From Candidatus Nealsonbacteria bacterium (GTDB taxonomy: Bacteria; Patescibacteriota; Minisyncoccia; Minisyncoccales; MHMH01): a stretch of 64,000 nt of DNA. Numbering within the stretch: position 1 is the first letter of the stretch; the number at the start of each line of letters is the position of its first letter. The stretch is from the NCBI GenBank assembly GCA_016188865.1, contig JACPGX010000001.1, positions 205,197-269,196 on the forward strand, written 5' to 3'. The notes under the pieces are model-generated. The model saw only the letters and a list, made by a program, of their open reading frames with translations, ran no database searches and was not told the origin of the DNA. Both the position numbers and the translations under genes were made by a program. Positions 1 to 64,000 of the stretch are shown here, one piece after another.

Positions 1-43
1 AAAATAATAAACAGTAGATACACTGCTGCGCCTAATTTTCTCA
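1..43 (-). CDS. 5' end of an unidentified CDS leaving the window (GTG start; VRKLGAAVYLLFII...)
   Basis: AGGAGG lies 5 nt upstream of GTG (41-43). N-terminus is hydrophobic. Promoter at 89-117. Only 14 codons are visible. Confidence 0.3.
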
Positions 44-88
44 CCTTCGCCTCCTCATTTTAAATGTGCGTTTAAAACGCTATACGCC

Positions 89-117
89 ATCTTAGCGCAT
101 TCTTCACTTTCCGTCAA
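89..117 (-). promoter_or_regulatory. sigma70-type promoter TTGACG-17-TAAGAT
   Basis: -35 is revcomp of 112-117 and -10 is revcomp of 89-94, with a 17-nt spacer. Confidence 0.5.
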
Positions 118-132
118 GGTTCTTACCGAACA

Positions 133-163
133 AAAAATACACCGGTTGAACCGGTGTATTTTT
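133..163. repeat. REP-1 hairpin, 3'-flank copy (aaaaatacaccggtt-g-aaccggtgtattttt)
   Basis: 31-nt perfect palindrome overlapping the RAYT-1 stop codon (162-164). The T-run makes it terminator-like. Confidence 0.9.
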
Positions 164-899
164 ATTCTAAAATTATATTTTTAATTATTTCGAAGCCGGA
201 TTTCAACTCAGTTTTATATAAAATCCAATCTTCAACAGATTTTTTAATTTTATCGGAACTGCCGAAAAATTCTGTAACGAAATCTCTTTTTGTAACTGAC
301 GGAAAATTTGGTATTCCGATATAATCTAAATAGCTAGACCAGCGATATGATTCCAAAAATTTAACAGCTTCCTCAACATCTTTTACTCCCACTTCTTTCC
401 AGTTTTTTTCTAATAATTCAAGCGGATTAGTAAATATATAACAAATCAAAGCCATTAATTGTCTATCATCTTCCACGTGAACTGCTTTAAAACGACCCTG
501 GAATAAAGCGCCAATCCCTTTTCTATTATATTTTTCATTAAAGTATCCAGTATAACCATTAGATAATTTTTTCATGAAAAGAGAAATCCCGCCATCAACT
601 AATTGATGCAAAATTAAATGGTAGTGATTTGGCATCAAACAAAAGCTAATAATCTCTACTAGCGGCTCTCTTTTATCTTTACGATCAGATACACCGGTTG
701 AACCGGTGTATTTCTTATTTTCTTTACGGATTTCTATACGGTCACGCATCTTAACTAATTTTTTATCATTTAATTCATAAAGACAAAAAATAAATCTAAA
801 ATTATCAGAGATTTGCTGAAAAATATTTCTTCTTTCTACTCCCCTATTAAAAATATGATAAATCTGGCCAGTAATAAATTTGGGTCGTTTTATTGCCAT
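162..899 (-). CDS. REP-associated tyrosine transposase-like protein (IS200/Y1 HUH family), paralog 1
   Basis: HUH strand FCLMPNHYHLIL and Tyr helix CYIFTNP. N-terminus MAIKRPKF..GQIYHIFNRG aligns with the paralogs at 26070 and 50608. Start trimmed from 929 to ATG 897-899 by that alignment. Confidence 0.85.
   Translation of the reverse strand: MAIKRPKFITGQIYHIFNRGVERRNIFQQISDNFRFIFCLYELNDKKLVKMRDRIEIRKENKKYTGSTGVSDRKDKREPLVEIISFCLMPNHYHLILHQLVDGGISLFMKKLSNGYTGYFNEKYNRKGIGALFQGRFKAVHVEDDRQLMALICYIFTNPLELLEKNWKEVGVKDVEEAVKFLESYRWSSYLDYIGIPNFPSVTKRDFVTEFFGSSDKIKKSVEDWILYKTELKSGFEIIKNIILE
689..711. repeat. REP-1 hairpin, internal in-frame copy
   Basis: atacaccggtt-g-aaccggtgtat lies inside the RAYT-1 ORF and is translated KYTGSTGVS. 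Confidence 0.9.
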
Positions 900-923
900 A
901 CCTAATTTAATATACCACATAAG

Positions 924-946
924 ATACACCGGTTCAACCGGTGTAT
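924..946. repeat. REP-1 hairpin, 5'-flank copy (loop base c instead of g)
   Basis: atacaccggtt-c-aaccggtgtat lies 24 nt upstream of the RAYT-1 ATG. Confidence 0.9.
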
Positions 947-952
947 GTTGCG

Positions 953-987
953 GAAAAAAGAAAGAGCGAGAAGTGTTCTCGCTCTTT
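953..987 (-). terminator. rho-independent terminator of ftsH
   Basis: 12-bp stem aaagagcgagaa/ttctcgctcttt with a 3-nt loop, then a U-run on the minus strand. The stem core resembles the REP-3 core cgagaa..ttctcg. Confidence 0.75.
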
Positions 988-997
988 TATTCTAAGA

Positions 998-2803
998 TTA
1001 TTTAATCTGGGGGCAAACGGCTTCAATCTCTTCCTGTCCAAGGGTTTCAACGGCTAAAAGTCTGTCAAATAATTCCCCGGCTTCTTTTCCCCTTTGCGTC
1101 AAAATATCTCTGGCTTTTGCATAACCTTCCCTGATAATCTTATCCACTTCATCGTCTATGCGCTTAAGGGTTTGCGGACTGACGTCTTCTTTTCTGGACA
1201 CCTCCCTACCCAAAAAAATCTCTTCCTCTTTTGCTCCGAAAACTCTTGGCCCCAAACTAGACATTCCCCATTCGCAAACCATTTTTTGAGCCAAGTCAGT
1301 GGCTTTTCTTAGGTCGTCTTCGGCGCCGGTTGATTTAGTCTTGCAGAAAATTTCTTCAGCTGCCCGGCCGCCTAGCAATTCGGAAATAAAATTCAAAAGA
1401 TACTCGTGTCTATAAAGATGCCTATCTTCATCGGGCAAGCTAAGAGTTTGGCCCAATGAAGTTTCTCTGGCAGTAATAGAAATTTTTCTGACAGGATCTG
1501 CGCCCGGCAGAGATTTGGAAACTACGGTATGGCCAACTTCATGAAAGGCTACAAGTTCCTTTTCATTAGCGCTCATTACCAGCTTTCTTCCCTTGCCCAA
1601 TAAAATCCTGTCTACAGCTTGGAAAAAATGGGCTTGGGCAATCGCTGCAACTCCGTCTTTAGCGGCAATAATAGCTGCTTCATTTGTCATATTTTCCAAA
1701 TCAGCTCCGCTGACTCCCGGCAAACTTTTAGCAAGAACTTCCAGATTAACATCGCCTGCCAAAGGTTTATTATTGGTATGAACCCTAAGAATCGCTTCCC
1801 TACCCCTGACATCGGGCCTGTTGACAACCACTTTTTTGTCGAAACGGCCCGGCCTTAGCAGGGCAGGATCCAGAATATCTGGCCTATTGGTGGCAGCTAT
1901 GACAATAACATTAGTTCTTGGATCAAACCCGTCCATTTCAACGAAAATTTGATTTAAGGTTTGCTCTCTTTCATCGTGAGCATTGCCCAAACCCGAACCA
2001 CGATGACGGCCGACAGCGTCAATCTCATCAATAAAAAGTATTGAAGGAGCTTGGTGCTTGGCTCGCGCGAATAAGTCCCTAACTCTGCTGGCTCCCACGC
2101 CGACAAACATTTCCACAAATTCCGAACCAGACATATGGAAAAATGGCACTCCGGCTTCGCCGGCTATGGCTTTGGCCAGCAAGGTTTTGCCGGTGCCCGG
2201 AGGTCCTGAAAGCAGCACTCCTCTCGGAATCCTGGCTCCAAGTTTTTGATATTTTTCCGGATGTTTCAAAAAATCAACGATATCTTGAAGTTCTTCTTTA
2301 ACTTCGTCAATACCAGCAACATCATCAAATCTTTCTCTCGGCGGCTTATCATCAGTAGCTGTTGAGCGAGCTAAACTTTTGGCAAAAGTTTTCGCTCCAT
2401 TTACTTGCCGGGCAGATCCCCATCGAGTTATAAGAACATACACAACAACAAAACCAAGCATCCACCAAATCCAGGAATAGGAAGGAGGCTGGGGCTTAAT
2501 TTTGAACAAACCGGCCTGTTTTGCTTTATCAAACAGCTCGCTATAAGCATGCGCTGGGAAATACGCTTTATAATTTTTGCCATCTTTTAGCGTGACCTGA
2601 ATAATGGCGCTGGAATCTTTATTAATATTTTCATGGGCAATAACTGAAGTGACTTCCCCGGGCTGGTCTAATTTTGCTAAGAAATCTTCATAAGTTATAC
2701 TTTCAGCCGGAGGCTGCGACATTGTGGTGATGCCCCAATAAAGCAAAGCGAACAGCATCAATAACCCGATAATCAATATCCAGTTAAACTTCACTTTACT
2801 CAT
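998..2803 (-). CDS. ftsH: ATP-dependent zinc metalloprotease FtsH
   Basis: N-terminal TM segment, Walker [12 protein letters not shown] second region of homology, and zinc motif HEVGH. Confidence 0.97.
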
Positions 2804-2848
2804 TGCGTCCTCCCTGACGATTTGTAAAGGTACTTTTTAAAAGTAGCA

Positions 2849-4159
2849 CTATTCAGTGCGGGATTCAAGTACAACCTTAAAAATCAATTCTTTTCCGCTC
2901 CTAAAAACTTTCAGGACAACTTCATCTCCAGAATTATATTTTTGCATGATTTTTGCCAAAGAATTTTCAGCAGTTATTTTTTCACTATTGAATTCTAAAA
3001 TAATATCTGCCTCTTTAAGGCCTGCTTTTTCTGCGGCAGAATTAGGCAAAATAGCAGCTTCTCCCTTGCCGGTTACAAGCCAAGCGCCGTAAGAAACTGG
3101 CAAGTTATTATCTTGCTGAATTTTTTCTGTGATAATGGTGTATTTTATTCCTAAAAAGGGATAAATAATTTTCCCTGAATATTTAACTTGCTCAATATCT
3201 CTTTTAGCTTTATTGACCGGTATGGCAAAGCCAATGTTTTGAGCTTCAAGGACTGTGGCCGTGTTGATTCCAACGACTTCGCCCATTAAATTCAAAAGGG
3301 GGCCGCCCGAATTGCCTTTGTTGATTGCCGCATCTGTTTGAATAACATCCTCAATGGTTTCCACTAGACCGCCGCCTTCGGCAGTAATTGTTCTGCCCAA
3401 ACCGGAAATTACTCCAACGGAAATGGTATTCCTAAATTCGCCTAAAGCGTTTCCAATGGTAATGACTGTTTGGCCAATCTGCAGTTTGTCAGAATTACCG
3501 AGCTCAACCACTGGAAAATATTTTTGAATCAGCTGGCCCGAATCGTCAATTCGGCTTTTCGTTTCAATTCTTAATACGGCTAAATCCTGTAGAGGATCTC
3601 TAGCTAAAACTTTTGCTGAAAACTTTTTTCCATCATTGGTAAAAACAGTGTAATCCGCTTCCTCGTCTAGAACTACGTGTTTATTAGTTAAAATCATGCC
3701 ATCTTCAGAAACAATGAAGCCGGTACCTCCGCCAATTTCTTTCTTTTCCGTTCCTATTTGGCGCTTCTGAGGAACGCCAAAATTAAAAGGCTCCCCAAAA
3801 ATCTGTTCAAATTCCTGAAAAGGATTAATGTAATACTGCTCAAAAACCGGCAAATCCTTGCTAATAACAATGCTAACTACAGCCGGAGAGGCAGTTTTAA
3901 TCACATTGATAATTTTTTCCTCTTCAGTAGTTTGAGGAATATATTCTTTTTCAATTGCTTTTTCTGGAGATGGGGTGCTAAACTTTGAAAGATAGTCTTT
4001 GGCTTCAAAATAAAAAACGCTGCCGGAAATAATGCCTGCCAAAAAGCCAAAAAATGAAGACGCAAAAATAATGGATGCAAAAATCCAAAAAGTCTTATTT
4101 TTCCAGAACTTGGGGAATTTTATTTTTATATTAGGAGAATCCAAATCGTAAAGCGTCAT
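2849..4159 (-). CDS. htrA: HtrA/DegP-type trypsin-like serine protease with C-terminal PDZ domain
   Basis: TM anchor, TNKHVV, GNSGGPLLN, and a PDZ-like tail. ATGA overlap with the iscU stop. Confidence 0.9.
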   Translation of the reverse strand: MTLYDLDSPNIKIKFPKFWKNKTFWIFASIIFASSFFGFLAGIISGSVFYFEAKDYLSKFSTPSPEKAIEKEYIPQTTEEEKIINVIKTASPAVVSIVISKDLPVFEQYYINPFQEFEQIFGEPFNFGVPQKRQIGTEKKEIGGGTGFIVSEDGMILTNKHVVLDEEADYTVFTNDGKKFSAKVLARDPLQDLAVLRIETKSRIDDSGQLIQKYFPVVELGNSDKLQIGQTVITIGNALGEFRNTISVGVISGLGRTITAEGGGLVETIEDVIQTDAAINKGNSGGPLLNLMGEVVGINTATVLEAQNIGFAIPVNKAKRDIEQVKYSGKIIYPFLGIKYTIITEKIQQDNNLPVSYGAWLVTGKGEAAILPNSAAEKAGLKEADIILEFNSEKITAENSLAKIMQKYNSGDEVVLKVFRSGKELIFKVVLESRTE

Positions 4160-5631
4160 TTTTTAAATTTTTGATTGTAATCGTCAACTGCAGCTTTTAA
4201 AGCTGACTTAGCTAAGTAAGAGCAATGAACTTTAGCCGGCGGAACTTCACCAAGCTCTTTGACGATATCTTTATAGTCGATTTTTAATGCCTCTTCAATT
4301 GTTTTTCCTTTAACCACTTCGCACATTATATCAGAAATGCTTATGGCGTGCCCGCAATTATGTACCGCAAAACCTTTAACTAAATAAGAATTGGGCGTTC
4401 CGTCTACCAACATATTATATACATATCCTGCATATTTGCTTCTAATTATTTTTTTGATGGGCACAAGGAAATAATTTTTCGTGAAATAAACAAAATTATG
4501 ACCTTTTCTTTTCAGCCTAAAGAAAACATCGTAAATCGGCCCAGATGACACCTTGCGACCTTCTATATAATTTCTCGATGGGTCAAATTTTCTTTTTCTA
4601 ATACTGGAAAATATCTTGCATCTCGCCAAAATTTCTTGCATTTGGATGGCCAAATCTTTGGAGGCGGTCGTTATCTCGTATCGCGGATAATCTCCCACTC
4701 TCCGTACCGAAGACGAGCCATCTCCTTTAATATAAGTTTTAATCATTTCCCATTGTTTTTTAGACGGCAAAACTAGTATCTCATCAGCTAATTTCTTTTG
4801 AGTAGCGTAGCTTCCGCAAATTTTCTTAAAAAATTTACACCACTGCCTAGAGCAAATATAAATTTCGATGACATTGCCCCTAATTCTTTCTTTGGGAACC
4901 TTTTTTGTAACATCGATAAGTAATTTCTGGAGCTCTGCAATATTATCTTTTTCATTTTTATTAAGGGAGAAGTTTAATGCTCCACTATTAGCCGTAACGT
5001 ATCCCTCTGCCAGATAATAACCGATTAATTTCATTATTTTTGAAGTAAATTGAGGATTGTCTTTTATTTTTCTATTAGAAACATAAACAAGGTAATCACC
5101 CCTTACTAATTCTCCGGCGAATACAGGGTCGGGTTTTTTAGACAAAAGCTCATCTTTTTTAATTTTGAGCCAATCGCATTTTTTGTTATAGCGTCGAGCA
5201 GATTTAAGCTTATTCCTTTTTATGCAAAACACTGGATGTTCGGAAGTGACAGAAAATTTATTAAATGGTGAAACAAAAGGCAGTAAAGTCAACATCGGAC
5301 CGCTATATTTTCTTTTAAATGTTTTGAGCACTGTCGTTGCTCGACCATTGCTATTTAAAACTGTTTTACCTTTCTTAATTGTAGAAATTGCACCCCAATC
5401 TCCCTCATTAAATAACACTTCTCCTTTAGGCGGTAGACATCCAAAAGTTTCGAACTTTACATCTTCAATAATTTCTTTTCCTCCGACTTTCTTTACTTTT
5501 ATGTACATTTTCATAACGTCTCCGCAGCGCATATTCTGGGTATCGCCAATGCCCGAGGCATCTTTAATTTTACCCATATTTTTAGGATGAAGAAAATGCT
5601 CTATGACTTTTTTGCTATAGTAAGGTTTCAT
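4156..5631 (-). CDS. iscU: IscU/NifU-type Fe-S scaffold interrupted by an intein
   Basis: Exteins: 64 aa ending ..NMRCGDVM..KFETFG, and 66 aa beginning CGHAISISD..KVHCS. Spliced, they give the canonical TFGCG..HCS IscU core. Confidence 0.9.
   Translation of the reverse strand: MKPYYSKKVIEHFLHPKNMGKIKDASGIGDTQNMRCGDVMKMYIKVKKVGGKEIIEDVKFETFGCLPPKGEVLFNEGDWGAISTIKKGKTVLNSNGRATTVLKTFKRKYSGPMLTLLPFVSPFNKFSVTSEHPVFCIKRNKLKSARRYNKKCDWLKIKKDELLSKKPDPVFAGELVRGDYLVYVSNRKIKDNPQFTSKIMKLIGYYLAEGYVTANSGALNFSLNKNEKDNIAELQKLLIDVTKKVPKERIRGNVIEIYICSRQWCKFFKKICGSYATQKKLADEILVLPSKKQWEMIKTYIKGDGSSSVRRVGDYPRYEITTASKDLAIQMQEILARCKIFSSIRKRKFDPSRNYIEGRKVSSGPIYDVFFRLKRKGHNFVYFTKNYFLVPIKKIIRSKYAGYVYNMLVDGTPNSYLVKGFAVHNCGHAISISDIMCEVVKGKTIEEALKIDYKDIVKELGEVPPAKVHCSYLAKSALKAAVDDYNQKFKK
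4357..5439 (-). mobile_element. Full-length intein (361 aa) with LAGLIDADG homing-endonuclease domain
   Basis: Cys1 (CLPPKG..), block B TSEHP, LAGLIDADG motifs LIGYYLAEGYV and YIKGDGSS, terminal VHN followed by +1 Cys. Confidence 0.85.
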
Positions 5632-5687
5632 ACGATTAAAGATTTCCTAAACCGATTTAATATTTGGAGGTCCCCTCCCCGAATTCG

Positions 5688-6839
5688 TTATTTATAGCCA
5701 GATATTTGCCTCAATCTCTGTATAACCTGCGGTAGAACTTTTAAAAACTTGGTAATCTCTTCTTGGGTTGTGTATCTCCCCAAGGTAATCCTTAGGGAAC
5801 CGTGGGCTTCTTCGTGAGAAAGGCCTAAGGCCAAAAGCACATGGGACGGCTCTAGGCTCTTTGCCGAGCAAGCGGAGCCCGTAGAAACGGCAATGCCTTT
5901 TTGGTCTAAAGCTATGACCATAGCTTCCCCCTCCGCCCCATCTATGGTGACATTAATGTTATTAGGCAAACGCTGGATCGGCGAGCCGTTCAATTTAGAG
6001 TCAGAAACAATCTTTAAAATTGTCTTAATCAATTTATCGCGAAATTGCCTGATCCTTATAATATTAATTTTGATTTTTGGGTTTTGAGTTTCTTCGATGG
6101 CAGCTCCCAAGCCGACAATTGCAGGCACATTTTCAGTGCCCGACCTTCTGCCCTGTTCTTGGCCGCCGCCGTAAATTAGCGGGTTTAACAAAATTCCCTT
6201 TTTTACAAAAAGAGCCCCTACGCCTTTTGGCCCGTAAATTTTGTGGCCGCTTAGCGTCAGCAAATCTACGCCAAGTTTTTTTACGTCGCAGTCTAAATAA
6301 TTTGCCGCCTGCACCGCATCGGTATGAAAATATATTTTATTTTTCCGAGCTTTTAGCAATTCTCCAATCTCGGCAATGGGTTGTATGGTGCCAATTTCGT
6401 TATTGGCGTACATTATGGAAACCAAAATAGTATTTAGCTTAATAGCTTTTTCAACATCGGAAACTTTCACTAAGCCATCTTTGTCTACCGGCAAGTAAGT
6501 CACTTCCACTCCTTCTTTTTCTAGCTTTTGGCATGGCTCTAAAATAGCATGATGCTCAATCTGCGTCGTAATTATGTGATCGCCTTTTTTAATTAAGCCG
6601 AAAATTGCTAGATTATTTGCTTCAGTGGCAGAACCGGTAAAAATAACTTCGTCAAGCTCGCAACCTAAAAAACTCGCTACTTTTTGCCGAGCATCGTCAA
6701 TGGCGGCAATAGCCTTCTGGCCAAAACTATGTATAGAAGAGGGATTGCCAAAATCCTTTTTAAAGTAAGTCTTCATCGCCTCCATGACCTTAGGGTCAAC
6801 GGGCGTGGTAGACGCGTAGTCTAAATAAATCTTTGGCAT
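5688..6839 (-). CDS. iscS: Cysteine desulfurase (NifS/IscS class)
   Basis: PLP lysine SGHKIYGPKG and active-site STGSACS. Confidence 0.93.
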   Translation of the reverse strand: MPKIYLDYASTTPVDPKVMEAMKTYFKKDFGNPSSIHSFGQKAIAAIDDARQKVASFLGCELDEVIFTGSATEANNLAIFGLIKKGDHIITTQIEHHAILEPCQKLEKEGVEVTYLPVDKDGLVKVSDVEKAIKLNTILVSIMYANNEIGTIQPIAEIGELLKARKNKIYFHTDAVQAANYLDCDVKKLGVDLLTLSGHKIYGPKGVGALFVKKGILLNPLIYGGGQEQGRRSGTENVPAIVGLGAAIEETQNPKIKINIIRIRQFRDKLIKTILKIVSDSKLNGSPIQRLPNNINVTIDGAEGEAMVIALDQKGIAVSTGSACSAKSLEPSHVLLALGLSHEEAHGSLRITLGRYTTQEEITKFLKVLPQVIQRLRQISGYK

Positions 6840-6871
6840 GTTTAGGTTATATTTAATATTTTACACTAACT

Positions 6872-8428
6872 TTATTTATTTTCAACCACCTTCCTGAATT
6901 TTTCAGTCGGAAAAAAGCCCATATACTTTCCCAGCATTAATCTAGTTTGGGCATCAATGGCCGGAATCGCCCCGAAAATCACTAAAGCAACTGGAAGAAA
7001 AAGCCATTGGGTCGCCATTGATAATAACTTTTTACGGGTAAAATGAAAAGCGCTGAAGCGAAGCAATAATGTGCTTACAATAATGCCTGCTACCAAACCT
7101 ACCAATGCTAATGTCATTAAATTGCTAGTTATCTGGGGAAGATTATAAGATAGGACCATTCCATTAAAATCGCTGCGCCCAAGCAGCAAGGGCAGCCAGC
7201 CCAAAAAAAGCAATAATAAGGCATTAGTCCCCCAGGCCCAAAAAGATTCTATCATTAAGAAGGCGTAGCGGAATTTTTTACGTAAAGATATTTTGTTATT
7301 TTTTAGAAATCCGAAAAGCAAATAAGGAATGCCTTCAGAGCCCCAGGCCCAGCGCCGCTGCTGTTTGTATTGATTAATAGCTGTCTGCCATGCATTCTTG
7401 GCAACGCAGGAATCCATTGATAAAGGATAATGAATCGGAATAATTTGGTAATCGCCGTCGTAAAATAAAAAAGCCTTCCAAAAAATTCCTGCGTCTTCTG
7501 AAACCACATTTTTTTGCCAAAAACCAATTTCCACCAATGCTTTAAAGCTCATTGAGTGAGATGAATAAGTGGTCAACTTTTCCGGCCTCTGCTGCTGCAT
7601 CATCTGCCAAAAAACATTAGAGGAAGAAACTATCCTGGAAAAAAATGGGGCCTCCAAAATATTGTTGAAATAAAGGGGAATCGGCTGAAAGCTTGATCTA
7701 ACTGCATCTTTGCTGGTCAAATAGTAGTAAGTCAAACAGTTGAAATATTGAGGATAGACTTGCGTGTCAGCGTCAAAACAGGAAACAATAATATTTTGAT
7801 AAGGAATTTTTAATTTATCGATAATCTCTTTCTTCGCCTGCCTGCCAGCCCAGCTTTCATTGGAACCTTTCCCGGCAATTTCGCCTTCAATGCCTTTGGG
7901 ATGGCGGGTTACCAGTAAACGGAAAAATTTATTTCCAAATTCTTTTTTTATTCCTTCTGCCATCTCTCTTGCTTGCAATTCAGCCCTTTCTTCTGTGGCC
8001 AGCACTGCAATTATTTTATCTTTCGGATATTTGCTGACAGCCAAAGCTTTAAAAGAGCCGCGCATTACTCTTAAATCTTCTTTATATGTCGGAAAAATCA
8101 CCAAATGGTATACTTCTTCCCAATTAGCCGCCGGCAGCTGATTTAATTTCTCTTGCCAATCAATATTTAAATTTTTTTTCATTTGCCTGTATTCTAAAGT
8201 TAAATGCAGCACAAAATGAATAGTCCTTAGCAGCCAATAAACGCAAAATCCGATGATAAAATAAGCAACAAAAACCGGAAAAAGCCAGGAAAAAACAGGC
8301 ATGCCGATTAAAGTGCTCCAAATTAAAACGCCGGGCAAAATTTCAAAAGCCCGATAAACTATTCTTTCTTTTTTATCTTTCAAATCAGTCGCTCTGCCGA
8401 TATTAATGTAATATTTATGAATAACCAT
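6872..8428 (-). CDS. Processive family-2 glycosyltransferase (cellulose/chitin-synthase-like), multi-TM
   Basis: FDADTQ and QQRRWAWG (QxxRW), with TM helices at both ends. Start trimmed to ATG 8426-8428, which overlaps the TAA of the upstream ORF (TAATG). Confidence 0.75.
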   Translation of the reverse strand: MVIHKYYINIGRATDLKDKKERIVYRAFEILPGVLIWSTLIGMPVFSWLFPVFVAYFIIGFCVYWLLRTIHFVLHLTLEYRQMKKNLNIDWQEKLNQLPAANWEEVYHLVIFPTYKEDLRVMRGSFKALAVSKYPKDKIIAVLATEERAELQAREMAEGIKKEFGNKFFRLLVTRHPKGIEGEIAGKGSNESWAGRQAKKEIIDKLKIPYQNIIVSCFDADTQVYPQYFNCLTYYYLTSKDAVRSSFQPIPLYFNNILEAPFFSRIVSSSNVFWQMMQQQRPEKLTTYSSHSMSFKALVEIGFWQKNVVSEDAGIFWKAFLFYDGDYQIIPIHYPLSMDSCVAKNAWQTAINQYKQQRRWAWGSEGIPYLLFGFLKNNKISLRKKFRYAFLMIESFWAWGTNALLLLFLGWLPLLLGRSDFNGMVLSYNLPQITSNLMTLALVGLVAGIIVSTLLLRFSAFHFTRKKLLSMATQWLFLPVALVIFGAIPAIDAQTRLMLGKYMGFFPTEKFRKVVENK

Positions 8429-9009
8429 TATTTCTTGAATTCTTCTTTTGGCTTCAATATGCCGACGGCTGCAGCTAAAATAATTACAATTATTGTGAGA
8501 GTGAAAAATAAACCAATAATCCACAGCCATTCTTTCAATAATGCCAGAGAAAACTTTGCGTATAGCAAGGCGGAAATCATTAAAGCGAACCAGTAATCGA
8601 CTGGCAAATGCAAAAACCATTTTTTATGCCACAAAACATGCTCTCCCCAAAAACTTCTAAAATCGTACTTGGGATTAACAACAAACCACAGGAAATCCCA
8701 GATAATCACAACCAAAAATAGAAAAGAAAGGGCAGTGAATTCTGAAGAAAAATTCCATACTTTTCCAGCGAAATACGGATAATGCATGAAAATAAAAACC
8801 AGGCTAAAAACCAGCAAATGGTAAAGCGTCAATTCCCTGCCGCCCATAAACTTTCCATAAAGACGCGAATACCACTTAGATGAGACGGGCTTCCAAGTAG
8901 GCAAATTAGCCGCCCAGCCGGCTGCGCCCTCTATTTGCGTTTCCAAACCGGCCAGCACCAGACAGAACAAAAAAAGAAAAATAATTTGAATAAATAAATG
9001 AAAATCCAT
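8428..9009 (-). CDS. Polytopic membrane protein, unknown function
   Basis: 193 aa with about 6 hydrophobic segments. Translationally coupled to the GT2 gene. Confidence 0.6.
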   Translation of the reverse strand: MDFHLFIQIIFLFLFCLVLAGLETQIEGAAGWAANLPTWKPVSSKWYSRLYGKFMGGRELTLYHLLVFSLVFIFMHYPYFAGKVWNFSSEFTALSFLFLVVIIWDFLWFVVNPKYDFRSFWGEHVLWHKKWFLHLPVDYWFALMISALLYAKFSLALLKEWLWIIGLFFTLTIIVIILAAAVGILKPKEEFKK

Positions 9010-9025
9010 AAAATTTTATTTGAAT

Positions 9026-9067
9026 GAGGTCCGACCTCCCGACAAATATGACGGGAGGTCGGACCTC
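9026..9067. repeat. PE hairpin element, intergenic copy (gaggtccgacctcccg-10 nt-cgggaggtcggacctc)
   Basis: 16-bp perfect stem. Arms are identical to the copy inside tsaD (34384-34425). Confidence 0.9.
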
Positions 9068-9073
9068 CCAATA

Positions 9074-10084
9074 TTACTGAAACAGCTTTTTGGCTTCTTC
9101 CCAGATTTCTAGCTGATTCTGTTTCTCTTTCATCCAATACCACCATTCTGCTCCCCAGAAATAGATTTCCTTTAAACCTGTATCTCTGGCAAATCTAACA
9201 TTCTTTTGAAACTGCTCTAAACTCATCGTTTTTTTCTGCTCCTCTGGCAGACAATCGGCAATGCCTTGCGGACACCAGGGCTCCGCCTGAAGTTCGCCCA
9301 CAAACACTTCTTTGCCGAAAAATTTCTTTATAATTTGGGCTCTCCTCCAGTAGAAAATAGGCCTCAATGGATAGGTAATATAGGCTTTTATCTCTCCGAA
9401 CAAAACTTTCCGATGTAAGGTGGTGCTGACCATATCTCCCAGTTTAGCTGCTTTAATCCAAAAGGAAAACTCACCGCTGTCAGAAATAATCGCTGGTCTT
9501 GTTGGGTCTAAAGATTTTATCAGTTCTGTCTCTTTTTTCAAGAAATTTTTATCGAGCCTAATTGAGCATTCTCCGAACGGAAAAAATGGCTCATTCTCCA
9601 CCTGCCACGCCCAAATGGTCTTATTATCTTTATATCTATTTATTATTTTTTCTAAATATTCCAATAAAAAATTTCGACTTTTGATCCGCCAGCTGGCGGA
9701 TTGATTCTGAACTCTAATCCATTCAGGTTCATGGCATTCCGGCCAGCGGCCCGTCTTCACGCCAACTACCAGCAAAACATTTATCCCTCTTTTTTGGGCT
9801 TGCTCTATCTGCCAATCTAAATCTCCAAAATCATATTTTCCCTCTTTTTGCTCAATCAAATCCCAAAAAGTCAGTATCTTTATCTTTTTTACTCCAAGTT
9901 CATCGAGTAAAGCCAAATAGGTCCCCTGCCAATCCAACCCTAAATATTTAGCATGCTTTTGGGAAAAATTAACTCCCCAACTGATATCTGCGGCCGGCTT
10001 TACTGTACCAATAGATAAATAGCCGGCAAAAAGCAAAATAATATTTAAAATTCCGAATATAATCATTTTTATGATTCTTCTCAT
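9074..10084 (-). CDS. Membrane-anchored clan GH-A glycoside hydrolase (GH5-like)
   Basis: Signal anchor, WQVENEP acid/base motif, TIM-barrel-like pattern. Confidence 0.6.
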   Translation of the reverse strand: MRRIIKMIIFGILNIILLFAGYLSIGTVKPAADISWGVNFSQKHAKYLGLDWQGTYLALLDELGVKKIKILTFWDLIEQKEGKYDFGDLDWQIEQAQKRGINVLLVVGVKTGRWPECHEPEWIRVQNQSASWRIKSRNFLLEYLEKIINRYKDNKTIWAWQVENEPFFPFGECSIRLDKNFLKKETELIKSLDPTRPAIISDSGEFSFWIKAAKLGDMVSTTLHRKVLFGEIKAYITYPLRPIFYWRRAQIIKKFFGKEVFVGELQAEPWCPQGIADCLPEEQKKTMSLEQFQKNVRFARDTGLKEIYFWGAEWWYWMKEKQNQLEIWEEAKKLFQ

Positions 10085-10992
10085 TATTTAAAAGCTAATA
10101 AAACTAATCCGGAAACTATGAATAAAACACCGGTAATTTTCTGAAAAAGGGCCATCCCCCCCATTTCTTCTTTCAAAAGCAGGGGTTTCCAACGAAACAG
10201 CAGAAAAACAAAAAACAGCAAGAAGAGGTGCCTTGTCCCTTCTAGGGCGTTAATTATTGGAACTTGGCCGGGTTTTGCCAAAAAAATAGCATAATACTGC
10301 GCAAAGACCCCCAAGCCGCCGATTATCTGGCCGAAAATAAAAAGTCCCGATATTTTTTGAGTAACCTTTTGGGTAAAAATTTCTTTTCTAAATGAAGGGG
10401 TGACAAGCATGCTGCCCAAGAAAATCACCCCGCCTATTGATGTTAGGAAAAATCCGGTTAGGAAATCAGTTTTCATAAAAAGTATTTTTGTTATCAAAAA
10501 AGATAGGGCAAAAAGCAGGGCAGAAAAAAATGGATATTTTAATGTTTTAAAATGAATGAATTCTTTAGTAAATTTTGAGAAGGAAATTACAATAGATCCT
10601 GAAACCAAAAGAACAAAAGCTATAATTTGATATAAATTTACAATTTCTGTTATGGGAAAGTAAAGAAAAAAGAAAATAAAAGCGAAAATCGGCAAAAATC
10701 CGCTGACAGCGGGGACGATCCTTGAAACTTCGCTTCTGATTATCCCTTCAGTTAAAAATAAAATGGCTAAAGCCCTGATCAATCCGCTTGCCAATCCTAC
10801 TAAAATTATACTGACTGCCGGTAAATTTATTCCGAAGGGAATCAGGAGAATGCCCACTAAAAACCACAAAATTACCACATTAAAAGTGTAAATCCTCGGG
10901 CTGGGAATTGAACCAACTAAAAAATAACGATCGAATAAAGAGACGATAGCCAAAAAGAAATAAGCTAAAATGGTAAGCAATAACCAAAACAT
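10084..10992 (-). CDS. Polytopic membrane protein (DMT/EamA-like transporter?)
   Basis: 302 aa with about 10 TM segments. Family call is tentative. Confidence 0.5.
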   Translation of the reverse strand: MFWLLLTILAYFFLAIVSLFDRYFLVGSIPSPRIYTFNVVILWFLVGILLIPFGINLPAVSIILVGLASGLIRALAILFLTEGIIRSEVSRIVPAVSGFLPIFAFIFFFLYFPITEIVNLYQIIAFVLLVSGSIVISFSKFTKEFIHFKTLKYPFFSALLFALSFLITKILFMKTDFLTGFFLTSIGGVIFLGSMLVTPSFRKEIFTQKVTQKISGLFIFGQIIGGLGVFAQYYAIFLAKPGQVPIINALEGTRHLFLLFFVFLLFRWKPLLLKEEMGGMALFQKITGVLFIVSGLVLLAFK

Positions 10993-10994
10993 AG

Positions 10995-12281
10995 TTAGAT
11001 GATTTGTTCAATATTCATTGTTCCCATTTTTTCTCCCTCAATAAAGCCCTCCATGGCAGCTTCAGCCAGATAGCCCTGCCGGATCCAATCATTAAGCCAC
11101 TGGTAAGCATATCTGGGATTTTCCTGCAGGCTGCCAAAACCTGATTTCAAAAGCCACCTTTTGTTAAATTCTTCCTGAGAACCAATGGGCGGGGCTATAA
11201 TTATGGGCAATCCCAAAGCAGAATAAAAAGAAAGCTCGGATGGCTTAGTCCACAAAATATCGGTTTTTCTCAGAGCTTCATTAAATTTCTGAAAATAATC
11301 TTCGATATTTTCTTCAAAAATAATCTCTATACTAGGATTGCCTTTTAGCTTTAATTTTTCTAAATTATGCTCAAAATATTCCTTAACTTTTTCTTTAATG
11401 CCAGCGACTAAAATCACCTTAAGTTCTTTCGCCCATATTTTTACTACCAGCGATTTAGCAATCTGGATGCCGATTTCTCTCTGAGCCCCGGCTCCTCCAA
11501 CGGCAAACATTATAGTTAAAGGATGGTCCGAAGATGATGGTAAGTTTCCAAGATAGGTTTCAAGCAAATGCTCGTATTTGCTAAGGTATCTTTTTTGCGG
11601 ATCTAAATTTAAAATTCTACTGCCCAAATCATCTTTAAGATTGCGCATTTCTTCCCCGTCAATAATATCTTGGGGCAAGGGATACCCTGTAAAAAAAATA
11701 TTCTCCGACTTTATCCCGTAAGCTTTAAGTCTCTCCACCACCCTAAGATTGGGAGCGCAATACTTTATTCTGCTCCTACCCGGCTCGAGGGGGGCCCAGG
11801 TTCTGGAAATGTCGGCATCGGCAACAACGCAAAAAATCTCGCCAGGGTAATTAAAGTATTCAGCCATAAAAGCTGGCACGAAAAACGTAGTGACAAATGG
11901 CAAATTTCCGTTCCTCAATTTTAATTCTTCAATAAGATGTCTGCCCCAGTTTTTTTTAATCAGGGAGTAAATTTGTTTTAGCTGAATATTCGACTTAGAC
12001 AAGTCTCTTTTGGGATAATAGCTTAAAATTTCTTGAAGCTTATCCATAACGGCAAAAGCCAGCTGACCAATGATGGGAATCCGTTTGATCCGGGAAATAA
12101 ATTCATAAAATTTTCTTGATTTTTCCCAGATATTCCTGTCTTTGGAAGGAATTCCTTCGTAATTGTTGGCATTGATGATTTTTCCCTCCAAAGCCAGGTG
12201 CCTCAAAGGATAAGCAGTCCTTTGGTGCCCGTAACCCATGTTTACCGCTACCACCCAGGCTTTTTTAGTTGTACTTGCCAT
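10995..12281 (-). CDS. GT-B glycosyltransferase, MGDG-synthase/UgtP-like
   Basis: N-terminal VAVNMGYGH motif and a central GGAGAQ. Overlaps the comEC stop by 34 nt. Confidence 0.5.
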   Translation of the reverse strand: MASTTKKAWVVAVNMGYGHQRTAYPLRHLALEGKIINANNYEGIPSKDRNIWEKSRKFYEFISRIKRIPIIGQLAFAVMDKLQEILSYYPKRDLSKSNIQLKQIYSLIKKNWGRHLIEELKLRNGNLPFVTTFFVPAFMAEYFNYPGEIFCVVADADISRTWAPLEPGRSRIKYCAPNLRVVERLKAYGIKSENIFFTGYPLPQDIIDGEEMRNLKDDLGSRILNLDPQKRYLSKYEHLLETYLGNLPSSSDHPLTIMFAVGGAGAQREIGIQIAKSLVVKIWAKELKVILVAGIKEKVKEYFEHNLEKLKLKGNPSIEIIFEENIEDYFQKFNEALRKTDILWTKPSELSFYSALGLPIIIAPPIGSQEEFNKRWLLKSGFGSLQENPRYAYQWLNDWIRQGYLAEAAMEGFIEGEKMGTMNIEQII

Positions 12282-13684
12282 ACACGTTTATTGTACCACC
12301 AAATAAAGCCAAACAGAATGAAATAAAAAACTATCAGCCAAAGCCAGTGCAAATTGCCCACAGCCATGGAAACTAACGGCATTTTGCTAAACCAATCAAC
12401 AATTTTCGTAATATATGTCAAAGAAAGCCAAACGGGCCAAGACAATAAAAACCCAAGAGGTTGCAAGATAATACCGAAAATTGCAAAAATAAAAATTAAG
12501 ATAGTAATTGGAGCCAAAAAGGGAACTATTAAAATATTAACAACAGGACTCAATAAGGATATTCTGCCAAAATTATAAGCTAAAATCGGCAAAGTAAAAA
12601 CTTGGGCCGAAAGAGTAGCAGATAAAGTGGTTCTTAATGGAAAAACTTTTGGATTAGGTAAAAGCCTTAGCCAATTTGAAAAATACGGCTCTAAATAAAT
12701 AAGGCCTAAAATGGCTAAAAAAGAAAGCTGGAAACCTACGTCTTTCGTCAAGAGAAAAGGATTTTGAACAAGCATAAAAGTTGCCGCAAAAAATACCGCT
12801 CTTGAGCCGGATGACATGCGTCCTAATTTTTTAGCTAAAATAAAAATAACGGCCATAATAAAAGCCCTGACAGCTGAAGCCTGGGCTCCGATCATTAAAA
12901 TGTAAAGAAAAAGCAAAACTATCGAAATATAAAACGGCGCAAAGGAAGATATTATAGAAGAAATAATGGTTATATTCATTCCGGAAACCGCCGCAATATG
13001 GCGGGTGCCGGTAATATTGAGCTTGTCTTTCCATTCTCGGGAAATATTAGATTCTTGGCCGAAAACTAATGCCTCCAAAAAACCTTCTTGCGGCGGCGAA
13101 ATAAAAGAACCGGCGGTATCTCTAAATTTATTTTTAAAAGATAAAATAATTTCCATTATCGGGTTGCCAAACCCGGAACTCATAAACTCAATTTTTGGAA
13201 AACTCATTACTGCCGTAATGCCGTCTTTTTTAAGATAATCACGATAGTTAAAATCATCGAAAACCGGCGGCATTTCCAAACGGCCAATAATTTTTAGTCT
13301 ATCCCCATAATTATATTTCGGATACCTCCCCGCCGTCACCAAAATCGGGCGAGAACCGTTCTCGCCCGATTTTATCACAAGCTTTATGCTAGCAGGCCTG
13401 ACATCGGGTTCTTTAACCACGATTCCGACAAACTCGACATTCCCTTCTTGGGGATAAACAATTTTTGACTCCGCCATCTGATACCGCCAAATTCCCAAAA
13501 CTAAAAACAGTAAGCAAAATCCGCCCGTAGCCAGTTTTTTATAACGCCAAAAAATTGAAATTAAAAATACTCCAATAATTAAAAAACCCAGTAAAAATAA
13601 CTGGGGCATAAAAATAAATGAACTCGCAAAAATTCCTCCTACAAACGCCAGACAAAAATACAAAAATATCCGCGACTTAGTCAT
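12248..13684 (-). CDS. comEC: ComEC/Rec2 DNA-uptake channel protein (no metallo-beta-lactamase domain)
   Basis: N-terminal TM plus OB-like region, HIAAVSGMNITI, many TM segments. Confidence 0.85.
   Translation of the reverse strand: MTKSRIFLYFCLAFVGGIFASSFIFMPQLFLLGFLIIGVFLISIFWRYKKLATGGFCLLFLVLGIWRYQMAESKIVYPQEGNVEFVGIVVKEPDVRPASIKLVIKSGENGSRPILVTAGRYPKYNYGDRLKIIGRLEMPPVFDDFNYRDYLKKDGITAVMSFPKIEFMSSGFGNPIMEIILSFKNKFRDTAGSFISPPQEGFLEALVFGQESNISREWKDKLNITGTRHIAAVSGMNITIISSIISSFAPFYISIVLLFLYILMIGAQASAVRAFIMAVIFILAKKLGRMSSGSRAVFFAATFMLVQNPFLLTKDVGFQLSFLAILGLIYLEPYFSNWLRLLPNPKVFPLRTTLSATLSAQVFTLPILAYNFGRISLLSPVVNILIVPFLAPITILIFIFAIFGIILQPLGFLLSWPVWLSLTYITKIVDWFSKMPLVSMAVGNLHWLWLIVFYFILFGFIWWYNKRVWQVQLKKPGW
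13341..13373. repeat. REP-3-like hairpin variant in-frame in comEC (aaaatcgggcgagaac-c-gttctcgcccgatttt)
   Basis: 33-nt perfect palindrome translated KSGENGSRPIL. It shares the core cgagaaccgttctcg with REP-3. Confidence 0.85.
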
Positions 13685-13777
13685 TTTTAATTTATATCAA
13701 ATTATTGCATCTAATGGAATCTAGACGACCCCGATCATTAATTCAAAACCACCGAAGATTTATTATCTATCTAAATA

Positions 13778-13823
13778 AAAAAATCGTATTATTATTGCCA
13801 TGGCTTTAATTTTACGATTTTTT
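13778..13823. repeat. Imperfect palindrome aaaaaatcgta..gccatggc..tacgatttttt at the 3' end of the 13822-14400 gene
   Basis: Related to the palindrome at 14414-14449. Could act as a terminator and/or a second operator. Confidence 0.6.
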
Positions 13824-14400
13824 ATAAATTAAACGCTTTCCTTAGCTCTCTGTCATCGCCCAAATTTTCAGCTACCACCAAACGCAACTCTTTTTCTAGC
13901 AAACCAAAAAATGTCCGCAATAAATCTATCTCAGCCCGACAATCGAAAGGATAAACCCAAATGCTTTTCTGAAACTGATAAAATCCCAATGTCTTTAATT
14001 TACTTCTGAAAGCATCTCGATGAAACTTTTTAAGTTGGGCGATGTCAAACATTACCATTCTCCATTTATCGTCCCACTTCTTTGGTTTGGCAATTTTTAA
14101 ATTATCGATCTGCAGCCATCCGGCTTTTTTCTTTCCTTCCCTTGTCAGAGAAATGCATATTTGGTGATTATTTTCTTGAATATTAATTAACCCTTGTTTT
14201 CTAAAATGATAGAAAGTATCAGAAACTTTCTGCTTGGGATATTTTTTAAATTTTTGGTGATATTTTAAAAGATTGGTTAGAAAACAGGGTGAAGTAGCCG
14301 CAATAGACACCGCTCCAGCGATCATTAACCAGCGAAAGATGTCTTTCCCAATTTCCGATTTTGGTTTTGTAAAATAATATTTATATTTTCTTATACTCAT
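13822..14400 (-). CDS. PaaX-like / Cas2-fold domain protein with N-terminal TM and wHTH-like segment
   Basis: WRMVMFDI..LKTLGFYQFQKSIWVYP resembles the Cas2/PaaX_C ferredoxin-fold pattern. No SD sequence before the ATG. Confidence 0.5.
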   Translation of the reverse strand: MSIRKYKYYFTKPKSEIGKDIFRWLMIAGAVSIAATSPCFLTNLLKYHQKFKKYPKQKVSDTFYHFRKQGLINIQENNHQICISLTREGKKKAGWLQIDNLKIAKPKKWDDKWRMVMFDIAQLKKFHRDAFRSKLKTLGFYQFQKSIWVYPFDCRAEIDLLRTFFGLLEKELRLVVAENLGDDRELRKAFNL

Positions 14401-14413
14401 ATTAATAAATAAT

Positions 14414-14449
14414 ATCGTATAATTAACGCCATGGCAATAATTATACGAT
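14414..14449. promoter_or_regulatory. 36-nt near-perfect palindrome (atcgtataatta..gccatggc..taattatacgat); candidate operator over the promoter
   Basis: Lies 14-49 nt upstream of the ATG at 14400 and contains TATAAT-like boxes. Confidence 0.5.
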
Positions 14450-14522
14450 AAATATTATGAATTATCCGTTACTGCTTACCTAAAAATAAAAAAGTGTCGA
14501 AATGACACTCCTTTGGCTACTC

Positions 14523-14807
14523 TTAGTTTATTGTTATTTCTTTTTTGCAGCAAAGACTGAATTTGTATTTTCTTTCATCGACTGAAAGTTCCCGTTCGCA
14601 TCGAGGACAAACGATAATGCCTTCACGCTTTACTAATCGCACTTCATGCGCCACCAAATAGATAGTCGCAACGCCAACTATTAAACCGGCAATCCAATAA
14701 ACGGTTACAGTAAGTATATAGGATAGCCAGACGCCAATTAAAATCCAAAACCATAAAGACCCTCTGGACCGCTTTAACGCCTCCCTCCAGCTTAAACTCT
14801 TCTCCAT
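14523..14807 (-). CDS. Small membrane protein with C-terminal zinc-ribbon (CPRC..CC)
   Basis: 94 aa, 2 TM segments, terminator hairpin at 14492-14511. Confidence 0.55.
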   Translation of the reverse strand: MEKSLSWREALKRSRGSLWFWILIGVWLSYILTVTVYWIAGLIVGVATIYLVAHEVRLVKREGIIVCPRCERELSVDERKYKFSLCCKKEITIN

Positions 14808-14865
14808 TGTTCCTCCCTTATTTTATTTTCAACTAAAAACATCTTAGCAAATGCCTAAAATTATA

Positions 14866-15144
14866 TCAAGCAAAGGTAAATAGGCTGATAAGGCCCTTAA
14901 TGGCTAAAAAGGCGGCAATGCCTAATAAGACAAAGGGATGCATAATGGAAATCCAGCCGGAAACCAATAAAATTCCGGCGCCGATATCTATCAAACTGAA
15001 GAAATTCATAAAGAAAATCAGGCCTTTTAAAATAAGATAAATGCCAAAAGCAATCATCATCCCCCTGGGTATGTCTATATGATAGAAGCTGGCCACAAAT
15101 AACAAACCGGATATGATGTCGGCAAGGCCGAAAAATCTAGCCAT
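14866..15144 (-). CDS. Small polytopic membrane protein
   Basis: Start trimmed to MARFFG (ATG 15142-15144), just after the nrdJ stop. Confidence 0.5.
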   Translation of the reverse strand: MARFFGLADIISGLLFVASFYHIDIPRGMMIAFGIYLILKGLIFFMNFFSLIDIGAGILLVSGWISIMHPFVLLGIAAFLAIKGLISLFTFA

Positions 15145-15146
15145 AA

Positions 15147-17354
15147 TTATATATTGCAAGTTGGGCAGGCGCCTGGCGGCAAATCAGGAATCTGCGGAGA
15201 AGGATCTCTCAATTCCGGAGGAATTTCCTGTTCTGGAATTTTTTCTTTTTCCTCCTTAAGCTGAATTTCTGATTGCCCGCTAGATTTTATATTCAACACC
15301 TGCTGCTGCCGGCTGCCAGTCCTAAATACGGTAACGCCCTTGCATCCCAAATCAAAAGCCAGGAAGTAAGCTTTTCTTACATCATCTTCTGAAGCCTCAA
15401 ATGGGAAATTAATTGTCTTTGATACGGCATTATCTGAGTATTTTTGGAAAGCCGCTTGAATACGAACATGGTCTTCCGGAACAATGTCAAAAGTGGTTAT
15501 AAAAATTTGCCTGATGTCTTTCGGTATCTCTTCAAAATTTTGAATGCTGGGCTCTCCAGAAATTTTTTCAATTAGTTCTTCTGAATAAAATCCTCTCTTT
15601 TTTGCTATTTCCTCAAAGACAGGATTTATTTCTACTAATTCCTGCCCGCCTAAAACATGCTTTCTGGTAAAAGCCACTGTGAATAAAGGCTCTATCCCAG
15701 AAGAACAGCCGGCAATAATGCCGATAGTGCCAGTGGGCGCTATAGTGGTGGTGGTAGCGTTTCTCATTTTTAACAAAGACCCCTCTTTATCGTAAATGCT
15801 GTTCTTAAAATTAGGAAAAGCTCCTCTTTCTTCAGCCAGCTTGGCTGAAGTATTTTTGGATTCATCTTGAATAAATTTCATTATTTTTTCGGCTATGGAT
15901 AAAGCCTCTTTAGAATTATAAGGCATCTCCAATCTAATCAGCATGTCGGCAAAACCCATTACCCCTAAACCAATTTTTCTGTTGCCCTTAGTCATTTCTT
16001 CAATTTGCGGCAAAGGATAGCGGTTTACCTCGACAACATTATCCAAAAAGCGCACCGCGTTAGAAACTGTTTCTCTAAGTTTCTGCCAATTAATTTCCCA
16101 CCTACCCTGAGCCGCGCCGAAGGGTTTTTTTTCTGCAAGCATTTTAGCCAAATTAATACTGCCCAAGTTGCACGATTCGTACGGCAATAATGGTTGTTCA
16201 CCGCATGGGTTGGTGCTTTCAATGTCTCCCAATCTCGGAGTCGGATTAAACTCGTTAATTCTATCAATAAAAATCACTCCGGGGTCGCCCGTCTGCCAAG
16301 CGTAGCGGACAATCATATCAAAAACTTTTTTAGCATTAAGCTTGCCCCAAACTTGGCCGGTTCGCGGATTAATCAAGTCGTAATCTTCCCCCAATTTGGC
16401 TTTTTTCATAAAATCATCCGTGGCGGCAACGGAAATATTAAAATTAGAAAGAATGCCTTCTTCTGTCTTGGCAGTAATAAACTCAAGAATATCAGGATGG
16501 TCTACTCTTAAAATACCCATATTAGCGCCGCGTCTTTTTCCGCCTTGCTTTATGGTTTGAGTAGCTGCATCGAAAACGGTCATAAAACTTATGGGGCCAG
16601 AAGCTACGCCTTTGGTGGATTTCACAATATCGCCCTTTGGCCTTAAACGGGCGAAAGAATAGCCCGTTCCCCCTCCAGACTGATGAATTAAAGCACCATT
16701 TTTTACGGCATCAAAAATTCCATCCATTGAGTCTGGGATCGGGATCACAAAACACGCACTAAGCTGCTGCAGGGGGTTGCCGGCATTCATCAATGTCGGA
16801 GAATTGGGTAAAAATTCCAGAGAAGCCATCATGTGATAAAATTTTTCTTCTATCTGAAATACCTGCTCATCGGTCAAATCCGGCTTATAAATTTTTTCAG
16901 CCGAAGATATATTTTGAGAAACCCTCTTGAATAATTCCTGCGGCGTTTCAACGATTTTACCTTCGTCATTTTTGTTTAAATACCTTGATTCTAAAACTCG
17001 AAGCGCGTTAGAGCTCAATTTTGTCTTAAACTCAAAATTCAATAGCCACCACTTGGCTTCCCTGATTTCCGCTCTTTTCTGGCGATAGGTATGATAAGCA
17101 TGGGCAACTTTTTCCAATCCGTTAGTCTGCAAAACCTCTTCAACAATATCTTGGATTTGCTCCACTCCGGGAATTTTGCCAGCCAATCTTTCATTCAAAA
17201 TTAAAACTACCTTATCTGAAAGACCTCCGGCCAGCGTTTCATTTTCTCCAGTAGCTACTAATGCTTTAGAAACAGCATCGGTAATTTGGCTTTGATCCCA
17301 GTCAACTAGCCTGCCGTCCCTTTTTTTAATTTTTGGAAATTTGCTTTCTGCCAT
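15147..17354 (-). CDS. nrdJ: Class II (adenosylcobalamin-dependent) ribonucleotide reductase with ATP-cone
   Basis: N-terminal ATP-cone, active-site NPCGEQPL, C-terminal Cys pair (CPTC). Confidence 0.93.
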   Translation of the reverse strand: MAESKFPKIKKRDGRLVDWDQSQITDAVSKALVATGENETLAGGLSDKVVLILNERLAGKIPGVEQIQDIVEEVLQTNGLEKVAHAYHTYRQKRAEIREAKWWLLNFEFKTKLSSNALRVLESRYLNKNDEGKIVETPQELFKRVSQNISSAEKIYKPDLTDEQVFQIEEKFYHMMASLEFLPNSPTLMNAGNPLQQLSACFVIPIPDSMDGIFDAVKNGALIHQSGGGTGYSFARLRPKGDIVKSTKGVASGPISFMTVFDAATQTIKQGGKRRGANMGILRVDHPDILEFITAKTEEGILSNFNISVAATDDFMKKAKLGEDYDLINPRTGQVWGKLNAKKVFDMIVRYAWQTGDPGVIFIDRINEFNPTPRLGDIESTNPCGEQPLLPYESCNLGSINLAKMLAEKKPFGAAQGRWEINWQKLRETVSNAVRFLDNVVEVNRYPLPQIEEMTKGNRKIGLGVMGFADMLIRLEMPYNSKEALSIAEKIMKFIQDESKNTSAKLAEERGAFPNFKNSIYDKEGSLLKMRNATTTTIAPTGTIGIIAGCSSGIEPLFTVAFTRKHVLGGQELVEINPVFEEIAKKRGFYSEELIEKISGEPSIQNFEEIPKDIRQIFITTFDIVPEDHVRIQAAFQKYSDNAVSKTINFPFEASEDDVRKAYFLAFDLGCKGVTVFRTGSRQQQVLNIKSSGQSEIQLKEEKEKIPEQEIPPELRDPSPQIPDLPPGACPTCNI

Positions 17355-17362
17355 AGTTGAAA

Positions 17363-17408
17363 GATTACTCTATTTTACCCCGACAAAAAAACGGGGTCAA
17401 AACCCCGT
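17363..17408 (-). terminator. ftsZ-operon terminator with the embedded nrdJ promoter (TTGACC-17-TAAAAT)
   Basis: Stem acggggt/accccgt followed by U7 on the minus strand. The -35 sits in the hairpin, and TAAAAT lies ~17 nt before the nrdJ ATG with no SD. Confidence 0.6.
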
Positions 17409-17442
17409 CAATCCCTCTGGGAATTATCACTTATCCACACCG

Positions 17443-18375
17443 CTATTTTTCTTCAAACCCCGTGGCAATAACCGTGATTTTAATCTCGTCTTTTGAGAGG
17501 CGCTTGTCCAAGACTGCGCCGAAAATAACTTTAGCCCGAGAGTCGGCATTTTTGGTTATGGTTTTTGCCGCCAAGTCAATTTCATTCAAGCTTAAACTGC
17601 TGCCGCCCGAGATATTAAATAAAATTCCCTTGGCTCCCTTAATTGAAAAATCAAGCAAAGGAGAATTGATAGCCAAATTAGCGGCTGTTTCCGCCCTATT
17701 TTCCCCTTTGGCCCTGCCTTGACCGAAAAAAGCGGAACCCGCCTCCCGCATAATAGTTTTAACATCAGAAAAATCAACATTAACAATGCCAGGTATGGTA
17801 ATCAAATCAGTAATTCCCTGCACCGCCTGGCGTAAAACCTCGTCGCAATGCCAAAAAGCTGACAATAATGTAGCAGTTTTATCACCTAATGCAATAATCT
17901 TATCATTGGGAACCACCAAAAGAGTGTCTACTTTTTCTTTAAGAGCCGCCAAGCCTTCCTTAGCCAATTGGTTTCTGTAAGAACCCTCAAAAGAAAAAGG
18001 AAGGGTAACTACTCCCACTACCAGAGCCCCTAAAGATTTAGCTGTCTGGGCCACGACAGGAGCTGCTCCCGTACCCGTGCCCCCGCCAAGCCCGGCAGTC
18101 ACAAAAACCATATCTGCTCCTTTTAAAAGCTGGCTTATTTCTCCCTTATTTTCTTCGGCTGCCAATCTGCCGACTTCCGGATCCATGCCGGCTCCCAGCC
18201 CTTTAGTTAAATTTCTGCCAATGCGCAATTTTTGATGGGCTCTGGCTTTCTGCAGGTCCTGAGCATCGCAGTTAATCACCGCTAAATCCACCCCCTGAAT
18301 TTTACAGGCTGCCATTCTGGAAACAGCATTAGAACCTGCTCCGCCAACCCCAACTACTTTAATTTTTGTAGCCAT
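17443..18375 (-). CDS. ftsZ: Cell-division GTPase FtsZ (short, 310 aa)
   Basis: GVGGAGSNAV and GGGTGTGAAPV. Confidence 0.96.
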   Translation of the reverse strand: MATKIKVVGVGGAGSNAVSRMAACKIQGVDLAVINCDAQDLQKARAHQKLRIGRNLTKGLGAGMDPEVGRLAAEENKGEISQLLKGADMVFVTAGLGGGTGTGAAPVVAQTAKSLGALVVGVVTLPFSFEGSYRNQLAKEGLAALKEKVDTLLVVPNDKIIALGDKTATLLSAFWHCDEVLRQAVQGITDLITIPGIVNVDFSDVKTIMREAGSAFFGQGRAKGENRAETAANLAINSPLLDFSIKGAKGILFNISGGSSLSLNEIDLAAKTITKNADSRAKVIFGAVLDKRLSKDEIKITVIATGFEEK

Positions 18376-18390
18376 AATTTATTTAAAGAG

Positions 18391-19617
18391 TTAAGGAATG
18401 AAAAATTTAAATGCCTTTTTTATTTTTTCAGCAAAACCGCTGTTTAAAACAGGAATAATTATTCCGCCAGCGTCCATTTCTAAATCTGACCCCTCTAAAA
18501 TAAGCCCGACTGCCGCACTTATAGACGGATCTCCGCTCAAACCGGCTATTCCTTCGGGCAAGCCAATCCGGCAGGGCAGTTTTGTTTCTTTTTTGGCAAA
18601 CTCTACAATTTTAGGCAGCATAGCTCCCCCGCCGGTTAAAACTATGCCGGCTGGCAATATTGATTTTGGAGAAACCCTCTTTAATTCCTGGAGGGCTAAG
18701 CTGAATATTTCAGAAACTCTCGCTTCAATAATTTTTACCAGCATTTTATGGTTGAAAACTAGGGGCTCTCCGTTGCCCGGATGCTGCGGCGGAATAATTT
18801 TTTCTTTTTTATCGCCTCCTTTCAAGACGCAGGAACCAAATTCTTTTTTAATTTTTTCAGCTGTTTCAATATCGGTTTTCAAGCCAATGGCTATGTCATG
18901 GGTAATCAATTCCGAACCTACAGGAAATACGGCTAAATGCGCCAAGTCGCCCTCTTCATAAAGCGCCATATCAGTCGTGCCGGCTCCGATATCCAATAAG
19001 CAAACCCCCAATTCTTTCTGCTGGGGAGTTAAAACCGCCCTGGCTGCAGCTATGGCAGAAGGAATAATGTCGGAAATTTGAAAACCTGCTTCTAAAACAG
19101 CTGCTGTCAAATTTTTCAAAAAAGGCGAGAAAGCGCAAAGAGCTAAAATTTTTACCTCGAGGCGCAATCCCTGCATATTGAGAGGGTCTTTGATTTTACC
19201 TTGGTCGTCAACAATAAATTCTCTGGGGAAAATATTCAAAATTTCCTTGTTAGACGGCAAAGAAAATGTTTGGGCTGTTTGAATAACCCTATTTTTATCT
19301 TCTTCAGAAATTCTCTGGTCTGCCCTGGAAACCACTATAGAACCTGAAGAGGGAGTGGCAAAAATATGGCTGCCGCCGATGTTGATATAAACGTCTTCGA
19401 TTTTTTGGCCGAGTTCTTGGCTAAGCTGGGCCATCGCTTCGGAAATTCTTTTTGAAACTTCTTCCGGCTTCACGACCGTTCCCCGCCTCAAACCAAAAGA
19501 AGGATAACGGGCCTGCCCCAAGACCTCAAGATTTCTATTATCGGTTTTTACAGCGGCTAAAACTTTAATTTCGCTGGTGCCGATATCCAATCCGCAAATT
19601 ATACGATTTTTAGCCAT
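18391..19617 (-). CDS. ftsA: Cell-division protein FtsA
   Basis: Actin-fold motifs GLDIGTS and DIGAGTTD. Located upstream of ftsZ. Confidence 0.93.
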   Translation of the reverse strand: MAKNRIICGLDIGTSEIKVLAAVKTDNRNLEVLGQARYPSFGLRRGTVVKPEEVSKRISEAMAQLSQELGQKIEDVYINIGGSHIFATPSSGSIVVSRADQRISEEDKNRVIQTAQTFSLPSNKEILNIFPREFIVDDQGKIKDPLNMQGLRLEVKILALCAFSPFLKNLTAAVLEAGFQISDIIPSAIAAARAVLTPQQKELGVCLLDIGAGTTDMALYEEGDLAHLAVFPVGSELITHDIAIGLKTDIETAEKIKKEFGSCVLKGGDKKEKIIPPQHPGNGEPLVFNHKMLVKIIEARVSEIFSLALQELKRVSPKSILPAGIVLTGGGAMLPKIVEFAKKETKLPCRIGLPEGIAGLSGDPSISAAVGLILEGSDLEMDAGGIIIPVLNSGFAEKIKKAFKFFIP

Positions 19618-20080
19618 GGAGTGATTCTTTAACTATTTGGGAAACCAAATTACCGTTGGCGCGGCCCTTGACCTGCGGCATAAGAATTACCATCACTTTG
19701 CCCATATCTTTTTGCTCTTTGGCGCCGGACTTTGCAACAGCTTGAATAACTAATTTTTTAATTTCATCTGCCGATAATTGTTCGGGCAGATATTTTTGCA
19801 AAATCTCCAGTTCTGACTTTTCTTTTGCTGCCAACTCTGACCTCCCGCCTTTTTCATATAACTCTGCTGCTTCTTTTCTTTTTTTTGCTTCCAAAGAAAC
19901 TACTTCCAAAATCTCTTCATCGGTTAATAAAGTATCTTGATTTTCTTTTAGTTTGTATCTTTTATCTTTCTCTTTGTTTAAAATTGAAGCTAAAAGCATT
20001 CTCAAAACAGAAGTTTTTAATTCTTTTTTAGCTTTTAAGGCTTCGATCAAGTCTTGCTGAATTTTTTCTTTGAAGGACAT
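19610..20080 (-). CDS. GatB/YqeY-domain protein
   Basis: Helical 156-aa protein with the typical YqeY N-terminus. Confidence 0.75.
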   Translation of the reverse strand: MSFKEKIQQDLIEALKAKKELKTSVLRMLLASILNKEKDKRYKLKENQDTLLTDEEILEVVSLEAKKRKEAAELYEKGGRSELAAKEKSELEILQKYLPEQLSADEIKKLVIQAVAKSGAKEQKDMGKVMVILMPQVKGRANGNLVSQIVKESLHG

Positions 20081-20105
20081 AATCTATCTTTAATTTTTCC
20101 CCGCC

Positions 20106-20345
20106 TCAATACCTCCTCGCTTTAGGCGAATCTAGTTTGCCCAATTTCTTAAGCTTTTCGTATTCTTTTCTTGTTTCTTCCCTCCTTAAAGCGGCTTTCT
20201 TTCTTGCTAAACGGCTCTTTGGCCTATGCAAAAACTGGCGCTTTCTTGCGCCAAATAAAACGCCGCTTTGCTGCACTCCTTTGGCAAAGCGCCTGACTAA
20301 AGCTTGAGACGATTCGGTTGATTGTTTTTTGACTTCTATAACCAT
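20106..20345 (-). CDS. rpsU: 30S ribosomal protein S21
   Basis: Basic 79-aa protein containing ALVRRFAK..RKRQF..KPS..RK. Confidence 0.8.
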   Translation of the reverse strand: MVIEVKKQSTESSQALVRRFAKGVQQSGVLFGARKRQFLHRPKSRLARKKAALRREETRKEYEKLKKLGKLDSPKARRY

Positions 20346-20671
20346 AATAGTTTTTTTCCTCCCAATAAATGCAAATGAAGATGATCGACTGTTTGCCCGG
20401 CATCTCTGCCGACGTTAAAAATTAACCTGTAGCCCGATTGCAAAGTGGCCTGATTCTCGGCAATTTTTTTAGCCGTTAGAATCATCTCTCCAATTAATTC
20501 TTTATCATGTAATTCAATCTGGTCAAGGGGCGGCACATGTTCTTTGGGAATTATTAAGATGTGAAAGGGAGCTATAGGATTAATATCCTTAAAAGCTATA
20601 AAATTTTTATCTTCATAAATAATTTCGGACGCTATTTCTTTATGGACGATTTTGCAGAAAATGCAATCCAT
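20336..20671 (-). CDS. HIT-family nucleotide hydrolase
   Basis: CIFCKI and histidine triad HLHLHLLGG. Confidence 0.92.
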   Translation of the reverse strand: MDCIFCKIVHKEIASEIIYEDKNFIAFKDINPIAPFHILIIPKEHVPPLDQIELHDKELIGEMILTAKKIAENQATLQSGYRLIFNVGRDAGQTVDHLHLHLLGGKKLLWL

Positions 20672-20674
20672 AAT

Positions 20675-21976
20675 TTATTTTTCCAATCTTTTCTGCATTT
20701 CTGCAATTACTTTCTCTATTTTTACTATATCTTGCTTGCCCGATCGCATATCTCTAATTATTATTGTCCCTTCCAAGGCTTCTTTCTGCCCTAAAATCAA
20801 AGCATAAACCGCTCCTATTTTATCGGCTGATCTCAACTGAGTTTTTAAAGAATCTTTCCCTAAAGATTCGGCAATAGGAATCTTAGCTTTTCTGAATTCT
20901 TCAGAGAGCCGCAGGCTTTTTCTTTTGGCTAATTCTCCCAATTGAGCTAAGAAAACTTTTATTTGGGACGGCTCTTTTCCCTGACTCGCGTCGAAGGACT
21001 TTTTTTGCCTTTCTTTTAAAACTTGGACTATTCTTTCTACGCCAGCTGCAGCGCCTGTTGCGGGGACATCTTTACCTGATAAAATTTTCACTAAAGCATC
21101 GAATCTCCCTCCGCCCGCTAAAGCTCCCAAGGCTTTGCCCTGCTCGGTGTCTTCAAAAATTTCAAAAACAGTTTTAGTATAATAATCTAAGCCTCTGACC
21201 AAATACGGGTTAAGCCTGTAAGGAAGCTCGGCTTCATCTAAAAATTCCAGAACTTGCTTAAAATGTACCTTGCATTCGTCGCAGAGATGATCAATAATTT
21301 GCGGAGCATGAGCTTTTACCGGTTGGCATTTTTCTTCTTTGCAGTCAAGAACCCTTAAGGGATTTTCCCTAAGCCTTCTTCGGCAATCAGAGCAGAGAGA
21401 ACTCTCGCGGGCTTTTAAATAATTTGTCAGTAATTTTTTATAATAAGGCCGGCATTGGCTGTCTCCGATGCTGTTTACTTCTATGACAAGATTTTTAAAT
21501 TTCAACTCTTTAAGGATATTATGAAAAATTTGTATAATCTGAGTATCTATCGCCGGGCTTTTTTCGCCAAAAGATTCGAGATCAATCTGATGAAATTGGC
21601 GGAAACGTCCAAATTGCGGCCTTTCGTAGCGGAAAAGAGGGCCGGAAGTATAAAGTTTAACCGGTTGAGACAGGTTAAACATGCCATGCTCAATGTACGA
21701 GCGCGAAATGGCAGCGGTAAACTCCGGGCGCAATGCCAAATAATCTCCTCCCTTGCTCTTGAAAGTGTACATTTGCTTTTCAACTATGTCCGTCGTCAAG
21801 CCTACACCTTTAGAAAATAACTCGGCATCTTCAATGATTGGCGTATCTATTCTTTGGAAACCATAAAACTCTGCCACATGGGCCGCAGTATTGTAAATTT
21901 TTTGATAAATCGGCTGGTCTTCCGGCAATATGTCGTGCATGCCGGAAGGTGTCTGAAATTTTGCTTGTTTTGTCAT
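20675..21976 (-). CDS. hisS: Histidine--tRNA ligase
   Basis: Class II motifs including RPEFTA and GGGRFD. Confidence 0.95.
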   Translation of the reverse strand: MTKQAKFQTPSGMHDILPEDQPIYQKIYNTAAHVAEFYGFQRIDTPIIEDAELFSKGVGLTTDIVEKQMYTFKSKGGDYLALRPEFTAAISRSYIEHGMFNLSQPVKLYTSGPLFRYERPQFGRFRQFHQIDLESFGEKSPAIDTQIIQIFHNILKELKFKNLVIEVNSIGDSQCRPYYKKLLTNYLKARESSLCSDCRRRLRENPLRVLDCKEEKCQPVKAHAPQIIDHLCDECKVHFKQVLEFLDEAELPYRLNPYLVRGLDYYTKTVFEIFEDTEQGKALGALAGGGRFDALVKILSGKDVPATGAAAGVERIVQVLKERQKKSFDASQGKEPSQIKVFLAQLGELAKRKSLRLSEEFRKAKIPIAESLGKDSLKTQLRSADKIGAVYALILGQKEALEGTIIIRDMRSGKQDIVKIEKVIAEMQKRLEK

Positions 21977-21986
21977 TATTTAAAAA

Positions 21987-22535
21987 TTAATAATCGGGCG
22001 CTTCAATCATTGCCATGGCGGCAAATGGCCAAACCCTCAAAAGAACCTTGCCAATAATATTTTCTCTGGGCAGAGTACCCCACCGTCTCGAATCGGAAGA
22101 AGCAACCCTATTGTCACCTAAAACAAAATATTCGCCGTCGGCCAGCTGAACTTCTGTGCTGCCAGATGTTTCAATAAATACAGGAAGATAGCTTAGTTCA
22201 TCTAAAATTTGCGGAACGCCGTTTGAGTTGTAAACATTTACTTTGCCATATTTAATTTCTACTATTTCTCCCGGCAATCCAATAATTCTTTTAATATAGC
22301 GCTGGCTGGTATTTCCCGGATATTTAAAAACAATCACTTCTCCTCTCTGGGGATCTCTCATCCTGTAAGAAATTTCATCGACAATCAAATAATCGCCGTT
22401 TTGAAAATTCGGCTCCATCGATGCGCCCTTCACAAAGAATGGCTGAAAAATAAAATACCTGATAGGCACCACTATCAGTAAAGCAATAATCACAATTTTT
22501 GACATTTCCCAAATAAAAAGAAAGAAGCTTCTCAT
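21987..22535 (-). CDS. lepB: Signal peptidase I
   Basis: GASMEP, KRIIGLPGE, GDNRVASSDSR. Confidence 0.93.
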   Translation of the reverse strand: MRSFFLFIWEMSKIVIIALLIVVPIRYFIFQPFFVKGASMEPNFQNGDYLIVDEISYRMRDPQRGEVIVFKYPGNTSQRYIKRIIGLPGEIVEIKYGKVNVYNSNGVPQILDELSYLPVFIETSGSTEVQLADGEYFVLGDNRVASSDSRRWGTLPRENIIGKVLLRVWPFAAMAMIEAPDY

Positions 22536-22575
22536 GTGCTTCCACTATTATAACAAAGTGATAAAATAAAACAAT

Positions 22576-23037
22576 ATGTTAATCGTCGGTCTGGGCAATC
22601 CGGGGAAAAAGTATAAAAATACCCGGCATAATGTCGGCCATATGGTTATTGATGAATTAGAGAAAGAAAATCTCGATGGTTTTACTTTGGCAAAAACCGA
22701 TGCTTTTATGAATGAATCCGGTATGGCAGTTAAAAAATTAACTAAAAACTATAAACTAAAAACCATAAACCTGGTTATAGTTCACGACGATATTGATTTG
22801 CCTTTAGGTGAATTCAAAATACAGAAAGGCCGGGGAGCAGCCGGACACAAGGGCGTGCAATCGGTTATAAATGAATTAAAAACAAAAGATTTTTGGCGAG
22901 TACGAATCGGCATCTGCCCCAAGGGGGGAAAACCTGCAAATGTTGAAAAATTCGTTTTGCAAAACTTCACCAAAGAAGAACAAAAAATTCTAACTGGAAT
23001 AATTTCCGAAATCCCAAATTACCTCCCGAAGGTGTAG
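22576..23037 (+). CDS. pth: Peptidyl-tRNA hydrolase (short, 153 aa)
   Basis: GLGNPG..Y..TRHNVG and HDDIDLPLG. The last 5 codons lie in the hairpin at 23021-23055. Confidence 0.88.
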   Translation: MLIVGLGNPGKKYKNTRHNVGHMVIDELEKENLDGFTLAKTDAFMNESGMAVKKLTKNYKLKTINLVIVHDDIDLPLGEFKIQKGRGAAGHKGVQSVINELKTKDFWRVRIGICPKGGKPANVEKFVLQNFTKEEQKILTGIISEIPNYLPKV

Positions 23038-23055
23038 CGTAAACCTTCGGGAGGT
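23021..23055. repeat. 13-bp perfect hairpin acctcccgaaggt/accttcgggaggt spanning the pth stop codon
   Basis: The left arm encodes ..YLPKV and the stop codon sits in the loop. Confidence 0.8.
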
Positions 23056-23079
23056 GAACGCTGATGGATTTCGGAAATC

Positions 23080-23110
23080 AAAAAGCTGAGGCGTTAACCT
23101 CGGCTTTTTT
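23080..23110. terminator. Bidirectional terminator between pth (+) and the 23120-23353 gene (-)
   Basis: aaaaagctgagg..cctcggctttttt, with A/T runs on both sides. Confidence 0.7.
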
Positions 23111-23119
23111 GTTTTGCCT

Positions 23120-23353
23120 CTAGTCGGTTGTTCCCTCGCTTCCCATGCCTGTTGGTTGCCTTACGGTCTTTTCTTCTATAATATCGCCAATATTGGCAAT
23201 AACGCTTTCTCTCAAATCAGTACTGCCGCATTCCGGACAAGGGCCTTCATGCGATAAGGGCAGTATCATGCCGCACTCGCAGAGTTTTCCTCCAATATGG
23301 GAAACAACTTGGCCATCAGCTCTGATAACTCGGTATTTTTGCTCATTAGCCAT
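23120..23353 (-). CDS. Small zinc-ribbon protein
   Basis: CxC..CPEC pattern, with a strong AAGGAGG RBS. Confidence 0.6.
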   Translation of the reverse strand: MANEQKYRVIRADGQVVSHIGGKLCECGMILPLSHEGPCPECGSTDLRESVIANIGDIIEEKTVRQPTGMGSEGTTD

Positions 23354-23370
23354 CCAGCGCCTCCTTCTTT

Positions 23371-23796
23371 TTATTTTCTCAGCTTTCTTAAAAGTTCTTG
23401 GGCCATTCCTCGCTGAATGCCGTATATATCAAAGTTCTTATCATAGATAATTTTGCAAGGAAACCACTGGGCATCCAGAATTTCATCTGGGTCTATTTTT
23501 ATCGTTCCCGGAGTAGGATAGCCGATGAAAGCGACTTTTAAATAATCTTTCTGCCTTCTTTCTACCCTTATTCGCGAATTAACTTCCGGAAAAATGCCGA
23601 TTTCATGTAGAACCTCTCTTTCTGCTACAGCAATTTCGTCTTTGTCTTGAGGCTCACCTCTGCCTCCGGACATTCCCCACTTAGACGGCTTTGGAAAAGT
23701 TTCACCGTTCGGCTTTGTGATTAGTTTCTCCTTTTCCAGTACAAAGAGAATTTGATTATCATCAAGCATCAGCACTTTCACATCAATATCTTCCAT
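23371..23796 (-). CDS. NUDIX hydrolase
   Basis: Nudix box GGRGEPQDKDEIAVAEREVLHEIG. Confidence 0.85.
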   Translation of the reverse strand: MEDIDVKVLMLDDNQILFVLEKEKLITKPNGETFPKPSKWGMSGGRGEPQDKDEIAVAEREVLHEIGIFPEVNSRIRVERRQKDYLKVAFIGYPTPGTIKIDPDEILDAQWFPCKIIYDKNFDIYGIQRGMAQELLRKLRK

Positions 23797-23973
23797 TTTC
23801 CGCCTCCCTTAATCTACCCGCGAGACCGCAGTGATTTGAAGGCGCATAAAGCGCCTTGCCGCGAAGAGTCCTGGGATTCTTAATCCCATACCCGGCCTTC
23901 TAGACTTAAAGTATCGTCCAGAATACCACTCGCGAGCAGGTTAAGGAAAGGGAAATTTTGACAAGTTGCTAAC
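23797..23973 (-). promoter_or_regulatory. ~175-nt GC-rich structured 5' leader of the NUDIX operon (candidate riboswitch or regulatory RNA, unclassified)
   Basis: 8-bp closing helix CUCGCGAG/CUCGCGGG encloses three hairpins, including GGGAUU-AAG-AAUCCC and AAGGCGC-UUUAU-GCGCCUU. The RBS AAGGGAGG follows directly. Confidence 0.4.
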
Positions 23974-24009
23974 TGTGTACTATATATCACATATAGATGG
24001 AAAAGTCAA
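23958..24009. promoter_or_regulatory. Face-to-face promoters sharing one palindromic -10 box: TTGACA-17-TATATA-17-AGTCAA
   Basis: Plus strand: -35 at 23958-63 and -10 at 23981-86, driving mfd (ATG 23997). Minus strand: -35 is revcomp of 24004-09 with the same -10, driving the NUDIX leader. Confidence 0.55.
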
Positions 24010-26024
24010 CGGTGCCGGGTGTTAAATCGATTCTAATCGTCAGTATCAACCCCTACTTTTTAGACAGGGAGAATTTTTGGTTTGAAGAAAATATCAAACA
24101 AATACTGGAAGCGCGGAAAAATCAAACCTTCTTTCAAGATAATACCATATATGTAGACGTAGAAAAAAGCCCCGCCTTCGCCAAGGCTTCGGCGGGCAAG
24201 CAGAAAATTAAGCTTTCTGAATTTTTAAGAAAAATTGATGAAATGGGCTATGAAAAAGTTCAAAAGGTCTCCGAGCCCGGAGAATTTTCCCGCCAAGGAG
24301 GAATTATTGATATTTTCCCGTTAAATATAAATTGTGCCGTTAGAATTGAATTTTTCGGCAACTCAATAGAAAACATGGAAAAACTGCCCATTATTATTGA
24401 AAATGAAAAAGAAATCAAAGAAAGAATAAAAAATAAACTGAAAAGGCAGAAAATTTACTCGCAATTGGGAACATTAAAGCCGGGTGATTATTTGGTGCAT
24501 CTAGACCACGGCGTCGGAATTTACAGAGGTCGGACCTCCCAAGGAGGTCCGACCTCAAACGACTCAAACGATTACTACACATTGGAATATGCCCAGAACG
24601 ATAAACTCTATGTTCCGATTGGGCTGGAAAGAAAACTTTCAAGATATGTTGGATTTTCAGAGCCGAAAATATCGCGGCTAAGCTCGCCCGTCTGGATAAA
24701 CACCAAAAGAAAAATTAAAGAAGAAACTGAAAAACTAGCTAAAGAACTTTTGGAAATTTACGCCCAGAGAGAAATTTCAACTCGCCCATATTATATAGAA
24801 GATACGGAAATTGACGCCTTGCTGGCAAGTACTTTTGTTCACGAAGAAACTCCGGATCAAATCCAAGCCATGGAAGAAATTAAAAAAGATTTGGAAGAAA
24901 AAGAAGAGCCAATGGACAGAATTGTTTGCGGCGACGTGGGTTTTGGCAAAACTGAAATTGCCTTAAGGACCATTATTAAAGCGGTCAATTCCGGATATCA
25001 ATCGGCTTTGATTTGCCCAACCACTATTTTGGCCTCGCAGCATTGCCAGACTTTCCAAAAAAGAATTGGTGATCTTCCGATAAAAGTTGAATTATTAAGC
25101 CGTCTTCAATCAAAGAGGGAGCAGAAACAAATAATTCAAAATATCAAAGATGGCAAAACAGATATCGTTATAGGAACCCACCGCCTTTTATCAAATGACG
25201 TTAACTTTAAAAACTTAGGATTGCTGGTTATTGACGATGAACAAAGATTCGGAGTCAGGCAGAAAGAAAAATTAAAAAAAATAAGGACTTCCCTAGATGT
25301 TTTATCGCTTTCAGCCACGCCAATTCCCAGAACCCTCTACTTGGCCATGTCTTCTTTAAAAGATATCAGCATAATTCAAACGCCGCCTGCTCAACGGCTT
25401 CCGATTAAAACTTTGGTAAAACCATGGTCAAAAGAAATCATTAAAAAGGCAATTCAGGAAGAAATTTCGCGCAACGGCCAAGTTTATTACCTGCACAATC
25501 GCGTAGAAACTATTGAAACAGCAAAAAAATTGCTGGAAGATTTACTGCCGAAAGTAAAATTTGGAATTATCCACGGCAAAATGGAAGAAAAAAATTTAAT
25601 AAAGATAATGGATGATTTTACCAATAAAAAAATTGGCGTTTTAATCGCTACCACCATTATTGAAAACGGCCTGGACCTGCCCAATGTCAACACTTTAATT
25701 GCGGCCAATGCCGCCAAACTCGGACTTTCCCAGGCATATCAAATAAGAGGCAGAATCGGCAGGTCGCACATTCAGGCATTCGCTTATTTCTTGCATGGCG
25801 GCAATCTTTCTGAGCTAGCAAAGGAAAGATTAAGAGCTTTAAAAGAGGCGGAAGAGCTTGGTTCGGGATACCGAATTGCCATGAAAGATTTGGAACTTCG
25901 GGGCGCCGGCAACATTCTAGGAAAAGAGCAATCAGGCAACATCAACCATGTGGGACTGAATCTATATTGTCAAATGTTATCCGATGCGATTGAAAAACTG
26001 AAGGCTTACGATTATAATAAATAA
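23997..26024 (+). CDS. mfd: Transcription-repair coupling factor Mfd (short form, 675 aa)
   Basis: RNAP-interaction module PGDYLVHLDHGVGIY, helicase motifs DVGFGKTE and DDEQRFG, and a TRG-like region. Confidence 0.9.
   Translation: MEKSTVPGVKSILIVSINPYFLDRENFWFEENIKQILEARKNQTFFQDNTIYVDVEKSPAFAKASAGKQKIKLSEFLRKIDEMGYEKVQKVSEPGEFSRQGGIIDIFPLNINCAVRIEFFGNSIENMEKLPIIIENEKEIKERIKNKLKRQKIYSQLGTLKPGDYLVHLDHGVGIYRGRTSQGGPTSNDSNDYYTLEYAQNDKLYVPIGLERKLSRYVGFSEPKISRLSSPVWINTKRKIKEETEKLAKELLEIYAQREISTRPYYIEDTEIDALLASTFVHEETPDQIQAMEEIKKDLEEKEEPMDRIVCGDVGFGKTEIALRTIIKAVNSGYQSALICPTTILASQHCQTFQKRIGDLPIKVELLSRLQSKREQKQIIQNIKDGKTDIVIGTHRLLSNDVNFKNLGLLVIDDEQRFGVRQKEKLKKIRTSLDVLSLSATPIPRTLYLAMSSLKDISIIQTPPAQRLPIKTLVKPWSKEIIKKAIQEEISRNGQVYYLHNRVETIETAKKLLEDLLPKVKFGIIHGKMEEKNLIKIMDDFTNKKIGVLIATTIIENGLDLPNVNTLIAANAAKLGLSQAYQIRGRIGRSHIQAFAYFLHGGNLSELAKERLRALKEAEELGSGYRIAMKDLELRGAGNILGKEQSGNINHVGLNLYCQMLSDAIEKLKAYDYNK
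24526..24556. repeat. PE hairpin element, short-loop copy in-frame in mfd (gaggtcggacctcc-caa-ggaggtccgacctc)
   Basis: 14-bp perfect stem translated RGRTSQGGPTS. The arm sequence matches the copies at 9026 and 34384. Confidence 0.9.
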
Positions 26025-26030
26025 ATTATC

Positions 26031-26057
26031 AATCTTACGAGGCGAAGCCTCGTAAAT
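26031..26057. repeat. REP-2 hairpin, 5'-flank copy (ttacgaggc-gaa-gcctcgtaa)
   Basis: Lies 12 nt upstream of the RAYT-2 ATG. Confidence 0.9.
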
Positions 26058-26069
26058 TCGTAAATTTTA

Positions 26070-26783
26070 ATGAAGAGAGTAATATTCGCCAAAGATCAAA
26101 TCTATCATGTTTATAATCGCGGTGTAGAAAAACGAAATATCTTTTTAGATGATAAAGATTATTTTCGGTTTATTCACAATCTCTTTGAATTTAACGATGA
26201 AAAACCAGCAGAAAATATTTATTATAAACAACCAATGCTTCAGTCGCAGAAAATACAATCTTACGAGGCTTCGCCTCGTAAGATTAATATGCCTAGAAAA
26301 TTACTAGTAGAAATTATGGCATTTTGTCTGATGCCCAATCACTATCATTTATTGCTAAGACAAAAACAAGATAGGGGGATCACCAGATTTATGCAAAAAT
26401 TAGGTACTGGATATTCTATGTATTTTAATCAAAAGCACGAAAGAACCGGAATTTTATTCCAGGGACCGTTCAAGGCCATTTTAGTCGATAGGGAAACTTA
26501 TTTTTATTATTTACCATATTACATTCACTTTAATCCCCTAGATTTGATTGAGCCAGAATGGAGAAATGGCAAAATTAATAATTACAAAGAAGCCTTAAAT
26601 TTTCTGGAAAATTATCGCTGGTCAAGCCATCTTGATTATATTGGCAAGAAAAATTTTCCCTCGGTGACCCAACGGGAATTTCTTTTAGAATACCATCAAA
26701 ATGGAAACCGATATAAACAATCTATTGAAAATTGGCTAAAAGAAATACAACTAGAAAAAATAAAAGATATAATGCTGGAATAA
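26070..26783 (+). CDS. REP-associated tyrosine transposase-like protein (IS200/Y1 HUH family), paralog 2
   Basis: DQIYHVYNRG, FCLMPNHYHLLL, YYIHFNP. Confidence 0.85.
   Translation: MKRVIFAKDQIYHVYNRGVEKRNIFLDDKDYFRFIHNLFEFNDEKPAENIYYKQPMLQSQKIQSYEASPRKINMPRKLLVEIMAFCLMPNHYHLLLRQKQDRGITRFMQKLGTGYSMYFNQKHERTGILFQGPFKAILVDRETYFYYLPYYIHFNPLDLIEPEWRNGKINNYKEALNFLENYRWSSHLDYIGKKNFPSVTQREFLLEYHQNGNRYKQSIENWLKEIQLEKIKDIMLE
26257..26285. repeat. REP-2 hairpin, internal in-frame copy (loop inverted: ttc)
   Basis: aatcttacgaggc-ttc-gcctcgtaagatt, translated QSYEASPRKI. Confidence 0.9.
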
Positions 26784-26811
26784 ATCTTACGAGGCGAAGC
26801 CTCGTAAGATT
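26783..26811. repeat. REP-2 hairpin, 3'-flank copy
   Basis: aatcttacgaggc-gaa-gcctcgtaagatt, starting at the last base of the stop codon. Confidence 0.9.
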
Positions 26812-26854
26812 GAGGGACGATAGAAAAATTAAAAACTAAATGTTGAACTAAAAA

Positions 26855-28882
26855 ATGCAACTAATTATAGTAGAAAGTCCGACTAAATCTAAGACGCTTC
26901 AAGGTTTTTTGGGGCCTCAATATAGGGTCCTTTCTTCTTATGGACACATCCGTGATTTGCCGAAAAGTGAGCTTGGCGTTGATGTGGAAAAAAACTTCCA
27001 GCCGAAATACGTAATTCCGGCAAAGGCGAAAAAAACTATAAAAACGCTTACTGAAGCGGTTAAAGAAACTGACTCAACCATTTTGGCCACCGATGAGGAC
27101 AGAGAAGGAGAAGCTATTTCCTGGCATCTCATTAAGGCCCTAAAACTGGACGGCGAAAAAGAGCCGTACCAAAGAATCGTTTTCCATGAAATCACAAAAC
27201 AAGCCGTGGAAGAAGCTTTAAAAAATCCCAGAAAAGTTGACATGAATCTGGTGGACGCCCAGCAGGCAAGAAGGATTCTGGACAGAATTGTCGGCTACAA
27301 GCTGTCTCCGTTCTTATGGAAAAAAATCGCCCGAGGACTTTCAGCCGGCAGAGTGCAATCGGTGGCAGTTAGACTTGTTGTGGAACGCGAAAGAGAAATA
27401 GAAAAATTTAAACCAGACGAGTACTGGACGATTGAAGCCCGGCTCCGACGGAATGAAGCCGGGCTTCTCTCGCCAGAATTTACGGCTTCTTTGGCTAAAA
27501 AAGACGAGAAAATTTTAGATAAGCTTTTTATTAAAAATGAAAAAGAAGCTAAAGAAATAGTAAATAATTTGGGAGGAGCTGAATATAGGATTAGTAATAT
27601 CGAGAAAAAAGAAACAACAAAGAATCCTTATCCGCCGTTTACCACTTCAACATTACAGCAGGAGGCCTGGAGACGTTTTAAATTTCCGGCGAAATTTACC
27701 ATGCGCCTGGCGCAGAATCTTTATGAAAAAGGCTTTATTACTTATCACAGAACGGATTCTTTAAACCTTTCTGATTTAGCGTTAGGAATCGCAAAAAAAT
27801 TCATCACGGAAAATTATGGTCAAACTTATTACCAATTCAGAAAATATAAAGCCAAGGGCCGCGCCCAAGAAGCCCACGAAGCAATCAGGCCGGCTTACCC
27901 GGAAAAAATGGAAATTGAAACCGATGAGCCGGGGGCAAAATTATATAACTTGATTTGGAAAAGATTTATTGCCTGCCAAATGTCGCAAGCCGTTTTTGAT
28001 TCAACAGCGGTTGATATTAATGCGAAAAATTATGGTTTTAGGGCCAACGGCCAAATTCTAAAGTTTGACGGATTTTTAAAGGTTTACCCGATAAAATACG
28101 AGGAGTCGGAACTTCCAAATTTGAAAAAAGATGATATTTTAGAATTGCTCAAACTTTCTCCTCTGCAGCATTTTACTCAGCCACCGGCAAGATACAGCGA
28201 AGCCACTCTGATTAAAGCCTTGGAACAGGAGGGAATAGGACGCCCCTCAACCTATGCCCCGGTTATTTCTACTATTCAGGAAAGAAATTACATTGAAAAA
28301 GATGAAAAAAAATTCTTCAAGCCGACAGAAATAGGCATTGTAGTAAATGATGTTTTGGTAAGACATTTTCCTCAAATAGTTGATATTAAATTTACCGCAT
28401 CAATGGAAGAAGACCTGGATAAAATAGCCGAAGGCGAAAAGAAATGGGAAAAAGTCATGGAAGAATTTTATCGCCCCTTTGAAGAAAATCTTAAAAAAAA
28501 ATATAAAGAAGTTTCAAAAAAAGAATTTACCGAGGAGCCGACTAAAAAAAAATGCCCCAAATGCGGCTCGCCTTTGTTGATCAGATTAGGCAGGTACGGC
28601 AAATTCTATGCCTGCTCGACTTTCCCAAAATGCAATTATACCGAATCACTGCCTAAAAATATCTTAGGAATAAAATGCCCGAAGTGTAATGAGGGGCAGC
28701 TTGTGGAAAAAAGAACGGCCAAGAGGAAAATCTTTTACGGCTGCAATAAGTACCCTAATTGCAATTTTGCTTTATGGGATAAGCCTATCGGAGATAAATG
28801 CCCCAAGTGCGATTCCCTATTGGTGAAAACTAAAAGAAAACAAATCAAATGCTCAAATAAGGACTGCGACTACGCAAGGTGA
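26855..28882 (+). CDS. topA: DNA topoisomerase I with C-terminal zinc ribbons
   Basis: TOPRIM domain (IVESPTK, DEDREGE), active-site YHRTDS, and repeated CPKC zinc-ribbon motifs. Confidence 0.96.
   Translation: MQLIIVESPTKSKTLQGFLGPQYRVLSSYGHIRDLPKSELGVDVEKNFQPKYVIPAKAKKTIKTLTEAVKETDSTILATDEDREGEAISWHLIKALKLDGEKEPYQRIVFHEITKQAVEEALKNPRKVDMNLVDAQQARRILDRIVGYKLSPFLWKKIARGLSAGRVQSVAVRLVVEREREIEKFKPDEYWTIEARLRRNEAGLLSPEFTASLAKKDEKILDKLFIKNEKEAKEIVNNLGGAEYRISNIEKKETTKNPYPPFTTSTLQQEAWRRFKFPAKFTMRLAQNLYEKGFITYHRTDSLNLSDLALGIAKKFITENYGQTYYQFRKYKAKGRAQEAHEAIRPAYPEKMEIETDEPGAKLYNLIWKRFIACQMSQAVFDSTAVDINAKNYGFRANGQILKFDGFLKVYPIKYEESELPNLKKDDILELLKLSPLQHFTQPPARYSEATLIKALEQEGIGRPSTYAPVISTIQERNYIEKDEKKFFKPTEIGIVVNDVLVRHFPQIVDIKFTASMEEDLDKIAEGEKKWEKVMEEFYRPFEENLKKKYKEVSKKEFTEEPTKKKCPKCGSPLLIRLGRYGKFYACSTFPKCNYTESLPKNILGIKCPKCNEGQLVEKRTAKRKIFYGCNKYPNCNFALWDKPIGDKCPKCDSLLVKTKRKQIKCSNKDCDYAR
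27434..27467. repeat. GC-rich hairpin in-frame in topA (gaagcccggct-12 nt-agccgggcttc)
   Basis: 11-bp perfect stem translated EARLRRNEAGLL. Sits in a segment that varies between TopA proteins recalled from memory. Confidence 0.75.
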
Positions 28883-28893
28883 CAGACGGACTA

Positions 28894-28923
28894 AAAAAGT
28901 TGGACATTAATGTCCAACTTTTT
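28894..28923. terminator. topA terminator (aaaaagttggacatt/aatgtccaacttttt)
   Basis: 15-bp perfect palindrome with flanking A and T runs. Confidence 0.8.
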
Positions 28924-28973
28924 CGTATTGCCAAATTACTTTCTATGATATATGGTAAAATATAAAAAGGAAT

Positions 28974-30962
28974 ATGTCAATTTTTGATTTAATCCCGAAA
29001 ATTACTAAACAAAACAATGATTCAAGCTTGCCTGAAAGGGCTTTGGAATTTGCAAAAGAGGCCCATTGCGGCCAAAAAAGAGCTTCCGGCGAAGATTATA
29101 TTCAGCATCCTATCAGAGTGGCCCAAATTCTAACGGAAATGCATCTTGACCCAAAAGCCATAGCAGCCGGCTTTCTGCACGACGTTCCCGACGACACGCC
29201 AAAAACGATCAAAGATATTGAAAAAGAATTCGGCAAAGAAGTCGCTTTCCTGGTGGAGGGGGTAAGCAAACTGGGAAAGTTAAGGTATCCTAAAACTGGC
29301 TGGGAAATAAAAACCGCAAAAGACAGGCTCCGTGAGCCAATCGACCTTAGGGCAGAAAACTTAAGGAAAATGTTTTTTGCCATGGCTCAAGACTTAAGAG
29401 TTGTTTTGATAAAATTGGCCGATAGACTTCATAATATGGAAACATTGGGGTCTCTGCCTCCTGAAAAACAAAAGAGGATTGCTCTGGAAACAATGGAAAT
29501 ATTTGCTCCCATAGCTAACAGATTGGGCATGGGAGACATAAAGGGTAAATTAGAGGATTTGGCCTTTCCCCATCTTTACCCTAAGGAATTTGAATGGTTA
29601 ATGCGCAATGTAAAAGAAAAATATGAAGAACAAGAAAAATATATCAGGAAGATTAGACCAACTTTTAAAAAAATTCTGGGCAAGGAAGCTATTTCTGTTA
29701 TAGATATTCACTCTAGGGCCAAACATTACTGGTCTCTCTATCAAAAACTTCAAAGATACGATATGAACTTCGATAAAATATATGATTTGGTTGCTTTAAG
29801 GGCGATTGTTGATGATGTTAAAACCTGCTACAAAATTTTAGGAATTATCCACAAACTATGGAGGCCGCTGCCCGGACTGATTAAAGATTATATCGCCTTC
29901 CCTAAGCCTAATAATTACAGGGCCATTCATACTACTTGTTTTTGCCTTGATGGAAAAATTACCGAATTCCAGGTCAAAACCAGAGAAATGCATCAAGAAG
30001 ATGAATACGGCATTGCCTCCCACTGGGCTTATAAAGAAGGCATTGATTTAAAAACTCAAAGAAGAAAATTCGCCTGGGTTCAGCAGTTAAGAGACTGGCA
30101 AAAAGAAGTTTCAAAATCAGGAGAATTTATAGAAAGTCTTAAAATTGACTTCTTTAAAAATAGAATCTTTGTTTTTACTCCCAAGGGCGACGTCATTGAC
30201 TTGCCGGAAGGCGCCACTCCCGTTGATTTTGCTTACAGCGTGCACACCGAAATAGGCCAACATTGCTCTGGGGCTAAAATTAATGGCAAAATAGATAATC
30301 TTTCTCGAATGCTGCAAAACGGTGATGTAGTTGAAATTTTAATTGATAAAAAGAAAGGGCCCTCAAGAGATTGGCTGGAGTTTGTCAAAACTGCCATAGC
30401 CCGTTCTAAAATAAGAGAATACTTGAAAGAAAAGGCGCCGGAAAAAACCTTGCCAAGGGCAGTTTTCCCGCCTTTATTAAGGCCGGAGTTTGCCGAAATT
30501 CCATTAAAAACAAGGGGAAATTCTCCAACGATTTTCTTAGCCGGGCAAACTGGCATGCAAATGTATTTAGCTAAGTGCTGCCGACCTGAAATAGGCCAGG
30601 AAATCAAAGCCTATTTAACAAAATCGCAGGGAGCGGCTGTCCACAGAGCCGACTGCCGTAATTTTATAAAATCTCAAAAAAAATGGCCTCAAAAAATCGT
30701 GGAGGCATCATGGTCAAATAAGAGGTGGGGTACCACTTCTTTAGAAATACAAGCTCAAGATCGCGTAGGATTGTTAAGCGATGTTTCTCTGGCCATCAGC
30801 AGGTTGGGAATAAATATTATAAATTGCGAAACTAAAACTAAGCCCGGAGAAAAATCAGCTACAATTTCGGCTGAAGTAGAAATTCCCAAATGGAATGACC
30901 TAGATCGTCTTTTCCGCCGCCTCCATCAAATCAAAGGCGTAAAGGATATTAAAAAAGCTTAA
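28974..30962 (+). CDS. rel: Bifunctional (p)ppGpp synthetase/hydrolase (RelA/SpoT homolog)
   Basis: HD domain (HPIRVA..HD), synthetase domain, TGS domain and C-terminal ACT domain. Confidence 0.94.
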   Translation: MSIFDLIPKITKQNNDSSLPERALEFAKEAHCGQKRASGEDYIQHPIRVAQILTEMHLDPKAIAAGFLHDVPDDTPKTIKDIEKEFGKEVAFLVEGVSKLGKLRYPKTGWEIKTAKDRLREPIDLRAENLRKMFFAMAQDLRVVLIKLADRLHNMETLGSLPPEKQKRIALETMEIFAPIANRLGMGDIKGKLEDLAFPHLYPKEFEWLMRNVKEKYEEQEKYIRKIRPTFKKILGKEAISVIDIHSRAKHYWSLYQKLQRYDMNFDKIYDLVALRAIVDDVKTCYKILGIIHKLWRPLPGLIKDYIAFPKPNNYRAIHTTCFCLDGKITEFQVKTREMHQEDEYGIASHWAYKEGIDLKTQRRKFAWVQQLRDWQKEVSKSGEFIESLKIDFFKNRIFVFTPKGDVIDLPEGATPVDFAYSVHTEIGQHCSGAKINGKIDNLSRMLQNGDVVEILIDKKKGPSRDWLEFVKTAIARSKIREYLKEKAPEKTLPRAVFPPLLRPEFAEIPLKTRGNSPTIFLAGQTGMQMYLAKCCRPEIGQEIKAYLTKSQGAAVHRADCRNFIKSQKKWPQKIVEASWSNKRWGTTSLEIQAQDRVGLLSDVSLAISRLGINIINCETKTKPGEKSATISAEVEIPKWNDLDRLFRRLHQIKGVKDIKKA

Positions 30963-30964
30963 CG

Positions 30965-31840
30965 CTATTTTATCTTCTTGAGCAGATTTTCCAGTTCTTT
31001 TTTGGAATTAAAGAAAACGATCAGTTTAGGCAAGCCGGATTCGATTCTTAATTTAATATTTTTGATTCCGAAGATATTTCTTATTTCCTCTTCTAGGTTT
31101 TTCATTTCTTTTGAGGCGGCAGTTATTTGCTTTTTAATCGGCTGCCAGATATTTAATTTTTGGACTAAACTTTCAGCATCCCTAACGCTTAAACCATTCC
31201 TAACAACTTGGGCAAAAACGTCTTTTTGTTTTTGAATATCCTGAAGAGCTAAAATGGCTCTGGCATGCCCTTCAGAAATTTTATTTTCTTTTATTCCCTC
31301 CTTTATTTCCAATGGCAAGTCCACTAATCGCATGGTATTGGCTACCGCTTCCCGGCTTTTGCCCACCATCTGGGCAATATCTTTTTGCAGCAGCTTAAAT
31401 TCACTCTGCAAACGCTTATACGCTTCGGCTTTTTCCATGGGATTTAAGTCTTCTCTTTGAATGTTTTCAATTAAAGCTATTTCTAATTTTTCCTGCTCAG
31501 TCGGATCTCTGACAATAACCGGCACCTGGGATAATCCCGCCATCTTTGAAGCCAAAAGACGCCTTTCACCGGCCACCAGCTGATATTCTGTAACGCCGTC
31601 AGACTCTTTTTGTATGCGGCTAACGAGCAACGGCTGCAAAATGCCGTGCTCTTTTATTGATTCTGCCAAAGATTTTAAGCCATCCTGATCAAAAATTCTT
31701 CTGGGCTGATAAGGATTAGATTTTATTTTTGCTATATCAATATAAAAAATCGGCTCTTGTTTTATTTCCCCCGTCCCTTGATCGCCGTTGTCTTTCTTGG
31801 GGATTAATGATTCCAACCCCTTGCCAAATGTTTGTTTCAT
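30965..31840 (-). CDS. parB: Chromosome partitioning protein ParB
   Basis: ParB box GILQPLLV and an HTH segment. Overlaps the parA stop. Confidence 0.93.
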   Translation of the reverse strand: MKQTFGKGLESLIPKKDNGDQGTGEIKQEPIFYIDIAKIKSNPYQPRRIFDQDGLKSLAESIKEHGILQPLLVSRIQKESDGVTEYQLVAGERRLLASKMAGLSQVPVIVRDPTEQEKLEIALIENIQREDLNPMEKAEAYKRLQSEFKLLQKDIAQMVGKSREAVANTMRLVDLPLEIKEGIKENKISEGHARAILALQDIQKQKDVFAQVVRNGLSVRDAESLVQKLNIWQPIKKQITAASKEMKNLEEEIRNIFGIKNIKLRIESGLPKLIVFFNSKKELENLLKKIK

Positions 31841-32610
31841 AGATGTTGATTCGTTGAATTGATTATTTCCTCTGCCAAATCCCTATAGGACTGGGCGGCT
31901 TGAGATCCGGGGGCATACTGCAAAATTGTCTTGCCAAACCTCGGGGCTTCAGCTAAAACTACGGCTCTGGGAATTACAGCATTAAAAACTCGTCCGGGAA
32001 ATTTTTCTCTGACTTCTCTGGCCACCTCTTTCGATATTTTATTACTTTTATTATACATAGTCAAAAGTGCGCCGGCAATTTTTAAATCGTGACCTAAATT
32101 ATTTTTTACTAAATTAATGGTATCCAATAATTGCCCCAATCCCTCCAAGGCCAAATATTCGCATTGCACGGGAATCAAAACTTCATCAGCCGCGCAAAAA
32201 GCATTAAGAGTAAGCAGGCCTAAGCTTGGCGGAGAATCAATAATAATAAAGTCATAGGAATCTTTAACCTTATCTAAAATCTGTCTTAATTTGGATTCTC
32301 TGTTATCGGCTGAAACAAGTTCTACCGCGGCTCCGGCCAAGTCTGGAGAAGCTGGCATAATCTCATAGTTAAAAAACGGGCTTTTCCTGATAATAGCTGA
32401 TGGGCTGACTTGGCCAGCCATGGCGTGATAAATGGATAAAGGCAAATTTTTAGGAGCTATTCCCAAAGAAAAAGTGGCATTAGCCTGATTATCAAGGTCC
32501 ACCAGCAAAACTTTCTTCCCCATAGCTGCCAAAAAAACAGGCAAATTTACAGCTGTCGTTGTTTTCCCGGTTCCTCCCTTGTTATTAGCTATAACAATAA
32601 CCCTCGTCAT
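31837..32610 (-). CDS. parA: Chromosome partitioning ATPase ParA/Soj
   Basis: Deviant Walker A NNKGGTGKTT. Confidence 0.95.
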   Translation of the reverse strand: MTRVIVIANNKGGTGKTTTAVNLPVFLAAMGKKVLLVDLDNQANATFSLGIAPKNLPLSIYHAMAGQVSPSAIIRKSPFFNYEIMPASPDLAGAAVELVSADNRESKLRQILDKVKDSYDFIIIDSPPSLGLLTLNAFCAADEVLIPVQCEYLALEGLGQLLDTINLVKNNLGHDLKIAGALLTMYNKSNKISKEVAREVREKFPGRVFNAVIPRAVVLAEAPRFGKTILQYAPGSQAAQSYRDLAEEIINSTNQHL

Positions 32611-32637
32611 TAAATCAAATTATCACAAAACTTCATC

Positions 32638-32666
32638 TTTGACAAATAAGAAAATTTTTGGTAAAT
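32638..32666 (+). promoter_or_regulatory. Promoter TTGACA-17-TAAATT for tRNA-Leu
   Basis: Lies ~35 nt upstream of the mature tRNA 5' end. Confidence 0.55.
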
Positions 32667-32701
32667 TTAAATAGTTTAGGGCTTGCCCCGAGCTTGCCGA
32701 G

Positions 32702-32784
32702 GGGCGAGTGGTGGAATGGCAGACACGATGGATTCAAAATCCATTGAGCGCAAGCTCATGAGAGTTCGACTCTCTCCTCGCCCA
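32702..32784 (+). tRNA. tRNA-Leu (anticodon CAA), class II, no encoded CCA
   Basis: Acceptor GGGCGAG/CUCGCCC plus discriminator A. Anticodon arm AUGGA-UUCAAAA-UCCAU. Long variable arm GAGC-GCAA-GCUC. T arm GAGAG-UUCGACU-CUCUC. Confidence 0.92.
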
Positions 32785-32815
32785 TATGGCACATTAAAAA
32801 TTATTGGAGGTGTGA

Positions 32816-33094
32816 ATGGCTGAAAATCCAAACCAAGAGAAAAAAACAGATCCTCTAATGCAGGAATTTCACGAAACAAAAAATGCCATTAAGGAAAATC
32901 TTTTGACATTGGTTGTAGCAGCGTTTACTTTAGTAGCTGCTTTGGCATGGAATGATGCTGTTCAAAGCTTAGTCAAGACTATTTTTCCCCAAGGCAATGG
33001 AGGAATTATTAGTAAATTCGTTTATGCCATTATTGCCACTATTATAGTGGCTGTGATTTCTTTGCGATTGAGAAAAATCGCTGCAAAAAAATAA
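32816..33094 (+). CDS. Small 2-TM membrane protein
   Basis: GGAGGTG RBS. 92 aa. The 3' end overlaps the convergent PAP2 gene by 53 nt. Confidence 0.6.
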   Translation: MAENPNQEKKTDPLMQEFHETKNAIKENLLTLVVAAFTLVAALAWNDAVQSLVKTIFPQGNGGIISKFVYAIIATIIVAVISLRLRKIAAKK

Positions 33095-33584
33095 TAGTTA
33101 ACCAGCCAGAAATAACGCCGACTATCGCTCCGGCTAAAATATCTGAAGGCCAATGAACTCCCGCAAAAACGCGCGCAATTGAAATTAAGAAGCTGGCAAT
33201 AAAAACCCATATGCCGGCTTTTTTGTTATATTTATAAACAACAAAAGACAGGGCAAAGAAAAAAGCAGCATGACCCGAAGGAAAAGACGCTTGATTGACT
33301 TTATCAATAAGCAAATTGATATGGTTTTCAATGAAAGGTCGCGGCCTTGGCCACAGCCAGCGAATCAATTCCACAACAGCAAAACGAGCAATAAATGACG
33401 CTAAAAATGCCTGAAAAATTATTTTCCATTTATTTACCTGCCTGCCGGCAGGCAGGTAGAATAATAAAATAATTAAAGCAACTAAAATATAGCCAAGATA
33501 TTTGGCGGAAAAAACAGCTAAATTATCCAGCCAAGCATATTGGCCTGCTAAATTATTTATTTTTTGGAATAAAAAATAGTCCAT
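33042..33584 (-). CDS. PAP2-family phosphatase (undecaprenyl-diphosphatase-like)
   Basis: PSGHAA and SRVFAGVHWPSD motifs, with several TM segments. Confidence 0.85.
   Translation of the reverse strand: MDYFLFQKINNLAGQYAWLDNLAVFSAKYLGYILVALIILLFYLPAGRQVNKWKIIFQAFLASFIARFAVVELIRWLWPRPRPFIENHINLLIDKVNQASFPSGHAAFFFALSFVVYKYNKKAGIWVFIASFLISIARVFAGVHWPSDILAGAIVGVISGWLTIIFLQRFFSIAKKSQPL
33435..33458. repeat. 24-nt loop-less perfect palindrome tacctgcctgcc|ggcaggcaggta in-frame in the PAP2 gene
   Basis: Translated YLPAGRQV. A GC-rich island within an AT-rich gene. Confidence 0.8.
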
Positions 33585-33586
33585 AT

Positions 33587-34648
33587 TTAGGAGATCCGTA
33601 AATTAGCTTCGGCTTTAATATTTTTTCTGACGTCTTTTCTGTGGAAATAAGCAGTTGCGGCCACCATTGCGGCATTGTCGGTGCACAAATTTTTTGGCGG
33701 AACCAAAAAATTTAGTTTATAGTTTAGAGTTTTTAGTTTATAGTCGAATTGTTTTCTTAACTCTTCATTCGCTGCTACGCCGCCTCCAAGAATGATTGAT
33801 TTTACTCCAAAATCCCTTGCTGCCTTTATGGTCTTATGCATCAAAACATCAATTATCGCCTGCTGAACTTCGTAACACATCTCTATTTTATCATAATTAC
33901 CCTTTTTTACTTTATATAATACGGCTGTTTTAAGACCGGAAAAACTAAAATCATAATTTTTTTGCCTAATCATCGGCCTCGGCAGTTGGTCGGAAACCCG
34001 ACGTCCGACCATTTTTGCGGCTGTGGCTGCAATAGCTGGGCCACCGGGATAGCCGAGGCCTAAAATCCTGGCAACCTTATCAAGGCATTCGCCAGCTGCG
34101 TCATCACGAGTTTCGCCTATTAATTTATATTTTCCGATAGCTTTCATCAAAACTAACTGCGTATGCCCACCCGACACCACCAAAGCCACCGCCGGAAAAA
34201 CTATTGAGGCCGGGCCTCCATAGTGTTCGCTAATGAAATTGGCGAGAATGTGCGCTTCGATGTGGTTGACTGAAATTAATGATTTTTTATATTTTTTTGC
34301 AATTTCTTTGGCAAAGTTGATCCCCTGCCATAAACAGGGTTCTAATCCTGGGCCGACGGTCACGGTGACGAAATCAATTTTTAGAGGTCCGACCTCCCGT
34401 AATATTTTTCGGGAGGTCGGACCTCCTAATATTCTCAAAACTTTTTCAAAGACAACCGGTAAATTCTTTTGATGCTCGCGTTTCGCTAAGAAGGGATAAA
34501 CCCCTCCATATTTTGCGTGGATTTTCACTTGCGAAGAGACTGTATTTGATATAATTTTGAAATTAGAATTTTTTACTTCCAGTAAAGCAATGGCTGTATC
34601 ATCGCAGGAAGTGTCAATTCCTAATATCTTAATATTTTGGGAGGCCAT
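33587..34648 (-). CDS. tsaD: tRNA N6-adenosine threonylcarbamoyltransferase TsaD
   Basis: GIDTSCDDT, VNHIEAH, CTDNAAM. Confidence 0.95.
   Translation of the reverse strand: MASQNIKILGIDTSCDDTAIALLEVKNSNFKIISNTVSSQVKIHAKYGGVYPFLAKREHQKNLPVVFEKVLRILGGPTSRKILREVGPLKIDFVTVTVGPGLEPCLWQGINFAKEIAKKYKKSLISVNHIEAHILANFISEHYGGPASIVFPAVALVVSGGHTQLVLMKAIGKYKLIGETRDDAAGECLDKVARILGLGYPGGPAIAATAAKMVGRRVSDQLPRPMIRQKNYDFSFSGLKTAVLYKVKKGNYDKIEMCYEVQQAIIDVLMHKTIKAARDFGVKSIILGGGVAANEELRKQFDYKLKTLNYKLNFLVPPKNLCTDNAAMVAATAYFHRKDVRKNIKAEANLRIS
34384..34425. repeat. PE hairpin element, in-frame copy inside tsaD
   Basis: gaggtccgacctcccg-10 nt-cgggaggtcggacctc, translated GGPTSRKILREVGP. This gives about 11 extra residues relative to E. 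coli TsaD as recalled. Confidence 0.9.
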
Positions 34649-35154
34649 ATGGTTAAATCAATAACTTTTGATGGTTTGGCTTTTTTAAGATTGCCAGCAT
34701 CAACCGCCAAGTCGGGCTGATGCCTTTTGCCTTCAAATTGTTTTATCACTTCTTTAATTTTCGTTGAAGCCGGCTGGCCTGATATATTCGCCGAAGTTTC
34801 CGCCAAAGGGCCCGTGTGCTTGACTAAGTCAAGCACAAATTTATAGTTAGGAATGCGAATACCGGGCTTTTTATAATGAAAAACCGCTGTCACCGGCCCC
34901 GGCCAAACTCGTTTAAGAAATTTTTCCTGTCTGGGATTGATCTCGGCTAATTTTTTAGCCATTTTGATATCGCTGACAAAAATAGGTATCAATTTATTTT
35001 TGGGCCTCTTTTTTATTTTATATAATCTTGCAACCGCTTCTTTATTCCCGGCATCGCAAATCAACCCGTAAACTGTATCGGTGGGACAAATAATCACTTT
35101 GCCCTCCTTTATGGCCTTAATTACTTTTTTAAGATTTGGCTTGGTAATCTCCAT
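34621..35154 (-). CDS. tsaC: L-threonylcarbamoyladenylate synthase (TsaC/YrdC/Sua5 family)
   Basis: PTDTVYGL and SANISG. Confidence 0.9.
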   Translation of the reverse strand: MEITKPNLKKVIKAIKEGKVIICPTDTVYGLICDAGNKEAVARLYKIKKRPKNKLIPIFVSDIKMAKKLAEINPRQEKFLKRVWPGPVTAVFHYKKPGIRIPNYKFVLDLVKHTGPLAETSANISGQPASTKIKEVIKQFEGKRHQPDLAVDAGNLKKAKPSKVIDLTIWPPKILRY

Positions 35155-35184
35155 ATTATTAAATTTAACCTATTTTCTTGAAAC

Positions 35185-35207
35185 AAAAAAGAGGAGCTAT
35201 GCTCCCC
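35185..35207 (-). terminator. Terminator of the small-ORF pair
   Basis: GGGGAGC-AUA-GCUCCUC followed by U6. The stop codon lies in the loop. Confidence 0.6.
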
Positions 35208-35418
35208 TTCTGATTGCTCTATACTCTCTATACTGCTCAAGCTTGCCTATAAGCTCTTTTAACTGCGAATGACTAATCACCCCATATTGATTGCCGCCAC
35301 CCCTGATTACGCGACTACTCTCTTCTATGAGAGCGTGAATTATTGCCTCAAGTTCTTCTTCTGTCGGGACAACAGCTCCATCCTTTAGCCAACTGCCAAC
35401 ACTAGGAATTATCAACAT
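35197..35418 (-). CDS. Hypothetical 73-aa protein
   Basis: AAGGAGG RBS. No family recognised. Confidence 0.55.
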   Translation of the reverse strand: MLIIPSVGSWLKDGAVVPTEEELEAIIHALIEESSRVIRGGGNQYGVISHSQLKELIGKLEQYREYRAIRRGA

Positions 35419-35435
35419 TTTCCACCTCCTTCTTT

Positions 35436-35708
35436 TTAATAATTTCCGAAAAGAGTATCTTCGTCAAGACCTCTTTTTTTTATTTCATCTCGAACCGCAA
35501 AAACATCGCATTCATGACAATACCCCGGCGTACGAATGCCGCAATAAACTTCCAAACAACCATCAAGCCAGCAGGGCGCCTCTCTATGGCTTACTGCATT
35601 AACCCATATCCACCAACAAGCTTTAGAGCAAGTTGGATGGTAATCTCGGTTGATAAATTCGCTCTTGCAAATAGGGCATCTATCTATCTGGCCAATAGCG
35701 CTCCTCAT
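35436..35708 (-). CDS. Hypothetical Cys-rich 90-aa protein (12 Cys)
   Basis: CPIC..C..C..C patterns. More GC-rich than the neighbouring genes. Confidence 0.55.
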   Translation of the reverse strand: MRSAIGQIDRCPICKSEFINRDYHPTCSKACWWIWVNAVSHREAPCWLDGCLEVYCGIRTPGYCHECDVFAVRDEIKKRGLDEDTLFGNY

Positions 35709-35740
35709 TATGCCGCCTTCATTTTCAAAATACCAAAGTG

Positions 35741-35769
35741 ATTATAGAAAACTTAATGCTTCTTGTCAA
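35741..35769 (-). promoter_or_regulatory. Consensus promoter TTGACA-17-TATAAT
   Basis: -35 is revcomp of 35764-69, inside the 3' end of the upstream CDS. -10 is revcomp of 35741-46. Confidence 0.7.
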
Positions 35770-36898
35770 GCACGTTTGAGAACTTACTGTAAAAAATTGT
35801 GTTATCTTCAAGATTTTCAAAAACAACCGAAGCGGGCCCAATCGCGCAATTCGACCCGATTAATACTCCGGGCATTAAAGAAACATGGATGCCGGTCTGT
35901 GTGTTATCGCCCATAATGCAGCCGAGTTTCGTCCGGCCGGTATCGACAGGATTGCCCTTAATTTTCGCCCTAATCGTGTTTTTATCAAAACGCAAATTAG
36001 CGGTAATCGTGCCGGCGCCCAAATTGCAGTTTTGGCCGATAACTGAATCGCCCACGTAGCTTAAGTGGGGAATTTTTGAATTATCGCCAATAATCGAATT
36101 TTTAATTTCAACGCCGTTGCCGATGTGGCAATTATCTCCGATAGAAACCGGCCCGCGCAAAACGCAGTTCTTGCTGATGCGGCAATTCTTGCCAATGTAA
36201 ACTTTCGTCTTGCTATTATTGAGAAGATGCTCTAAAATGGCAAACAAATCCCAAGGGTATTTTAAAGAAACCGGCTCTTCCTTTGCCAAAACAAACTCGG
36301 CGCCCCTTTCTTTTATCAATAAATTTATTGTGTCTATTAAATTATCTTCTTTTTGGGGAACCTTTTTGTAATAATCAAAAAAATTAGCTGGAAAAATATA
36401 GGTTTCAGCGGCTTTAATTTTTGAGGGCTCTTTGCCTTTTTCTGGATTTTCAACGATTTCAACAATCTTCTTGCCCCGGAACTTTATCATGCCAAAATCC
36501 CACGGCCGGTCGGTTTTTACTCCCAAAAGGACGGCTTTTGCCGTATTTGTCTTAAATTTTACAAGCAATCGCGGCAAATATTCTTTAACGTCAACCTTGT
36601 GCGGACCAACAACGACAAATGGCCCTTTGATGAATTTTCTGGCTTGCCAAATGGCATCACCCGTACTTTCTGGTTTTGATTGAACAACATATTTAACGCT
36701 TTTATCTTTTAAATCATTTTCAATGTCTTTTTGAGGCCCCTGAACAACAATTATATCCTTAATGCCGGATTTTCTTAAACCTTTTATCGTATGCAAAATT
36801 AAGGGCTCTCCCATTATTTGGGTTAAAGATTTGTGCTTTAAATTGAACGGCCAGAATCTTGAAGATTTGCCGGCAGCTAAAATAATGGCTTGGGGCAT
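35753..36898 (-). CDS. Sugar-phosphate nucleotidyltransferase with C-terminal left-handed beta-helix (GlmU-like)
   Basis: LAAGKSSRF followed by hexapeptide repeats. Confidence 0.8.
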   Translation of the reverse strand: MPQAIILAAGKSSRFWPFNLKHKSLTQIMGEPLILHTIKGLRKSGIKDIIVVQGPQKDIENDLKDKSVKYVVQSKPESTGDAIWQARKFIKGPFVVVGPHKVDVKEYLPRLLVKFKTNTAKAVLLGVKTDRPWDFGMIKFRGKKIVEIVENPEKGKEPSKIKAAETYIFPANFFDYYKKVPQKEDNLIDTINLLIKERGAEFVLAKEEPVSLKYPWDLFAILEHLLNNSKTKVYIGKNCRISKNCVLRGPVSIGDNCHIGNGVEIKNSIIGDNSKIPHLSYVGDSVIGQNCNLGAGTITANLRFDKNTIRAKIKGNPVDTGRTKLGCIMGDNTQTGIHVSLMPGVLIGSNCAIGPASVVFENLEDNTIFYSKFSNVLDKKH

Positions 36899-37836
36899 AG
36901 ATTCAAAATTATTTTTGACAGTTTATCCGAGTCGTGAACAATCGCACCCCTATCTGTCAAAATGTCTCCTCCTATAAATTTATCTATGTCTAAAATTTCG
37001 GAAAATTTTACCAACTCCAATAATTCGGAATGATTTTTTTTATAATTAGCAATTCTTAAGGGAGACGGCTTGCGTTTGTTGAAAATAACATTGTTAAATT
37101 CCTGTCCAAGATATCTTTCCATTTCAAAAGTAAAATCCAAAACTGAAAAATTATCGGTCTCTCCATGCTTTGTCATCAAATTACAAATATAAACTTTTCT
37201 GGCATAACTTTTTCTGATTGCTTCAGAAATTCCCTTAACCAGCAAAATTTGCGCCAAAGATGAATATAAATCTCCGGGGCCCATAATAATTACATCCGCT
37301 TCTTGAATGGCCCTTAAGACGGGCTGGTAAGCTTTGGCTTCGGGCTCTAAGAAAACTTTTTTAATTTTTATGTTTCCATCGTGTTTGGGAACATCTATAT
37401 TAGTTTCTCCTCTGATGGTTTGACCATTCTCCAGCTGGGCGCAAAGAGTGGCGTTGTCCAGAGTAACCGGAAGCACTTCCCGATTATCGGGGATATTCAG
37501 ATCTTCCTTAAGCGCACTTGGGAGTTCCTTTGCATCAAAGGCTAGGGAAATACTTGTGCAATAAGCATTAGCTAAAATAACTCCATTTTCAAAACGATGC
37601 GAAAATAATTCTTTCTTTTCTTTAGGCGCTTCGGATAAAGCTAAAGCCGCTCTTCTAATGTCGCCGAAAGCCACTTTAGTCTTAAATAGCTCTCTTTCTT
37701 TGCCGGCAAAACCGCCCGAATCGAGCATAGCCGAAATCGCCGTTATCTTTACCGGGTATTTTTTAAGACCCTCCAGCACCGCCTTGGGCATAGCATTCCC
37801 CCCGCCCAAGACCACTATTTTAGTAATTTCTTTCAT
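36877..37836 (-). CDS. YvcK/CofD-family protein
   Basis: VVLGGGNA..SAMLDSGG pattern. Confidence 0.75.
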   Translation of the reverse strand: MKEITKIVVLGGGNAMPKAVLEGLKKYPVKITAISAMLDSGGFAGKERELFKTKVAFGDIRRAALALSEAPKEKKELFSHRFENGVILANAYCTSISLAFDAKELPSALKEDLNIPDNREVLPVTLDNATLCAQLENGQTIRGETNIDVPKHDGNIKIKKVFLEPEAKAYQPVLRAIQEADVIIMGPGDLYSSLAQILLVKGISEAIRKSYARKVYICNLMTKHGETDNFSVLDFTFEMERYLGQEFNNVIFNKRKPSPLRIANYKKNHSELLELVKFSEILDIDKFIGGDILTDRGAIVHDSDKLSKIILNLCPKPLF

Positions 37837-37842
37837 TGCGTA

Positions 37843-37867
37843 ATGTAACGGGTCGTACCAGTTACAT
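37843..37867. repeat. Hairpin atgtaacggg-tcgta-ccAgttacat (copy 1 of 2)
   Basis: Directly downstream of the korB-like stop. The second copy is at 44340-44364. Confidence 0.8.
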
Positions 37868-37872
37868 ATGGA

Positions 37873-38745
37873 TTATTTAAATTCTCTGATTATGTTATCC
37901 CAGTTGGTTTTTCTGTCAATTGTATGCCAGGGTTGTTTTAATTGAGGCCACTGGGATTCAAAAGTGGCGCGTTCCGTCTGGTAAAAAACGCCAATGGGCA
38001 CTTTGGTATCTTTTTCGTAAGAATAATCCCATTCTCTGACTCTCTCCAGGGCTTGGCTAAAATTGCCAGCATCGTGAGTCTCCTCTAATTTATAAACATT
38101 TTTAGTCAAATAAGGCACTGAATGCTTATGGTAAACAATGCAGGGCTGTAAAATATCAAGAAAGGCAAAACCTTTATGCGTTATGGCTTTTTTCATCAGT
38201 TCTTTTAAATGCGGCCCCTGCAAAGCATAACCCCTGGCCACGAAAGTAGCGCCCAAATCTAAGGCCATAAGTAAGGAATTAATCGGCTTTTCTCCTTGGC
38301 CTAAAGGAGTGGAACCATCAACAAATCCTTTTTCCGTAAGAGCAGTAGCTTGTCCGGTAGTCAAAGCAAAAACCTGATTAGTATGCACCATCATGGTCAT
38401 GTCGGCGTTATACCTGCAAGCGTGAACAAAATGAGAAACGCCTTCGTCAAAAGTATCGCCGTCTCCTCCGAATCCTACCACAGTTAAATCGGGGTTTCCC
38501 AATTTTATTCCTAAACAAACCGGCAAAACCCTGCCATGCAGCCCGTTAAAGCCGTTTAAATTTACGTAGTCAAAAATCTTGCCGTGGCAGCCGATGCCAG
38601 CCACTAAAGAAGTATCTTTGACGCTTATTTTTCCTTCATTGACCAATTCGGCCAGCGCCTCTTTAATTGAGTTCAAAATGCCGAAATTGGGACAGCCGGG
38701 GCACCAGGTATTTATTTCTTTTGTTGTAAAATCTTGCGGAGTCAT
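37873..38745 (-). CDS. korB: 2-oxoacid:ferredoxin oxidoreductase, beta (TPP) subunit
   Basis: WCPGCPNFG and GGDGD. Confidence 0.88.
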   Translation of the reverse strand: MTPQDFTTKEINTWCPGCPNFGILNSIKEALAELVNEGKISVKDTSLVAGIGCHGKIFDYVNLNGFNGLHGRVLPVCLGIKLGNPDLTVVGFGGDGDTFDEGVSHFVHACRYNADMTMMVHTNQVFALTTGQATALTEKGFVDGSTPLGQGEKPINSLLMALDLGATFVARGYALQGPHLKELMKKAITHKGFAFLDILQPCIVYHKHSVPYLTKNVYKLEETHDAGNFSQALERVREWDYSYEKDTKVPIGVFYQTERATFESQWPQLKQPWHTIDRKTNWDNIIREFK

Positions 38746-40337
38746 AGTTGATTAATTATATCATCCGGAGTAAACGGCCTCCCGTCGTACTTTAAAATCT
38801 TATTTTTAATCGTAATGCCGGTTTCTTCTTTGATAACATCAGCCAAGGAGCCCGTAACGCTATTTTCTACCAAAACAACCTTCTTGGCCTGCCTGCCGGT
38901 AGGCATGGATTTTTTGATTTCTTTAGCAACTTTTTCTGCCGGGAAAGGTTTTAAATAAGAAATCTGCATAAATCTAAAATTCTTTATTTGGGGTAAGGCA
39001 TCTAGAATCGCGCCCTTAGTTGAACCGTGACTAATAAGCAAATTACTTCCTTTGCCATAAACAGAAATCGGATTTAATTTATCAATCTCTTTTTTAAGAT
39101 AAGGCAATTTTTTAAATCTTTTATCCTGCATTTTAACTGCCCCAGCAGAATCTTCAATGGTATAGCCATATTCATTATGCTCATAGCTATTTGCCCTAAC
39201 CACAAAGTTGCCTTGTCCCGGAACAGCTCTTGGAGAAATGCCATTCGGCGTTAAAGCATAGGGCCTGTAATCTTCCTGCGGATTTTCCACGATAAAGCGA
39301 TCAATCGGCAAAGATGACTTTGCTATTTCATCAAAAGTATAATTGCTTTCAGCCAAATGCTTATCCGATAAAAGAATAACGGGGATTCTATATTTATTGG
39401 ACAGATAAAAAGCCTCCTGGGTTCTGATCACGGCCTCTTGTGCGTCACCCGGAGATAAAACCACCCTCAAAAATTCCCCATGTCCGGCGTTTAAAGCGAA
39501 CTTCAAATCTCCCTGACCAGTATGGGTAGCTAATCCGGTTGCAGGAGCCGGCCTCTGCCCTAAATAAATTACCAAAGGAAGTTCGGTCATAGCTGCCAAG
39601 CTCAATCCTTCGGTCATTAAAGCAAAACCGCCGCCCGAAGTCCCGACCATAGCTTTAGCTCCCGCGAATGAAGCCCCCAAGGCGGCATTAATAACTGCAA
39701 TTTCATTTTCCGGCTGAAAAACCAAGATATTATTTTCCAGCTGCCTCTTGGCCAAAAAATGGAGCACGGGACTAGCCGGAGTCATGGGATAAGCTAAATA
39801 AATATCCATGCCAGCGGCTATTGCTCCAATGCCTATGGCTTCCGTGCCGGAAATAAAACACTTAGGTTTTAATTTTTTAAGTTTTTCTTTTTCAGAGTCC
39901 AATTGATAACCCTCTTGAATTGATTTTTTTACCAAGTCGGCGTTTTTACCGAATGTTTTTTCTGCGGCTGCAAAAAGAATATTTAAATCCACTCCGAAAT
40001 ATTTGAAAAGCAGGCCGATTAGAATATTGTTAGCTAAAATTTTCGGCTCCGTTTCTTTGGCTTTAAAAACCAAACCGCTTTGTTTTAAATCTTTCTTGTG
40101 AATATCAACTGTTTTTTGGTCTAAAGCCAAAATAAAATCATATTTATATTCGTGGGAATAAACCGGCTTATCAGAAATTTTCAGAATATTAAAATTATGC
40201 CCTCCCCTGATTAAGGAGGGATAATCTCGGTAATTAAAAACGTAATATCCCAAACTAGTAAAAATTTTCCCGACAAAATGCGAGGTAACAGCCGTGCCCA
40301 GCCCCGCCTCCCCGCCGATGAGAATCGTTTTTTGCAT
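38742..40337 (-). CDS. korA: 2-oxoacid:ferredoxin oxidoreductase, fused gamma-alpha subunit
   Basis: Gamma-like N-terminus GEAGLG, then alpha-subunit YPMTPAS. Start trimmed to MQKTILIGG (ATG 40335-40337). Confidence 0.85.
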   Translation of the reverse strand: MQKTILIGGEAGLGTAVTSHFVGKIFTSLGYYVFNYRDYPSLIRGGHNFNILKISDKPVYSHEYKYDFILALDQKTVDIHKKDLKQSGLVFKAKETEPKILANNILIGLLFKYFGVDLNILFAAAEKTFGKNADLVKKSIQEGYQLDSEKEKLKKLKPKCFISGTEAIGIGAIAAGMDIYLAYPMTPASPVLHFLAKRQLENNILVFQPENEIAVINAALGASFAGAKAMVGTSGGGFALMTEGLSLAAMTELPLVIYLGQRPAPATGLATHTGQGDLKFALNAGHGEFLRVVLSPGDAQEAVIRTQEAFYLSNKYRIPVILLSDKHLAESNYTFDEIAKSSLPIDRFIVENPQEDYRPYALTPNGISPRAVPGQGNFVVRANSYEHNEYGYTIEDSAGAVKMQDKRFKKLPYLKKEIDKLNPISVYGKGSNLLISHGSTKGAILDALPQIKNFRFMQISYLKPFPAEKVAKEIKKSMPTGRQAKKVVLVENSVTGSLADVIKEETGITIKNKILKYDGRPFTPDDIINQL

Positions 40338-40543
40338 AATACAACTAATTCCTATATTACCACTTTTCTTCCAAAATAAAAAGTGTGCGACACTCGGTGT
40401 CGCACGCTTATATTTCAACCCACGAAGTTGAAGATTTTACGAAAATTGTGCTTTATCGTGGCAGCAGCCGTTATCAAGCAATACGAGTATTTTCTTTTAC
40501 AATACTAGTGTTATGAGTTGTTCAAAATATTTTACATAAACCG

Positions 40544-40858
40544 CTATAATTTCCTCGGGGAATTCTTCCGGATATTCATCTTTATTAAATTTTTATTAAA
40601 TTTCCTCAATGCAGTCTCCAAATACTTCGCCGCTTCTTCTAATTTTTCAAGATCTTCTAGATTATTTTTATCTCGCAAAATCTTCTCCGCTGCTTCGGTA
40701 AATATAGAAACATCTCTTAAAAATCTTTTGCCCTTTCCGTCAGGAAGTTTTTTATCCATATCGCCTAATACTGTGTATTTTTGGCTATCGCTTTTTGCTC
40801 TTTCAAGTCTATCGACCGCCATTTTTAATACCTGTCCTTCTGTCTTTTGTTTAACCAC
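40544..40858 (-). CDS. Hypothetical helical 104-aa protein (GTG start)
   Basis: AGGAGG lies 5 nt upstream of the GTG. The plus-strand ORF 40518-40916 is judged to be its shadow. Confidence 0.5.
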   Translation of the reverse strand: MVKQKTEGQVLKMAVDRLERAKSDSQKYTVLGDMDKKLPDGKGKRFLRDVSIFTEAAEKILRDKNNLEDLEKLEEAAKYLETALRKFNKNLIKMNIRKNSPRKL

Positions 40859-40955
40859 TTTTGCCTCCTCATGTACTGCTATCCTATACCCAAACTTTTT
40901 AAAGAAATGGCGTTAGCTCGGAAGTGCGCAACGCTCGGTATCGCATACGTCATTT

Positions 40956-41168
40956 TTAAGGAAGCCTTGCTTCATTAAAAATAATAATCTCTTCTTTTAA
41001 GGCAAACCAATCACCTGTGCGTCTTTTTTTGTCTCTAATTTCTTGAATAAACACTTCGGCTTCTTTGCGAGCTTCTCGCCTTGATTTGGCGTTTAGTTTT
41101 TTCCGCACATCTATTACAGTCGCGCCGCCATAATATTGATAACAAAGGTAGTATGACTTATTTTCCAT
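40956..41168 (-). CDS. Hypothetical 70-aa protein
   Basis: AAGGAGGGAG RBS. Confidence 0.5.
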   Translation of the reverse strand: MENKSYYLCYQYYGGATVIDVRKKLNAKSRREARKEAEVFIQEIRDKKRRTGDWFALKEEIIIFNEARLP

Positions 41169-41347
41169 TTCTCCCTCCTTATTTATTCCAATGATCTAAT
41201 CGTAGCCTATCAAACCTCAAAATAAAAATCAAGCGTATAAATAGTGTACACCCCGCGGGAATGCACACTATTATTTATTCTTACTCATATTTTTAGCCCT
41301 GTGGATAACCTCTTGCTTGACACGAGCTTATGTGCTATAATAAGGAT

Positions 41348-41405
41348 GTAGGAGAAATCCTACTAATCACGCGGTCCCGCCTAAAGCGGGATTTTCGCTT
41401 TTTAT
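41348..41405 (+). ncRNA. Candidate ~58-nt antisense sRNA overlapping the 3' end of the NYN gene
   Basis: Promoter TTGCTT-17-TATAAT (41313-41341). Hairpin GUAGGA-GAAA-UCCUAC. Terminator CCCGC-CUAAA-GCGGG with a U-rich tail found only on the plus strand. Confidence 0.3.
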
Positions 41406-42080
41406 ATAACCCCTCTTTCCTGTATAAAATTTACCGAAATCAATATATTTATCTTTAATGCGATGCAACTCCCCTGCCACCATATCGCGTACTCCAACCA
41501 CGTAAATATTTTTTCCCCTTACTTTTAGACGCTCTAATGGCGCGACCAAATCGGAATCACCAGAAAAAAGCATAACTGCCGTTATTTTTTCCGCATCGTC
41601 TAACATATCCATTGTCATCTCAACATCAAAATTACATTTTGGCTCCTCGAGAATTATTCCAGATTTTTGCAACTCATCTATCAACTCGTAAATTTTCTCT
41701 TTAACTTTTCCATCAAATAAAGTCATGGTACGACGCTGAAAAAACAATGCTTCATCAATGTCTTTCTTAATAAATTTCATAACTTTTGGCGGATTTGGTC
41801 TCAAAATTGCTCCAGTCTTTTTTATGCGATTATGAAATGCTTCAGAATTTTCCCTATCCCTTTCATTCAATCCGTAATACACCTTTACCTCTTTAATGTT
41901 TGGGAAAGTAAAAAGTTGCCCAACTACGTCTTCTATTCTAAATCTCCAGCCCAAAACATCTTGCCAATGAAACATATTAGTTAAATCCAAATATACAAAA
42001 ATAGATGTTTCCTTGTTTATCCAATCTAAATAATCTCTTCTGACTATAAAATTATTTTTAATATTTTGAGGTATATCCAT
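41367..42080 (-). CDS. NYN-domain (LabA/DUF88-like) putative RNase
   Basis: FSGDSDLVAPLERLK..GKNIYVVG. Confidence 0.75.
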   Translation of the reverse strand: MDIPQNIKNNFIVRRDYLDWINKETSIFVYLDLTNMFHWQDVLGWRFRIEDVVGQLFTFPNIKEVKVYYGLNERDRENSEAFHNRIKKTGAILRPNPPKVMKFIKKDIDEALFFQRRTMTLFDGKVKEKIYELIDELQKSGIILEEPKCNFDVEMTMDMLDDAEKITAVMLFSGDSDLVAPLERLKVRGKNIYVVGVRDMVAGELHRIKDKYIDFGKFYTGKRGYIKSENPALGGTA

Positions 42081-42162
42081 AATGTTCAGTTCCCCTTATC
42101 TTAACAAATAGAAAATCCGGATTCAACCGGAAGAAAATAGATCTACTATTACCATCCCCAAT

Positions 42163-42383
42163 AAAAAAAGAAACCCCTGAATGCTCTTTTGAGCTATTCA
42201 GGGGGGCTTCTTCTCGGGGCCCCTATTACTCTCTTGCACAGCGGGGCCAGAAGACCGTGCAAGATATACCTGTTAAAGTCTTTCCCCGCAGACCGGTAGA
42301 CGTCTTACGAGAATACCCCTGTCAAAATCCTCTTTGCATGCCGGGGAACGCATTGCTCGAGTGGTGTCCTTCTCTATCTTTAC
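42163..42383 (-). ncRNA. ~220-nt GC-rich structured RNA of unknown class (free sRNA, or terminator-controlled leader of the NYN gene)
   Basis: Own promoter and intrinsic terminator (CCCCCCUGAAU..AUUCAGGGG plus a U-run). Internal CUUGCAC/GUGCAAG helix and pseudoknot-capable GGCCCC/GGGGCC and UCUUCU/AGAAGA pairs. Confidence 0.55.
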
Positions 42384-42389
42384 TATAAC

Positions 42390-42418
42390 AGTATAGCATG
42401 GAACTCAAATTCTGTCAA
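42390..42418 (-). promoter_or_regulatory. Promoter TTGACA-17-TATACT
   Basis: -35 is revcomp of 42413-18 and -10 is revcomp of 42390-95. Confidence 0.7.
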
Positions 42419-42443
42419 TAGGCCTATCGTACGAGGGTGCACA

Positions 42444-44255
42444 CTATTCTACGGTGACGGATTTGGCTAGGTTACGAGGCTTGTCTACATCGCAGCCGCG
42501 AAGGACGCCCATGTGGTAAGCGAAAAGCTGGAGAGGAATGACGCTTAAAATGGGGGTGAGCATTTCCAATGTTTTGGGGATATAAATGACATCGTTAGCC
42601 AATTTTTTAATTCCCTCATCGCCCTCGGTGGCAATAACAATAATTTTTCCTTTGCGGGCTTTGATTTCCTCTATGTTTGATATATTTTTTTCGTAAACCG
42701 AATCGGCTGGAGCAATGACTATAGTGGGGAAATTTTCATCAATCAAAGCGATGGGACCGTGCTTCAATTCGCCGGCTCCGTAACCTTCAGCGTGAATGTA
42801 GGATATTTCTTTTAGTTTTAAAGCGCCCTCTAAAGCAACGGGATAATTATATTTTCTGCCAAGATAGAAAAAATTATTATAGTCCTTATATTTCTCGGCT
42901 AATTTTTTAATTTGAACGCTGGTACTCAAAACTGTTTTTATCAATCCCGGCAAAAGCTGAAGCTCTTTGGCGATTCTTTGGCCCGTGACAACTGAAAGTT
43001 CTTTTTGCCTGCCAAGGTATAAAGTTAAAAGCGCTAAAATTGCCAATTGGGAGGTGAAGGCCTTGGTGGAAGCCACGCCAATTTCCGCGCCGGCCCGATT
43101 GTAAACACCGGCATCGGTTTCTCTGGCCACAGAAGAACCAACCATATTAACAATTCCCATGGTTTGCACGCCTTTTCTTTTTGCTTCTTTGAGAGCAGCT
43201 AAAGTATCGGCAGTTTCTCCAGATTGGGAAATCGCCAAAACCGCTGTTTTTTTATCGAAAATCGGCTTTCTGTAACGGAATTCCGAGGCTAAATCCACAT
43301 CGGTTGAAATGCCGGCATATTCTTCCAGCATGTACTCGCCTACCAAGCCGGCATGATAAGCAGTGCCGCAGGCGATAATATCAATGCTATCAATTTCTCG
43401 AAGTTTTTCTTTGACTGATTCAAGCCCGCCAAGCCTGGCAGCTCCCTGATTAGTTAGCACCCTGCCTTTAAGGGCGTTATCAATGGTTTCTGACTGCTCC
43501 ATAATTTCTTTAAGCATAAAATGAGGAAAACCTTTTTTCTGGGCATCTTCCGATTCTATTTCCAGAAGCTCCGGCTGCTTTTCTCTTAGAATAAGCAAAT
43601 CGTTTGGAGTAATAACTGCTATTTCATTATCATCCAAATTAACTACTTTTTTAGCATAAGGAGCTATGGCATTGGCGTCAGATGCGACGAGGTATTCCTT
43701 TTTGCCGGTAATGCCGATTAAAAGAGGGCTGGAAAGCCGGGCTACTACAATTTTCCCCGGATCTTTTTTGGCAATAATGGCTAAGGCGTAAGCGCCTCTA
43801 ACCTGCCTCAAGGCCTTTCTAACTGCTTCCTCTAAATTTTTATGAAAAAATTTCTCAATTAAATGAGCTACGACTTCAGTATCTGTTTCAGAACTGAAAA
43901 CGTGGCCTTCTTTTTCCAGGCCTTCTTTCAACTCGCGATAATTTTCAATAATCCCATTGTGAACAAGCCAAATGTTGCCATGGCAATCGGAATGAGGATG
44001 GGCATTGGCTTCAGTTACGCCGCCGTGAGTTGCCCATCTTACGTGCCCAAGGCCAAAAGTGCCTTCAATGTTGCAATCTTTTAGTTTATTTTCTAATGCA
44101 TCAAGTTTTCCTACTGCTTTTAAGCAAATGGTTTTATCGTTATCAAAAATAACAAGACCCGAGGAATCATATCCCCGGTAGCTTTCTCGCTGAAGCCCAT
44201 TAATCAAAATGGGCACAGCTTTCTGTTTTCCCAAATAACCGACTATCCCGCACAT
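42444..44255 (-). CDS. glmS: Glutamine--fructose-6-phosphate aminotransferase
   Basis: MCGIVGY N-terminal nucleophile and two SIS domains. Start set to the Met directly preceding Cys. Confidence 0.96.
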   Translation of the reverse strand: MCGIVGYLGKQKAVPILINGLQRESYRGYDSSGLVIFDNDKTICLKAVGKLDALENKLKDCNIEGTFGLGHVRWATHGGVTEANAHPHSDCHGNIWLVHNGIIENYRELKEGLEKEGHVFSSETDTEVVAHLIEKFFHKNLEEAVRKALRQVRGAYALAIIAKKDPGKIVVARLSSPLLIGITGKKEYLVASDANAIAPYAKKVVNLDDNEIAVITPNDLLILREKQPELLEIESEDAQKKGFPHFMLKEIMEQSETIDNALKGRVLTNQGAARLGGLESVKEKLREIDSIDIIACGTAYHAGLVGEYMLEEYAGISTDVDLASEFRYRKPIFDKKTAVLAISQSGETADTLAALKEAKRKGVQTMGIVNMVGSSVARETDAGVYNRAGAEIGVASTKAFTSQLAILALLTLYLGRQKELSVVTGQRIAKELQLLPGLIKTVLSTSVQIKKLAEKYKDYNNFFYLGRKYNYPVALEGALKLKEISYIHAEGYGAGELKHGPIALIDENFPTIVIAPADSVYEKNISNIEEIKARKGKIIVIATEGDEGIKKLANDVIYIPKTLEMLTPILSVIPLQLFAYHMGVLRGCDVDKPRNLAKSVTVE

Positions 44256-44262
44256 CATATTC

Positions 44263-44292
44263 ATAATAGCTATTTATAGCCGCCGCTGTCAA
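44263..44292 (-). promoter_or_regulatory. glmS promoter TTGACA-18-TATTAT, implying a leaderless mRNA
   Basis: The -10 box ends 5-8 nt before the ATG-ATG-TGC start. No SD and no room for a glmS ribozyme. Confidence 0.5.
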
Positions 44293-44299
44293 CGGCAGT

Positions 44300-44330
44300 A
44301 ATATAAAACCTCGGTTAAAAACCGAGGTTT
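44300..44330 (-). terminator. Terminator of the dehydrogenase/OFOR operon
   Basis: aaacctcgg-loop-ccgaggttt followed by UUUUAU. Confidence 0.7.
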
Positions 44331-44339
44331 CTTTTTCTG

Positions 44340-44364
44340 ATGTAACGGGTCGTACCCGTTACAT
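44340..44364. repeat. Hairpin atgtaacggg-tcgta-cccgttacat (copy 2 of 2, perfect)
   Basis: Abuts the stop codon of the dehydrogenase gene. Confidence 0.8.
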
Positions 44365-45563
44365 TATCTTAAAATTTGAGCGAGATAAATTTTTTCTTCG
44401 GCTAGCATGTCAGCTACTATATTGGTAGGCAGATTAAGCCTTTTCGAGTACCAGAAAACTTTCATTAAATTAGGAAAAATACTTTCCAGTTTTTCCTGCA
44501 CCCTTACTTCACTGTAGCCATCGGGGTGTCTTTCATCATCAACATTTATTAAGCCCCCGGCATTAATAACATAATCTGGCGCGTAAAGAATTCCTTTTTT
44601 CATCAATAGTTTACCGGCAACAGAATCCTGCAGCTGGTTGTTAGCAGCGCCAGCCACAATCCGGCACCTTAAATTAGAGACAGTCTGTTTAGTGAGAATG
44701 CCCCCAGCGGCGCAGGGAGCAAAAATATCGCATTCTTGAGAAAAAATTTCTTCTTGAGCCACTACTTTGCTTAATTTCTTAAATTCCCCAAGCGCTTTCT
44801 CTTTAAGCTCTTCCTGAAAATGAGCTATCCTTCTCGGATCGATATCTGAGCCAATAATTTGCTTTACTCCTTCTTGATATAAAAATTCAGCCAATCGATA
44901 GCCGACTTTTCCTAAACCCTGAATGGCGACAGTTTTGCCTTCCAGCGGCCCCATATTCAAAAACCTTAAACAGGCTTTCATTCCGTAAACAATCCCCCGG
45001 GCAGTAACTGGTGATGGATCACCGCTGCCGCGCAATTTCCCGTAGCGATAGGTTTCCGGCAAGCCTGCCACAAAAGAAGTTTTCATCCTCATTAAACGAA
45101 CATCCTGCTCGTCAATATTCATATCTTCGCCGCCAATATATTCGCCTCTCAAGGCTTCAATTTCTTCCGCCAATTCCCATAGGAGAAAGTTGGTTTTATC
45201 TTCTCTAGGATTGCCCCAAACCACGCATTTGGCTCCGCCTTTTTTAATGCCAGCTATAGCTGCTTTATAAGTCATGGCTTTGGAAAGGCGAAGAACGTCG
45301 GTAATCGCCTCTTTTTCGTCTCGATATTGGAGCATACGGATTCCGCCGAGAGCCTGTTCCGCAATGGCTCGATTGTGAATGGCGATGGCCGTTTTTAATT
45401 TCACTTCGGGATGATAAAATAAATAAATTCTTTCGTGGCCCTCTTTTCTCATTACTTCGGCGATCCATTCCGCTTCTGGATAAGGCACTAAATCTGGCCG
45501 AACCTCAAGCTTTCTCTGGCTATTTTCCAGCATCCTTTCAAAGACGCCATTATTTTCTCCCAT
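44364..45563 (-). CDS. Glu/Leu/Phe/Val dehydrogenase family, leucine/valine-dehydrogenase-like
   Basis: GGIRM, KKGGAKCVV, and Rossmann motif GLGKVG. Own promoter TTGACA-16-TAGATT at 45613-45640. Confidence 0.85.
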   Translation of the reverse strand: MGENNGVFERMLENSQRKLEVRPDLVPYPEAEWIAEVMRKEGHERIYLFYHPEVKLKTAIAIHNRAIAEQALGGIRMLQYRDEKEAITDVLRLSKAMTYKAAIAGIKKGGAKCVVWGNPREDKTNFLLWELAEEIEALRGEYIGGEDMNIDEQDVRLMRMKTSFVAGLPETYRYGKLRGSGDPSPVTARGIVYGMKACLRFLNMGPLEGKTVAIQGLGKVGYRLAEFLYQEGVKQIIGSDIDPRRIAHFQEELKEKALGEFKKLSKVVAQEEIFSQECDIFAPCAAGGILTKQTVSNLRCRIVAGAANNQLQDSVAGKLLMKKGILYAPDYVINAGGLINVDDERHPDGYSEVRVQEKLESIFPNLMKVFWYSKRLNLPTNIVADMLAEEKIYLAQILR

Positions 45564-45680
45564 ATTTTGCCTCCTTAGCTACACGCTTTTACAAGGTGCT
45601 TAATCTATTTTTAATCTATCTCCTACAAATTTCTTGTCAAACCCTTCAGCGGACTCTGAGTAAATAAAAAGTCCCGAAGA

Positions 45681-46604
45681 CTAAGCTTGGGACTTTATTA
45701 AAGATAGTTTTTTAAGATAGTCCATTTGAGAATCAACACTTTTTTGAATTTCAGAAATTTTTTCTTTGATTAAATGCCTAAACCTTCCTTGCAGCCTTAA
45801 ATAATCATCAACGGGAATCTTATCGGGCATTTTGTTAATCACATATTTTTTCCCGCCAAAAACTTCGTAAAGCGGAAAAACTCTGGAAGCTACAGCTAAT
45901 CTTGATATTTCAATCGATAGATTTTCCGATAAGCGCCAGCCAGTCGGGCAAGGGGTAAACAAATGAATGAATCTGAAGCCCTGAATGTCTTTGGCTTTTC
46001 TGACTTTTTCCCGCAAATCATCAAGAAAAGCAACTGCTGCCGTAGCTACATAAGGAACGCCGTGGTCAGCCAAAATCCTTACGATATCCTTTTTAGCATC
46101 TTTCTTGCCTTCGGTTGTCACGGTTGTCCACGCTTCCCTGGGAGTGGAACCAGACTGCTGAATTCCCGTATTCATATAAGCTTCATTATCGTGGCAAAAG
46201 ACAAGAATATTTTCATTGCGGGTTGCTGCAGCCGATAAAGAACCAAAACCGATATCAAATGCGGCTCCGTCGCCCATCCATGGGACGACTAAAGCGTCCT
46301 GAATGCCGTAACAATCGAGCGCCATTCTCAAGCCGGTCGCCCTGTCAGGCGCTGACATGAATAAGCTGGCCATGTCAAACACTTTTTCAGCGTTTGCTTC
46401 AAAGCTGGCGCAAACGCTTTTGCAGGAAGCCGGAGTGACAAAAATAATGATCTTTTTCTTACTTTCCCCGAGCGAAGTCGAGGGGTCTTCAGCCAAAACG
46501 CTTAAAACTTGGCGCAACAATACAGGTTCTGCACAGCCCGGGCAAAAAGAATGTCCGGGCCAAAGCATTTCTTCTGCAGGTTTTGCATAAATTTGTTCTG
46601 GCAT
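45681..46604 (-). CDS. 2-oxoacid:ferredoxin oxidoreductase beta (TPP) subunit, second OFOR
   Basis: CPGCAE and GDGAAFDIG. Confidence 0.88.
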   Translation of the reverse strand: MPEQIYAKPAEEMLWPGHSFCPGCAEPVLLRQVLSVLAEDPSTSLGESKKKIIIFVTPASCKSVCASFEANAEKVFDMASLFMSAPDRATGLRMALDCYGIQDALVVPWMGDGAAFDIGFGSLSAAATRNENILVFCHDNEAYMNTGIQQSGSTPREAWTTVTTEGKKDAKKDIVRILADHGVPYVATAAVAFLDDLREKVRKAKDIQGFRFIHLFTPCPTGWRLSENLSIEISRLAVASRVFPLYEVFGGKKYVINKMPDKIPVDDYLRLQGRFRHLIKEKISEIQKSVDSQMDYLKKLSLIKSQA

Positions 46605-46606
46605 TT

Positions 46607-47746
46607 TTAACTCCTCCAGCGAATCATTCGAGGATTGTCTGATTTAAGAGCGTCTTCGATGTCTTCAACAATGTGCTCTGGTCTGATATCTTTGCCGCCC
46701 ATGCCGCGGATATAGTTAAAAATGGGAATATTTGAATTATACATAGCTGATTCAATCTCTTGGGCAAAAATTCCTTTGGCTCCATAACTCATCGACCTGT
46801 CAAAAACCGCAATTTTCTTACCCTTAGACAGCCAATATCTTAAAGCTGTTGAGGGAAATGGCCTAAACAAACGAAGCTTTAACAGGCCAACCCTATCGCC
46901 GTACAAATCAACCGCCTCTTTGGCAATGGAAGCAGTAATGCCTGCTGCCACTAAAATTAATTCCTGTTTTGGTTGAATCTTGTAGGGCATTACCAGACGA
47001 TAATTTCTGCCAAAAGATTTATTGAATGCAACCATTACTTGCTTGATTATTTTCGGAGCTGACCGCATTGCTTCAAAAAGCCTCTGGCTATGAACCGGCG
47101 TGCGCGAAGAGCCACTGAAAACATAAGGGTCATCCGGATTCAAGGGCAAGAGAGTATTTACGGGCGGTAAAAATCCGTCAATTGCTTCCTGACTAGGAAT
47201 ATCGATTATTTCCGATAAATGCGAAAGAATAAATCCTTCATAGCAGACCATCGCCGGGATTTTTACAGTTTCAGTTATTTTAAAAGCCTGCAAAACAGTA
47301 TCAAAAACTTCCTGAACGTCTTCGCAATATAATTGAATCCAGCCGGTGTCTCTTTGCGACAAACTATCCTGAAAATCAGGCCAAATATTCCAAGGCAAAC
47401 CTAGAGAACGATTGGCTACGGCTAAAACAACGGACGCTCTTTCTTTAGCTGCCGAATGCATAGACTCGCTCATTAAAGTCAAACCGTGCGAGCTGGTAGC
47501 GGTCATAACTCTCAGTCCGAGAAGGGCAGCTCCAACGCAAGCTTCCATTGCCGCATGCTCATTATACATCCAGCGGGTTTGCGACCCGCTCTCTCCGAGA
47601 AACTCTATGAGTTTTTCAACCGCTCCCGTACTTGGAGTAATGCAGTAATTCGGTGAAGCTTGGACTCGGGCAGCAAAACCAGCCAAAGCAACAGCGGTAT
47701 TGCCGTCTAAAAGCATTTTTTTACCGAGCATTTCACTCGCCTTCAT
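46607..47746 (-). CDS. 2-oxoacid:ferredoxin oxidoreductase alpha subunit, second OFOR
   Basis: GNTAVALAG..ITPST. Start set to MKASEM, preceded by GGAGGAAGAAA. Confidence 0.88.
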   Translation of the reverse strand: MKASEMLGKKMLLDGNTAVALAGFAARVQASPNYCITPSTGAVEKLIEFLGESGSQTRWMYNEHAAMEACVGAALLGLRVMTATSSHGLTLMSESMHSAAKERASVVLAVANRSLGLPWNIWPDFQDSLSQRDTGWIQLYCEDVQEVFDTVLQAFKITETVKIPAMVCYEGFILSHLSEIIDIPSQEAIDGFLPPVNTLLPLNPDDPYVFSGSSRTPVHSQRLFEAMRSAPKIIKQVMVAFNKSFGRNYRLVMPYKIQPKQELILVAAGITASIAKEAVDLYGDRVGLLKLRLFRPFPSTALRYWLSKGKKIAVFDRSMSYGAKGIFAQEIESAMYNSNIPIFNYIRGMGGKDIRPEHIVEDIEDALKSDNPRMIRWRS

Positions 47747-49244
47747 TTTCTTCCTCCATAACAATCACTCCCCTCGGGCATTCTTTGGCGCAAATACCGC
47801 AGCCCTTGCAGTAATCATAATCAACAATGTATGGTTTTTTTGCATTGCCGGTTTTTTTAACAGCCGGTTCCGGGCAAAAATTAAAACAATTTTCGCATTC
47901 GCGGCAAAGTCCGCAAGAAAAGCATCTTTTAACCTCTTTTTTCAAATCAATTTTTCTTGGCTGTGGTTCAAAATAAGCAAAGTTAATGCTGTCGCGGTTA
48001 ATCCTGATTTTTGGCTTAGCCCGAAGATGCGGCTTTCCATTCAGAAAGTTAATAATCTTTCTGGCGCTTTCTTTGCCGGAATTAATAGCTTGAGCAACTG
48101 TTTTAGGCCCCAAAAGGAAATCGCCTCCGGTAAACAAATAAGGTTTTTGGCCCTTAACAATCTTTTCCCAAAATGGCGATTTTTCCTGGCCGACGGCAAA
48201 AATTAAAAGATCGCATTCGTCCGTGAAATTAGAAATTGGCGACTGAAATTCTACAGTTAATCTTGGGGTATTCTCTGAAATTTTTACCGGCAGAGCCAAC
48301 GGCCGAAATTCAGCCCCGGCTTGCCGGGTTTTCTCAATTTCCTGCTGGCTGGCTTTCGCTTTATCGCCCCGATAAAAAATTGATGCTTTCGCCCCAAGTT
48401 GCAAAGCCACTCGAGAGCAGTCCATGGCTGTGTTGCCGGCGCCGACAATAAATACGGTTTTATCGACTAATGGCGCTATATCTCCGTAAGTTGCTTTTTT
48501 CAAAAAATCAATGGCAGTTATAACGCCTGCTTGACGAACTCCGGGAATATCCAGCGTTTTGCCAAAAGTAAATCCGGGCGCCAAAAAAATAGCTGAAAAT
48601 TCTTTTTCTATTTCTTTGAAATTATTTTCAGTAATTTCAGTATCAAGACGAAAATCAATTCCCTGAAAATGAAGGATCAGTTCCCTGTCAAGAATTTCTT
48701 TGGGCAGACGGTCTTCGGGAATGCCATACCTTAAAAGTCCGCCTAATTTGCTCTCTTTTTCAAAAACTGTAACAAAGTATCCTTTCAATCTTAAAGAATA
48801 AGCGCAGGTGAGGCCGGCAGGGCCGGAACCTACTATTGCCACTTTTTTATCTTTAGCAACAGCCGGGAAATCAATATGAAATTTGCTCTTTATTGCCAAG
48901 TCGCCTAAAAACTTTTCAGTCTGGCTAATAGCAACAGGCGTATCGAAATCTTTGCGCAAAAAAGCGCAGCCTTTCTCGCAAAAAGCAGGGCAAACTCTGG
49001 AAACAGAAGCCGGCAAAGGATTTTGCAAGAGCAATTTGCGCATAGCTGTTTTAGGGTTTTTATCCTTAAGACTTGCCAGCCAGCCTCTGATATCTTGATG
49101 AATCGGGCAGGAAATCATGCAGAGTGAGATAGTCTCTGTCTCCTGCAAATATCTCGGCTTTTGCTTTAATTCAGCATCGCGCCAAGAACCGGTTTTCCTG
49201 GAAAGAGTATTTTCTCTAAAAATAGGCCTTTCAATTTCAGTCAT
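47733..49244 (-). CDS. Fusion of a GltD-like NAD(P)H-dependent FAD/FeS oxidoreductase with a 2x[4Fe-4S] ferredoxin (OFOR delta) domain
   Basis: N-terminal Cys clusters, VAIVGSGPAGL and VGAGNTAMD, then a C-terminal CFSCGLCRECENC..CP and CKGCGICAKECP. Confidence 0.8.
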   Translation of the reverse strand: MTEIERPIFRENTLSRKTGSWRDAELKQKPRYLQETETISLCMISCPIHQDIRGWLASLKDKNPKTAMRKLLLQNPLPASVSRVCPAFCEKGCAFLRKDFDTPVAISQTEKFLGDLAIKSKFHIDFPAVAKDKKVAIVGSGPAGLTCAYSLRLKGYFVTVFEKESKLGGLLRYGIPEDRLPKEILDRELILHFQGIDFRLDTEITENNFKEIEKEFSAIFLAPGFTFGKTLDIPGVRQAGVITAIDFLKKATYGDIAPLVDKTVFIVGAGNTAMDCSRVALQLGAKASIFYRGDKAKASQQEIEKTRQAGAEFRPLALPVKISENTPRLTVEFQSPISNFTDECDLLIFAVGQEKSPFWEKIVKGQKPYLFTGGDFLLGPKTVAQAINSGKESARKIINFLNGKPHLRAKPKIRINRDSINFAYFEPQPRKIDLKKEVKRCFSCGLCRECENCFNFCPEPAVKKTGNAKKPYIVDYDYCKGCGICAKECPRGVIVMEEENEGE

Positions 49245-49245
49245 C

Positions 49246-49806
49246 TTACGCCTCCTTTAAAGGTTGAGCCAGCTCATAAGCTTCCTTGGTCGCCTCAATG
49301 TTTTCTTTTTTATATGCCGGAATTTTTTCTTGAATAATCTCTATTAAATCAGCGAGACTAAAAAGATTGGTCATTTTAGCAAAGGCTCCCAGCATGATGG
49401 TATTTAACCTATTCAAGTTATGATATCTGGCAATGGCTGAAGCATTAAATGCCACTACTCTGTAGCCGGGGTATAAACGAGATAAATCTTGAGATGTCTT
49501 GCGGCTGTTAACAATCAAACAACCCGAAGGCTTCAAATTATCTTTCAAATCCCTGGTCTTTAAAAGATCTGCTCCTAAAACTATGAAATAGTCGGCTTGC
49601 TTTATTTGGCACTTCAATCGTATGGGTTTTGAATCAGATCTGACGAAGCCTTCGACCGGTTGACCAATTCTTTCTGAACCAAAAAAGGGGAAACACTGAA
49701 GGCTGTATTCTTTATCACCTAACGCCCTAAAAAGAGCCTCGGCTAAAATTTCTGAAGCTAACCTAGTGCCTTTTCCGCCGCGCCCAAAAATCGTTATTTC
49801 TATCAT
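49246..49806 (-). CDS. 2-oxoacid:ferredoxin oxidoreductase gamma subunit, second OFOR
   Basis: IFGRGGKGTRLASEILA. Confidence 0.85.
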   Translation of the reverse strand: MIEITIFGRGGKGTRLASEILAEALFRALGDKEYSLQCFPFFGSERIGQPVEGFVRSDSKPIRLKCQIKQADYFIVLGADLLKTRDLKDNLKPSGCLIVNSRKTSQDLSRLYPGYRVVAFNASAIARYHNLNRLNTIMLGAFAKMTNLFSLADLIEIIQEKIPAYKKENIEATKEAYELAQPLKEA

Positions 49807-49851
49807 TTATCAAAGACCTCCTTATTCAATTAACAAAGGACTCATCTTTTC

Positions 49852-49880
49852 AAGATAGTCCCTGCAATTTTTAATGTCAA
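49852..49880 (-). promoter_or_regulatory. OFOR-operon promoter TTGACA-17-TATCTT
   Basis: -35 is revcomp of 49875-80 and -10 is revcomp of 49852-57. An AAGGAGG RBS follows. Confidence 0.6.
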
Positions 49881-50045
49881 CTATCTGGGAAAATCTCTAA
49901 AAAATTGCTCGGCTTTCCTCGACAGGACTCGAGATAAGTCGCTTAAAACAAGTAAAAAGCTACCACTGAATAATTTTGTTGGTAGCTTTATTTTCTTCTT
50001 TAAGATATTGGTCTCTTAAAATACTCCGTTATCCTTTCAAAATTT

Positions 50046-50444
50046 TCATCTCCAGCGCGGATTTTCCTCTCCTGAAGCCTTTATCTTGGCGTTTTCTTTA
50101 TCCCCCCTTAAACGACTTTCTATTGATATCCCTTCAATATAATATGACTCGCCTCTGTCATGCGGCTCCAGTTTAGCATTCCATGAGATTATTTCTAATT
50201 CGGGATGGGCTTTTTCAAAGGCATCGAGAACTAAAAATACTGTCTCGTAGTAATCCGACCACTCATAAGTCCGAACATGCATGGGCAGAAATGTGCGATT
50301 TCCTACGGTGATGCCGGCTTTTAGATTTATTGATCCTTTGAAAAAAACGCTAGAATTTTCGTTTTCTTGAACGCAAGCTATTAAGCCGGCCGTTAAAACG
50401 ATCAGGATGGCGAAGAAAAGAATAACGCTCCTTCTTGTAATCAC
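50046..50444 (-). CDS. Small membrane-anchored or secreted protein (GTG start)
   Basis: AAGGAGG RBS and signal anchor. Promoter TTGACG-16-TATAAT upstream. Confidence 0.55.
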   Translation of the reverse strand: MITRRSVILFFAILIVLTAGLIACVQENENSSVFFKGSINLKAGITVGNRTFLPMHVRTYEWSDYYETVFLVLDAFEKAHPELEIISWNAKLEPHDRGESYYIEGISIESRLRGDKENAKIKASGEENPRWR

Positions 50445-50576
50445 CTTTTCCTCCTTTACCCCCTTATTCCTTTATTTGTTAAATCAATGTATTATACGCC
50501 CATATAAATATCCGTCAACACCCAGCATTTATTTACTTCAAAAATACTCAAAAAGCTACCCGGCAAAAAACTGACG

Positions 50577-50607
50577 AAAACTGACGAGAACCGTTCTCGT
50601 CAGTTTT
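50577..50607. repeat. REP-3 hairpin, 3'-flank copy (aaaactgacgagaac-c-gttctcgtcagtttt)
   Basis: Ends one base before the RAYT-3 stop codon. Preceded by a partial duplicate, ctgacgaaaa. Confidence 0.9.
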
Positions 50608-51333
50608 TTATTCGATGGCAACACGTTGAGAATCAGCTAATTCTTTTTTGAACTGAAGCCAATCGTTAACGAATCTTTGCCCTTCGCCCGCTCCGCCGAC
50701 TGTTTCAAATAAAAACTCTCTGCTGGTTACTGAAGGAAAATTCCTCTTGCCTAAATAGTCAGAATAACTTGACCATCGGTAATTTTCTAAAAATTCTATT
50801 ATTTCTTGCAATTTCCTGCCGCTAATTCCCCTTTCCTTCCAATTCTGAACTAAAATTGCCACTGGGTTTGTATGAATATAAACGAAAACTGTTATTAATT
50901 GTTTATCATCTTTAACGTGGACTATTTTATATTTTCCCTGAAACAGGTGGCCACTTCTTTTATATTTTTTATTATAATATCCGCCGTATCCCGCCCCAAT
51001 TTTTCTCATAAACTTGCTTATTCCTCCATTTCTTAACTGTCTTACCAGCAGATGCGCGTGATTCGGCATCAAACAAAACGCTAAAATCTCCAATAAACAT
51101 TCCCTGCCCGTATGTCTTTTATACGAACTATCTAAACTGACGAGAACGGTTCTCGTCAGTTTTTGTTCTTGACGATAGTATGAAGAAGTAGGTTTTTCAT
51201 CATTGAATTCAAATAAATCATGAATCATTCTAAAATAATCTTTTTGATCTTTGAAAAGCTTTAACCCTTCTACGGCTCTAATAACGATGTGATAAATTTC
51301 GCCGTTTACTAATGGTGGTCGTTTTATTGGCAT
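50608..51333 (-). CDS. REP-associated tyrosine transposase-like protein (IS200/Y1 HUH family), paralog 3
   Basis: GEIYHIVIRA, FCLMPNHAHLLV, VYIHTNP. Confidence 0.85.
   Translation of the reverse strand: MPIKRPPLVNGEIYHIVIRAVEGLKLFKDQKDYFRMIHDLFEFNDEKPTSSYYRQEQKLTRTVLVSLDSSYKRHTGRECLLEILAFCLMPNHAHLLVRQLRNGGISKFMRKIGAGYGGYYNKKYKRSGHLFQGKYKIVHVKDDKQLITVFVYIHTNPVAILVQNWKERGISGRKLQEIIEFLENYRWSSYSDYLGKRNFPSVTSREFLFETVGGAGEGQRFVNDWLQFKKELADSQRVAIE
51134..51162. repeat. REP-3 hairpin, internal in-frame copy (centre g)
   Basis: aaactgacgagaac-g-gttctcgtcagttt, translated KLTRTVLVSL. Confidence 0.9.
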
Positions 51334-51364
51334 AAAACTGACGAGAACCGTTCTCGTCAGTTTT
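51334..51364. repeat. REP-3 hairpin, 5'-flank copy
   Basis: Starts at the base next to the ATG (51331-33), leaving no room for an SD sequence. Confidence 0.9.
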
Positions 51365-51401
51365 ATTATAACGGAATAAATTTAAATGAAAAGCCCTGAG
51401 C

Positions 51402-52733
51402 TTAGCTCGGGGCTTTTGTTGCTTTTGCCAAAGCTTTTTCAAACTTGGCTACAATTTTATCTATATCATCTTTAGTTACAATTAATGGAGGCAGAAAACG
51501 GATAATGGGATTCCTTTGAGCGTGACCGGCAGCCAAAGGAAGAATGCCTTGCTCCACACATTCTTGAAGCACCGCGTTTCTCGAGGCAGGATTCGGTCCG
51601 CCCGATTCATCAACAAATTCTACTCCAACCATCAGCCCCATCCCCCGCACATCTCCAATAAAATGATTCTTAATTCCTTTCAACTTCTCAATAAAATATG
51701 CGCCATTTTCTGCAGCTCTCTTAATCAATTTTTCTTCTTCGAGTACTTCAAGGGTTGCTTTCGCAGCTGCCCAGCCAAGCGGCCCTCCGCCAAATGTGGT
51801 TGAATGTCGACCGGCTCGGGAAAAATCCCAATCCCGCGGAAAAACAATAGCTCCAATGGGAACGCCCGAACCAAGCTTCTTGGCTAAACAAATGATATCG
51901 GGTATTGCGGCGAAATGTTCAATCGCAAACATCTTGCCAGTTCTGCCCAAGCCAGTTTGCACTTCATCAGCGACTAAAGCCCAGTCATATTTCTGGCAAA
52001 GACGGTGAAGATCGTGTATTGCTAAGAGACTGGGTACGACGAATCCGCCCTCTCCCTGAATCGGCTCTATAATCACCCCGTTTATTTCGTCAGGATCACA
52101 AAATCGACCGAGATACTCTTGCTCAATAAAACGAATGCAGAGTTGGGCGCAATCTTCCGGCTTTTTCTCGTAAGCGCAATGCCGACAATCAGGATATGGC
52201 AAATGAATCACATCAAGAGCTTTGGGAAAATCTCTCTTATGCAATGATTTACTGGAAGCCACATCCAGCGCATAGCCGAATCTGCCGTGAAAGGCGCCGA
52301 GAAAACTGATAAATTTCTTTCGCTGCGGCCTGCGGTCAATTAAAAGTTTTATTGCAGCATTATTCGCTTCACCGCCCGAGGAGCAAAAATAAACTCGCCA
52401 ATCTCTTTCAGGAAAACTATTATGAGTTATTCTCGCCAATTTCTCAGCTGCCTCAACTTGGGAAGAATTGTAAACATCGGTGCCTATGCAGGCCATTAAC
52501 TTATCTGCTTGCTGTTTTACCGCTTCCACAACTTTAGGATGGCAATGCCCGATGTCAGCGATGCTTACTTGGGTAAAACAATCAATAAATTTATTGCCGT
52601 CGGCATCCCAGACATAAATGCCTTTTCCCCTTTCAACTGTTACGGGAAAATTTATATCGTGAGTAGTTGTCGCCAAAACTTCCTTATGCCTTGCAATCAA
52701 CCCCAATGTTTTAGAGCCGGGAATCTCTTTCAT
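51402..52733 (-). CDS. Class III PLP aminotransferase (4-aminobutyrate/omega-amino-acid type)
   Basis: DEVQTGLGRTGKMFA. Confidence 0.88.
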   Translation of the reverse strand: MKEIPGSKTLGLIARHKEVLATTTHDINFPVTVERGKGIYVWDADGNKFIDCFTQVSIADIGHCHPKVVEAVKQQADKLMACIGTDVYNSSQVEAAEKLARITHNSFPERDWRVYFCSSGGEANNAAIKLLIDRRPQRKKFISFLGAFHGRFGYALDVASSKSLHKRDFPKALDVIHLPYPDCRHCAYEKKPEDCAQLCIRFIEQEYLGRFCDPDEINGVIIEPIQGEGGFVVPSLLAIHDLHRLCQKYDWALVADEVQTGLGRTGKMFAIEHFAAIPDIICLAKKLGSGVPIGAIVFPRDWDFSRAGRHSTTFGGGPLGWAAAKATLEVLEEEKLIKRAAENGAYFIEKLKGIKNHFIGDVRGMGLMVGVEFVDESGGPNPASRNAVLQECVEQGILPLAAGHAQRNPIIRFLPPLIVTKDDIDKIVAKFEKALAKATKAPS

Positions 52734-52846
52734 CTTTTACCTCCTGTTGCATTGTCAAATAACTCATTTTATCTAAACACGCTAACAAAAAACTTGCAAG
52801 AAAAACAAAAAGAGCCCTTCGATAAACTCAGGACTCTTTTTTATTT

Positions 52847-53983
52847 TTACTTTAAAAATTTTCTTGAAAGAACTTCCAGCTGGACTTCGGAGGCGCCTTC
52901 ATAAAGAGTTAAAGCTCTGGCGTCGCGGAACATTCTCTCAACCGGAGTTTCATCCATGTAGCCCATGCCGCCGTGAATCTGTAAAGCGTCATAAGTTATT
53001 TTCTGAACCATCTCGGTGGCAAACCATTTGGCTCTGGCTGCAGCCAATTTGACATCATGGCCTTGGTCTTTTTGCCAGGCAGCATACCAGGTAAGCCAAC
53101 GGCTGGCTTCAATTTGGGCTTCCATTTTAGCTAATTTATGCTGGCAATCTTGAAGATCAATCAATCTCTTGCCAAACATCTGACGATTTCTGGCGTAGTT
53201 TACGGCTTCTTCAAAAGCGCCTTGAGCTATACCTACGGCTTGGGCCGCGATATTGATTCTGCCGCCATTTAAAGTCTGCATAGCCACTTTCCAGCCGTCG
53301 CCTTCCTGGCCAAGCATATTGGCATGGCTGACTTGGCAGTCAGTCAAAACTATCGGGGAAGTCGGCGAACAGTGAAGCCCCATTTTCTTTTCAATTTTCG
53401 GCACTGAAAATCCCGGAGTGGAAGTTTCCACGATGAAAGCGGAAAGCCCATGATGAGGATGATCGCTGGTTCTGGCTATTAAAACGCAAACTTTCGCTTT
53501 AGCGACATTGGTAATGAATTGCTTGGTACCATTAATCACCCAACCATTATCATTTCTTACAGCCCGAGTTTTGATTCTCGTCACATCAGAGCCGGCATCC
53601 GGCTCTGTTAAAGCATAACATCCCAATGCCTTGCCTTGAGCCAAAGAAGCAAGATATTTCTTTTTTTGATCTTCATTGCCCCACTCCAAAATGGGAGCTC
53701 CGGATAAGGAATTATTGGCTGACATAATCAAAGCAAGCGAAGCCCAAACTCTGGCCAACTCTTCTTCGGCAATGGCATAAGCTAAAATATCCGAGCCCAT
53801 GCCGCCGTACTGCTCTGGAACAAATATACCCATAAAGCCCATTTCGCCGAGTTTTTCAACAAGCTCTTTGGGAAATTTTCCTTTTTCTTCAAATTCTTTA
53901 ATCCTTGGCCTGACTTCTTTTTCGGCAAATTCTCTCATCAAGTTGCGGATACCCGCATGCTCTTCCGACAACCGAAAATCCAT
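52847..53983 (-). CDS. Acyl-CoA dehydrogenase
   Basis: YALTEPDAGSD, and QIHGGMGY..YEGASEVQ. Confidence 0.93.
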   Translation of the reverse strand: MDFRLSEEHAGIRNLMREFAEKEVRPRIKEFEEKGKFPKELVEKLGEMGFMGIFVPEQYGGMGSDILAYAIAEEELARVWASLALIMSANNSLSGAPILEWGNEDQKKKYLASLAQGKALGCYALTEPDAGSDVTRIKTRAVRNDNGWVINGTKQFITNVAKAKVCVLIARTSDHPHHGLSAFIVETSTPGFSVPKIEKKMGLHCSPTSPIVLTDCQVSHANMLGQEGDGWKVAMQTLNGGRINIAAQAVGIAQGAFEEAVNYARNRQMFGKRLIDLQDCQHKLAKMEAQIEASRWLTWYAAWQKDQGHDVKLAAARAKWFATEMVQKITYDALQIHGGMGYMDETPVERMFRDARALTLYEGASEVQLEVLSRKFLK

Positions 53984-53994
53984 TTCCGCCTCCC

Positions 53995-55914
53995 TTATAA
54001 AGATTTCTCTATCAATTCCAGCAAGTCAATCACTGAAATCTCTTCGCCCTGTAGCATTTGCAGACACCAGGGACAGCTGACCGCCGCTATATTGGCTTCC
54101 GTTTCCTTAGCATCTTTAAGGCGCAGTTGGTTAACTCTTTTTTGAGGATCTTCCTCTTGCCACATTCTGCCGCCGCCTCCGCCGCAGCATAAACTTTGTT
54201 TTTTGGAACGCTTCATTTCAACTATTTTTTCAGCGCAAACGGCTTTTAGAATTTCTCGGGGAGCTTCAAAAATACCATTATAACGGCCAAGATAGCAAGA
54301 ATCATGATAGGTTATTTTACCAGATATTTTCTTGCTTACTTTAAGTTTTCCTTCTTTGATGAGCTTGGCTATGAATTCGGTGTAATGATAAACTGCGAAA
54401 TCAGCGCCAAAATCAGGATATTCATTTTTTAAAGTATTAAAGCAGTGAGGGCAAGCGGTAATAATTTCTTTCACGCCGTAACGATTCAAAATTTCAATAT
54501 TCTTTTTGGCCAATTCCTGAAATAAATATTCGTTGCCCATTCTTCTTGCCGGGTCCCCGCAGCAAAGCTCTTCAGAGCCAAGTATGCCGAAGTTAACCCC
54601 GGCTTTTTCCAATATTTTAACCAGAGAAACAGCTGCTTTGGTATTCTGCTCATTCAAAGCCGCGGTGCAGCCGACCCAGTAAAGAACATCTATTGCTCTA
54701 TCTGAAGAAAGCGTTTTGACCTTTAAATCCTTTGCCCAATCAGTTCTTGAAAGATTGGTTCCCCTCCAAGGATGTCCCCGGGCCTCAATGCTTTCCAAGG
54801 CTCGCATAGCTGAATCGGGCAACTGGGATTTTTCAAGCACTAAATTGCGCCGCATTTCCACAATTTTATCAATATGGGTATTTAAAACAGGACACTGCTC
54901 TTGGCAGGCGCGGCAGGTAGTGCAAGACCAGAGATCATCTTCCTTAATTGCTCCGCCAATTAAATTATCGTTATTTTGATTCAGCAGAGGCTTTTTTAGA
55001 TTTTGAATCATTTCTTTTGGGTTAAGCGATTTTCCGCTCAAATAGGCCGGACAAGCTTCCTGACAGCGGCCGCAGACAACGCAGGCGTAAAGATCGAGCA
55101 GCTGCTTTTGGCTGAAATCTTCAATCTTTGCCGCGCCGAAAGTTTCCGTATTTTCCAAATCAAGAGTTTCCAGGGCCCCTTTGGGCCGTGAACTTTTCAG
55201 AAAAATATTGAGAGGGCCGGCTAAAATGTGAAGATATCTGGAATAAGCTATGAAAACCAAAACGAACAAAACCGTCAGCCAATGCGCCCAGAAAAAAGTC
55301 ATGTTGGCTATTGCCAGCGCGGACAAGCTGAAATCCTTAAAAAAATAACTTAGGGCTGAACTAAGCGGCGGTAAAAGAGTGCTTTCGCTGGTAGCTTCTT
55401 TCAGTAAATGCGTTACGGGATGCAGAAAAACTGTGACTAAGATAATCAATGCCTCAAAAGTCTGCTCTCCTTTAAGCCGAGGCGGTCGCACAACATATCT
55501 TCGCAGAATTCCCCAAAGGGCTGCCAGCATGATAAAAGGAGCTGCCATGTCCATCACCCAAGAGTAGTAAAAGAAAAGCTTGGTGTTTTCCATTGCTCCT
55601 GACAAACCGAAGCCTGCTCCGATGATGATATATAGAAAATAATATCCGACAAAAATCAGAAATCCCCATGCCATAAAAATATGGCCGAGGCCGGCTCTGT
55701 CTTTCAGAGATATGGACTTTAACTGGCGCCATTGCCCGACAAGATAAGCTAAAACAAGCAATATCCTTTTGAGCGCGCTATTCTTTAAGTTATGATTTTC
55801 TTTCTTACCCCGGCTCAAAAAACCGTAGAGCCGGTATATTCTGAAAAAGAAAAGGCCGAAAGCTATCAGGGTCAAACCCCAGAAAAAAATATAGAACATC
55901 GAATCCCTCCGCAT
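53995..55914 (-). CDS. Membrane FeS oxidoreductase (HdrD/GlpC-like: TM domain + 2x[4Fe-4S] + two CCG domains)
   Basis: About 5 N-terminal TM segments, CVVCGRCQEACP, CTTCRACQEQCP, and CCG motifs. Confidence 0.8.
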   Translation of the reverse strand: MRRDSMFYIFFWGLTLIAFGLFFFRIYRLYGFLSRGKKENHNLKNSALKRILLVLAYLVGQWRQLKSISLKDRAGLGHIFMAWGFLIFVGYYFLYIIIGAGFGLSGAMENTKLFFYYSWVMDMAAPFIMLAALWGILRRYVVRPPRLKGEQTFEALIILVTVFLHPVTHLLKEATSESTLLPPLSSALSYFFKDFSLSALAIANMTFFWAHWLTVLFVLVFIAYSRYLHILAGPLNIFLKSSRPKGALETLDLENTETFGAAKIEDFSQKQLLDLYACVVCGRCQEACPAYLSGKSLNPKEMIQNLKKPLLNQNNDNLIGGAIKEDDLWSCTTCRACQEQCPVLNTHIDKIVEMRRNLVLEKSQLPDSAMRALESIEARGHPWRGTNLSRTDWAKDLKVKTLSSDRAIDVLYWVGCTAALNEQNTKAAVSLVKILEKAGVNFGILGSEELCCGDPARRMGNEYLFQELAKKNIEILNRYGVKEIITACPHCFNTLKNEYPDFGADFAVYHYTEFIAKLIKEGKLKVSKKISGKITYHDSCYLGRYNGIFEAPREILKAVCAEKIVEMKRSKKQSLCCGGGGGRMWQEEDPQKRVNQLRLKDAKETEANIAAVSCPWCLQMLQGEEISVIDLLELIEKSL

Positions 55915-55966
55915 GTATTTTCAAAGTACCGCATCTAATGACTTCTAACACGAAGAAAAAACTCGG

Positions 55967-55996
55967 TCAACAAAAAAGGACGCTAGGCGTCCTTTG
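55967..55996 (-). terminator. Terminator/-35 cassette, copy 1 (caacaaaaaaggacgctaggcgtcctttg)
   Basis: On the minus strand this reads AAAGGACGC-CUA-GCGUCCUUUUUU, followed directly by GTTGAC. Confidence 0.75.
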
Positions 55997-56004
55997 GTTA
56001 TTGT

Positions 56005-56163
56005 TCATCTTTTAACCGGAACGGGCACTTTTTCGGGCATTGGCGTTTTTTCCGGTACGGGGCTCGAAGGCTCCGGTTTGGTTCTGGGAACTCTTCTGGG
56101 AATTCTTACCGGTTCTTCTGTAGGAATAGTTTCCCTACGGTTATTTTCTGCGGAATCAAGCAT
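56005..56163 (-). CDS. Pro-rich 52-aa ORF (not in the supplied ORF track)
   Basis: AGGAGG lies 6 nt upstream of ATG 56161-63. The ATG overlaps the upstream stop (AATGCTTGA). Terminator lies 10 nt downstream. Confidence 0.4.
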   Translation of the reverse strand: MLDSAENNRRETIPTEEPVRIPRRVPRTKPEPSSPVPEKTPMPEKVPVPVKR

Positions 56164-57517
56164 TTTCTTCCTCCTTTTTTTGCTGATAACGCTTTTGGTA
56201 TTCTACGCTTTGGTCTGGAAAATTTTTGTAATCTATGAAAGGCTCTCTTTCTTGGTCTGGAGGCAAAAATTCAGAACAAATCTTTTTGCCTTCCAAAACT
56301 AAACGGATATCAGTGGCCTTATCAACAACCAATCTTTGCACTTCGCGAATAAACTTATTGCCCAGAGGAACATTACCTTCATCGGCTTCCCTTTGAAGAA
56401 TAACTGCCTCAATTTTCCTAAGGTAGGGCAAAAGCCGAGACCAGGAATTGTCTATTGCATATAAATCATTTAACCATTCTTTGTCAGGGTAAAGGCATTC
56501 TTCTAAAAGATACTTAAGGGATTCTTTTCTGGCCAAATTGTATTTTTCCTGTCCGGGAATCTCATAAATAGCTTCGGGATTAAGCAGGGAGTTAAACTTT
56601 CTTAAAATTTGTACCAATTCCGCTTCAAAATTTTCGTACAGCGAAATGATAGTTGAATGAACTGGCGTCACGTTAAGCGAGCTTCTTTCTGGCTGGGGAT
56701 ATTTCCAGTAAGCAGTGGTTAAAAGCAAGCCCAAATTAAGATATTGCAAAAAATAAATCAATTGAGCCAAGTTTCCCTGGCTTATTTCCGGAGATACATG
56801 GAAAAGATAATCAATCCGATGCCGAGCTATATTAATTTCATTCAATGCTTTAACTTCTGCGCCCCTGATGACTAAGCCGTAAGAAGCTCCATGGTCTCTT
56901 TTGGGCACATCTTTAAATGTTGTAAAATGATCGAGGTTAACAGAAATAATAAACAAAGCTAAGGCAATAAACTTGGCGCGATGCTGATATTTATTAAAAC
57001 CAGTATCAAAACCAACTGATATTTGTATTTCGCCTGCCTTAATGAGCCTTGCTTTTATTTGGCTGGCCAATGCTTGGGAATCGACTGTCGGCTGAAAACA
57101 GTGCTTTTCTCTTCCTTGGCCGGGATAAATTTTAGCCCCTAAAGTCACAAAAGATAAAAGCTGCCGGCTATTATTTAGAGAAGAAAATATGATTGAACCT
57201 GGCCAGTAAGGCGAATTAGCTAAAGCTTGGGCTGCTGCCTCACGGACACCAGGGTCTGGATCATATTTTGAGGCCTTCTTTAATGACGGGATTGCTTCCA
57301 GAGAGCCGATTACTCCCAAGGCCTCGGCTGCTTTCTCGCGGACAAAATAATACTGATCTGTTTCCAAAACTTCGATTAAAGCTTTGGTTGCTTCCGAAGA
57401 GCCGATTACTCCCAAGGCCTTAGCTGCTTCGTAACGGCTAAAATTATCTCCCTTGTTTAATTGATGCAAAAGACTTTTAATACTGGCCTTACTCGCCTTT
57501 TCTTTCTTATTTTCCAT
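56156..57517 (-). CDS. HEAT-repeat (PBS-lyase type) protein with ~330-aa unknown C-terminal domain
   Basis: Repeated AAxALGVIGSxEA units. Start trimmed to MENKKEK, because the longer ORF runs through its own promoter. Confidence 0.65.
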   Translation of the reverse strand: MENKKEKASKASIKSLLHQLNKGDNFSRYEAAKALGVIGSSEATKALIEVLETDQYYFVREKAAEALGVIGSLEAIPSLKKASKYDPDPGVREAAAQALANSPYWPGSIIFSSLNNSRQLLSFVTLGAKIYPGQGREKHCFQPTVDSQALASQIKARLIKAGEIQISVGFDTGFNKYQHRAKFIALALFIISVNLDHFTTFKDVPKRDHGASYGLVIRGAEVKALNEINIARHRIDYLFHVSPEISQGNLAQLIYFLQYLNLGLLLTTAYWKYPQPERSSLNVTPVHSTIISLYENFEAELVQILRKFNSLLNPEAIYEIPGQEKYNLARKESLKYLLEECLYPDKEWLNDLYAIDNSWSRLLPYLRKIEAVILQREADEGNVPLGNKFIREVQRLVVDKATDIRLVLEGKKICSEFLPPDQEREPFIDYKNFPDQSVEYQKRYQQKKEEENA

Positions 57518-57557
57518 CGCCGTCATTCCTCCACAAATTTCAATGTACTCTAATAAC

Positions 57558-57586
57558 TTAATAGCACTAAGGGAAAACCCGGTCAA
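57558..57586 (-). promoter_or_regulatory. Promoter TTGACC-17-TATTAA
   Basis: The -35 box directly follows the REP-3-like hairpin. Confidence 0.6.
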
Positions 57587-57590
57587 CAAA

Positions 57591-57621
57591 AAAACTGACG
57601 AGAACCATTCTCGGCAGTTTT
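57591..57621. repeat. REP-3 hairpin, solo degenerate copy (two mismatches) acting as a terminator
   Basis: aaaactgacgagaac-c-attctcggcagtttt. Confidence 0.8.
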
Positions 57622-57670
57622 AATTATTTATAAAGGCACTCTAAAATTCATTTAAGGAGGGTTGCTACTG

Positions 57671-57958
57671 CTACCACCCAGAGTTGCTGCTGCTACTACC
57701 CCAAAAATAAACGTCACTAAGTTTTATTATTACGAAGGATATAAGACTGCTAAAAAAAGAAATGCCTCCGACGAATATTATGATATTACTTATGTTATGG
57801 AGAAGTTCGCTCTGGAACATGAACCTTAATACTGCGCCCACACCAATCAGGAATACATTTGAAAATATCAAGATATAAAATATCTTATCTATCTTCTTGT
57901 TCATCCTCTTATAGTTCTCGTAAATTTGCCGTGATTCTTCATCAATTTCATGGGCCAT
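57671..57958 (-). CDS. Small 2-TM membrane protein (95 aa)
   Basis: AAGGAGGTG RBS. Promoter TTGACA-17-TAAGAT at 58004-58032. Confidence 0.6.
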   Translation of the reverse strand: MAHEIDEESRQIYENYKRMNKKIDKIFYILIFSNVFLIGVGAVLRFMFQSELLHNISNIIIFVGGISFFSSLISFVIIKLSDVYFWGSSSSNSGW

Positions 57959-58041
57959 ATTATATTCACCTCCTTTTTAATGTGCCGCATAATTATAGAG
58001 TACATCTTAGTTCAACGCAAAAAATCTGTCAAGACATCGTA

Positions 58042-58087
58042 TTACGAGACCCGGACTCGTAAAAAATTACGAGTCCGGATCTCGTAA
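58042..58087. repeat. Inverted REP doublet (REPIN-like): ttacgag-acccgga-ctcgtaa / ttacgag-tccggat-ctcgtaa
   Basis: The two hairpins are reverse complements of each other apart from one base. Their stems equal the REP-2 stem. Confidence 0.8.
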
Positions 58088-58104
58088 AACTAGCGGAAAC
58101 CGAA

Positions 58105-58134
58105 ACAACAAAAAAGGACGCTAGGCGTCCTTTG
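58105..58134 (-). terminator. Terminator cassette, copy 2
   Basis: Hairpin identical to copy 1. The -35 part is degenerate (TTGTTG). Confidence 0.7.
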
Positions 58135-58185
58135 ATTGTTTATTCTACTGATCGAGAGTATTTGGCGGCCTTTTGTTTTTACCCT

Positions 58186-58500
58186 TCAGTCAACCAAGGC
58201 TCTTCGGCTTCGATGGCGTCCCAATAAATCGTACAATTTCTGAATTGGTTTTGAAAAAAATCGGAACCCCCTATCTCTTAATTCAATCTCTCTCCCCTCA
58301 TTCTCAACGCGCAGGCACAAATCCGGGGAGGTAGATACCCAGCCACAAATACTTTCACCATGGTAGTATCTCAACGACAAACCATAACCTTCAAATTCGG
58401 TATGCCACACATCAGACCACGCGTCACCCCCTCGAAGCCACTGAAGTTCTCCGCTCCTAGTTTTTTCAATGACCATCTTCAGTAGTCTTGAATTATTCAT
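58186..58500 (-). CDS. Hypothetical 104-aa protein
   Basis: GAGGAGGAG RBS. Promoter TTGACA-17-TATATT at 58536-58564. Confidence 0.55.
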   Translation of the reverse strand: MNNSRLLKMVIEKTRSGELQWLRGGDAWSDVWHTEFEGYGLSLRYYHGESICGWVSTSPDLCLRVENEGREIELRDRGFRFFSKPIQKLYDLLGRHRSRRALVD

Positions 58501-58577
58501 TCTCTCCTCCTCTCATTTTTTTTACACCATATGACAATATATACCCATTCATTGAATATGTCAAATCGAATGGAATC

Positions 58578-58607
58578 GTCAACAAAAAAGGACGCTAAGC
58601 GTCCTTT
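58578..58607 (-). terminator. Terminator/-35 cassette, copy 3 (loop taa); contains the etfA stop codon
   Basis: The 5' arm encodes the EtfA C-terminus ..TKDA. GTTGAC follows. Confidence 0.75.
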
Positions 58608-59605
58608 GTGAGTTCTTTTAATTTTTCAATAAATGCCGGTAAAACTTCCTGCCACCGACCGACTATTCCGAAATCAGCTTCTTTAAAGATATTGGCTTCC
58701 GGATCGCTATTAATTGCCACAATAACTTTGGCTCCGGAGCAGCCAGCCAAATGCTGACTCGACCCGGAAACTCCGACAACGATGTAAAGATCGGGGACGA
58801 CAATTTTGCCGGTAAGGCCGATCTGCAGACTAGCAGGCATCCAACCCTGATCGCAAGGAGGCCGACTGGCGCCCACTGCTCCTTTTAGCACCCTAGCTAA
58901 TTCCTCTAATTTCTTAAAACCTTCCGGCCCGCCTATGCCCCGGCCGCCGCAAACAATCACTTTAGCTGCTTCTAGTTTAACTCCGGAGTATTCTTCGATT
59001 TTCTTGCCAATGACCTTTGTTTTTAATTCAGCTTGTAGTACGGCCGGATCTATTATAATGCATTCTATCACCTGACCTGTTCTCTTTTCATCTCTTGGCA
59101 AAGGAGAAAATGCTTTCTGCCTGACTGTGGCCATTTGCGGAAAGAAATCCGAAGCAAAGACTGCCCTGGCACTGCCGCCGTAAACCGGCTTTGTCATCAA
59201 AAGATTTTTTTTAGCAGAATCAATGCTTAGCTCGAGGCAATCGGTCACTAAGCCAACTCTCAACCTGAAAGCTAATCTGGGGGCTAAGTCTCTGCCCATA
59301 GCCGTCTGGCCAAAAAGCAAAATATTTGGAAGCCCCATGCTCACCATTTGTTCCAGTGCATACAGATAAGTTTCTGCCTGATAATTATCGAGCAAAGAAT
59401 TCTGGACAAGGTAAACTCTATCTGCTCCCAAAGCAATAACTTCTTGAGAAAAATCGCTTGCTCTGCTGCCAAATAAAACACAGGAAACTTTTTCTTTAAG
59501 GCTATCGGCAAGCAATCTAGCGCATGCTAAAAGTTCTGCGGTAACTGAATTTAATTTTCCTTCGCTAACTTCTCCTAAAACCATTATTCCTTTATATTCT
59601 CTCAT
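58595..59605 (-). CDS. etfA: Electron transfer flavoprotein alpha subunit
   Basis: C-terminal FAD-binding region GVSGSSQHLAG..INSDP. Confidence 0.93.
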   Translation of the reverse strand: MREYKGIMVLGEVSEGKLNSVTAELLACARLLADSLKEKVSCVLFGSRASDFSQEVIALGADRVYLVQNSLLDNYQAETYLYALEQMVSMGLPNILLFGQTAMGRDLAPRLAFRLRVGLVTDCLELSIDSAKKNLLMTKPVYGGSARAVFASDFFPQMATVRQKAFSPLPRDEKRTGQVIECIIIDPAVLQAELKTKVIGKKIEEYSGVKLEAAKVIVCGGRGIGGPEGFKKLEELARVLKGAVGASRPPCDQGWMPASLQIGLTGKIVVPDLYIVVGVSGSSQHLAGCSGAKVIVAINSDPEANIFKEADFGIVGRWQEVLPAFIEKLKELTKDA

Positions 59606-59615
59606 AACTGCCTCC

Positions 59616-60395
59616 TCAAACCGCCTTTGCTTCGCGCAGTTTTAAAGCAAGCTTTGCGCCGGCTTCGGCCGGATTGTCAGCCTTCACCATTTGGCACTGT
59701 TTTTCCTTGATTGGCTGAAAGACTTTAAGGAGTTTAGAATGCGGAACGTCCAAGCTAATATCGGTTTTATTCCAAATAGTGGGCGTTTTCTTTTTGGCGG
59801 CCAGCACTCCCTTAACGCTGGCATACCTCGGATCTCCCAGTTCATTGGTTACGGTAATTAAAGCGGGCAAAATAGTTTCAATGGTTTCGTAACCGTCGGG
59901 AAGCAGGCGCTCTATCCTGACCTTAGTGTCAACTATTTCAATTTGTTTGGCTAAAGTTACTGCAGGAATTCCCAAAAATTCGGCAATGCCTATGCCGACT
60001 TGGCCGTTATCCCAATCAGCTGCCTGCCTGCCGCAAAGAATTAAATCGTATCTGCCGATTTTTCTAATAGCTGCTGCCAAAGCATGAGCCGCAGCCCAGC
60101 TATCAAGCCCATCAAAAGCCTCGTCTTCCAAAAGAATTAATTCGTCAGCTCCCATGGCTAAAGGTTTTTTAACCACTTCTCTGACAAAATTATTTCCTAA
60201 GCTCAAAATGGTAATTTTGCCTGATAATTTATCTTTAATGCGTAAAGCCGCTTCAACAGCGTGCATGTCAAAGGGACTGATAACCGAAGCTGTTCCGGAC
60301 GGCGTAATTATTTTTTTACCGGTTTCGTCTATCTTTAAATTCGAAGGCGGAATTTCAGGGTCAATTATCTGCTTGCAGCAAACAATTATATCCAT
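59616..60395 (-). CDS. etfB: Electron transfer flavoprotein beta subunit
   Basis: IVCCKQ..DP and LILCGRQAADWDNGQVG. Confidence 0.93.
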   Translation of the reverse strand: MDIIVCCKQIIDPEIPPSNLKIDETGKKIITPSGTASVISPFDMHAVEAALRIKDKLSGKITILSLGNNFVREVVKKPLAMGADELILLEDEAFDGLDSWAAAHALAAAIRKIGRYDLILCGRQAADWDNGQVGIGIAEFLGIPAVTLAKQIEIVDTKVRIERLLPDGYETIETILPALITVTNELGDPRYASVKGVLAAKKKTPTIWNKTDISLDVPHSKLLKVFQPIKEKQCQMVKADNPAEAGAKLALKLREAKAV

Positions 60396-61120
60396 TAAAA
60401 CTTTACCTCCTTTATGCCTTGCATCAATTCGGGAAAACCATCGCCATTGAGCGAATTGACTTTATAAAGCTTTTTGCTTTGGCCAAAGTGCGTTGTCAAA
60501 TCTTGAAAAGCCTGATCTGCTTTCGGCGAATCGGATCTGTTCAAAACAATTATATCGGCTGTTTCAATAACGCCGCCCTTAAACAGCTGAATCTCATCTC
60601 CGATGTCGGGCGAGGTTACGTAAATCAAGGCCCTCACTTGCTCCCTGAATCCTAAATTTTCCTGGCCGGAACCGACGGTTTCAACAATGATAACGTCTTT
60701 TCCCATAGCACCGAAAATCTTGATCAGGTAGGAAATTTCCGGACTCGCTCCCTTAAAATTCTGGCGCTGGGTCAAACTCCTGATAAAAACTTGTTCTTTG
60801 CCGGCGTGCTCCTGCATCCTGATTCTGTCGCCCAAAAAAGAGCCGTCAGAAATAGACACCGGGTCGCAGCATAAAATGCCGATGCTTTTTTGCTCTTTCA
60901 AAAAATAATGAATTAATTTATTTATCAAAGTGCTTTTGCCCACGCCGCCAGAACCAGTAACTCCAATCAAAAGAGTCTTATCTGGCAAAGTAAGCTTGGA
61001 AACCATTCTCTTGGCTGTTTTGTTGTCCCATTGAATTTTGCTCATTAATCTACTGGCCGCCAAAGCCTCTCCATTTTTCGTTCTTTCAAGCAAATCTTTG
61101 ACAGAGCCTCTTTTTGCCAT
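60395..61120 (-). CDS. G3E-family P-loop GTPase, MeaB/ArgK-like (short, 241 aa)
   Basis: GVTGSGGVGKST, DPVS..GSFLGDRIRM, ETVGSGQ, NRSD. TAATG overlap with etfB. Start set to MAKRGS after AAAGGAG. Confidence 0.8.
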   Translation of the reverse strand: MAKRGSVKDLLERTKNGEALAASRLMSKIQWDNKTAKRMVSKLTLPDKTLLIGVTGSGGVGKSTLINKLIHYFLKEQKSIGILCCDPVSISDGSFLGDRIRMQEHAGKEQVFIRSLTQRQNFKGASPEISYLIKIFGAMGKDVIIVETVGSGQENLGFREQVRALIYVTSPDIGDEIQLFKGGVIETADIIVLNRSDSPKADQAFQDLTTHFGQSKKLYKVNSLNGDGFPELMQGIKEVKF

Positions 61121-61330
61121 TTTGTTCTCCTTTGCGGTTATTTTCAAAGTTCTCTAAAATTTTTAACACAACTTCGAGCAAAAGAAAAGCCCCGGATTTC
61201 TCCAGAGCTTTATGAAACTAAAAAATGATTTATTGGCCTAAAATTTCCTGGCCCATCTTTGAAAATTTAGAGGAGGCCGTTATGCGCTGCCAGAAGATGG
61301 AAAGTTTTTCTTGAGCTTAACCAGTAAACA

Positions 61331-61357
61331 AAAAGCGATCTCTTGCGAGATCGCTTT
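61331..61357 (-). terminator. Terminator of the acetoacetyl-CoA synthetase gene
   Basis: aaagcgatctc/gagatcgcttt followed by a U-run. Confidence 0.75.
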
Positions 61358-61363
61358 AAATTT

Positions 61364-63316
61364 TCAATCTTCCTGAAGCTCGAGAATGTTTTTGTAAAAC
61401 TCCAGAGCTTCCGGATTAGCAATGGCATTTAAATTCTTAATGGGTTTGCCGTGAATGGCGTTCTTAACTGCTGATGCCACCTTTTTCCCGTTAAAAGTAT
61501 AGGGAATGTCGGGAACTGCAATAACTTTTGCCGGAACATGGCGCGGCGTAGCGTTTTCCCTGATTCTCAACTTAATCTTATTAACCAGCTCTTCTGTCAA
61601 CTCAATGCCTTCTTTCATTTTAACAAAAAGAATAACCCTATTATCTCCCTGCCAATCCTGACCGACAGCTATGCTATCTGAAACTTCTTGGATTGTTTCC
61701 ATCTGGCGGTAAATCTCGGCTGTGCCGATTCTCACTCCAGCCGGCTTTAGGGTATCATCCGACCTGCCGTAAATTACCATACTACCGGTTTTAGTAATTT
61801 TTGCGATATCGCCATGGCACCAAATACCGGGGTATTTCTCAAAATAGGCCTCTTGATACTTTTGATTATTTTGATCGTTCCAGAAAAAAAGAGGCGCTGA
61901 AGGAAAGGGAGCGGTGCAAACCAGCTCACCTTGCTGTTCTGCGATTGAATTTCCCTCATCATCAAAAACTTCCACTTTCATGCCCAAAGCGCGGCACTGG
62001 AGTTCGCCCGAATAAACCGGCAAAAGAGAATTTCCCAGAGCAAAACATCCGTTAAGATCAGTGCCGCCGGAAATGGAAGCCAATAAAACGTCTTTTTTGA
62101 TATCGCGATAAACATACTCAAAGCTTGCTTCAGAAAGCGGGGAACCGGTAGATAAAATAGTCTGCAAACTTTGCAAATTGTATTGCCAGCCGGGTTTTGC
62201 TCCTCTCTTTTCCAATTCGGAAAGATATTTGGCGCTTGTTCCAAAAATCGTTATTTTCAAATCTTCCGCCAGCTGAAAGAGAGCGCCCGTATCGGGATAA
62301 AACGGCGAACCGTCGAAAAGAACAATGGTTGCTCCGAGCGCCAAAGAACTGACCAGCCAATTCCACATCATCCAGCCGCAAGTGGTGTAATAAAAGATGA
62401 CATCGTCTGCTTTTACATCGGTGTGGAGCTTTAACTCTTTGAAATGATTAATTAAAACGCCCGACCCCTGAACTATGCATTTCGGCAAGCCGGTTGTGCC
62501 CGAGGTATACATAATGTAAACCGGATGGTCAAAAGTAACCTGCTCAAAAACGCATTCGGCATTTCTATCTTGGGAAATAAAATCGTAAAAATTTACAGCT
62601 GAAGGCAGTCTGCTCACATCGGAATTTTTTTCTGCGTAAGGAACGACTATTATCTTTTCTAAAGACGGCAGGTTTTTTATTATTTCTGAAACTTTTTCCA
62701 AAGAGTTGAATTTTTTGCCGTTGTAGTAATAACCATCGGCGCAAAAAAGCATTTTCGGAAAAATTTGGGAAAAACGGTCCAAAGCTCCTTTAATTCCGAA
62801 ATCCGGAGAACAGCTTGACCAAACAGCTCCGATACTGGTTGTTGCCAGCATGGCAACTACGGTTTCTGGCATGTTAGGCAAAAAGCCTGCCACTCTATCG
62901 CCCTTTTGAATCCCCGACTCCCGCATTGATTTTGCCAGCCTTGCCGTTAATCCATAAAGCTCGTTATAGTTAACCTTTCTTATTTCTTGTCCCTCGCCTT
63001 TAAAAATTAAAGCTGGTTTTTGACCGCGAAAGCATAACAGATTTTCGGCGAAATTCAATTCCGCCCCCTCAAACCATTTCACTCCCGGCATCTGATTTTC
63101 ATCGCTAACTACTCTATGATAAAGCTTCGATGACTTGATATCGCAAAAATCCCAGACAGCCGACCAAAACTCTGAAATATTTTCTATTGACCATTGATAC
63201 AGCTCTTCATAGTTATGGATTTTTTTCCCGCGAGTCTTATCTAGGAAATCCGTGAATTTGGTTAAATTAGCATTTTGTTTTCTTTTTCGGGACGGACTCC
63301 AAAGCTTTTTTGCCAT
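61364..63316 (-). CDS. Acetoacetyl-CoA synthetase (acetoacetate--CoA ligase)
   Basis: N-terminus LWSPS..FW..VWDF and AMP-binding motif YTSGTTGLPK. Length 650 aa. Confidence 0.88.
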   Translation of the reverse strand: MAKKLWSPSRKRKQNANLTKFTDFLDKTRGKKIHNYEELYQWSIENISEFWSAVWDFCDIKSSKLYHRVVSDENQMPGVKWFEGAELNFAENLLCFRGQKPALIFKGEGQEIRKVNYNELYGLTARLAKSMRESGIQKGDRVAGFLPNMPETVVAMLATTSIGAVWSSCSPDFGIKGALDRFSQIFPKMLFCADGYYYNGKKFNSLEKVSEIIKNLPSLEKIIVVPYAEKNSDVSRLPSAVNFYDFISQDRNAECVFEQVTFDHPVYIMYTSGTTGLPKCIVQGSGVLINHFKELKLHTDVKADDVIFYYTTCGWMMWNWLVSSLALGATIVLFDGSPFYPDTGALFQLAEDLKITIFGTSAKYLSELEKRGAKPGWQYNLQSLQTILSTGSPLSEASFEYVYRDIKKDVLLASISGGTDLNGCFALGNSLLPVYSGELQCRALGMKVEVFDDEGNSIAEQQGELVCTAPFPSAPLFFWNDQNNQKYQEAYFEKYPGIWCHGDIAKITKTGSMVIYGRSDDTLKPAGVRIGTAEIYRQMETIQEVSDSIAVGQDWQGDNRVILFVKMKEGIELTEELVNKIKLRIRENATPRHVPAKVIAVPDIPYTFNGKKVASAVKNAIHGKPIKNLNAIANPEALEFYKNILELQED

Positions 63317-63317
63317 T

Positions 63318-63749
63318 CTAACCTCCTTTTGGATAAGCTGCGCAAGTGCCTTTGAGAAATTCTTCGGGAGAAGCGCCTTCTTTTACGGCGCACTCCATCA
63401 AAACCCAAGCTGCAAAATCAATGACAATGGTGGCCAAATTCCTCAAATGAACGCAGCCGGTTTCGCCGCCTAAAATATCTGAAACATCTTTTAATATGCC
63501 TTTTTTAATGACCAGCCCTTTTAATCTTTTAACTTTAACTAAAACTGTCGAACAAATATCGTGGGGAACTTTTTGCATTTCAGCTTTTGCTCTTATGATT
63601 TTACGTTCTTTGGGCTCTATCTCCAAACTAATGTGAATAAGATGGAAGCCGTCTAAAAGCTCTGATTCAACCAGCAAGTTGCCATTTTTCAATCTGTAAG
63701 CCCGCGGGCTGATGGCCCTCTGGGCAATCAATTCTTTGCCATTAGTCAT
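63318..63749 (-). CDS. DUF2889-like protein
   Basis: 143 aa containing GGETGCVHLRNL. Family assignment is from memory. Confidence 0.45.
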   Translation of the reverse strand: MTNGKELIAQRAISPRAYRLKNGNLLVESELLDGFHLIHISLEIEPKERKIIRAKAEMQKVPHDICSTVLVKVKRLKGLVIKKGILKDVSDILGGETGCVHLRNLATIVIDFAAWVLMECAVKEGASPEEFLKGTCAAYPKGG

Positions 63750-63792
63750 TTCTTCCTCCTTATTTAACTGTAAAAGTTCTCACAACATTCTT

Positions 63793-63831
63793 GCATAAAA
63801 AAGCAGCTGCATCAACTATGCAACTGCTTTT
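63793..63831 (-). terminator. Terminator of the partial upstream CDS
   Basis: aaaagcagctgcat/atgcaactgctttt followed by U6. Confidence 0.7.
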
Positions 63832-63841
63832 ATTTTTTTAT

Positions 63842-64000
63842 TTAACAATTGTCTCGGCGTAAAGAACGCGGCAGACGGTCTAGCCGGGAAATGGTTTCCA
63901 ACTCCGGTTTGCTAACCCAAAGAGTTCCCTCCATAACCAGATTGGTCAAAGCCGAACCTCTTTCCAGCCAAGATAACAAAGCAGCTGGATTCTCAACCGC
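63842..64000 (-). CDS. 3' end (52 codons) of an unidentified CDS entering from the right edge
   Basis: Open frame ..LVMEGTLWVSKPELETISRLDRLPRSLRRDNC, ending at TAA 63842-44. Confidence 0.4.
   Translation of the reverse strand, partial: AVENPAALLSWLERGSALTNLVMEGTLWVSKPELETISRLDRLPRSLRRDNC

Follow-up and report, generated by a model that had tools for sequence, protein, structure and literature searches.

A Conserved, Covarying Structured RNA Precedes a NUDIX Hydrolase Gene in One Clade of Candidatus Nealsonbacteria

Introduction

Aptamers that are organized around a four-way junction, such as those of the SAM-I, cobalamin, NiCo/czcD and yybP-ykoY classes, combine a short P1 with many conserved nucleotides in the junction and the loops. 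The ykkC fold is made up of two coaxial stacks and contains no perfect four-way junction, and RNase III sites of the rnc and pnp type are simple long hairpins. Very stable terminal structures are also known to shield bacterial mRNAs against 5'-end-dependent decay. Among the described leaders, the ykkC riboswitch of subtype 2c controls NUDIX hydrolase genes upon the presence of nucleoside diphosphates, and an association with NUDIX/HAD hydrolases has likewise been described (PMC7266159).

Here we describe a segment in front of a NUDIX hydrolase gene of the ultra-small CPR bacterium Candidatus Nealsonbacteria which is confirmed to be a conserved, covarying structured RNA on the sense strand of that gene. 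Gene regulation in CPR bacteria is largely unexplored, and this RNA is under stronger purifying selection than its enzyme gene. Our literature search found no description of a NUDIX-associated structured RNA motif in CPR bacteria, and the candidates of Weinberg et al. (2017) include no mention of NUDIX/MutT or Parcubacteria motifs (PMC5737381).

Results

Genomic setting and the NUDIX gene

The window, by which we mean the whole 64-kb stretch of DNA that was analyzed, has the local gene order hisS, lepB, pth (plus strand), zinc-ribbon gene (minus), NUDIX gene (minus), RNA motif, mfd (plus), IS200-like Y1 transposase gene and topA. The NUDIX gene occupies positions 23371-23796 of the minus strand (start ATG at 23796-23794, 141 aa) and is invariably the gene downstream of the leader RNA. 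Its product matches a protein from a Candidatus Nealsonbacteria MAG (CPR/Patescibacteria) with 100% identity. Only a generic NUDIX domain is recognized in the protein (Pfam PF00293, E = 6.9e-09), and its AF2 model (pLDDT 95.7) shows a generic NUDIX fold, for which Foldseek returned Ap4A hydrolase, NudC, CTP pyrophosphohydrolase, MutT2, BdRppH, NUDT12 and Dcp2 with scores that are all alike. The closest sequence match in the PDB is NUDT18 (E = 7e-06), and a search for an NCBIfam equivalog found none. As the Foldseek matches are all generic too, sequence and fold are uninformative as to the substrate. Several of the Foldseek relatives act on RNA 5' ends, which keeps alive, without lending it specific support, the idea of an RNA substrate.

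Some features of the gene deserve mention in their own right. The NUDIX box (residues ~44-68) reads REVLHEIG in the subclade of the window, where the canonical form is REVxEExG; a histidine thus replaces the first glutamate of the catalytic pair in this subclade, whereas the EE pair is kept in other orthologues. Gene callers at times extend the NUDIX reading frame upstream through the RNA, as in P0012 (168 aa) and in the reading frames of L013, L007 and L023, and N-terminal extensions such as ..GKALYASSNYYGLMGRLREEK are almost certainly artifacts, that is, translated structured RNA.

The second operon gene in the window encodes a 77-aa zinc-ribbon protein (23120-23353, minus strand). The first-pass annotation had described a leader in front of a NUDIX/zinc-ribbon operon; both genes are indeed present here, but the zinc-ribbon gene occurs in only three of the 13 loci checked (the window, L006 and L009) and is not conserved with the RNA, the NUDIX gene being followed elsewhere by a gene for a 106-aa protein or by nothing. 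A bidirectional terminator hairpin (AAAAAGCTGAGGCGTTAACCTCGGCTTTTT, 23080-23109, both strands), which the zinc-ribbon gene has in common with the convergent pth, closes the operon. The Y1 transposase gene (PF01797, 237 aa) lies at 26070-26783 on the plus strand between mfd and topA, and in L003 (~3823-4550, minus strand) a protein with an N-terminal sequence like that of the Y1 transposase is encoded between the NUDIX operon and pth. These transposases of the window and L003 may be REP-associated (RAYT-like) and linked to GC-rich palindromes.

Relatives of the RNA and their gene context

Relatives were sought by a search with the NUDIX protein, which gave eight close orthologues, and then by a profile search, which gave about 30 clusters with a sharp drop in score after them; the corresponding contigs were retrieved. 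Two further DNA-pattern scans were built from the RNA alone. Altogether, 17 distinct copies of the RNA were obtained from Candidatus Nealsonbacteria-type genomes and metagenomes, namely the one in the window and those in loci L001, L002, L003, L006, L007, L008, L009, L013, L018, L023, L024, L026, L028, L030, L034 and L036. Five of them (L013, L018, L023, L024 and L026) were found by the RNA pattern with no reference to the protein. A NUDIX orthologue lies directly 3' of the RNA and on the same strand in all 17 copies, even though the neighbors on the 5' side of the RNA and beyond the NUDIX gene are not the same throughout, and there is one copy per locus and one in the 64-kb window. Pattern matches in L010, L012, L014-L017, L019, L020, L022 and L025 were discarded as chance matches, the motif being missing there. 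Nothing was found in a first scan of genome contigs with the NUDIX protein, nor did the RNA pattern find anything in viral contigs, and a phage BLAST gave no match. One NUDIX orthologue in a different context (L031-L033) has no RNA motif and is preceded by a 60-nt leader with its own promoter. The distribution is narrow, comprising one Nealsonbacteria-type clade with about 30 NUDIX clusters, and synteny inside so narrow a clade is weak evidence for a functional link.

The gene upstream of the RNA is a divergent mfd in most loci, and other small genes take this place in L013 and L023. In L002 (1003-1632), L018, L024 and L026 a co-directional gene of about 200 codons, the product of which has a hydrophobic, TM-like tail, lies between the mfd-side promoter and the RNA; the product has a signal-peptide-like N-terminus in L002, L024 and L026, and L007 retains the 3' end of a similar gene. 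The loci with a co-directional upstream gene, and likewise L028, carry a perfect 10-13-bp hairpin that has no U-run and adjoins P1 on its 5' side; L006, which is truncated at its 5' end, probably has this hairpin as well. In loci with the hairpin or the co-directional gene, the RNA motif is probably intercistronic. An upstream reading frame within the P0 hairpin was considered and dismissed, since neither its frame nor its length is consistent among the copies and the start codon in L024 is followed at once by a stop (AUG-UGA).

Fold of the leader RNA

A multi-stem junction had been proposed for the minus strand of this segment from the sequence, and it is present where it was placed: the minimum free energy of 23790-23975 (minus strand) is -80.5 kcal/mol, as compared with -52.4 ± 4.4 kcal/mol in 200 dinucleotide shuffles (z = -6.43). 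The segment had also been called GC-rich, and its GC content of 0.54 over 23800-23919 does exceed the ~0.35-0.45 of its surroundings, but the enrichment is modest. In the window the motif comprises 147 nt (23803-23949, minus strand) with four helices that meet in one four-way junction, preceded by a 5' leader (23950-23974, minus strand).

The closing helix P1 has 19 bp and pairs 23948-23929 with 23824-23805. Its 5' strand (23929-23948, minus strand) reads UUCCUUAA-C-CUGCUCGCGAG and its 3' strand (23805-23824, minus strand) CUCGCGGGUAG-A-UUAAGGGA, the single C·A mismatch being formed by the invariant C at 23940 and the invariant A at 23813. The 8-bp closing helix that was noted initially (CUCGCGAG/CUCGCGGG) exists, but it is only the inner part of this P1. 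In the window, a pyrimidine run lengthens P1 to about 27 bp by pairing 23955-23949 with 23804-23798; the run includes UUUCCC (23955-23950) of the 5' leader, which extends P1 over the Shine-Dalgarno sequence. The free energy of P1 amounts to -26 to -30 kcal/mol, and to -38 kcal/mol with the extension of the window.

P2 (23894-23927, minus strand) consists of a GGU/GCC base and an 8-bp extension closed by the loop GAUACUUUAA; it is paired in the window as GGU-A-UUCUGGAC, loop GAUACUUUAA, GUCUAGAA-G-GCC (23927-23894), and four of its pairs have changed on both sides. This covariation favors the longer P2 in place of the GUAU..AUAC hairpin that had been drawn earlier. P3 (23866-23893, minus strand) has a GGGU/ACUC base, an A/GG internal loop, a 7-bp tip and an AAG loop, with changes on both sides in nine of 11 pairs, and P4 (23826-23864, minus strand) has a UCGCGG/CUGCGG stem, an asymmetric internal loop (C opposite CAAAUCA) and a tip of AAGGCGC-UUUAU-GCGCCUU, with six pairs changed on both sides. 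The other two hairpins of the first-pass annotation correspond to the tips of these arms: GGGAUU-AAG-AAUCCC to that of P3 (23893-23866) and AAGGCGC-UUUAU-GCGCCUU to that of P4 (23864-23826). A kissing interaction between the P2 and P3 loops (CUU with AAG) is possible in the long-P2 copies; it shows no covariation and is missing from the minimal copies. As a separate observation, P1b (23939-23929 with 23824-23814) and P4a (23864-23859 with 23831-23826) are near-identical (CCGUG/CRCGG-like), so that strand-swapped alternative pairings are possible on paper.

Conservation, covariation and strand

All 13 copies that were collected first fold singly into the same P1-P4 junction. A covariance model (R1) built from seven long-P2 copies gave a single match in each true locus, scoring 42-172 bits; the chance loci and the remainder of the 64-kb window yielded no match. 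The comparative alignment of regions upstream of NUDIX orthologues, which had been proposed as a check, revealed covariation: in a 16-sequence alignment to the model (A8), 96.4% of the 799 cells are standard pairs, and 21 of 54 pairs show compensatory changes on both sides, as compared with 9.4 ± 1.9 in shuffles, none of 500 reaching this value. Sliding the partners by 1-3 columns lowered the pairing to 37-50%. This alignment was fitted to the model, which favors structure; an independent MAFFT/RNAalifold run recovered P1 and P4 with compensatory changes.

The alignment contains about 109 G·U cells and two G·U pairs that hardly vary (15 of 16 copies each; one lies in P4 at columns 188-219), which together show that the RNA is read from the NUDIX sense strand. 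A structure on the mfd (plus) strand was accordingly rejected: there G·U would turn into C·A, the antisense strand scores only 13-29 bits with the model, and it folds at -51.1 kcal/mol as compared with -70.8 kcal/mol for the sense strand. The same G·U pairs, taken with the covariation, exclude an inverted repeat or a MITE at the DNA level; there is, besides, only one copy per locus, G·U and C·A positions in the arms are near-invariant, and there is covariation in the internal helices. In 77 of 78 pairwise comparisons, conservation is higher in the RNA core than in the NUDIX coding sequence (0.81 vs. 0.68); it rises to 0.91 in the P1 strands.

Across the family, which ranges from about 115 to 170 nt, P1 has the near-invariant consensus CCCUUAA-C-CUGCCCGUGAG paired with CUCRYGGGUAG-A-UUAAGGG and an invariant C·A mismatch. 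Its 19 pairs are 98% paired in the 16-sequence alignment, and eight of them never vary. The 3' strand contains GGGUAGAUUAAG in 16 of 17 copies and GGGCAGAUUAGG in L028, where compensatory changes occur even within P1 and the C·A mismatch is kept. The junction contains a U·U, which is replaced by C-G in L008; apart from this it is almost fully paired, with a J3/4 of 1-3 nt and few conserved unpaired bases. The arms are more variable in form. P2 has a GGY/RCC base that bears either the 8-bp extension with the conserved loop GAUACUUUAA or only a 5-6-nt loop (a 3-bp hairpin); in P3, a base of 4 bp is followed by an A/GK internal loop and by a tip that may be short or very much longer; P4 consists of YCGYGG/CURCGG, an asymmetric loop (C vs. 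(CA)AAUYA) and a tip rich in GC. L024 lacks the P4 internal loop, and L028 has a degenerate P4 tip (P4b). The minimal copies at 9-128 of L006 and 1055-1174 of L036 (~115 nt) retain the entire junction.

Promoter and transcription

A promoter far upstream on the minus strand had been suggested for the NUDIX gene, and it proved to be conserved. The -35 box TTGACT (24004-24009, minus strand) lies on the plus strand within mfd codons 3-5, as the reverse complement of ATGGAAAAGTCAA, and is separated by a 17-nt spacer from the extended -10 box TGaTATATA (23981-23989, minus strand); by this arrangement transcription would start near 23974. Alignment of the upstream regions gives ATTGACTTTTCCAT-N5-TATGRTATAYAMT, corresponding to TTGACT, 17 nt and TGnTATATA, a promoter that ends ~7 nt before the ~25-nt leader. 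The -35 region is conserved as ATTGACTTTTCCAT in eight loci, including L013 and L023; since mfd is not adjacent in these two, the element persists as a promoter in its own right. A promoter/terminator scan missed the -10 box because its hexamer ends in A. The stretch from the promoter to the ATG (23797-23980) is free of terminator-like sites, and there is no U-run 3' of P1 in any copy, which dismisses an intrinsic terminator or attenuator. The proposal that the whole segment is 5' UTR is thus borne out in the form of a predicted leader, which runs from the conserved promoter to a NUDIX orthogroup that is downstream in all 17 copies.

The promoters of the NUDIX leader and of mfd apparently stand face to face and overlap (window 23957-24009). 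On the minus strand TTGACT (24009-24004) and TATATA (23986-23981) are 17 nt apart; on the plus strand TTGACA (23957-23962) is followed after 18 nt by the same palindromic TATATA. The mfd transcript would start only ~3-7 nt ahead of the ATG at 23997 and would hence be nearly leaderless. The conserved leader sequence GCAACUUGUCAAAA was considered as a part of the RNA, but is better read as this mfd -35 box TTGACA (plus strand), as it is degenerate in L013, where mfd is gone. An internal promoter from TAGATT in the 3' strand of P1 was likewise rejected, as it has no conserved -35 box and would leave the gene of the window without a Shine-Dalgarno sequence.

Placement of the Shine-Dalgarno sequence

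The Shine-Dalgarno sequence AAGGGAGG of the NUDIX gene (23803-23810, minus strand) is part of P1 and of the P1 extension: the six leading bases (AAGGGA) belong to the 3' strand of P1 and the last two pair in the extension. It had initially been placed immediately 3' of the closing helix; it lies inside the helix instead, and the mean probability of being unpaired is 0.14 for positions -17 to -1 in the window. Six of the 17 copies (window, L003, L013, L023, L026 and L036) have the Shine-Dalgarno sequence within P1 or next to it. In four of these, which carry a matching U/C-rich 5' extension, the mean probability that it is unpaired is 0.14-0.18 (window, L013 and L023) or 0.35 (L003). L036 shows the layout of these four in its sequence, and L026 has a Shine-Dalgarno sequence that abuts P1 yet is mostly open (0.72).

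The remaining 11 copies have a separate AAGGAG downstream, and their start codon lies 20-135 nt past P1. In the nine of these that were folded, the mean probability of being unpaired is 0.42-0.84 over the 17 nt before the start codon. GC-rich palindromes are inserted between the RNA and the Shine-Dalgarno sequence in L018 and L024. Because the Shine-Dalgarno sequence is separate in 11 of 17 copies and such palindromes are tolerated, its occlusion cannot be the mechanism of the whole family, and the design with a ribosome-binding site at the closing helix, as first conceived, is no family feature.

A GC-rich palindrome (GCCCGCCGAAGCCTTGGCGAAGGCGGGGC) also occurs in the window at 24166-24200, in frame within the mfd reading frame, where it encodes ..SPAFAKASAGKQ.. 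and scores as terminator-like on the minus strand. The similar palindromes between the RNA and the Shine-Dalgarno sequence (CCCGCCTTCG..) are found at 3291-3325 of L018 and 1285-1325 of L024. CCCGCCTTCG was dismissed as a repeat family in the window, in which this 10-mer does not recur above chance.

Search for known RNA families

The Rfam scan that had been proposed for the leader was run, and no Rfam 15 family matches it. At the gathering threshold the whole window gave nothing at the motif and only a tRNA at 32702-32784; at E <= 10 the region 23700-24100 gave only a spurious 23-nt osmY match, and seven related loci gave nothing at the motif. These scans of window, region and related loci, together with a null result from ARAGORN, rule out a known RNA family. 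A tRNA or tRNA-like element is dismissed by the same program (0 genes in 23600-24200), by the 19-bp P1 and by the lack of a T-loop consensus. Our searches brought up no comparable structured RNA from CPR bacteria, and Rfam contains no relative.

Discussion

This motif is a previously uncatalogued, clade-restricted structured RNA, and we consider that there is an even chance that it serves as the cis-acting leader of the NUDIX operon. The analysis shows the fold with its conservation and covariation, the strand, the promoter, the constant linkage to the NUDIX gene and, for the window, a predicted occlusion of the Shine-Dalgarno sequence; that the RNA acts as a regulator at all is inferred, and so are the direction of regulation and the effector. 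A conserved sigma-70-type promoter would transcribe the RNA as the 5' leader of the NUDIX mRNA, and in some relatives the RNA would form an intercistronic leader; in either position it would act in cis on NUDIX expression. In the window, the long P1 and the pyrimidine extension would bury the Shine-Dalgarno sequence and the folded leader would hold translation off, so that expression would need either an effector that recognizes the junction module or a cut in P1. As candidate effectors we consider proteins, among them the NUDIX enzyme, or an RNase that cuts double strands; a small molecule is the less likely candidate. The stability of P1, which is far past the usual range for tipping by a ligand, and the paired junction led us to commit to a cis-acting leader; the invariant long helix, the almost fully paired junction and the variable arms point more to macromolecule recognition or processing than to a small-molecule pocket.

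Riboswitch-like architecture had been read into this leader from the outset, and a conserved, covarying RNA in front of a NUDIX gene does agree with that part of the proposal. Taken further, the leader would be a classical metabolite riboswitch, in which the junction is the aptamer for a nucleotide-derived ligand (NDP/NTP, NAD or ADP-ribose, Ap4A, an oxidized purine nucleotide or (p)ppGpp) and binding sets the closure of P1 over the Shine-Dalgarno sequence. Ligand sensing by the RNA is possible, and the complex fold with its covariation, the strict placement 5' of one enzyme family (17 of 17 copies, a single NUDIX orthogroup) and the six copies with the Shine-Dalgarno sequence inside or against P1 all fit it; the control of NUDIX genes by ykkC subtype 2c in response to nucleoside diphosphates offers a precedent (PMC7266159). 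We nonetheless regard a riboswitch as unlikely. Neither a conserved alternative structure nor a terminator or other conserved expression platform was found, 11 of 17 copies being devoid of a platform, and a 19-bp P1 of -26 to -30 kcal/mol (-38 kcal/mol when extended, as here) appears too stable to depend on a ligand. The sequence of P1 is near-invariant, while variation is the rule in switch helices; only a few of the unpaired nucleotides are conserved; L024 lacks the P4 internal loop, and L028 has a degenerate P4b; and the NUDIX substrate could not be narrowed. 

A long P1 could alternatively be a processing stem, cut by RNase III in the manner of rRNA precursor stems. The three-hairpin RNA thereby released would work in trans or as an RNP, and the NUDIX mRNA would be left with a free Shine-Dalgarno sequence. 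An invariant, near-perfect helix of 19-27 bp formed from both ends of the motif is what such an excised, stable ncRNA would have. Its occurrence both at the transcript 5' end and between cistrons, there with the 10-13-bp hairpin abutting P1, the free spacing to the Shine-Dalgarno sequence and an RNA more conserved than the neighboring protein gene are in line with it too. Yet there is neither a terminator nor an independent 3' end signal, the single copy per locus always sits beside NUDIX, no partner protein is known and the processing itself is purely conjectural, for which reasons excision seems to us an improbable account. Still less probable, and by a wide measure doubtful, is a passive mRNA element that senses nothing, be it a 5' stabilizer or insulator or a leftover inverted-repeat element. 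Stable terminal structures are indeed known to protect bacterial mRNAs, and a perfect hairpin stands just 5' of the motif in the co-directional loci; a stabilizer, however, needs a hairpin only, whereas compensatory change has maintained the three internal helices of this motif, minimal copies retain the entire junction and there is one copy in 64 kb.

The boldest reading of the motif is that it represents a sensor class, either riboswitch or ribonucleoprotein, which would be the first one specific to CPR/Patescibacteria, with a junction that binds a nucleotide-derived metabolite or the NUDIX enzyme; for the latter, the RNA might for example be the substrate or a partner when 5' ends or caps are hydrolyzed. 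We deem this unlikely. In that case, nucleotide scavenging or RNA 5'-end chemistry would be coupled to expression in organisms without de novo nucleotide synthesis. If a ligand or protein is sensed, the RNA would identify what the orphan NUDIX enzyme acts on, and it would offer a native regulatory part for organisms now without genetic tools, a need that has been noted (PMC11665869). If the RNA is a mere processing or stability module, it would be a tidy but local curiosity, and the narrow distribution limits its general impact in any event.

Comparison with known systems

The leader displays what is generically seen in riboswitches, namely a covarying, conserved structured domain at a consistent sense-strand position 5' of related genes. 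Its nearest functional analogue is ykkC subtype 2c, which is unrelated in fold. Both are structured 5' leaders before NUDIX genes for which a tuning of a nucleotide-cleaving enzyme is proposed (PMC7266159), but they match in neither sequence nor structure, the leader gives no ykkC-clan match at E <= 10, and ykkC RNAs have clear expression platforms, which the leader does not. With the SAM-I, cobalamin, NiCo/czcD and yybP-ykoY aptamers it shares a P1 that closes a four-helix junction and peripheral helices that vary in length. None of their Rfam models scores at E <= 10, and the conservation of the leader resides in the 19-bp P1, with a junction that is almost fully paired.

RNase III-processed leaders (rnc, pnp) and rRNA stems resemble the motif in having a long, near-perfect helix formed from distant 5' and 3' segments. 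RNase III asks for about two turns (at least 20 bp) of near-continuous helix, and P1 offers 19 bp plus the C·A in all copies and about 27 bp here. A cut at such sites could alter the fate of the mRNA or free the Shine-Dalgarno sequence, and the putative cut in the leader is drawn by analogy; unlike rnc- and pnp-type sites, P1 encloses a covarying three-arm junction. Finally, the 224 candidates of Weinberg et al. (2017) include orphan motifs that are likewise intergenic, covarying and tied to one gene; the leader motif is not among them and is confined to a CPR clade. With its one CPR clade, it constitutes a true new family of structured RNAs, although of the well-known type of orphan leaders that are associated with a gene.

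Follow-up and report, generated by a model that had tools for sequence, protein, structure and literature searches.

The 52-bp element at positions 23958-24009 of the window, by which we mean the whole 64,000-nucleotide stretch of DNA that was analysed, is clearly functional DNA. It probably acts as a compact bidirectional sigma70-type promoter, from which a leaderless or near-leaderless mfd mRNA would be transcribed rightward and a structured RNA, together with a NUDIX hydrolase gene, would be transcribed leftward. Two opposed sigma70-type promoters that overlap at the -10 region had been proposed in an earlier, sequence-only reading of this DNA, and we find that the arrangement is kept in 52 distinct orthologous sequences. 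This layout belongs to an already described bidirectional class, of which the mfd promoter is an unusually well-conserved member. What is most novel at the locus is the family of structured RNAs to which the leftward product belongs; it is well supported and absent from Rfam.

On the forward strand the element reads TTGACA-17-TATATA-17-AGTCAA, wherein AGTCAA is the reverse complement of TTGACT and the two spacers occupy positions 23964-23980 and 23987-24003 (Table 1). The sequence claim of the earlier reading is exact, and each of its coordinates was verified by direct reading of the sequence. A search of the window for the dyad pattern TTGACW-17-TATATA-17-WGTCAA, allowing at most two mismatches, returned this site as the sole match, and the chance expectation from dinucleotide shuffles is 0.02 per window. 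Each -35 box sits within the region that is transcribed from the opposite promoter.

Table 1. Features of the mfd promoter region and of the adjoining transcription units (positions are those of the window)
Feature	Position	Strand	Remarks
Two-way intrinsic terminator	23080-23109	both	12-bp stem; T-run on +, match on -
77-aa ORF, second leftward ORF	23120-23353	-	strong SD; no Pfam/NCBIfam match
NUDIX hydrolase gene, 141 aa, first leftward ORF	23371-23796	-	Pfam PF00293, E = 6.9e-9
Structured RNA	23797-23952	-	divergent member of a ~156-nt family; 5' UTR of the NUDIX gene
Shine-Dalgarno (SD) sequence GGGAGG of the NUDIX gene	23803-23808	-	within the 3' strand of the RNA closing helix P1
Rightward (mfd) -35 box TTGACA	23958-23963	+	in the leftward transcript, within its 5' tail
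Predicted leftward transcription start zone	23972-23976	-	A 23974 is the 7th nt past the hexamer
Alternative -10 register TATAGT	23979-23984	-	reverse complement of these positions
Palindromic TATATA, overlapping -10 region of both promoters	23981-23986	both	
Alternative -10 register TATATC	23983-23988	+	
TG of the extended -10 (TGaTATATA), leftward promoter	23988-23989	-	
Predicted rightward transcription start zone	23991-23997	+	5-11 nt past TATATA; from the usual -10-to-TSS distance
mfd, short transcription-repair coupling factor, 675 aa	23997-26024	+	ATG at 23997; predicted leaderless or leader of at most 6 nt
Leftward -35 box TTGACT	24004-24009	-	within mfd codons 3-5, ORF nt 8-13

Measured against the sigma70-type consensus, the rightward promoter has 10 of 12 matches with a 17-bp spacer and an A at position 6 of the -10 box, and the leftward promoter has 9 of 12 matches with a 17-bp spacer and an additional TG, reading TTGACT-14-TGa-TATATA. 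The orthologous promoters reach 11-12 of 12 matches. The description of the mfd promoter as near-consensus is therefore apt for its -35 box and spacer but not for its -10 box, because TATATA carries an A rather than a T at position 6. The same feature explains why a generic promoter scan of the window called neither the rightward nor the leftward promoter, as the scanner demands a T at the last -10 position and TATATA ends in A.

The window derives from a Candidatus Nealsonbacteria-like genome of the CPR, and the GTDB relatives of its Mfd protein all come from Candidatus Nealsonbacteria or Parcubacteria MAGs (CPR), which have in common the gene order hisS-lepB-pth-[variable]-mfd-topA. The mfd product carries the Pfam domains UvrB_inter, CarD_TRCF_RID, DEAD and Helicase_C. 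It scores 787.6 bits with TIGR00580 (mfd), for which the cut-off is 800, and covers profile positions 287-821 of 907. It is a short form of Mfd that lacks most of the N-terminal module and for which the C-terminal TRCF domain is not reported.

The organism uses the TTGACA/TATAAT consensus. Six sites in the window match TTGACA-16..18-TATAAT at 11 or more of 12 positions. Every one of them is 5' of a gene on the matching strand, within the intergenic DNA that makes up only about 7% of the window. For CPR bacteria we assume a sigma-factor specificity similar to that of model bacteria, for which these six intergenic consensus sites are the sole support. The two-way terminator that follows the NUDIX unit ends both pth on the plus strand and the leftward unit on the minus strand. 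Read-through from pth therefore cannot reach mfd, and mfd in turn needs its own promoter in the 200-bp gap. A promoter scan found no better plus-strand promoter between the pth terminator and the mfd ATG.

Conservation was first compared among 16 loci, namely the window and 15 GTDB loci, and then among 52 distinct promoter sequences with metagenome contigs added; the orthologue counts given here refer to these 52 sequences, which are phylogenetically non-independent. The leftward -35 box is present at mfd nucleotides 8-13 in every one of them, as TTGACA in 48, as TTGACT in three (the window and the related loci L001 and L019) and as TCGACA in one. Its spacer measures 17 bp in 38 sequences and 16 bp in another 12, and the leftward -10 box is TATAAT in 45. 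Within the mfd reading frame, codon 3 is TTG in 49 of the 49 sequences with leucine at this position, and TTG accounts for 27% of leucine codons in the ORFs of the window. All but one of the 52 sequences have TCA as codon 4, and the share of TCA among serine codons in the window ORFs is 18.5%. Residues 2, 5 and 6 of Mfd vary freely across the orthologues, and the information content falls to approximately zero beyond nucleotide 14. Because the synonymous sites of codons 3 and 4 are frozen and conservation ends at nucleotide 14, the constraint acts on the DNA and not on the protein. There are also two natural controls. Full-length mfd genes that are located directly 3' of pth (L003 and L012) lack the motif, and one locus (L092) lacks mfd and yet its RNA keeps TTGACA-18-TATAAT.

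Leftward RNA polymerase would use the -35 box TTGACT, encoded by mfd codons 3-5, in combination with TGaTATATA, and would start near position 23974. The resulting transcript would comprise the structured RNA, followed in this lineage by the NUDIX gene and the 77-aa ORF, and would end at the two-way terminator. In the opposite direction, polymerase would use the -35 box TTGACA together with the same A/T block, and the predicted transcription start coincides with the mfd ATG or precedes it by a few nucleotides.

The rightward -10 box is TATTAT in 21 orthologous sequences, TATAAT in 20 and TATACT in four. Its distance from the mfd start codon is 7-11 nucleotides in 51 of 52 sequences and six nucleotides in L019; gaps of 8 (24 sequences) and 10-11 nucleotides (24 sequences) predominate, followed by 7 (three) and 6 (one). 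In the window, the gap to the ATG is 10 nucleotides when counted from TATATA, or 8 when counted from TATATC. The rightward -35 box is far less uniform, with TTGACA in 21 of 52 sequences, a five-of-six match in eight and no -35 box in 23. These 23 include all 11 sequences in which the RNA closing helix lies 30 bp from the ATG and occupies the position of the -35 box, plus 12 others. TTGACA is spaced 16-18 bp from the -10 box in about half of the sequences, and where 45-51 bp separate the ATG from the RNA, TTGAC[ACGT] is found 16-18 bp from the -10 box (19 bp in one case) in 14 of 15 sequences. Since the rightward -35 box is absent from 23 of the 52 sequences, the mfd promoter may be weak or dependent on its -10 box alone. 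The dyad is therefore a common arrangement rather than the conserved unit, with a universal leftward -35 box and a rightward one that is often absent.

There is no SD sequence before the mfd ATG of the window or before any in-frame start among its first 40 codons, and none precedes mfd in the 15 orthologues that were read. A later start codon equipped with an SD was considered and rejected on the first of these grounds, and also because alignments with homologues begin at residues 9-13. The sequence-only reading was correct both in placing the ATG 10 nucleotides from the -10 box and in stating that it has no SD, and the 7-11 nucleotide spacing that is kept in 51 of 52 sequences supports its proposal that mfd is leaderless. 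A leaderless or near-leaderless mfd mRNA is thus the best-supported reading, as judged from spacing and from the lack of an SD.

The mfd start codon is ATG in 47 of 52 sequences and GTG in four, and it is ACG or TTG in L006. Judging from model bacteria, leaderless translation from GTG or from ACG/TTG would be inefficient, and the four orthologues with GTG starts and L006 count against the leaderless reading.

Leaderless bacterial mRNAs are well known, as exemplified by the lambda cI transcript from PRM. The mfd gene resembles them in having no SD and a -10 box only 7-11 nucleotides before its ATG, and many other genes in the window do likewise. Among 62 ORFs in the window, 39 have no SD and 23 have a strong SD of the AAGGAGG type. 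In the SD-less group, TANNNT ends 6-9 nucleotides before the ATG 12 times, compared with a background of about one per position. A leaderless mfd would accordingly be ordinary for this genome. The differences from the known cases are that the host lineage belongs to the CPR and that its genome mixes strong AAGGAGG sequences with SD-less starts. The sequence TANNNT, located some 12 bp upstream of the start, has served as a signature for calling leaderless genes (Zheng et al. 2011, PMC3160421), and leaderless mRNAs make up 60% of those in Deinococcus deserti (PMC4007540). A literature search for leaderless genes in the CPR found no relevant report.

The earlier proposal that both promoters use one and the same -10 hexamer is uncertain. 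The two -10 elements do overlap, but a single identical hexamer is not what the orthologues exhibit. Their core is mostly TATTATA(AT), which provides TATTAT or TATAAT on the plus strand and TATAAT on the minus strand, and the opposed hexamers are offset by +1 or -2 (TATTATA or TATTATAAT) in 50 of 52 orthologues rather than coincident. The predicted separation between the divergent start sites is accordingly 18 or 21 bp in these 50 orthologues, and it is 19-21 bp in the window. The exact TATATA is found in the sub-clade formed by the window, L001 and L019, in which Mfd begins with MEKS. The symmetric pairing of TANNNTA, wherein the A at position 2 lies opposite the T at position 6, is present in most orthologues as TATTATA and is lacking in the window.

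A coincident palindromic TATATA forces an A at -7 on both strands, which is unfavourable for contacts with sigma region 2. No plus-strand register in the window has a T at -7, whether TATATA or TATATC is chosen, and the alternative registers TATAGT (minus strand) and TATATC (plus strand) would each entail a 19-bp spacer. It is therefore uncertain whether a single shared hexamer is used in the window. For the leftward promoter, the TATATA register is favoured because TGnTATATA is conserved on the minus strand of the window, L001 and L019. This feature resembles the extended -10 promoter class (TGnTATAAT), as do the sequences TGtTATAAT and TGaTAAAAT in the promoters of the neighbouring genes lepB and pth. 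The leftward promoter differs from that class in having a five-of-six match to the -35 consensus at 17 bp, so it is not -35-independent. The gap between lepB and pth is 40 bp long; one of its strands reads TGtTATAAT-11-ATG and the opposite strand TGaTAAAAT-8-ATG.

Three other explanations for the conserved element can be considered. The first is that the leftward promoter alone is functional and that TTGACA on the rightward side is fortuitous or residual. The mfd gene would then have low expression, driven by a weak promoter that needs no -35 box or from some other start, maybe with a short unstructured leader. The near-universal leftward elements, set beside a rightward TTGACA that is present in 21 and absent in 23 of 52 sequences, are in keeping with this explanation, as are the silence of the scanner and the lack of any plus-strand register with a T at -7 in the window. 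We nevertheless regard it as unlikely, given that a -10 box is positioned 7-11 nucleotides from the start codon in 51 of 52 sequences, that 14 of the 15 sequences with 45-51 bp of space carry TTGAC[ACGT] 16-18 bp (in one, 19 bp) from this box, and that there is no better plus-strand promoter between the pth terminator and the ATG.

The inverted repeat TTGACA...TGTCAA, with 40 bp between its half-sites, might instead serve as an operator for a transcription factor that binds as a dimer or tetramer. This would account for the perfect or near-perfect dyad, which the window has in common with about half of the orthologues. However, the left half-site is missing from 23 of 52 sequences and hence dispensable, and the right one is retained by the RNA at the locus that lacks mfd. 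Moreover, a -10-like hexamer is found on the strand of each half-site at a distance of 16-18 bp, and the half-site is simply the -35 consensus that marks other intergenic promoters in the window. These observations render an operator highly improbable. Finally, TTGTCAA could be conserved through selection on the N-terminal peptide of Mfd (M-x-L-S-R/S), in which case the symmetry in the window would be coincidental. Leu3 and Ser4 are indeed nearly invariant in the protein, but the fixed codons (TTG in 49 of 49, TCA in 51 of 52), the free variation of residues 2, 5 and 6, and the absence of the motif from the full-length mfd genes that have no divergent neighbour make this extremely improbable. 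Three relatives with Lys3 (AAG) also argue against it, as they still hold TTGACT on the opposite strand. The bidirectional promoter remains our preferred reading.

Bidirectional promoters with overlapping -10 elements are a described class (Warman, Forrest, Wade and Grainger; bioRxiv 10.1101/2020.01.31.928960; NAR 2026, PMC12825309), and examples from E. coli include pfs/dgt, PacrA/acrR and PsoxS/soxR (bioRxiv 10.1101/2020.01.31.928960; PMC12825309). Membership calls for mapped divergent start sites 7-25 bp apart (Warman et al.). The commonest separation is 18 bp in E. coli and, over proteobacteria plus actinobacteria, 18-19 bp, and such sites represent 19% of E. coli start sites (bioRxiv 10.1101/2020.01.31.928960). 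The mfd element resembles this class in its opposed sigma70-type promoters on an A/T-rich -10 block, and in predicted starts that are 18-21 bp apart. Moreover, in orthologues with an offset of 1 (TATTATA), as in the published configuration, position 2 of one hexamer lies across from position 6 in the opposite hexamer. There are also several differences. The mfd promoters often have a perfect TTGACA in both directions at optimal spacing, whereas the E. coli examples that were tested have low basal activity. One -35 box is encoded within the first five codons of a divergent gene that is predicted to be leaderless. The arrangement is conserved in 52 of 52 distinct orthologous sequences from a CPR lineage, and the hexamers of the window may coincide as TATATA, which is not the preferred 18-bp register.

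The near-complete overlap of the two polymerase sites would permit only one polymerase to be bound at once, and whether the inverse coupling assumed in the sequence-only reading would be measurable depends on promoter occupancy. Simultaneous binding of polymerase is sterically excluded at promoters of this class (PMC12825309). The five E. coli promoters tested were too weak for basal competition, and inverse effects appeared only upon strong activation of one direction (PMC12825309). Because both arms are often consensus-like across the orthologues, competition at the mfd promoter is plausible. Both -10 readings in the window itself are sub-optimal.

One possibility is that the element is a competition switch, in which a strong leftward promoter limits the transcription of mfd, and the RNA tunes SD-dependent versus leaderless translation through AUCCCUCCU, a mimic of the 16S tail. 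Mfd removes stalled polymerases, and if this proposal were true, RNA polymerase occupancy, Mfd dosage and the mode of translation would be linked via one 52-bp element. We consider such a switch improbable.

The RNA transcribed leftward has an unusually stable predicted fold. For positions 23976-23790 of the minus strand, the minimum free energy is -80.5 kcal/mol with z = -6.9, and the plus strand yields z = -2.9. There are homologous RNAs at 11 GTDB loci and on about 70 metagenome contigs, almost all of them located between pth and mfd in divergent orientation to mfd, and each begins 8-30 nucleotides past the leftward -10 box. The metagenome pattern scan gave 120 matches, about 50 of which arose by chance and were separated by the pairing of the closing helix, wherein true representatives form at least 18 of 20 pairs and chance matches at most 16.

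With the covariance model R1, the GTDB copies outside the training alignment score 74-178 bits, except for a truncated copy in L011 that scores 35. The window copy, which is part of the training alignment, scores 44 bits, and the L001 copy scores 65 bits. Scores on the minus strand are far above those on the plus strand, and the model found no second copy of the RNA in the window. In an alignment of 61 sequences, 94.5% of cells are paired, and 50 of 55 base pairs exhibit compensatory changes. None of 500 shuffles reached the observed level of covariation, and slid controls were only 39-48% paired.

The architecture consists of a 21-bp closing helix (P1), a short helix (P1a) and the hairpins P2, P3 and P4, which are arranged as nested three-way junctions. 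The loop of P3 is the near-invariant AUCCCUCCU, and the 3' strand of P1 carries GGAGGG. The P3 loop resembles GAUCACCUCCUUA, the canonical 3' tail of 16S rRNA. The copies in the window and in L001 are divergent and have lost the CCUCC loop. Four loci (L002, L004, L013 and L019) have no such RNA, and there a protein gene lies directly under the control of this promoter.

A search of the window and 13 related loci against Rfam 15 found that only tRNAs reach the gathering score, and a search of the RNA region at E values up to 10 returned nothing meaningful. As these searches gave only tRNAs and noise, the leader is not a known riboswitch, such as the NUDIX-linked ykkC subtype 2c, and neither is it 6S RNA or SRP RNA. 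A literature search for an RNA motif associated with pth or mfd found nothing relevant. The 21-bp inverted arms could also have belonged to a miniature inverted-repeat element, and we rejected this candidate on several grounds. Each contig has a single copy, at a fixed locus and not dispersed. Where the arms depart from perfect pairing, they mostly have G-U on one strand, and scores for the minus strand greatly exceed those for the plus strand. A small ORF (AUG GAU UCU AAG UGA) within the RNA was likewise rejected, as it is present in some copies and its frame is not conserved.

The Staphylococcus small RNAs RNAIII and RsaE display C-rich loops that resemble an anti-SD sequence, and the AUCCCUCCU hairpin loop of the leftward RNA family shares this feature. 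The likeness does not extend further, as the leftward family is without an Rfam match and has a long 21-bp closing helix, and the window copy is without the CCUCC loop.

The sequence-only reading had assigned the leftward TTGACT-17-TATATA to a NUDIX leader. This promoter is supported, but its product is mainly the conserved structured RNA, and among the related loci a NUDIX gene follows the RNA only in the window and L001. A NUDIX-controlling riboswitch was thus rejected as a general reading, given that NUDIX follows the RNA in just two lineages and that elsewhere the genes at this position differ or are absent. For the same reason, the RNA is most likely free-standing. In the window, the 3' strand of P1 doubles as the SD sequence of the NUDIX gene, and this very stable helix would therefore mask NUDIX translation.

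The mfd element is a deeply conserved natural case of the bidirectional promoter class in CPR/Patescibacteria, for which there is almost no promoter or transcript information. It indicates that CPR bacteria use a canonical TTGACA/TATAAT grammar and can place two promoters and a start codon within about 50 bp, and that the first codons of a gene predicted to be leaderless can be dictated by a -35 box. These features could help to define start codons and transcription units when CPR genomes are annotated, and because both arms are strong, the element offers a test case for polymerase competition. The leftward RNA family, absent from Rfam and with a near-invariant loop that resembles an anti-Shine-Dalgarno sequence, is probably the more valuable by-product.

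The gap between pth and mfd carries a structured RNA of about 156 nucleotides, which in Nealsonbacteria-like contigs is always found at this location and which matches no family in Rfam. Its architecture consists of a closing helix of 21 base pairs that encloses nested junctions, and there is strong evidence of covariation (50 of 55 pairs). The hairpin loop, AUCCCUCCU, is near-invariant across the family and resembles the canonical 3' tail of 16S rRNA, and the sequence GGAGGG is present within the closing helix. The copy in the window is divergent, and its AUCCCUCCU loop motif is gone.

The related loci L002, L004 and L019 lack the structured RNA to the left of mfd. In these loci, the leftward promoter, which is the minus-strand arm of the bidirectional promoter beside mfd, directly drives a gene for a secreted or membrane protein of about 200 amino acids (MKKLFW...), whose Shine-Dalgarno (SD) sequence lies about 30 nucleotides from the predicted start. 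The interval from pth to mfd seems to act as a hotspot wherein varying cargo is placed under this promoter. A 77 amino acid ORF (23120-23353, minus strand) in the same orientation as NUDIX has a strong SD and a CxC...CPxC pattern, a possible zinc ribbon, and has no match in Pfam or NCBIfam. Separately, the ribosome-binding context TAAGGGAGGCGGAA(A)ATG is common to two unrelated genes.

Coordinates of the features described here
Feature	Position	Strand	Remark
Structured RNA, window copy	23797-23952	-	divergent family member
Structured RNA, typical members	L054:708-872, L021:3786-3950	-	examples from related loci
TAAGGGAGGCGGAA(A)ATG context	23797-23812; upstream of ORF 52847-53983	-	identical in both genes
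lepB(-)/pth(+) gap, 40 bp	22536-22575	both	two back-to-back extended -10 boxes
Hairpin ACGAGGCGAAGCCTCGT copies	26037-26053, 26263-26279 (-), 26789-26805		identical sequence
Palindrome CTGACGAGAACGGTTCTCGTCAG copies	50581-50603, 51137-51159, 51338-51360, 57595-57617		

The 17-nucleotide hairpin ACGAGGCGAAGCCTCGT occurs three times in the window, where 0.01 copies are expected. One copy flanks each side of an IS200-like Y1 transposase gene (26070-26783) and the third resides within it, an arrangement of REP- or IS200-like type. In L001 and L004, homologues of the transposase gene are located in the pth-mfd gap. Another repeated hairpin, terminator-like or REP-like, is the 23-nucleotide palindrome CTGACGAGAACGGTTCTCGTCAG (four copies versus 0 expected); two copies stand directly ahead of a gene start, with a T-run after the hairpin.

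The Mfd protein encoded at 23997-26024 is only 675 amino acids long, compared with about 1150 in E. coli. It covers positions 287-821 of the 907 in TIGR00580, where its score falls just short of the cut-off, and a C-terminal TRCF domain is not among the domains reported. This short form is common to all relatives found.

Neither lepB nor pth has an SD. TGtTATAAT is located 11 nucleotides upstream of the lepB ATG and TGaTAAAAT 8 nucleotides upstream of that of pth. This looks like a second divergent pair of genes, both apparently leaderless, whose polymerase sites would have to overlap. Among the 62 ORFs of the window, initiation signals are bimodal, wherein 23 have a strong AAGGAGG-type SD and 39 have none, and a TANNNT ending 6-9 nucleotides upstream of the ATG is enriched among the latter. 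We found no literature on widespread leaderless mRNAs in such CPR genomes. Together, the TANNNT enrichment and the bimodal SD usage suggest that leaderless mRNAs are widespread in this CPR genome.

Follow-up and report, generated by a model that had tools for sequence, protein, structure and literature searches.

The question raised by this locus is how a perfect hairpin came to lie in frame within mfd, and to what kind of element it belongs. The source organism is a tiny groundwater bacterium represented by a Candidatus Nealsonbacteria MAG, and the window referred to below is the whole 64-kb stretch of its DNA that was analysed. The two arms at 24526-24556 are complementary at 14 of 14 positions around a loop of 3 nt, which gives a perfect 31-base hairpin, and the stretch is translated as R177-GRTSQGGPTS-187, directly C-terminal to HLDHGVGIY. 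The hairpin consists of a pair (doublet) of 13-15-nt units, GGAGGTC-S-GACCTCC, each itself palindromic with an asymmetric C/G centre. The sequence-only reading had described a short-loop palindrome giving RGRTSQGGPTS, identical in kind to two further copies in the window (9026-9067 and 34384-34425) and with the arms in swapped order; all of this was borne out, and the swapped order corresponds to one of the two known REPIN doublet orientations. The coordinates are collected in the table.

Features of the mfd element, its sister copies and the RAYT-like genes in the 64-kb window (strand as reported; a dot marks strandless features)
Feature	Position	Strand	Remarks
Truncated mfd, host gene (675 aa)	23997..26024	+	phmmer, Pfam
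Arm 1 of mfd doublet	24526..24539	.	GAGGTCGGACCTCC; GAGGTC-G-GACCTC plus C, G-centred; read (R)GRTS
Spacer CAA (Gln182)	24540..24542	.	3 nt; aligns with E. coli Mfd L499
Arm 2 of mfd doublet	24543..24556	.	GGAGGTCCGACCTC; G plus GAGGTC-C-GACCTC, C-centred; read GGPTS
9-nt tandem duplication	24555..24572	+	TCAAACGAC/TCAAACGAT (SND-SND); adjoins arm 2
Second doublet, C-centred arm first	9026..9067	.	Intergenic; stem 16 bp, loop 10 nt; -39.3 kcal/mol
Third doublet, arms in opposite order to mfd	34384..34425	.	In frame in tsaD; encodes GGPTSRKILREVGP
tsaD, host gene of third doublet	33587..34648	-	
Single diverged unit	34206..34219	.	GAGGCC-G-GGCCTC; second tsaD loop; encodes GGPAS
RAYT-like Y1 transposase gene, immediately 3' of mfd	26070..26783	+	Own palindrome CTTACGAGGC-nnn-GCCTCGTAAG
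CTTACGAGGC-nnn-GCCTCGTAAG copies	26035-26055; 26257-26285; 26783-26811		26257-26285 in frame within gene 26070..26783
Second RAYT-like gene	162..929	-	Own palindrome ACACCGGTT-s-AACCGGTGT
ACACCGGTT-s-AACCGGTGT copies	133-163; 689-711; 924-946		689-711 within gene 162..929
Third RAYT-like gene	50608..51333	-	Own palindrome CTGACGAGAAC-s-GTTCTCGTCAG
CTGACGAGAAC-s-GTTCTCGTCAG copies	50565-50609; 51134-51162; 51332-51366		51134-51162 within gene 50608..51333

Matches to the 14-mer with at most two mismatches number 13 in the window, against 0.09 expected from shuffles. Folded as RNA, the mfd hairpin reaches -29.9 kcal/mol (z=-6.6; none of 200 shuffles was equally stable), and the folding energies of the doublets span -28 to -39 kcal/mol with z of -5 to -9. 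Rfam found only a tRNA above the gathering score in the whole window and no match to the element; at E up to 1, nothing significant appeared in the region 24400-24700.

The window contains three doublets and one single unit, and all of its exact units (6/6) are paired. The intergenic doublet sits between the ORFs 9074..10084(-) and 8428..9009(-). At the tsaD doublet site, exactly 36 nt are absent from the nearest TsaD ortholog (P0122), which has kept the half arm GGACCTC, and the comparison of filled and empty sites leaves an ambiguity of only 3 nt (GGA). The diverged unit in the second tsaD loop has remained self-complementary despite both of its changes. Like the Mfd site, the TsaD insertion site is a hypervariable loop, and the palindrome does yield GGPTS from genes on either strand, mfd (+) and tsaD (-), as had been proposed.

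The host ORF is Mfd (phmmer E=7e-156 to E. coli Mfd), with the Pfam domains UvrB_inter, CarD_TRCF_RID (residues 160-218), DEAD and Helicase_C. The RNAP-interaction domain, CarD_TRCF_RID, covers about 24474-24650, and its first beta-hairpin is lengthened by the element. The placement of the element in a loop agrees with an AF2 model, in which a low-confidence tip (183-190, pLDDT below 50) lies between the strands 172-181 and 192-198. In E. coli Mfd, L499 is an RNAP-contact residue, and an L499R phenotype has been published (PMC5910403).

Was the element added to this loop, or did it replace it? The region is about two residues longer than in E. coli Mfd, which holds in the HMMER alignment, and from this replacement had been proposed rather than simple addition. 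That proposal fails against closer relatives. The nearest element-free ones have a 6-aa loop (AGFSND in P0002; also P0004, P0033 and P0007) where the window has 16 aa, and the mfd DNA of the window shows a net gain of 30 nt over P0002, the 9-nt tandem duplication included; it is thus a coincidence that the length nearly equals that in E. coli. TCAAACGAT occurs once only in the element-free ortholog P0002, and no flanking duplication was found on comparing its empty site with the filled site of the window. Among 120 Nealsonbacteria orthologs, the segment from HG.G.[YF] to LYVP ranges from 17 to 43 aa, and the beta-hairpin tip in the clade from 6 to 32 residues. In one ortholog (L002), the whole loop consists of the element plus one codon, so that the lineage has evidently seen losses of loop sequence as well as gains; the arms of L002 and of the window are identical, though the two Mfd proteins share only 74% identity. 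Other lineages have unrelated perfect palindromes in the same loop, one of 36 nt in L013 and TCACGATCGTGA in L009 and L014. In an NJ tree of Mfd, element-bearing orthologs are scattered among element-free ones; the tree is poorly resolved, and at this resolution the Mfd sequences may reflect either one gain or repeated gains.

Differences between the arms of orthologous copies (L004, L019 and L147) are compensated in six out of six cases, and the palindromy inside each arm decays while the arms stay complementary to one another. Orthologs also hold different versions of the element at the same protein sites, which may reflect, as far as the sequences go, ancient vertical inheritance with change in place or repeated targeting. 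Doublets recur at the same loop of Mfd, TsaD, DprA and class I tRNA synthetases across species. No presence/absence polymorphism was found between near-identical genomes, so the mobility of the element is something that we infer rather than observe.

Scanning metagenomes by the doublet pattern returned at least 120 stretches with at least 131 copies, at least 112 of them distinct. Among the matches listed, the spacers are 1 to 25 nt long and frequently self-pairing. The centre bases are complementary in 126 of the 131 doublets listed (CG in 91, GC in 35 and CC or GG in 5, the mfd copy being of the G..C type), where random orientation predicts that about half would be non-complementary. Besides mfd, the hosts of the GGAGGTC-S-GACCTCC unit are tsaD, DprA, RecG, class I tRNA synthetases, the 3' end of serS and intergenic sites. 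Of the 112 distinct copies listed, 42% are genic (47 within ORFs of at least 150 aa), 33% intergenic-like and 25% ambiguous, compared with about 87% coding sequence. The unit adjoins G...C, beyond which the sequence varies; its foot shows no conserved tetranucleotide of the GTAG or CGTC kind, CGTC following the unit only in some subfamilies. Flanks often prolong the palindrome, and tandem duplications adjoin hairpins. Next to the unit, AATWTT-N-G occurs in the flanks, which may be a target preference or the outer stem of longer subfamilies; the empty alleles compared are too diverged or are deletion derivatives themselves. The doublet pattern had no match in IMG/VR viral contigs, which gives no hint of carriage by phages.

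The unit is free of stop codons in all six frames. As to a preferred frame giving GGPTS, 20 of the 47 dereplicated genic copies listed read the arms as EV[RG]P, 16 as G[PR]TS and 11 as RSDL (chi-square p=0.27). Because all three frames are used without bias, GGPTS is not special. By the criterion of the sequence-only reading itself, this speaks for tolerated insertions, and the idea of a selected peptide is rejected on frame usage.

What, then, moves or maintains the unit? A connection with Y1 transposases, absent from the sequence-only reading, appears in the window itself, where three RAYT-like paralogs have palindromes of their own. The layout of upstream, internal in-frame and downstream copies is shared by several paralogs, each with its own palindrome, these three included. 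In several paralogs the palindrome is found both at the gene ends and, in frame, in a variable segment just ahead of the HUH motif. No transposase gene flanked by GAGGTC-type units was found in the window, the palindromes of its three RAYT-like genes being different ones; the gene next to mfd is context only and not the cognate enzyme of the mfd element. Elsewhere, in the metagenome loci L053/L108 and L095, the GGAGGTC-S-GACCTCC unit lies just 5' of a Y1_Tnp gene and again within the same gene; in L053/L108 the gene is also followed closely by diverged, inverted units, and none was seen downstream of the L095 gene. Peptides encoded by the unit (RSDL, EV[RG]P) are present in 35 of the 120 homologs nearest to the L095 protein, mostly in a variable segment before the HUH motif. 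The metagenome loci were picked by the doublet pattern itself, so plain co-occurrence with transposase genes is not significant by itself, and the weight is carried only by the position-specific layout and the 120-homolog check.

All seven proteins examined score above the gathering threshold of Pfam Y1_Tnp (30-43 bits; cut-off 23), and the HUH and Y..NP motifs are found in the RAYT-like proteins. In NCBIfam, REP_Tyr_transpos is the sole match, at 36-45 bits against a cut-off of 80. An AF2 model of a RAYT-like protein (pLDDT 86) has as its top PDB fold match 4ER8 (E=3e-6, target-normalised TM 0.67), a REP-associated tyrosine transposase in complex with a REP hairpin, which outranks the TnpA proteins of ISDra2 and IS608. 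A phmmer search of the PDB with a RAYT-like protein of the window found nothing, and a profile search reached ISDra2 TnpA only (E=0.002), 4ER8 being reached by the fold search alone.

Since the unit flanks and invades Y1/HUH genes whose products match Pfam Y1_Tnp and have 4ER8 as best fold match, the best reading of the mfd hairpin is that it is, very probably, a REPIN-like element made of two inverted REP-type units with a 3-nt spacer, the unit being the cognate repeat of a RAYT-like Y1 clade. The RAYT-like Y1 (HUH) clade with the GGAGGTC-S-GACCTCC cognate repeat is found widely among Patescibacteria. If its enzyme works like the TnpA of IS200/IS605 and the TnpA-REP of E. coli, it would bind the unit hairpin in single-stranded DNA, then cut and rejoin DNA, and doublets would thereby be copied to new sites. 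With a genome that is about 87% coding, many insertions would land in genes; surviving genic copies would be those that keep the frame, are free of stops and lie in permissive loops. In Mfd, such a site would lie in the RNAP-interaction domain, where the first beta-hairpin has its tip, the element being tolerated there because the surface loop is hypervariable. Once inserted, a copy may persist at an orthologous site with its arms perfectly complementary, which could be due to selection for a usable hairpin or to hairpin-templated correction, and partial deletion of copies would leave half-arm footprints.

One rival explanation would be a fixed, vertically inherited hairpin selected for a function in mfd mRNA or DNA, such as translational pausing, an RNase site or a replication or repair signal. 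The identity of the arms in the window and L002 at 74% Mfd identity, the fully compensated arm changes (6/6) and the unrelated perfect palindromes filling the same loop in L013, L009 and L014 would all fit. However, 25 of the 120 orthologs, the closest ones included, have a hairpin-free 6-aa loop, and orthologs with a 10-aa loop likewise have no perfect hairpin with a stem of at least 10 bp there; moreover, the unit also occurs in tsaD, DprA, RecG, class I tRNA synthetase genes, the serS 3' end and between genes, shows no frame preference and is tied to transposase genes, so that we consider this explanation decidedly improbable. Another possibility is a selfish or mutational palindrome without a dedicated transposase, whether similar to the Rickettsia RPEs or CGTC-type REPs or produced by template-switch 'palindromisation' or short-patch gene conversion. 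Flank-extended palindromes and abutting tandem duplications fit replication slippage or template switching, the window lacks a cognate transposase gene, and CGTC-type REPs and RPEs provide a precedent (PMC3733652). Yet units are found at the canonical REPtron sites, both around and within the genes of one Y1 clade, the paralogs share this layout with a palindrome peculiar to each, and template switching cannot account for identical 14-nt arms at unrelated loci in different species; this alternative is quite unlikely.

Patescibacteria are thought to depend on DNA uptake, which would favour an uptake signal or another host protein-binding site whose inverted pairs double as terminators, as in the DUS pairs of Neisseria. 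The window encodes ComEC, the element is found elsewhere in DprA, and intergenic copies lie between co-directional genes. Known uptake sequences, however, occur about once per kb, against 11 exact units in 368 kb of DNA chosen irrespective of the pattern, and the exact unit is present in only 3 of 22 related genomes sampled; the units are almost solely perfectly complementary pairs and are specifically associated with Y1 transposase genes, which leaves this explanation very unlikely. Finally, metagenome assembly can produce inverted chimeras, and the Logan contigs of the organism, which are short, break near the RAYT-like genes and the repeats, so an assembly or amplification artefact, for example a chimeric inverted duplication in the MAG, might be suspected. 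Against this, the 675-aa Mfd is otherwise intact and stays in frame, independent assemblies and studies share the insertion (L002, L081 and L092; P0022-P0030 from NCBI, JGI and ENA), and open frames are kept across hundreds of copies. The exact Mfd protein is also recorded on an NCBI MAG contig of 271 kb, and the exact TsaD protein, with its own copy of the element, in NCBI and Logan assemblies, which makes an artefact extremely unlikely.

The preferred REPIN-like reading leaves room for a further idea, namely that the RAYT-like transposases and repeats of Patescibacteria are more than tolerated parasites, with hairpins acting as self-recognition or autoregulatory cis sites, or with genic hairpins under selection. 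We hold this to be rather doubtful; if genic hairpins were selected, they could serve, for example, as handles for single-stranded DNA processing in genes of DNA metabolism. In annotation, the 11 unusual Mfd residues, and similar stretches in TsaD, DprA, RecG and tRNA synthetases of these organisms, are to be taken as repeat-derived and not as lineage-specific functional motifs. For the study of mobile elements, the results suggest that Patescibacteria have REPIN/RAYT-like systems, each genome with several paralogs. Such systems are unexpected there, given the minimal intergenic space of these bacteria and the tendency of genomes with tnpA-REP genes to be larger, as found in a survey (PMC6006769). 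The high share of in-frame genic copies also offers a natural test of where proteins can accept 10-15 extra residues in a loop, one tolerant site being the Mfd hairpin that in E. coli bears the RNAP-contact residue L499.

How does the element compare with known systems? The closest is REPIN-RAYT of Pseudomonas and Enterobacteria, with which it shares an inverted pair of short imperfect palindromes with a variable, often self-pairing spacer, two doublet orientations set by the asymmetric unit centre, one repeat type per transposase paralog, a transposase gene flanked by its own repeat (REPtron) and an enzyme with a probable Y1/HUH fold, for which 4ER8 is the closest match. Two doublet orientations (AA-TT versus TT-AA in SBW25) and variable spacers are REPIN traits (PMC3337134). 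It differs in its Patescibacteria host; in a 13-15-nt, almost perfectly palindromic unit without a GTAG tag, although atypical REP classes without the tag are on record (PMC6006769); in the location of about 40% of the copies, among the matches listed, within genes, an extragenic location being typical of REPs, although intragenic ones are documented (PMC3733652); and in transposases that are longer (about 220-255 aa), fall below the NCBIfam RAYT cut-off, carry an in-frame copy of their own repeat ahead of the HUH motif and occur as three paralogs within 64 kb.

With IS200/IS605 elements and PATEs, the likeness would lie in a Y1/HUH transposase that recognises hairpins in single-stranded DNA, and it lies in the lack of a clear target-site duplication. 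Unlike IS200/IS605, the transposase gene here has no distinct, co-moving left-end and right-end structures, and the repeated entity is the 30-70-nt hairpin alone. The element does not fit a MITE, which has the terminal inverted repeats of an IS and a target-site duplication; here the whole element is a hairpin with a variable centre and no clear target-site duplication.

Rickettsia palindromic elements were reportedly described by Ogata et al. in 2000. GTAG and CGTC REPs and RPE-4/-6, like the present element, occur as single units and dimers in frame in probably functional genes, to which they add roughly 10-30 residues. In 2013, Di Nocera et al. described REP dimers inserted in frame into repair and tRNA synthetase genes, and CGTC-type REPs and RPEs that lie in frame in genes yet have no dedicated transposase (PMC3733652). 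The hosts of such intragenic elements are often repair or replication genes and tRNA synthetases, here Mfd, RecG, DprA, a class I aaRS, SerRS and TsaD; mfd itself is not named among the hosts in the main text of that paper. The present element differs from intragenic REPs and RPEs in its sequence, in having no GTAG or CGTC tag and in its host phylum, and from CGTC REPs and RPEs in that a dedicated transposase clade is identifiable here only. A literature search found no report joining RAYT or REPIN with Patescibacteria or CPR. The mfd hairpin very probably belongs to a known kind of element; what differs is the Patescibacteria host, the tag-less unit and the transposase genes that bear their own repeat in frame.

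The hairpin in mfd is a real feature: GAGGTCGGACCTCC-CAA-GGAGGTCCGACCTC forms a perfect 14-bp inverted repeat around a 3-nt spacer, folds as RNA at -29.9 kcal/mol (z = -6.6), and its 14-mer, with up to two mismatches, occurs 13 times in the window where 0.09 occurrences would be expected. The explanation that fits best is a REPIN-like doublet from a repeat family tied to RAYT-like (REP-associated tyrosine) transposases, a doublet that Mfd tolerates in one of its hypervariable loops. The sequence-only reading had placed it in-frame right after HLDHGVGIY and had described its arms as swapped; inspection of the ORF and the sequence confirmed both. Each arm, GAGGTC-S-GACCTC, is itself palindromic with an asymmetric centre base, so the swapped order is the second of two possible inverted arrangements, the G-centred arm coming first in mfd whereas the C-centred arm comes first elsewhere in the window. 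Inspection of the unit 15-mer in all six frames shows no stop codon (TAA, TAG or TGA). The host is a Candidatus Nealsonbacteria MAG of about 40% GC, and an identical Mfd protein is recorded from an NCBI contig of 271 kb. The 9-nt tandem duplication beside the hairpin (TCAAACGAC/TCAAACGAT) may be due to slippage provoked by it; the peptide NNSDN in the Mfd ortholog P0031 suggests a duplication of this type there too.

Features of the window, with coordinates in nucleotides
Feature	Coordinates	Strand	Remarks
mfd ORF	23997..26024	+	675 aa
Doublet in mfd	24526-24556		in-frame
9-nt tandem duplication	24555-24572		directly 3' of the mfd hairpin, adjoining arm 2
Second doublet	9026-9067		intergenic; arms in order opposite to mfd copy
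Third doublet	34384-34425	-	in-frame in tsaD; arms in order opposite to mfd copy
Single diverged unit GAGGCC-G-GGCCTC	34206-34219		second tsaD loop
RAYT-like gene 1	162..929	-	own palindrome at 133-163, 689-711 (internal), 924-946
RAYT-like gene 2	26070..26783	+	just after mfd; own palindrome at 26035-26055, 26257-26285 (internal), 26783-26811
RAYT-like gene 3	50608..51333	-	own palindrome at 50565-50609, 51134-51162 (internal), 51332-51366
Palindrome in ComEC ORF 12248..13684	13341-13373		perfect
Palindrome in topoisomerase I ORF 26855..28882	27434-27467		perfect
Palindrome in PAP2 protein ORF 33042..33584	33435-33458		perfect
Palindrome in ORF 34621..35154	34815-34837		perfect
Small palindrome AAAGGACGC-tag-GCGTCCTTT	55975-55995, 58113-58133, 58587-58607		three copies
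Hairpins flanked by A-run/T-run	28894-28923, 44306-44364		intergenic
NifU_N protein gene	4156-5631	-	491 aa

The host ORF encodes a shortened Mfd (E = 7e-156 against E. coli Mfd, with residues 150-670 aligned to 467-988 and 70-132 to 135-197) containing the Pfam domains UvrB_inter, CarD_TRCF_RID (160-218), DEAD and Helicase_C. Mfd proteins of this clade have about 650-675 residues versus 1148 in E. coli, and the alignment suggests that they lack the C-terminal autoinhibitory domain and the greater part of the N-terminal UvrB-homology module. The element encodes R177-GRTSQGGPTS-187, next to HLDHGVGIY. In an AlphaFold model (mean pLDDT 66), residues 172-181 and 192-198 form a beta-hairpin with a low-confidence tip (183-190), so the element is predicted to lengthen a surface hairpin of Mfd. 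The alignment bore out the earlier remark that the region is close in length to that of E. coli Mfd, but not the proposal that the element had replaced loop sequence: the nearest element-free relatives (P0002, with AGFSND, P0004, P0033 and P0007) have a 6-residue loop versus 16 residues here, and the mfd DNA of the window is here a net 30 nt longer than that of P0002, the 9-nt duplication included, so that the likeness in length to E. coli is a coincidence. In E. coli, the L499R substitution abolishes RNAP binding by Mfd (PMC5910403). L499 aligns on Q182, inside the element, in a HMMER alignment that is only approximate in this variable loop; since the segment is shortened or replaced in the clade, an L499-type contact is evidently not conserved here.

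Among 120 Mfd orthologs (67-80% identity), the segment from HG.G.[YF] to LYVP is 17-43 residues long, and many carry an identical or diverged element at the same loop: GGRTSVGGPTS in P0022-P0030 and at locus L002, RGRTSPGGSTS in P0031, GGRTSIIDKGGSAS in P0050/L004, and RGSTS..GGRTS in P0061, P0062 and P0070. In other lineages, unrelated perfect palindromes are found there (36 nt in L013; TCACGATCGTGA in L009 and L014). That of L013 (positions 1780-1815) is centred on CGATCG at the hairpin tip, and a large ortholog group (P0080-type) has, at the protein level, a 12-residue insert, PEGKPSASYGAG, at this tip. Element-bearing orthologs are scattered among element-free ones in a neighbour-joining tree of Mfd, a pattern that would fit both one old gain followed by losses and repeated gains.

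A scan of metagenome contigs for exact doublets gave at least 120 stretches; the matches listed, together with the window and the Mfd loci, make up at least 131 copies (at least 112 distinct). Their spacers, of 1-25 nt, group in subfamilies, and many prolong the stem. Among the matches listed, 91 doublets have the centre bases C..G and 35 have G..C, just five being non-complementary, and the hosts are diverse (GC 32-61%; common housekeeping proteins 43-85% identical). Where a unit stands alone, it usually forms the centre of a simple palindrome of greater length. The distribution is lineage-specific: of 22 related genomes whose DNA was unselected for the pattern, just 3 have exact units.

Of the 112 distinct copies listed, 47 lie inside ORFs of at least 150 aa and 37 where there is no long ORF, the location of the other 28 being ambiguous. 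Coding sequence makes up about 87% of the window, so that genes host fewer copies than their share of the DNA would predict, which fits purifying selection against genic insertions. The proteins bearing the element include Mfd, RecG, DprA, a class I aminoacyl-tRNA synthetase, TsaD and SerS, where it lies at the 3' end and provides the last residues and the stop codon. For several of them, the version that orthologs have at this loop has another frame, spacer or orientation. Spacers of 4 nt or less occur in 14 of the 47 genic copies listed versus 3 of the 37 between genes. A preference for the GGPTS frame, which the sequence-only reading had put forward as a point to check, was not found: the arms of the 47 listed read EV[RG]P (20), G[PR]TS (16) or RSDL (11; p = 0.27), and arm-to-arm spans in the copies listed are spread evenly over the three residues modulo 3. 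This even usage, along with the lack of stop codons in any frame of the unit, makes GGPTS one of three equally usable readings.

In tsaD, the nearest ortholog, P0122, has exactly 36 nt fewer than the window, its junction being TTAG|GACCTCTAAAA versus TTAG[GAGGTCC...GGTCG]GACCTCTAAAA. The simplest account of P0122 would be a deletion derivative, since it retains half an arm and the element is present in P0124, which is more distant. The arms of P0124, GGTTCGACC and GGTCGAACC, are a compensated pair. In the orthologous copies at loci L004, L019 and L147, all six arm differences are matched by a complementary change in the opposite arm, and self-complementarity within single arms decays; these observations point to a constraint, or a correcting mechanism, acting on the pairing between arms. 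The second tsaD loop gathers repeats too: at the site of the window's single unit, the L001/L147 genome (L147 being L001 21790-21845) has a perfect palindrome of 56 nt whose arms are GGAGTC-S-GACTCC, and there is a tandem duplication, YGGQN-YGGPAS, in P0122. In many TsaD orthologs (P0134, P0154, P0158, P0159, P0169 and others), these two loops hold long inserts of low complexity, for example NPKSQIPNSKFQIPN, SNFQFPISNFQ and GKNSKFKIQNSKL; such inserts resemble the translation of short DNA repeats from yet a different family.

Scanning for ORFs with the motifs IYHIxNRG, CLMPNHxHLL (HUH) and YIHxNPV revealed three RAYT-like Y1 transposase paralogs within 64 kb. Pfam Y1_Tnp was passed by all seven RAYT-like proteins tested, and their sole NCBIfam match was the REP-associated tyrosine transposase, under its cut-off. 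A perfect palindrome particular to each of the three genes lies immediately upstream and immediately downstream of it and, once, in-frame within it, a layout shared by several paralogs at other loci; the internal copy comes after FEFNDEK and before the HUH motif, in a segment that is variable. No transposase cognate to the GAGGTC unit was found within the 64-kb window. In two independent genes elsewhere, at loci L053/L108 and L095, the palindrome is the GAGGTC-S-GACCTC unit. Of the 120 homologs closest to the L095 protein, 35 contain unit-encoded peptides, mostly in the pre-HUH variable segment; every one of these with a source name is annotated as a transposase or a hypothetical protein, and most come from Patescibacteria. 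When the AlphaFold model of the L095 protein (pLDDT 86) is compared with the PDB, 4ER8, which is the E. coli REP-associated tyrosine transposase in complex with a REP hairpin, ranks first (E = 3e-6), and the TnpA structures of ISDra2 and IS608 come after it. We infer that the element is mobile and that the enzyme is specific for its unit.

Logan contigs L143 and L144 (SRR12113419-22, same organism) end at or beside a RAYT-like gene and its palindromes, and these repeats evidently fragment short-read assemblies; many RAYT-like homologs lie on contigs of 1-5 kb. The ComEC palindrome and the repeat of the third RAYT-like gene have a GAGAAC-s-GTTCTC core in common. The small repeated palindromes and the A-run/T-run hairpins look like bidirectional terminators or further REP families. 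The NifU_N protein, with the Pfam families listed for the identical gene in L143, appears to be split by an intein with a LAGLIDADG endonuclease.

REPINs are inverted REP doublets with variable, self-pairing spacers and two orientations arising from an asymmetric palindrome centre (PMC3337134), and the GAGGTC-unit element matches them in each respect. As a rule, each REP type has a single tnpA-REP gene, and REPs of that type often border the gene to form a REPtron (PMC6006769), a pattern that the RAYT-like genes match. REPs and REP dimers are also known in-frame within genes, notably those of DNA repair and replication and of tRNA synthetases, a set to which Rickettsia RPE-4 and RPE-6 belong (PMC3733652); the element likewise occurs in repair genes and tRNA synthetases. 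In the literature searched, we found no report joining RAYTs or REPINs with Patescibacteria or CPR. Unlike typical REPs, however, the GAGGTC unit has no GTAG or CGTC tag, is a very short, near-perfect palindrome and has a high genic share of copies; the transposases are longer than known RAYTs, score under the NCBIfam equivalog cut-off and have an in-frame copy of their own repeat; three paralogs in 64 kb and another host group, the Patescibacteria, further distinguish this system from known REP-RAYT systems.
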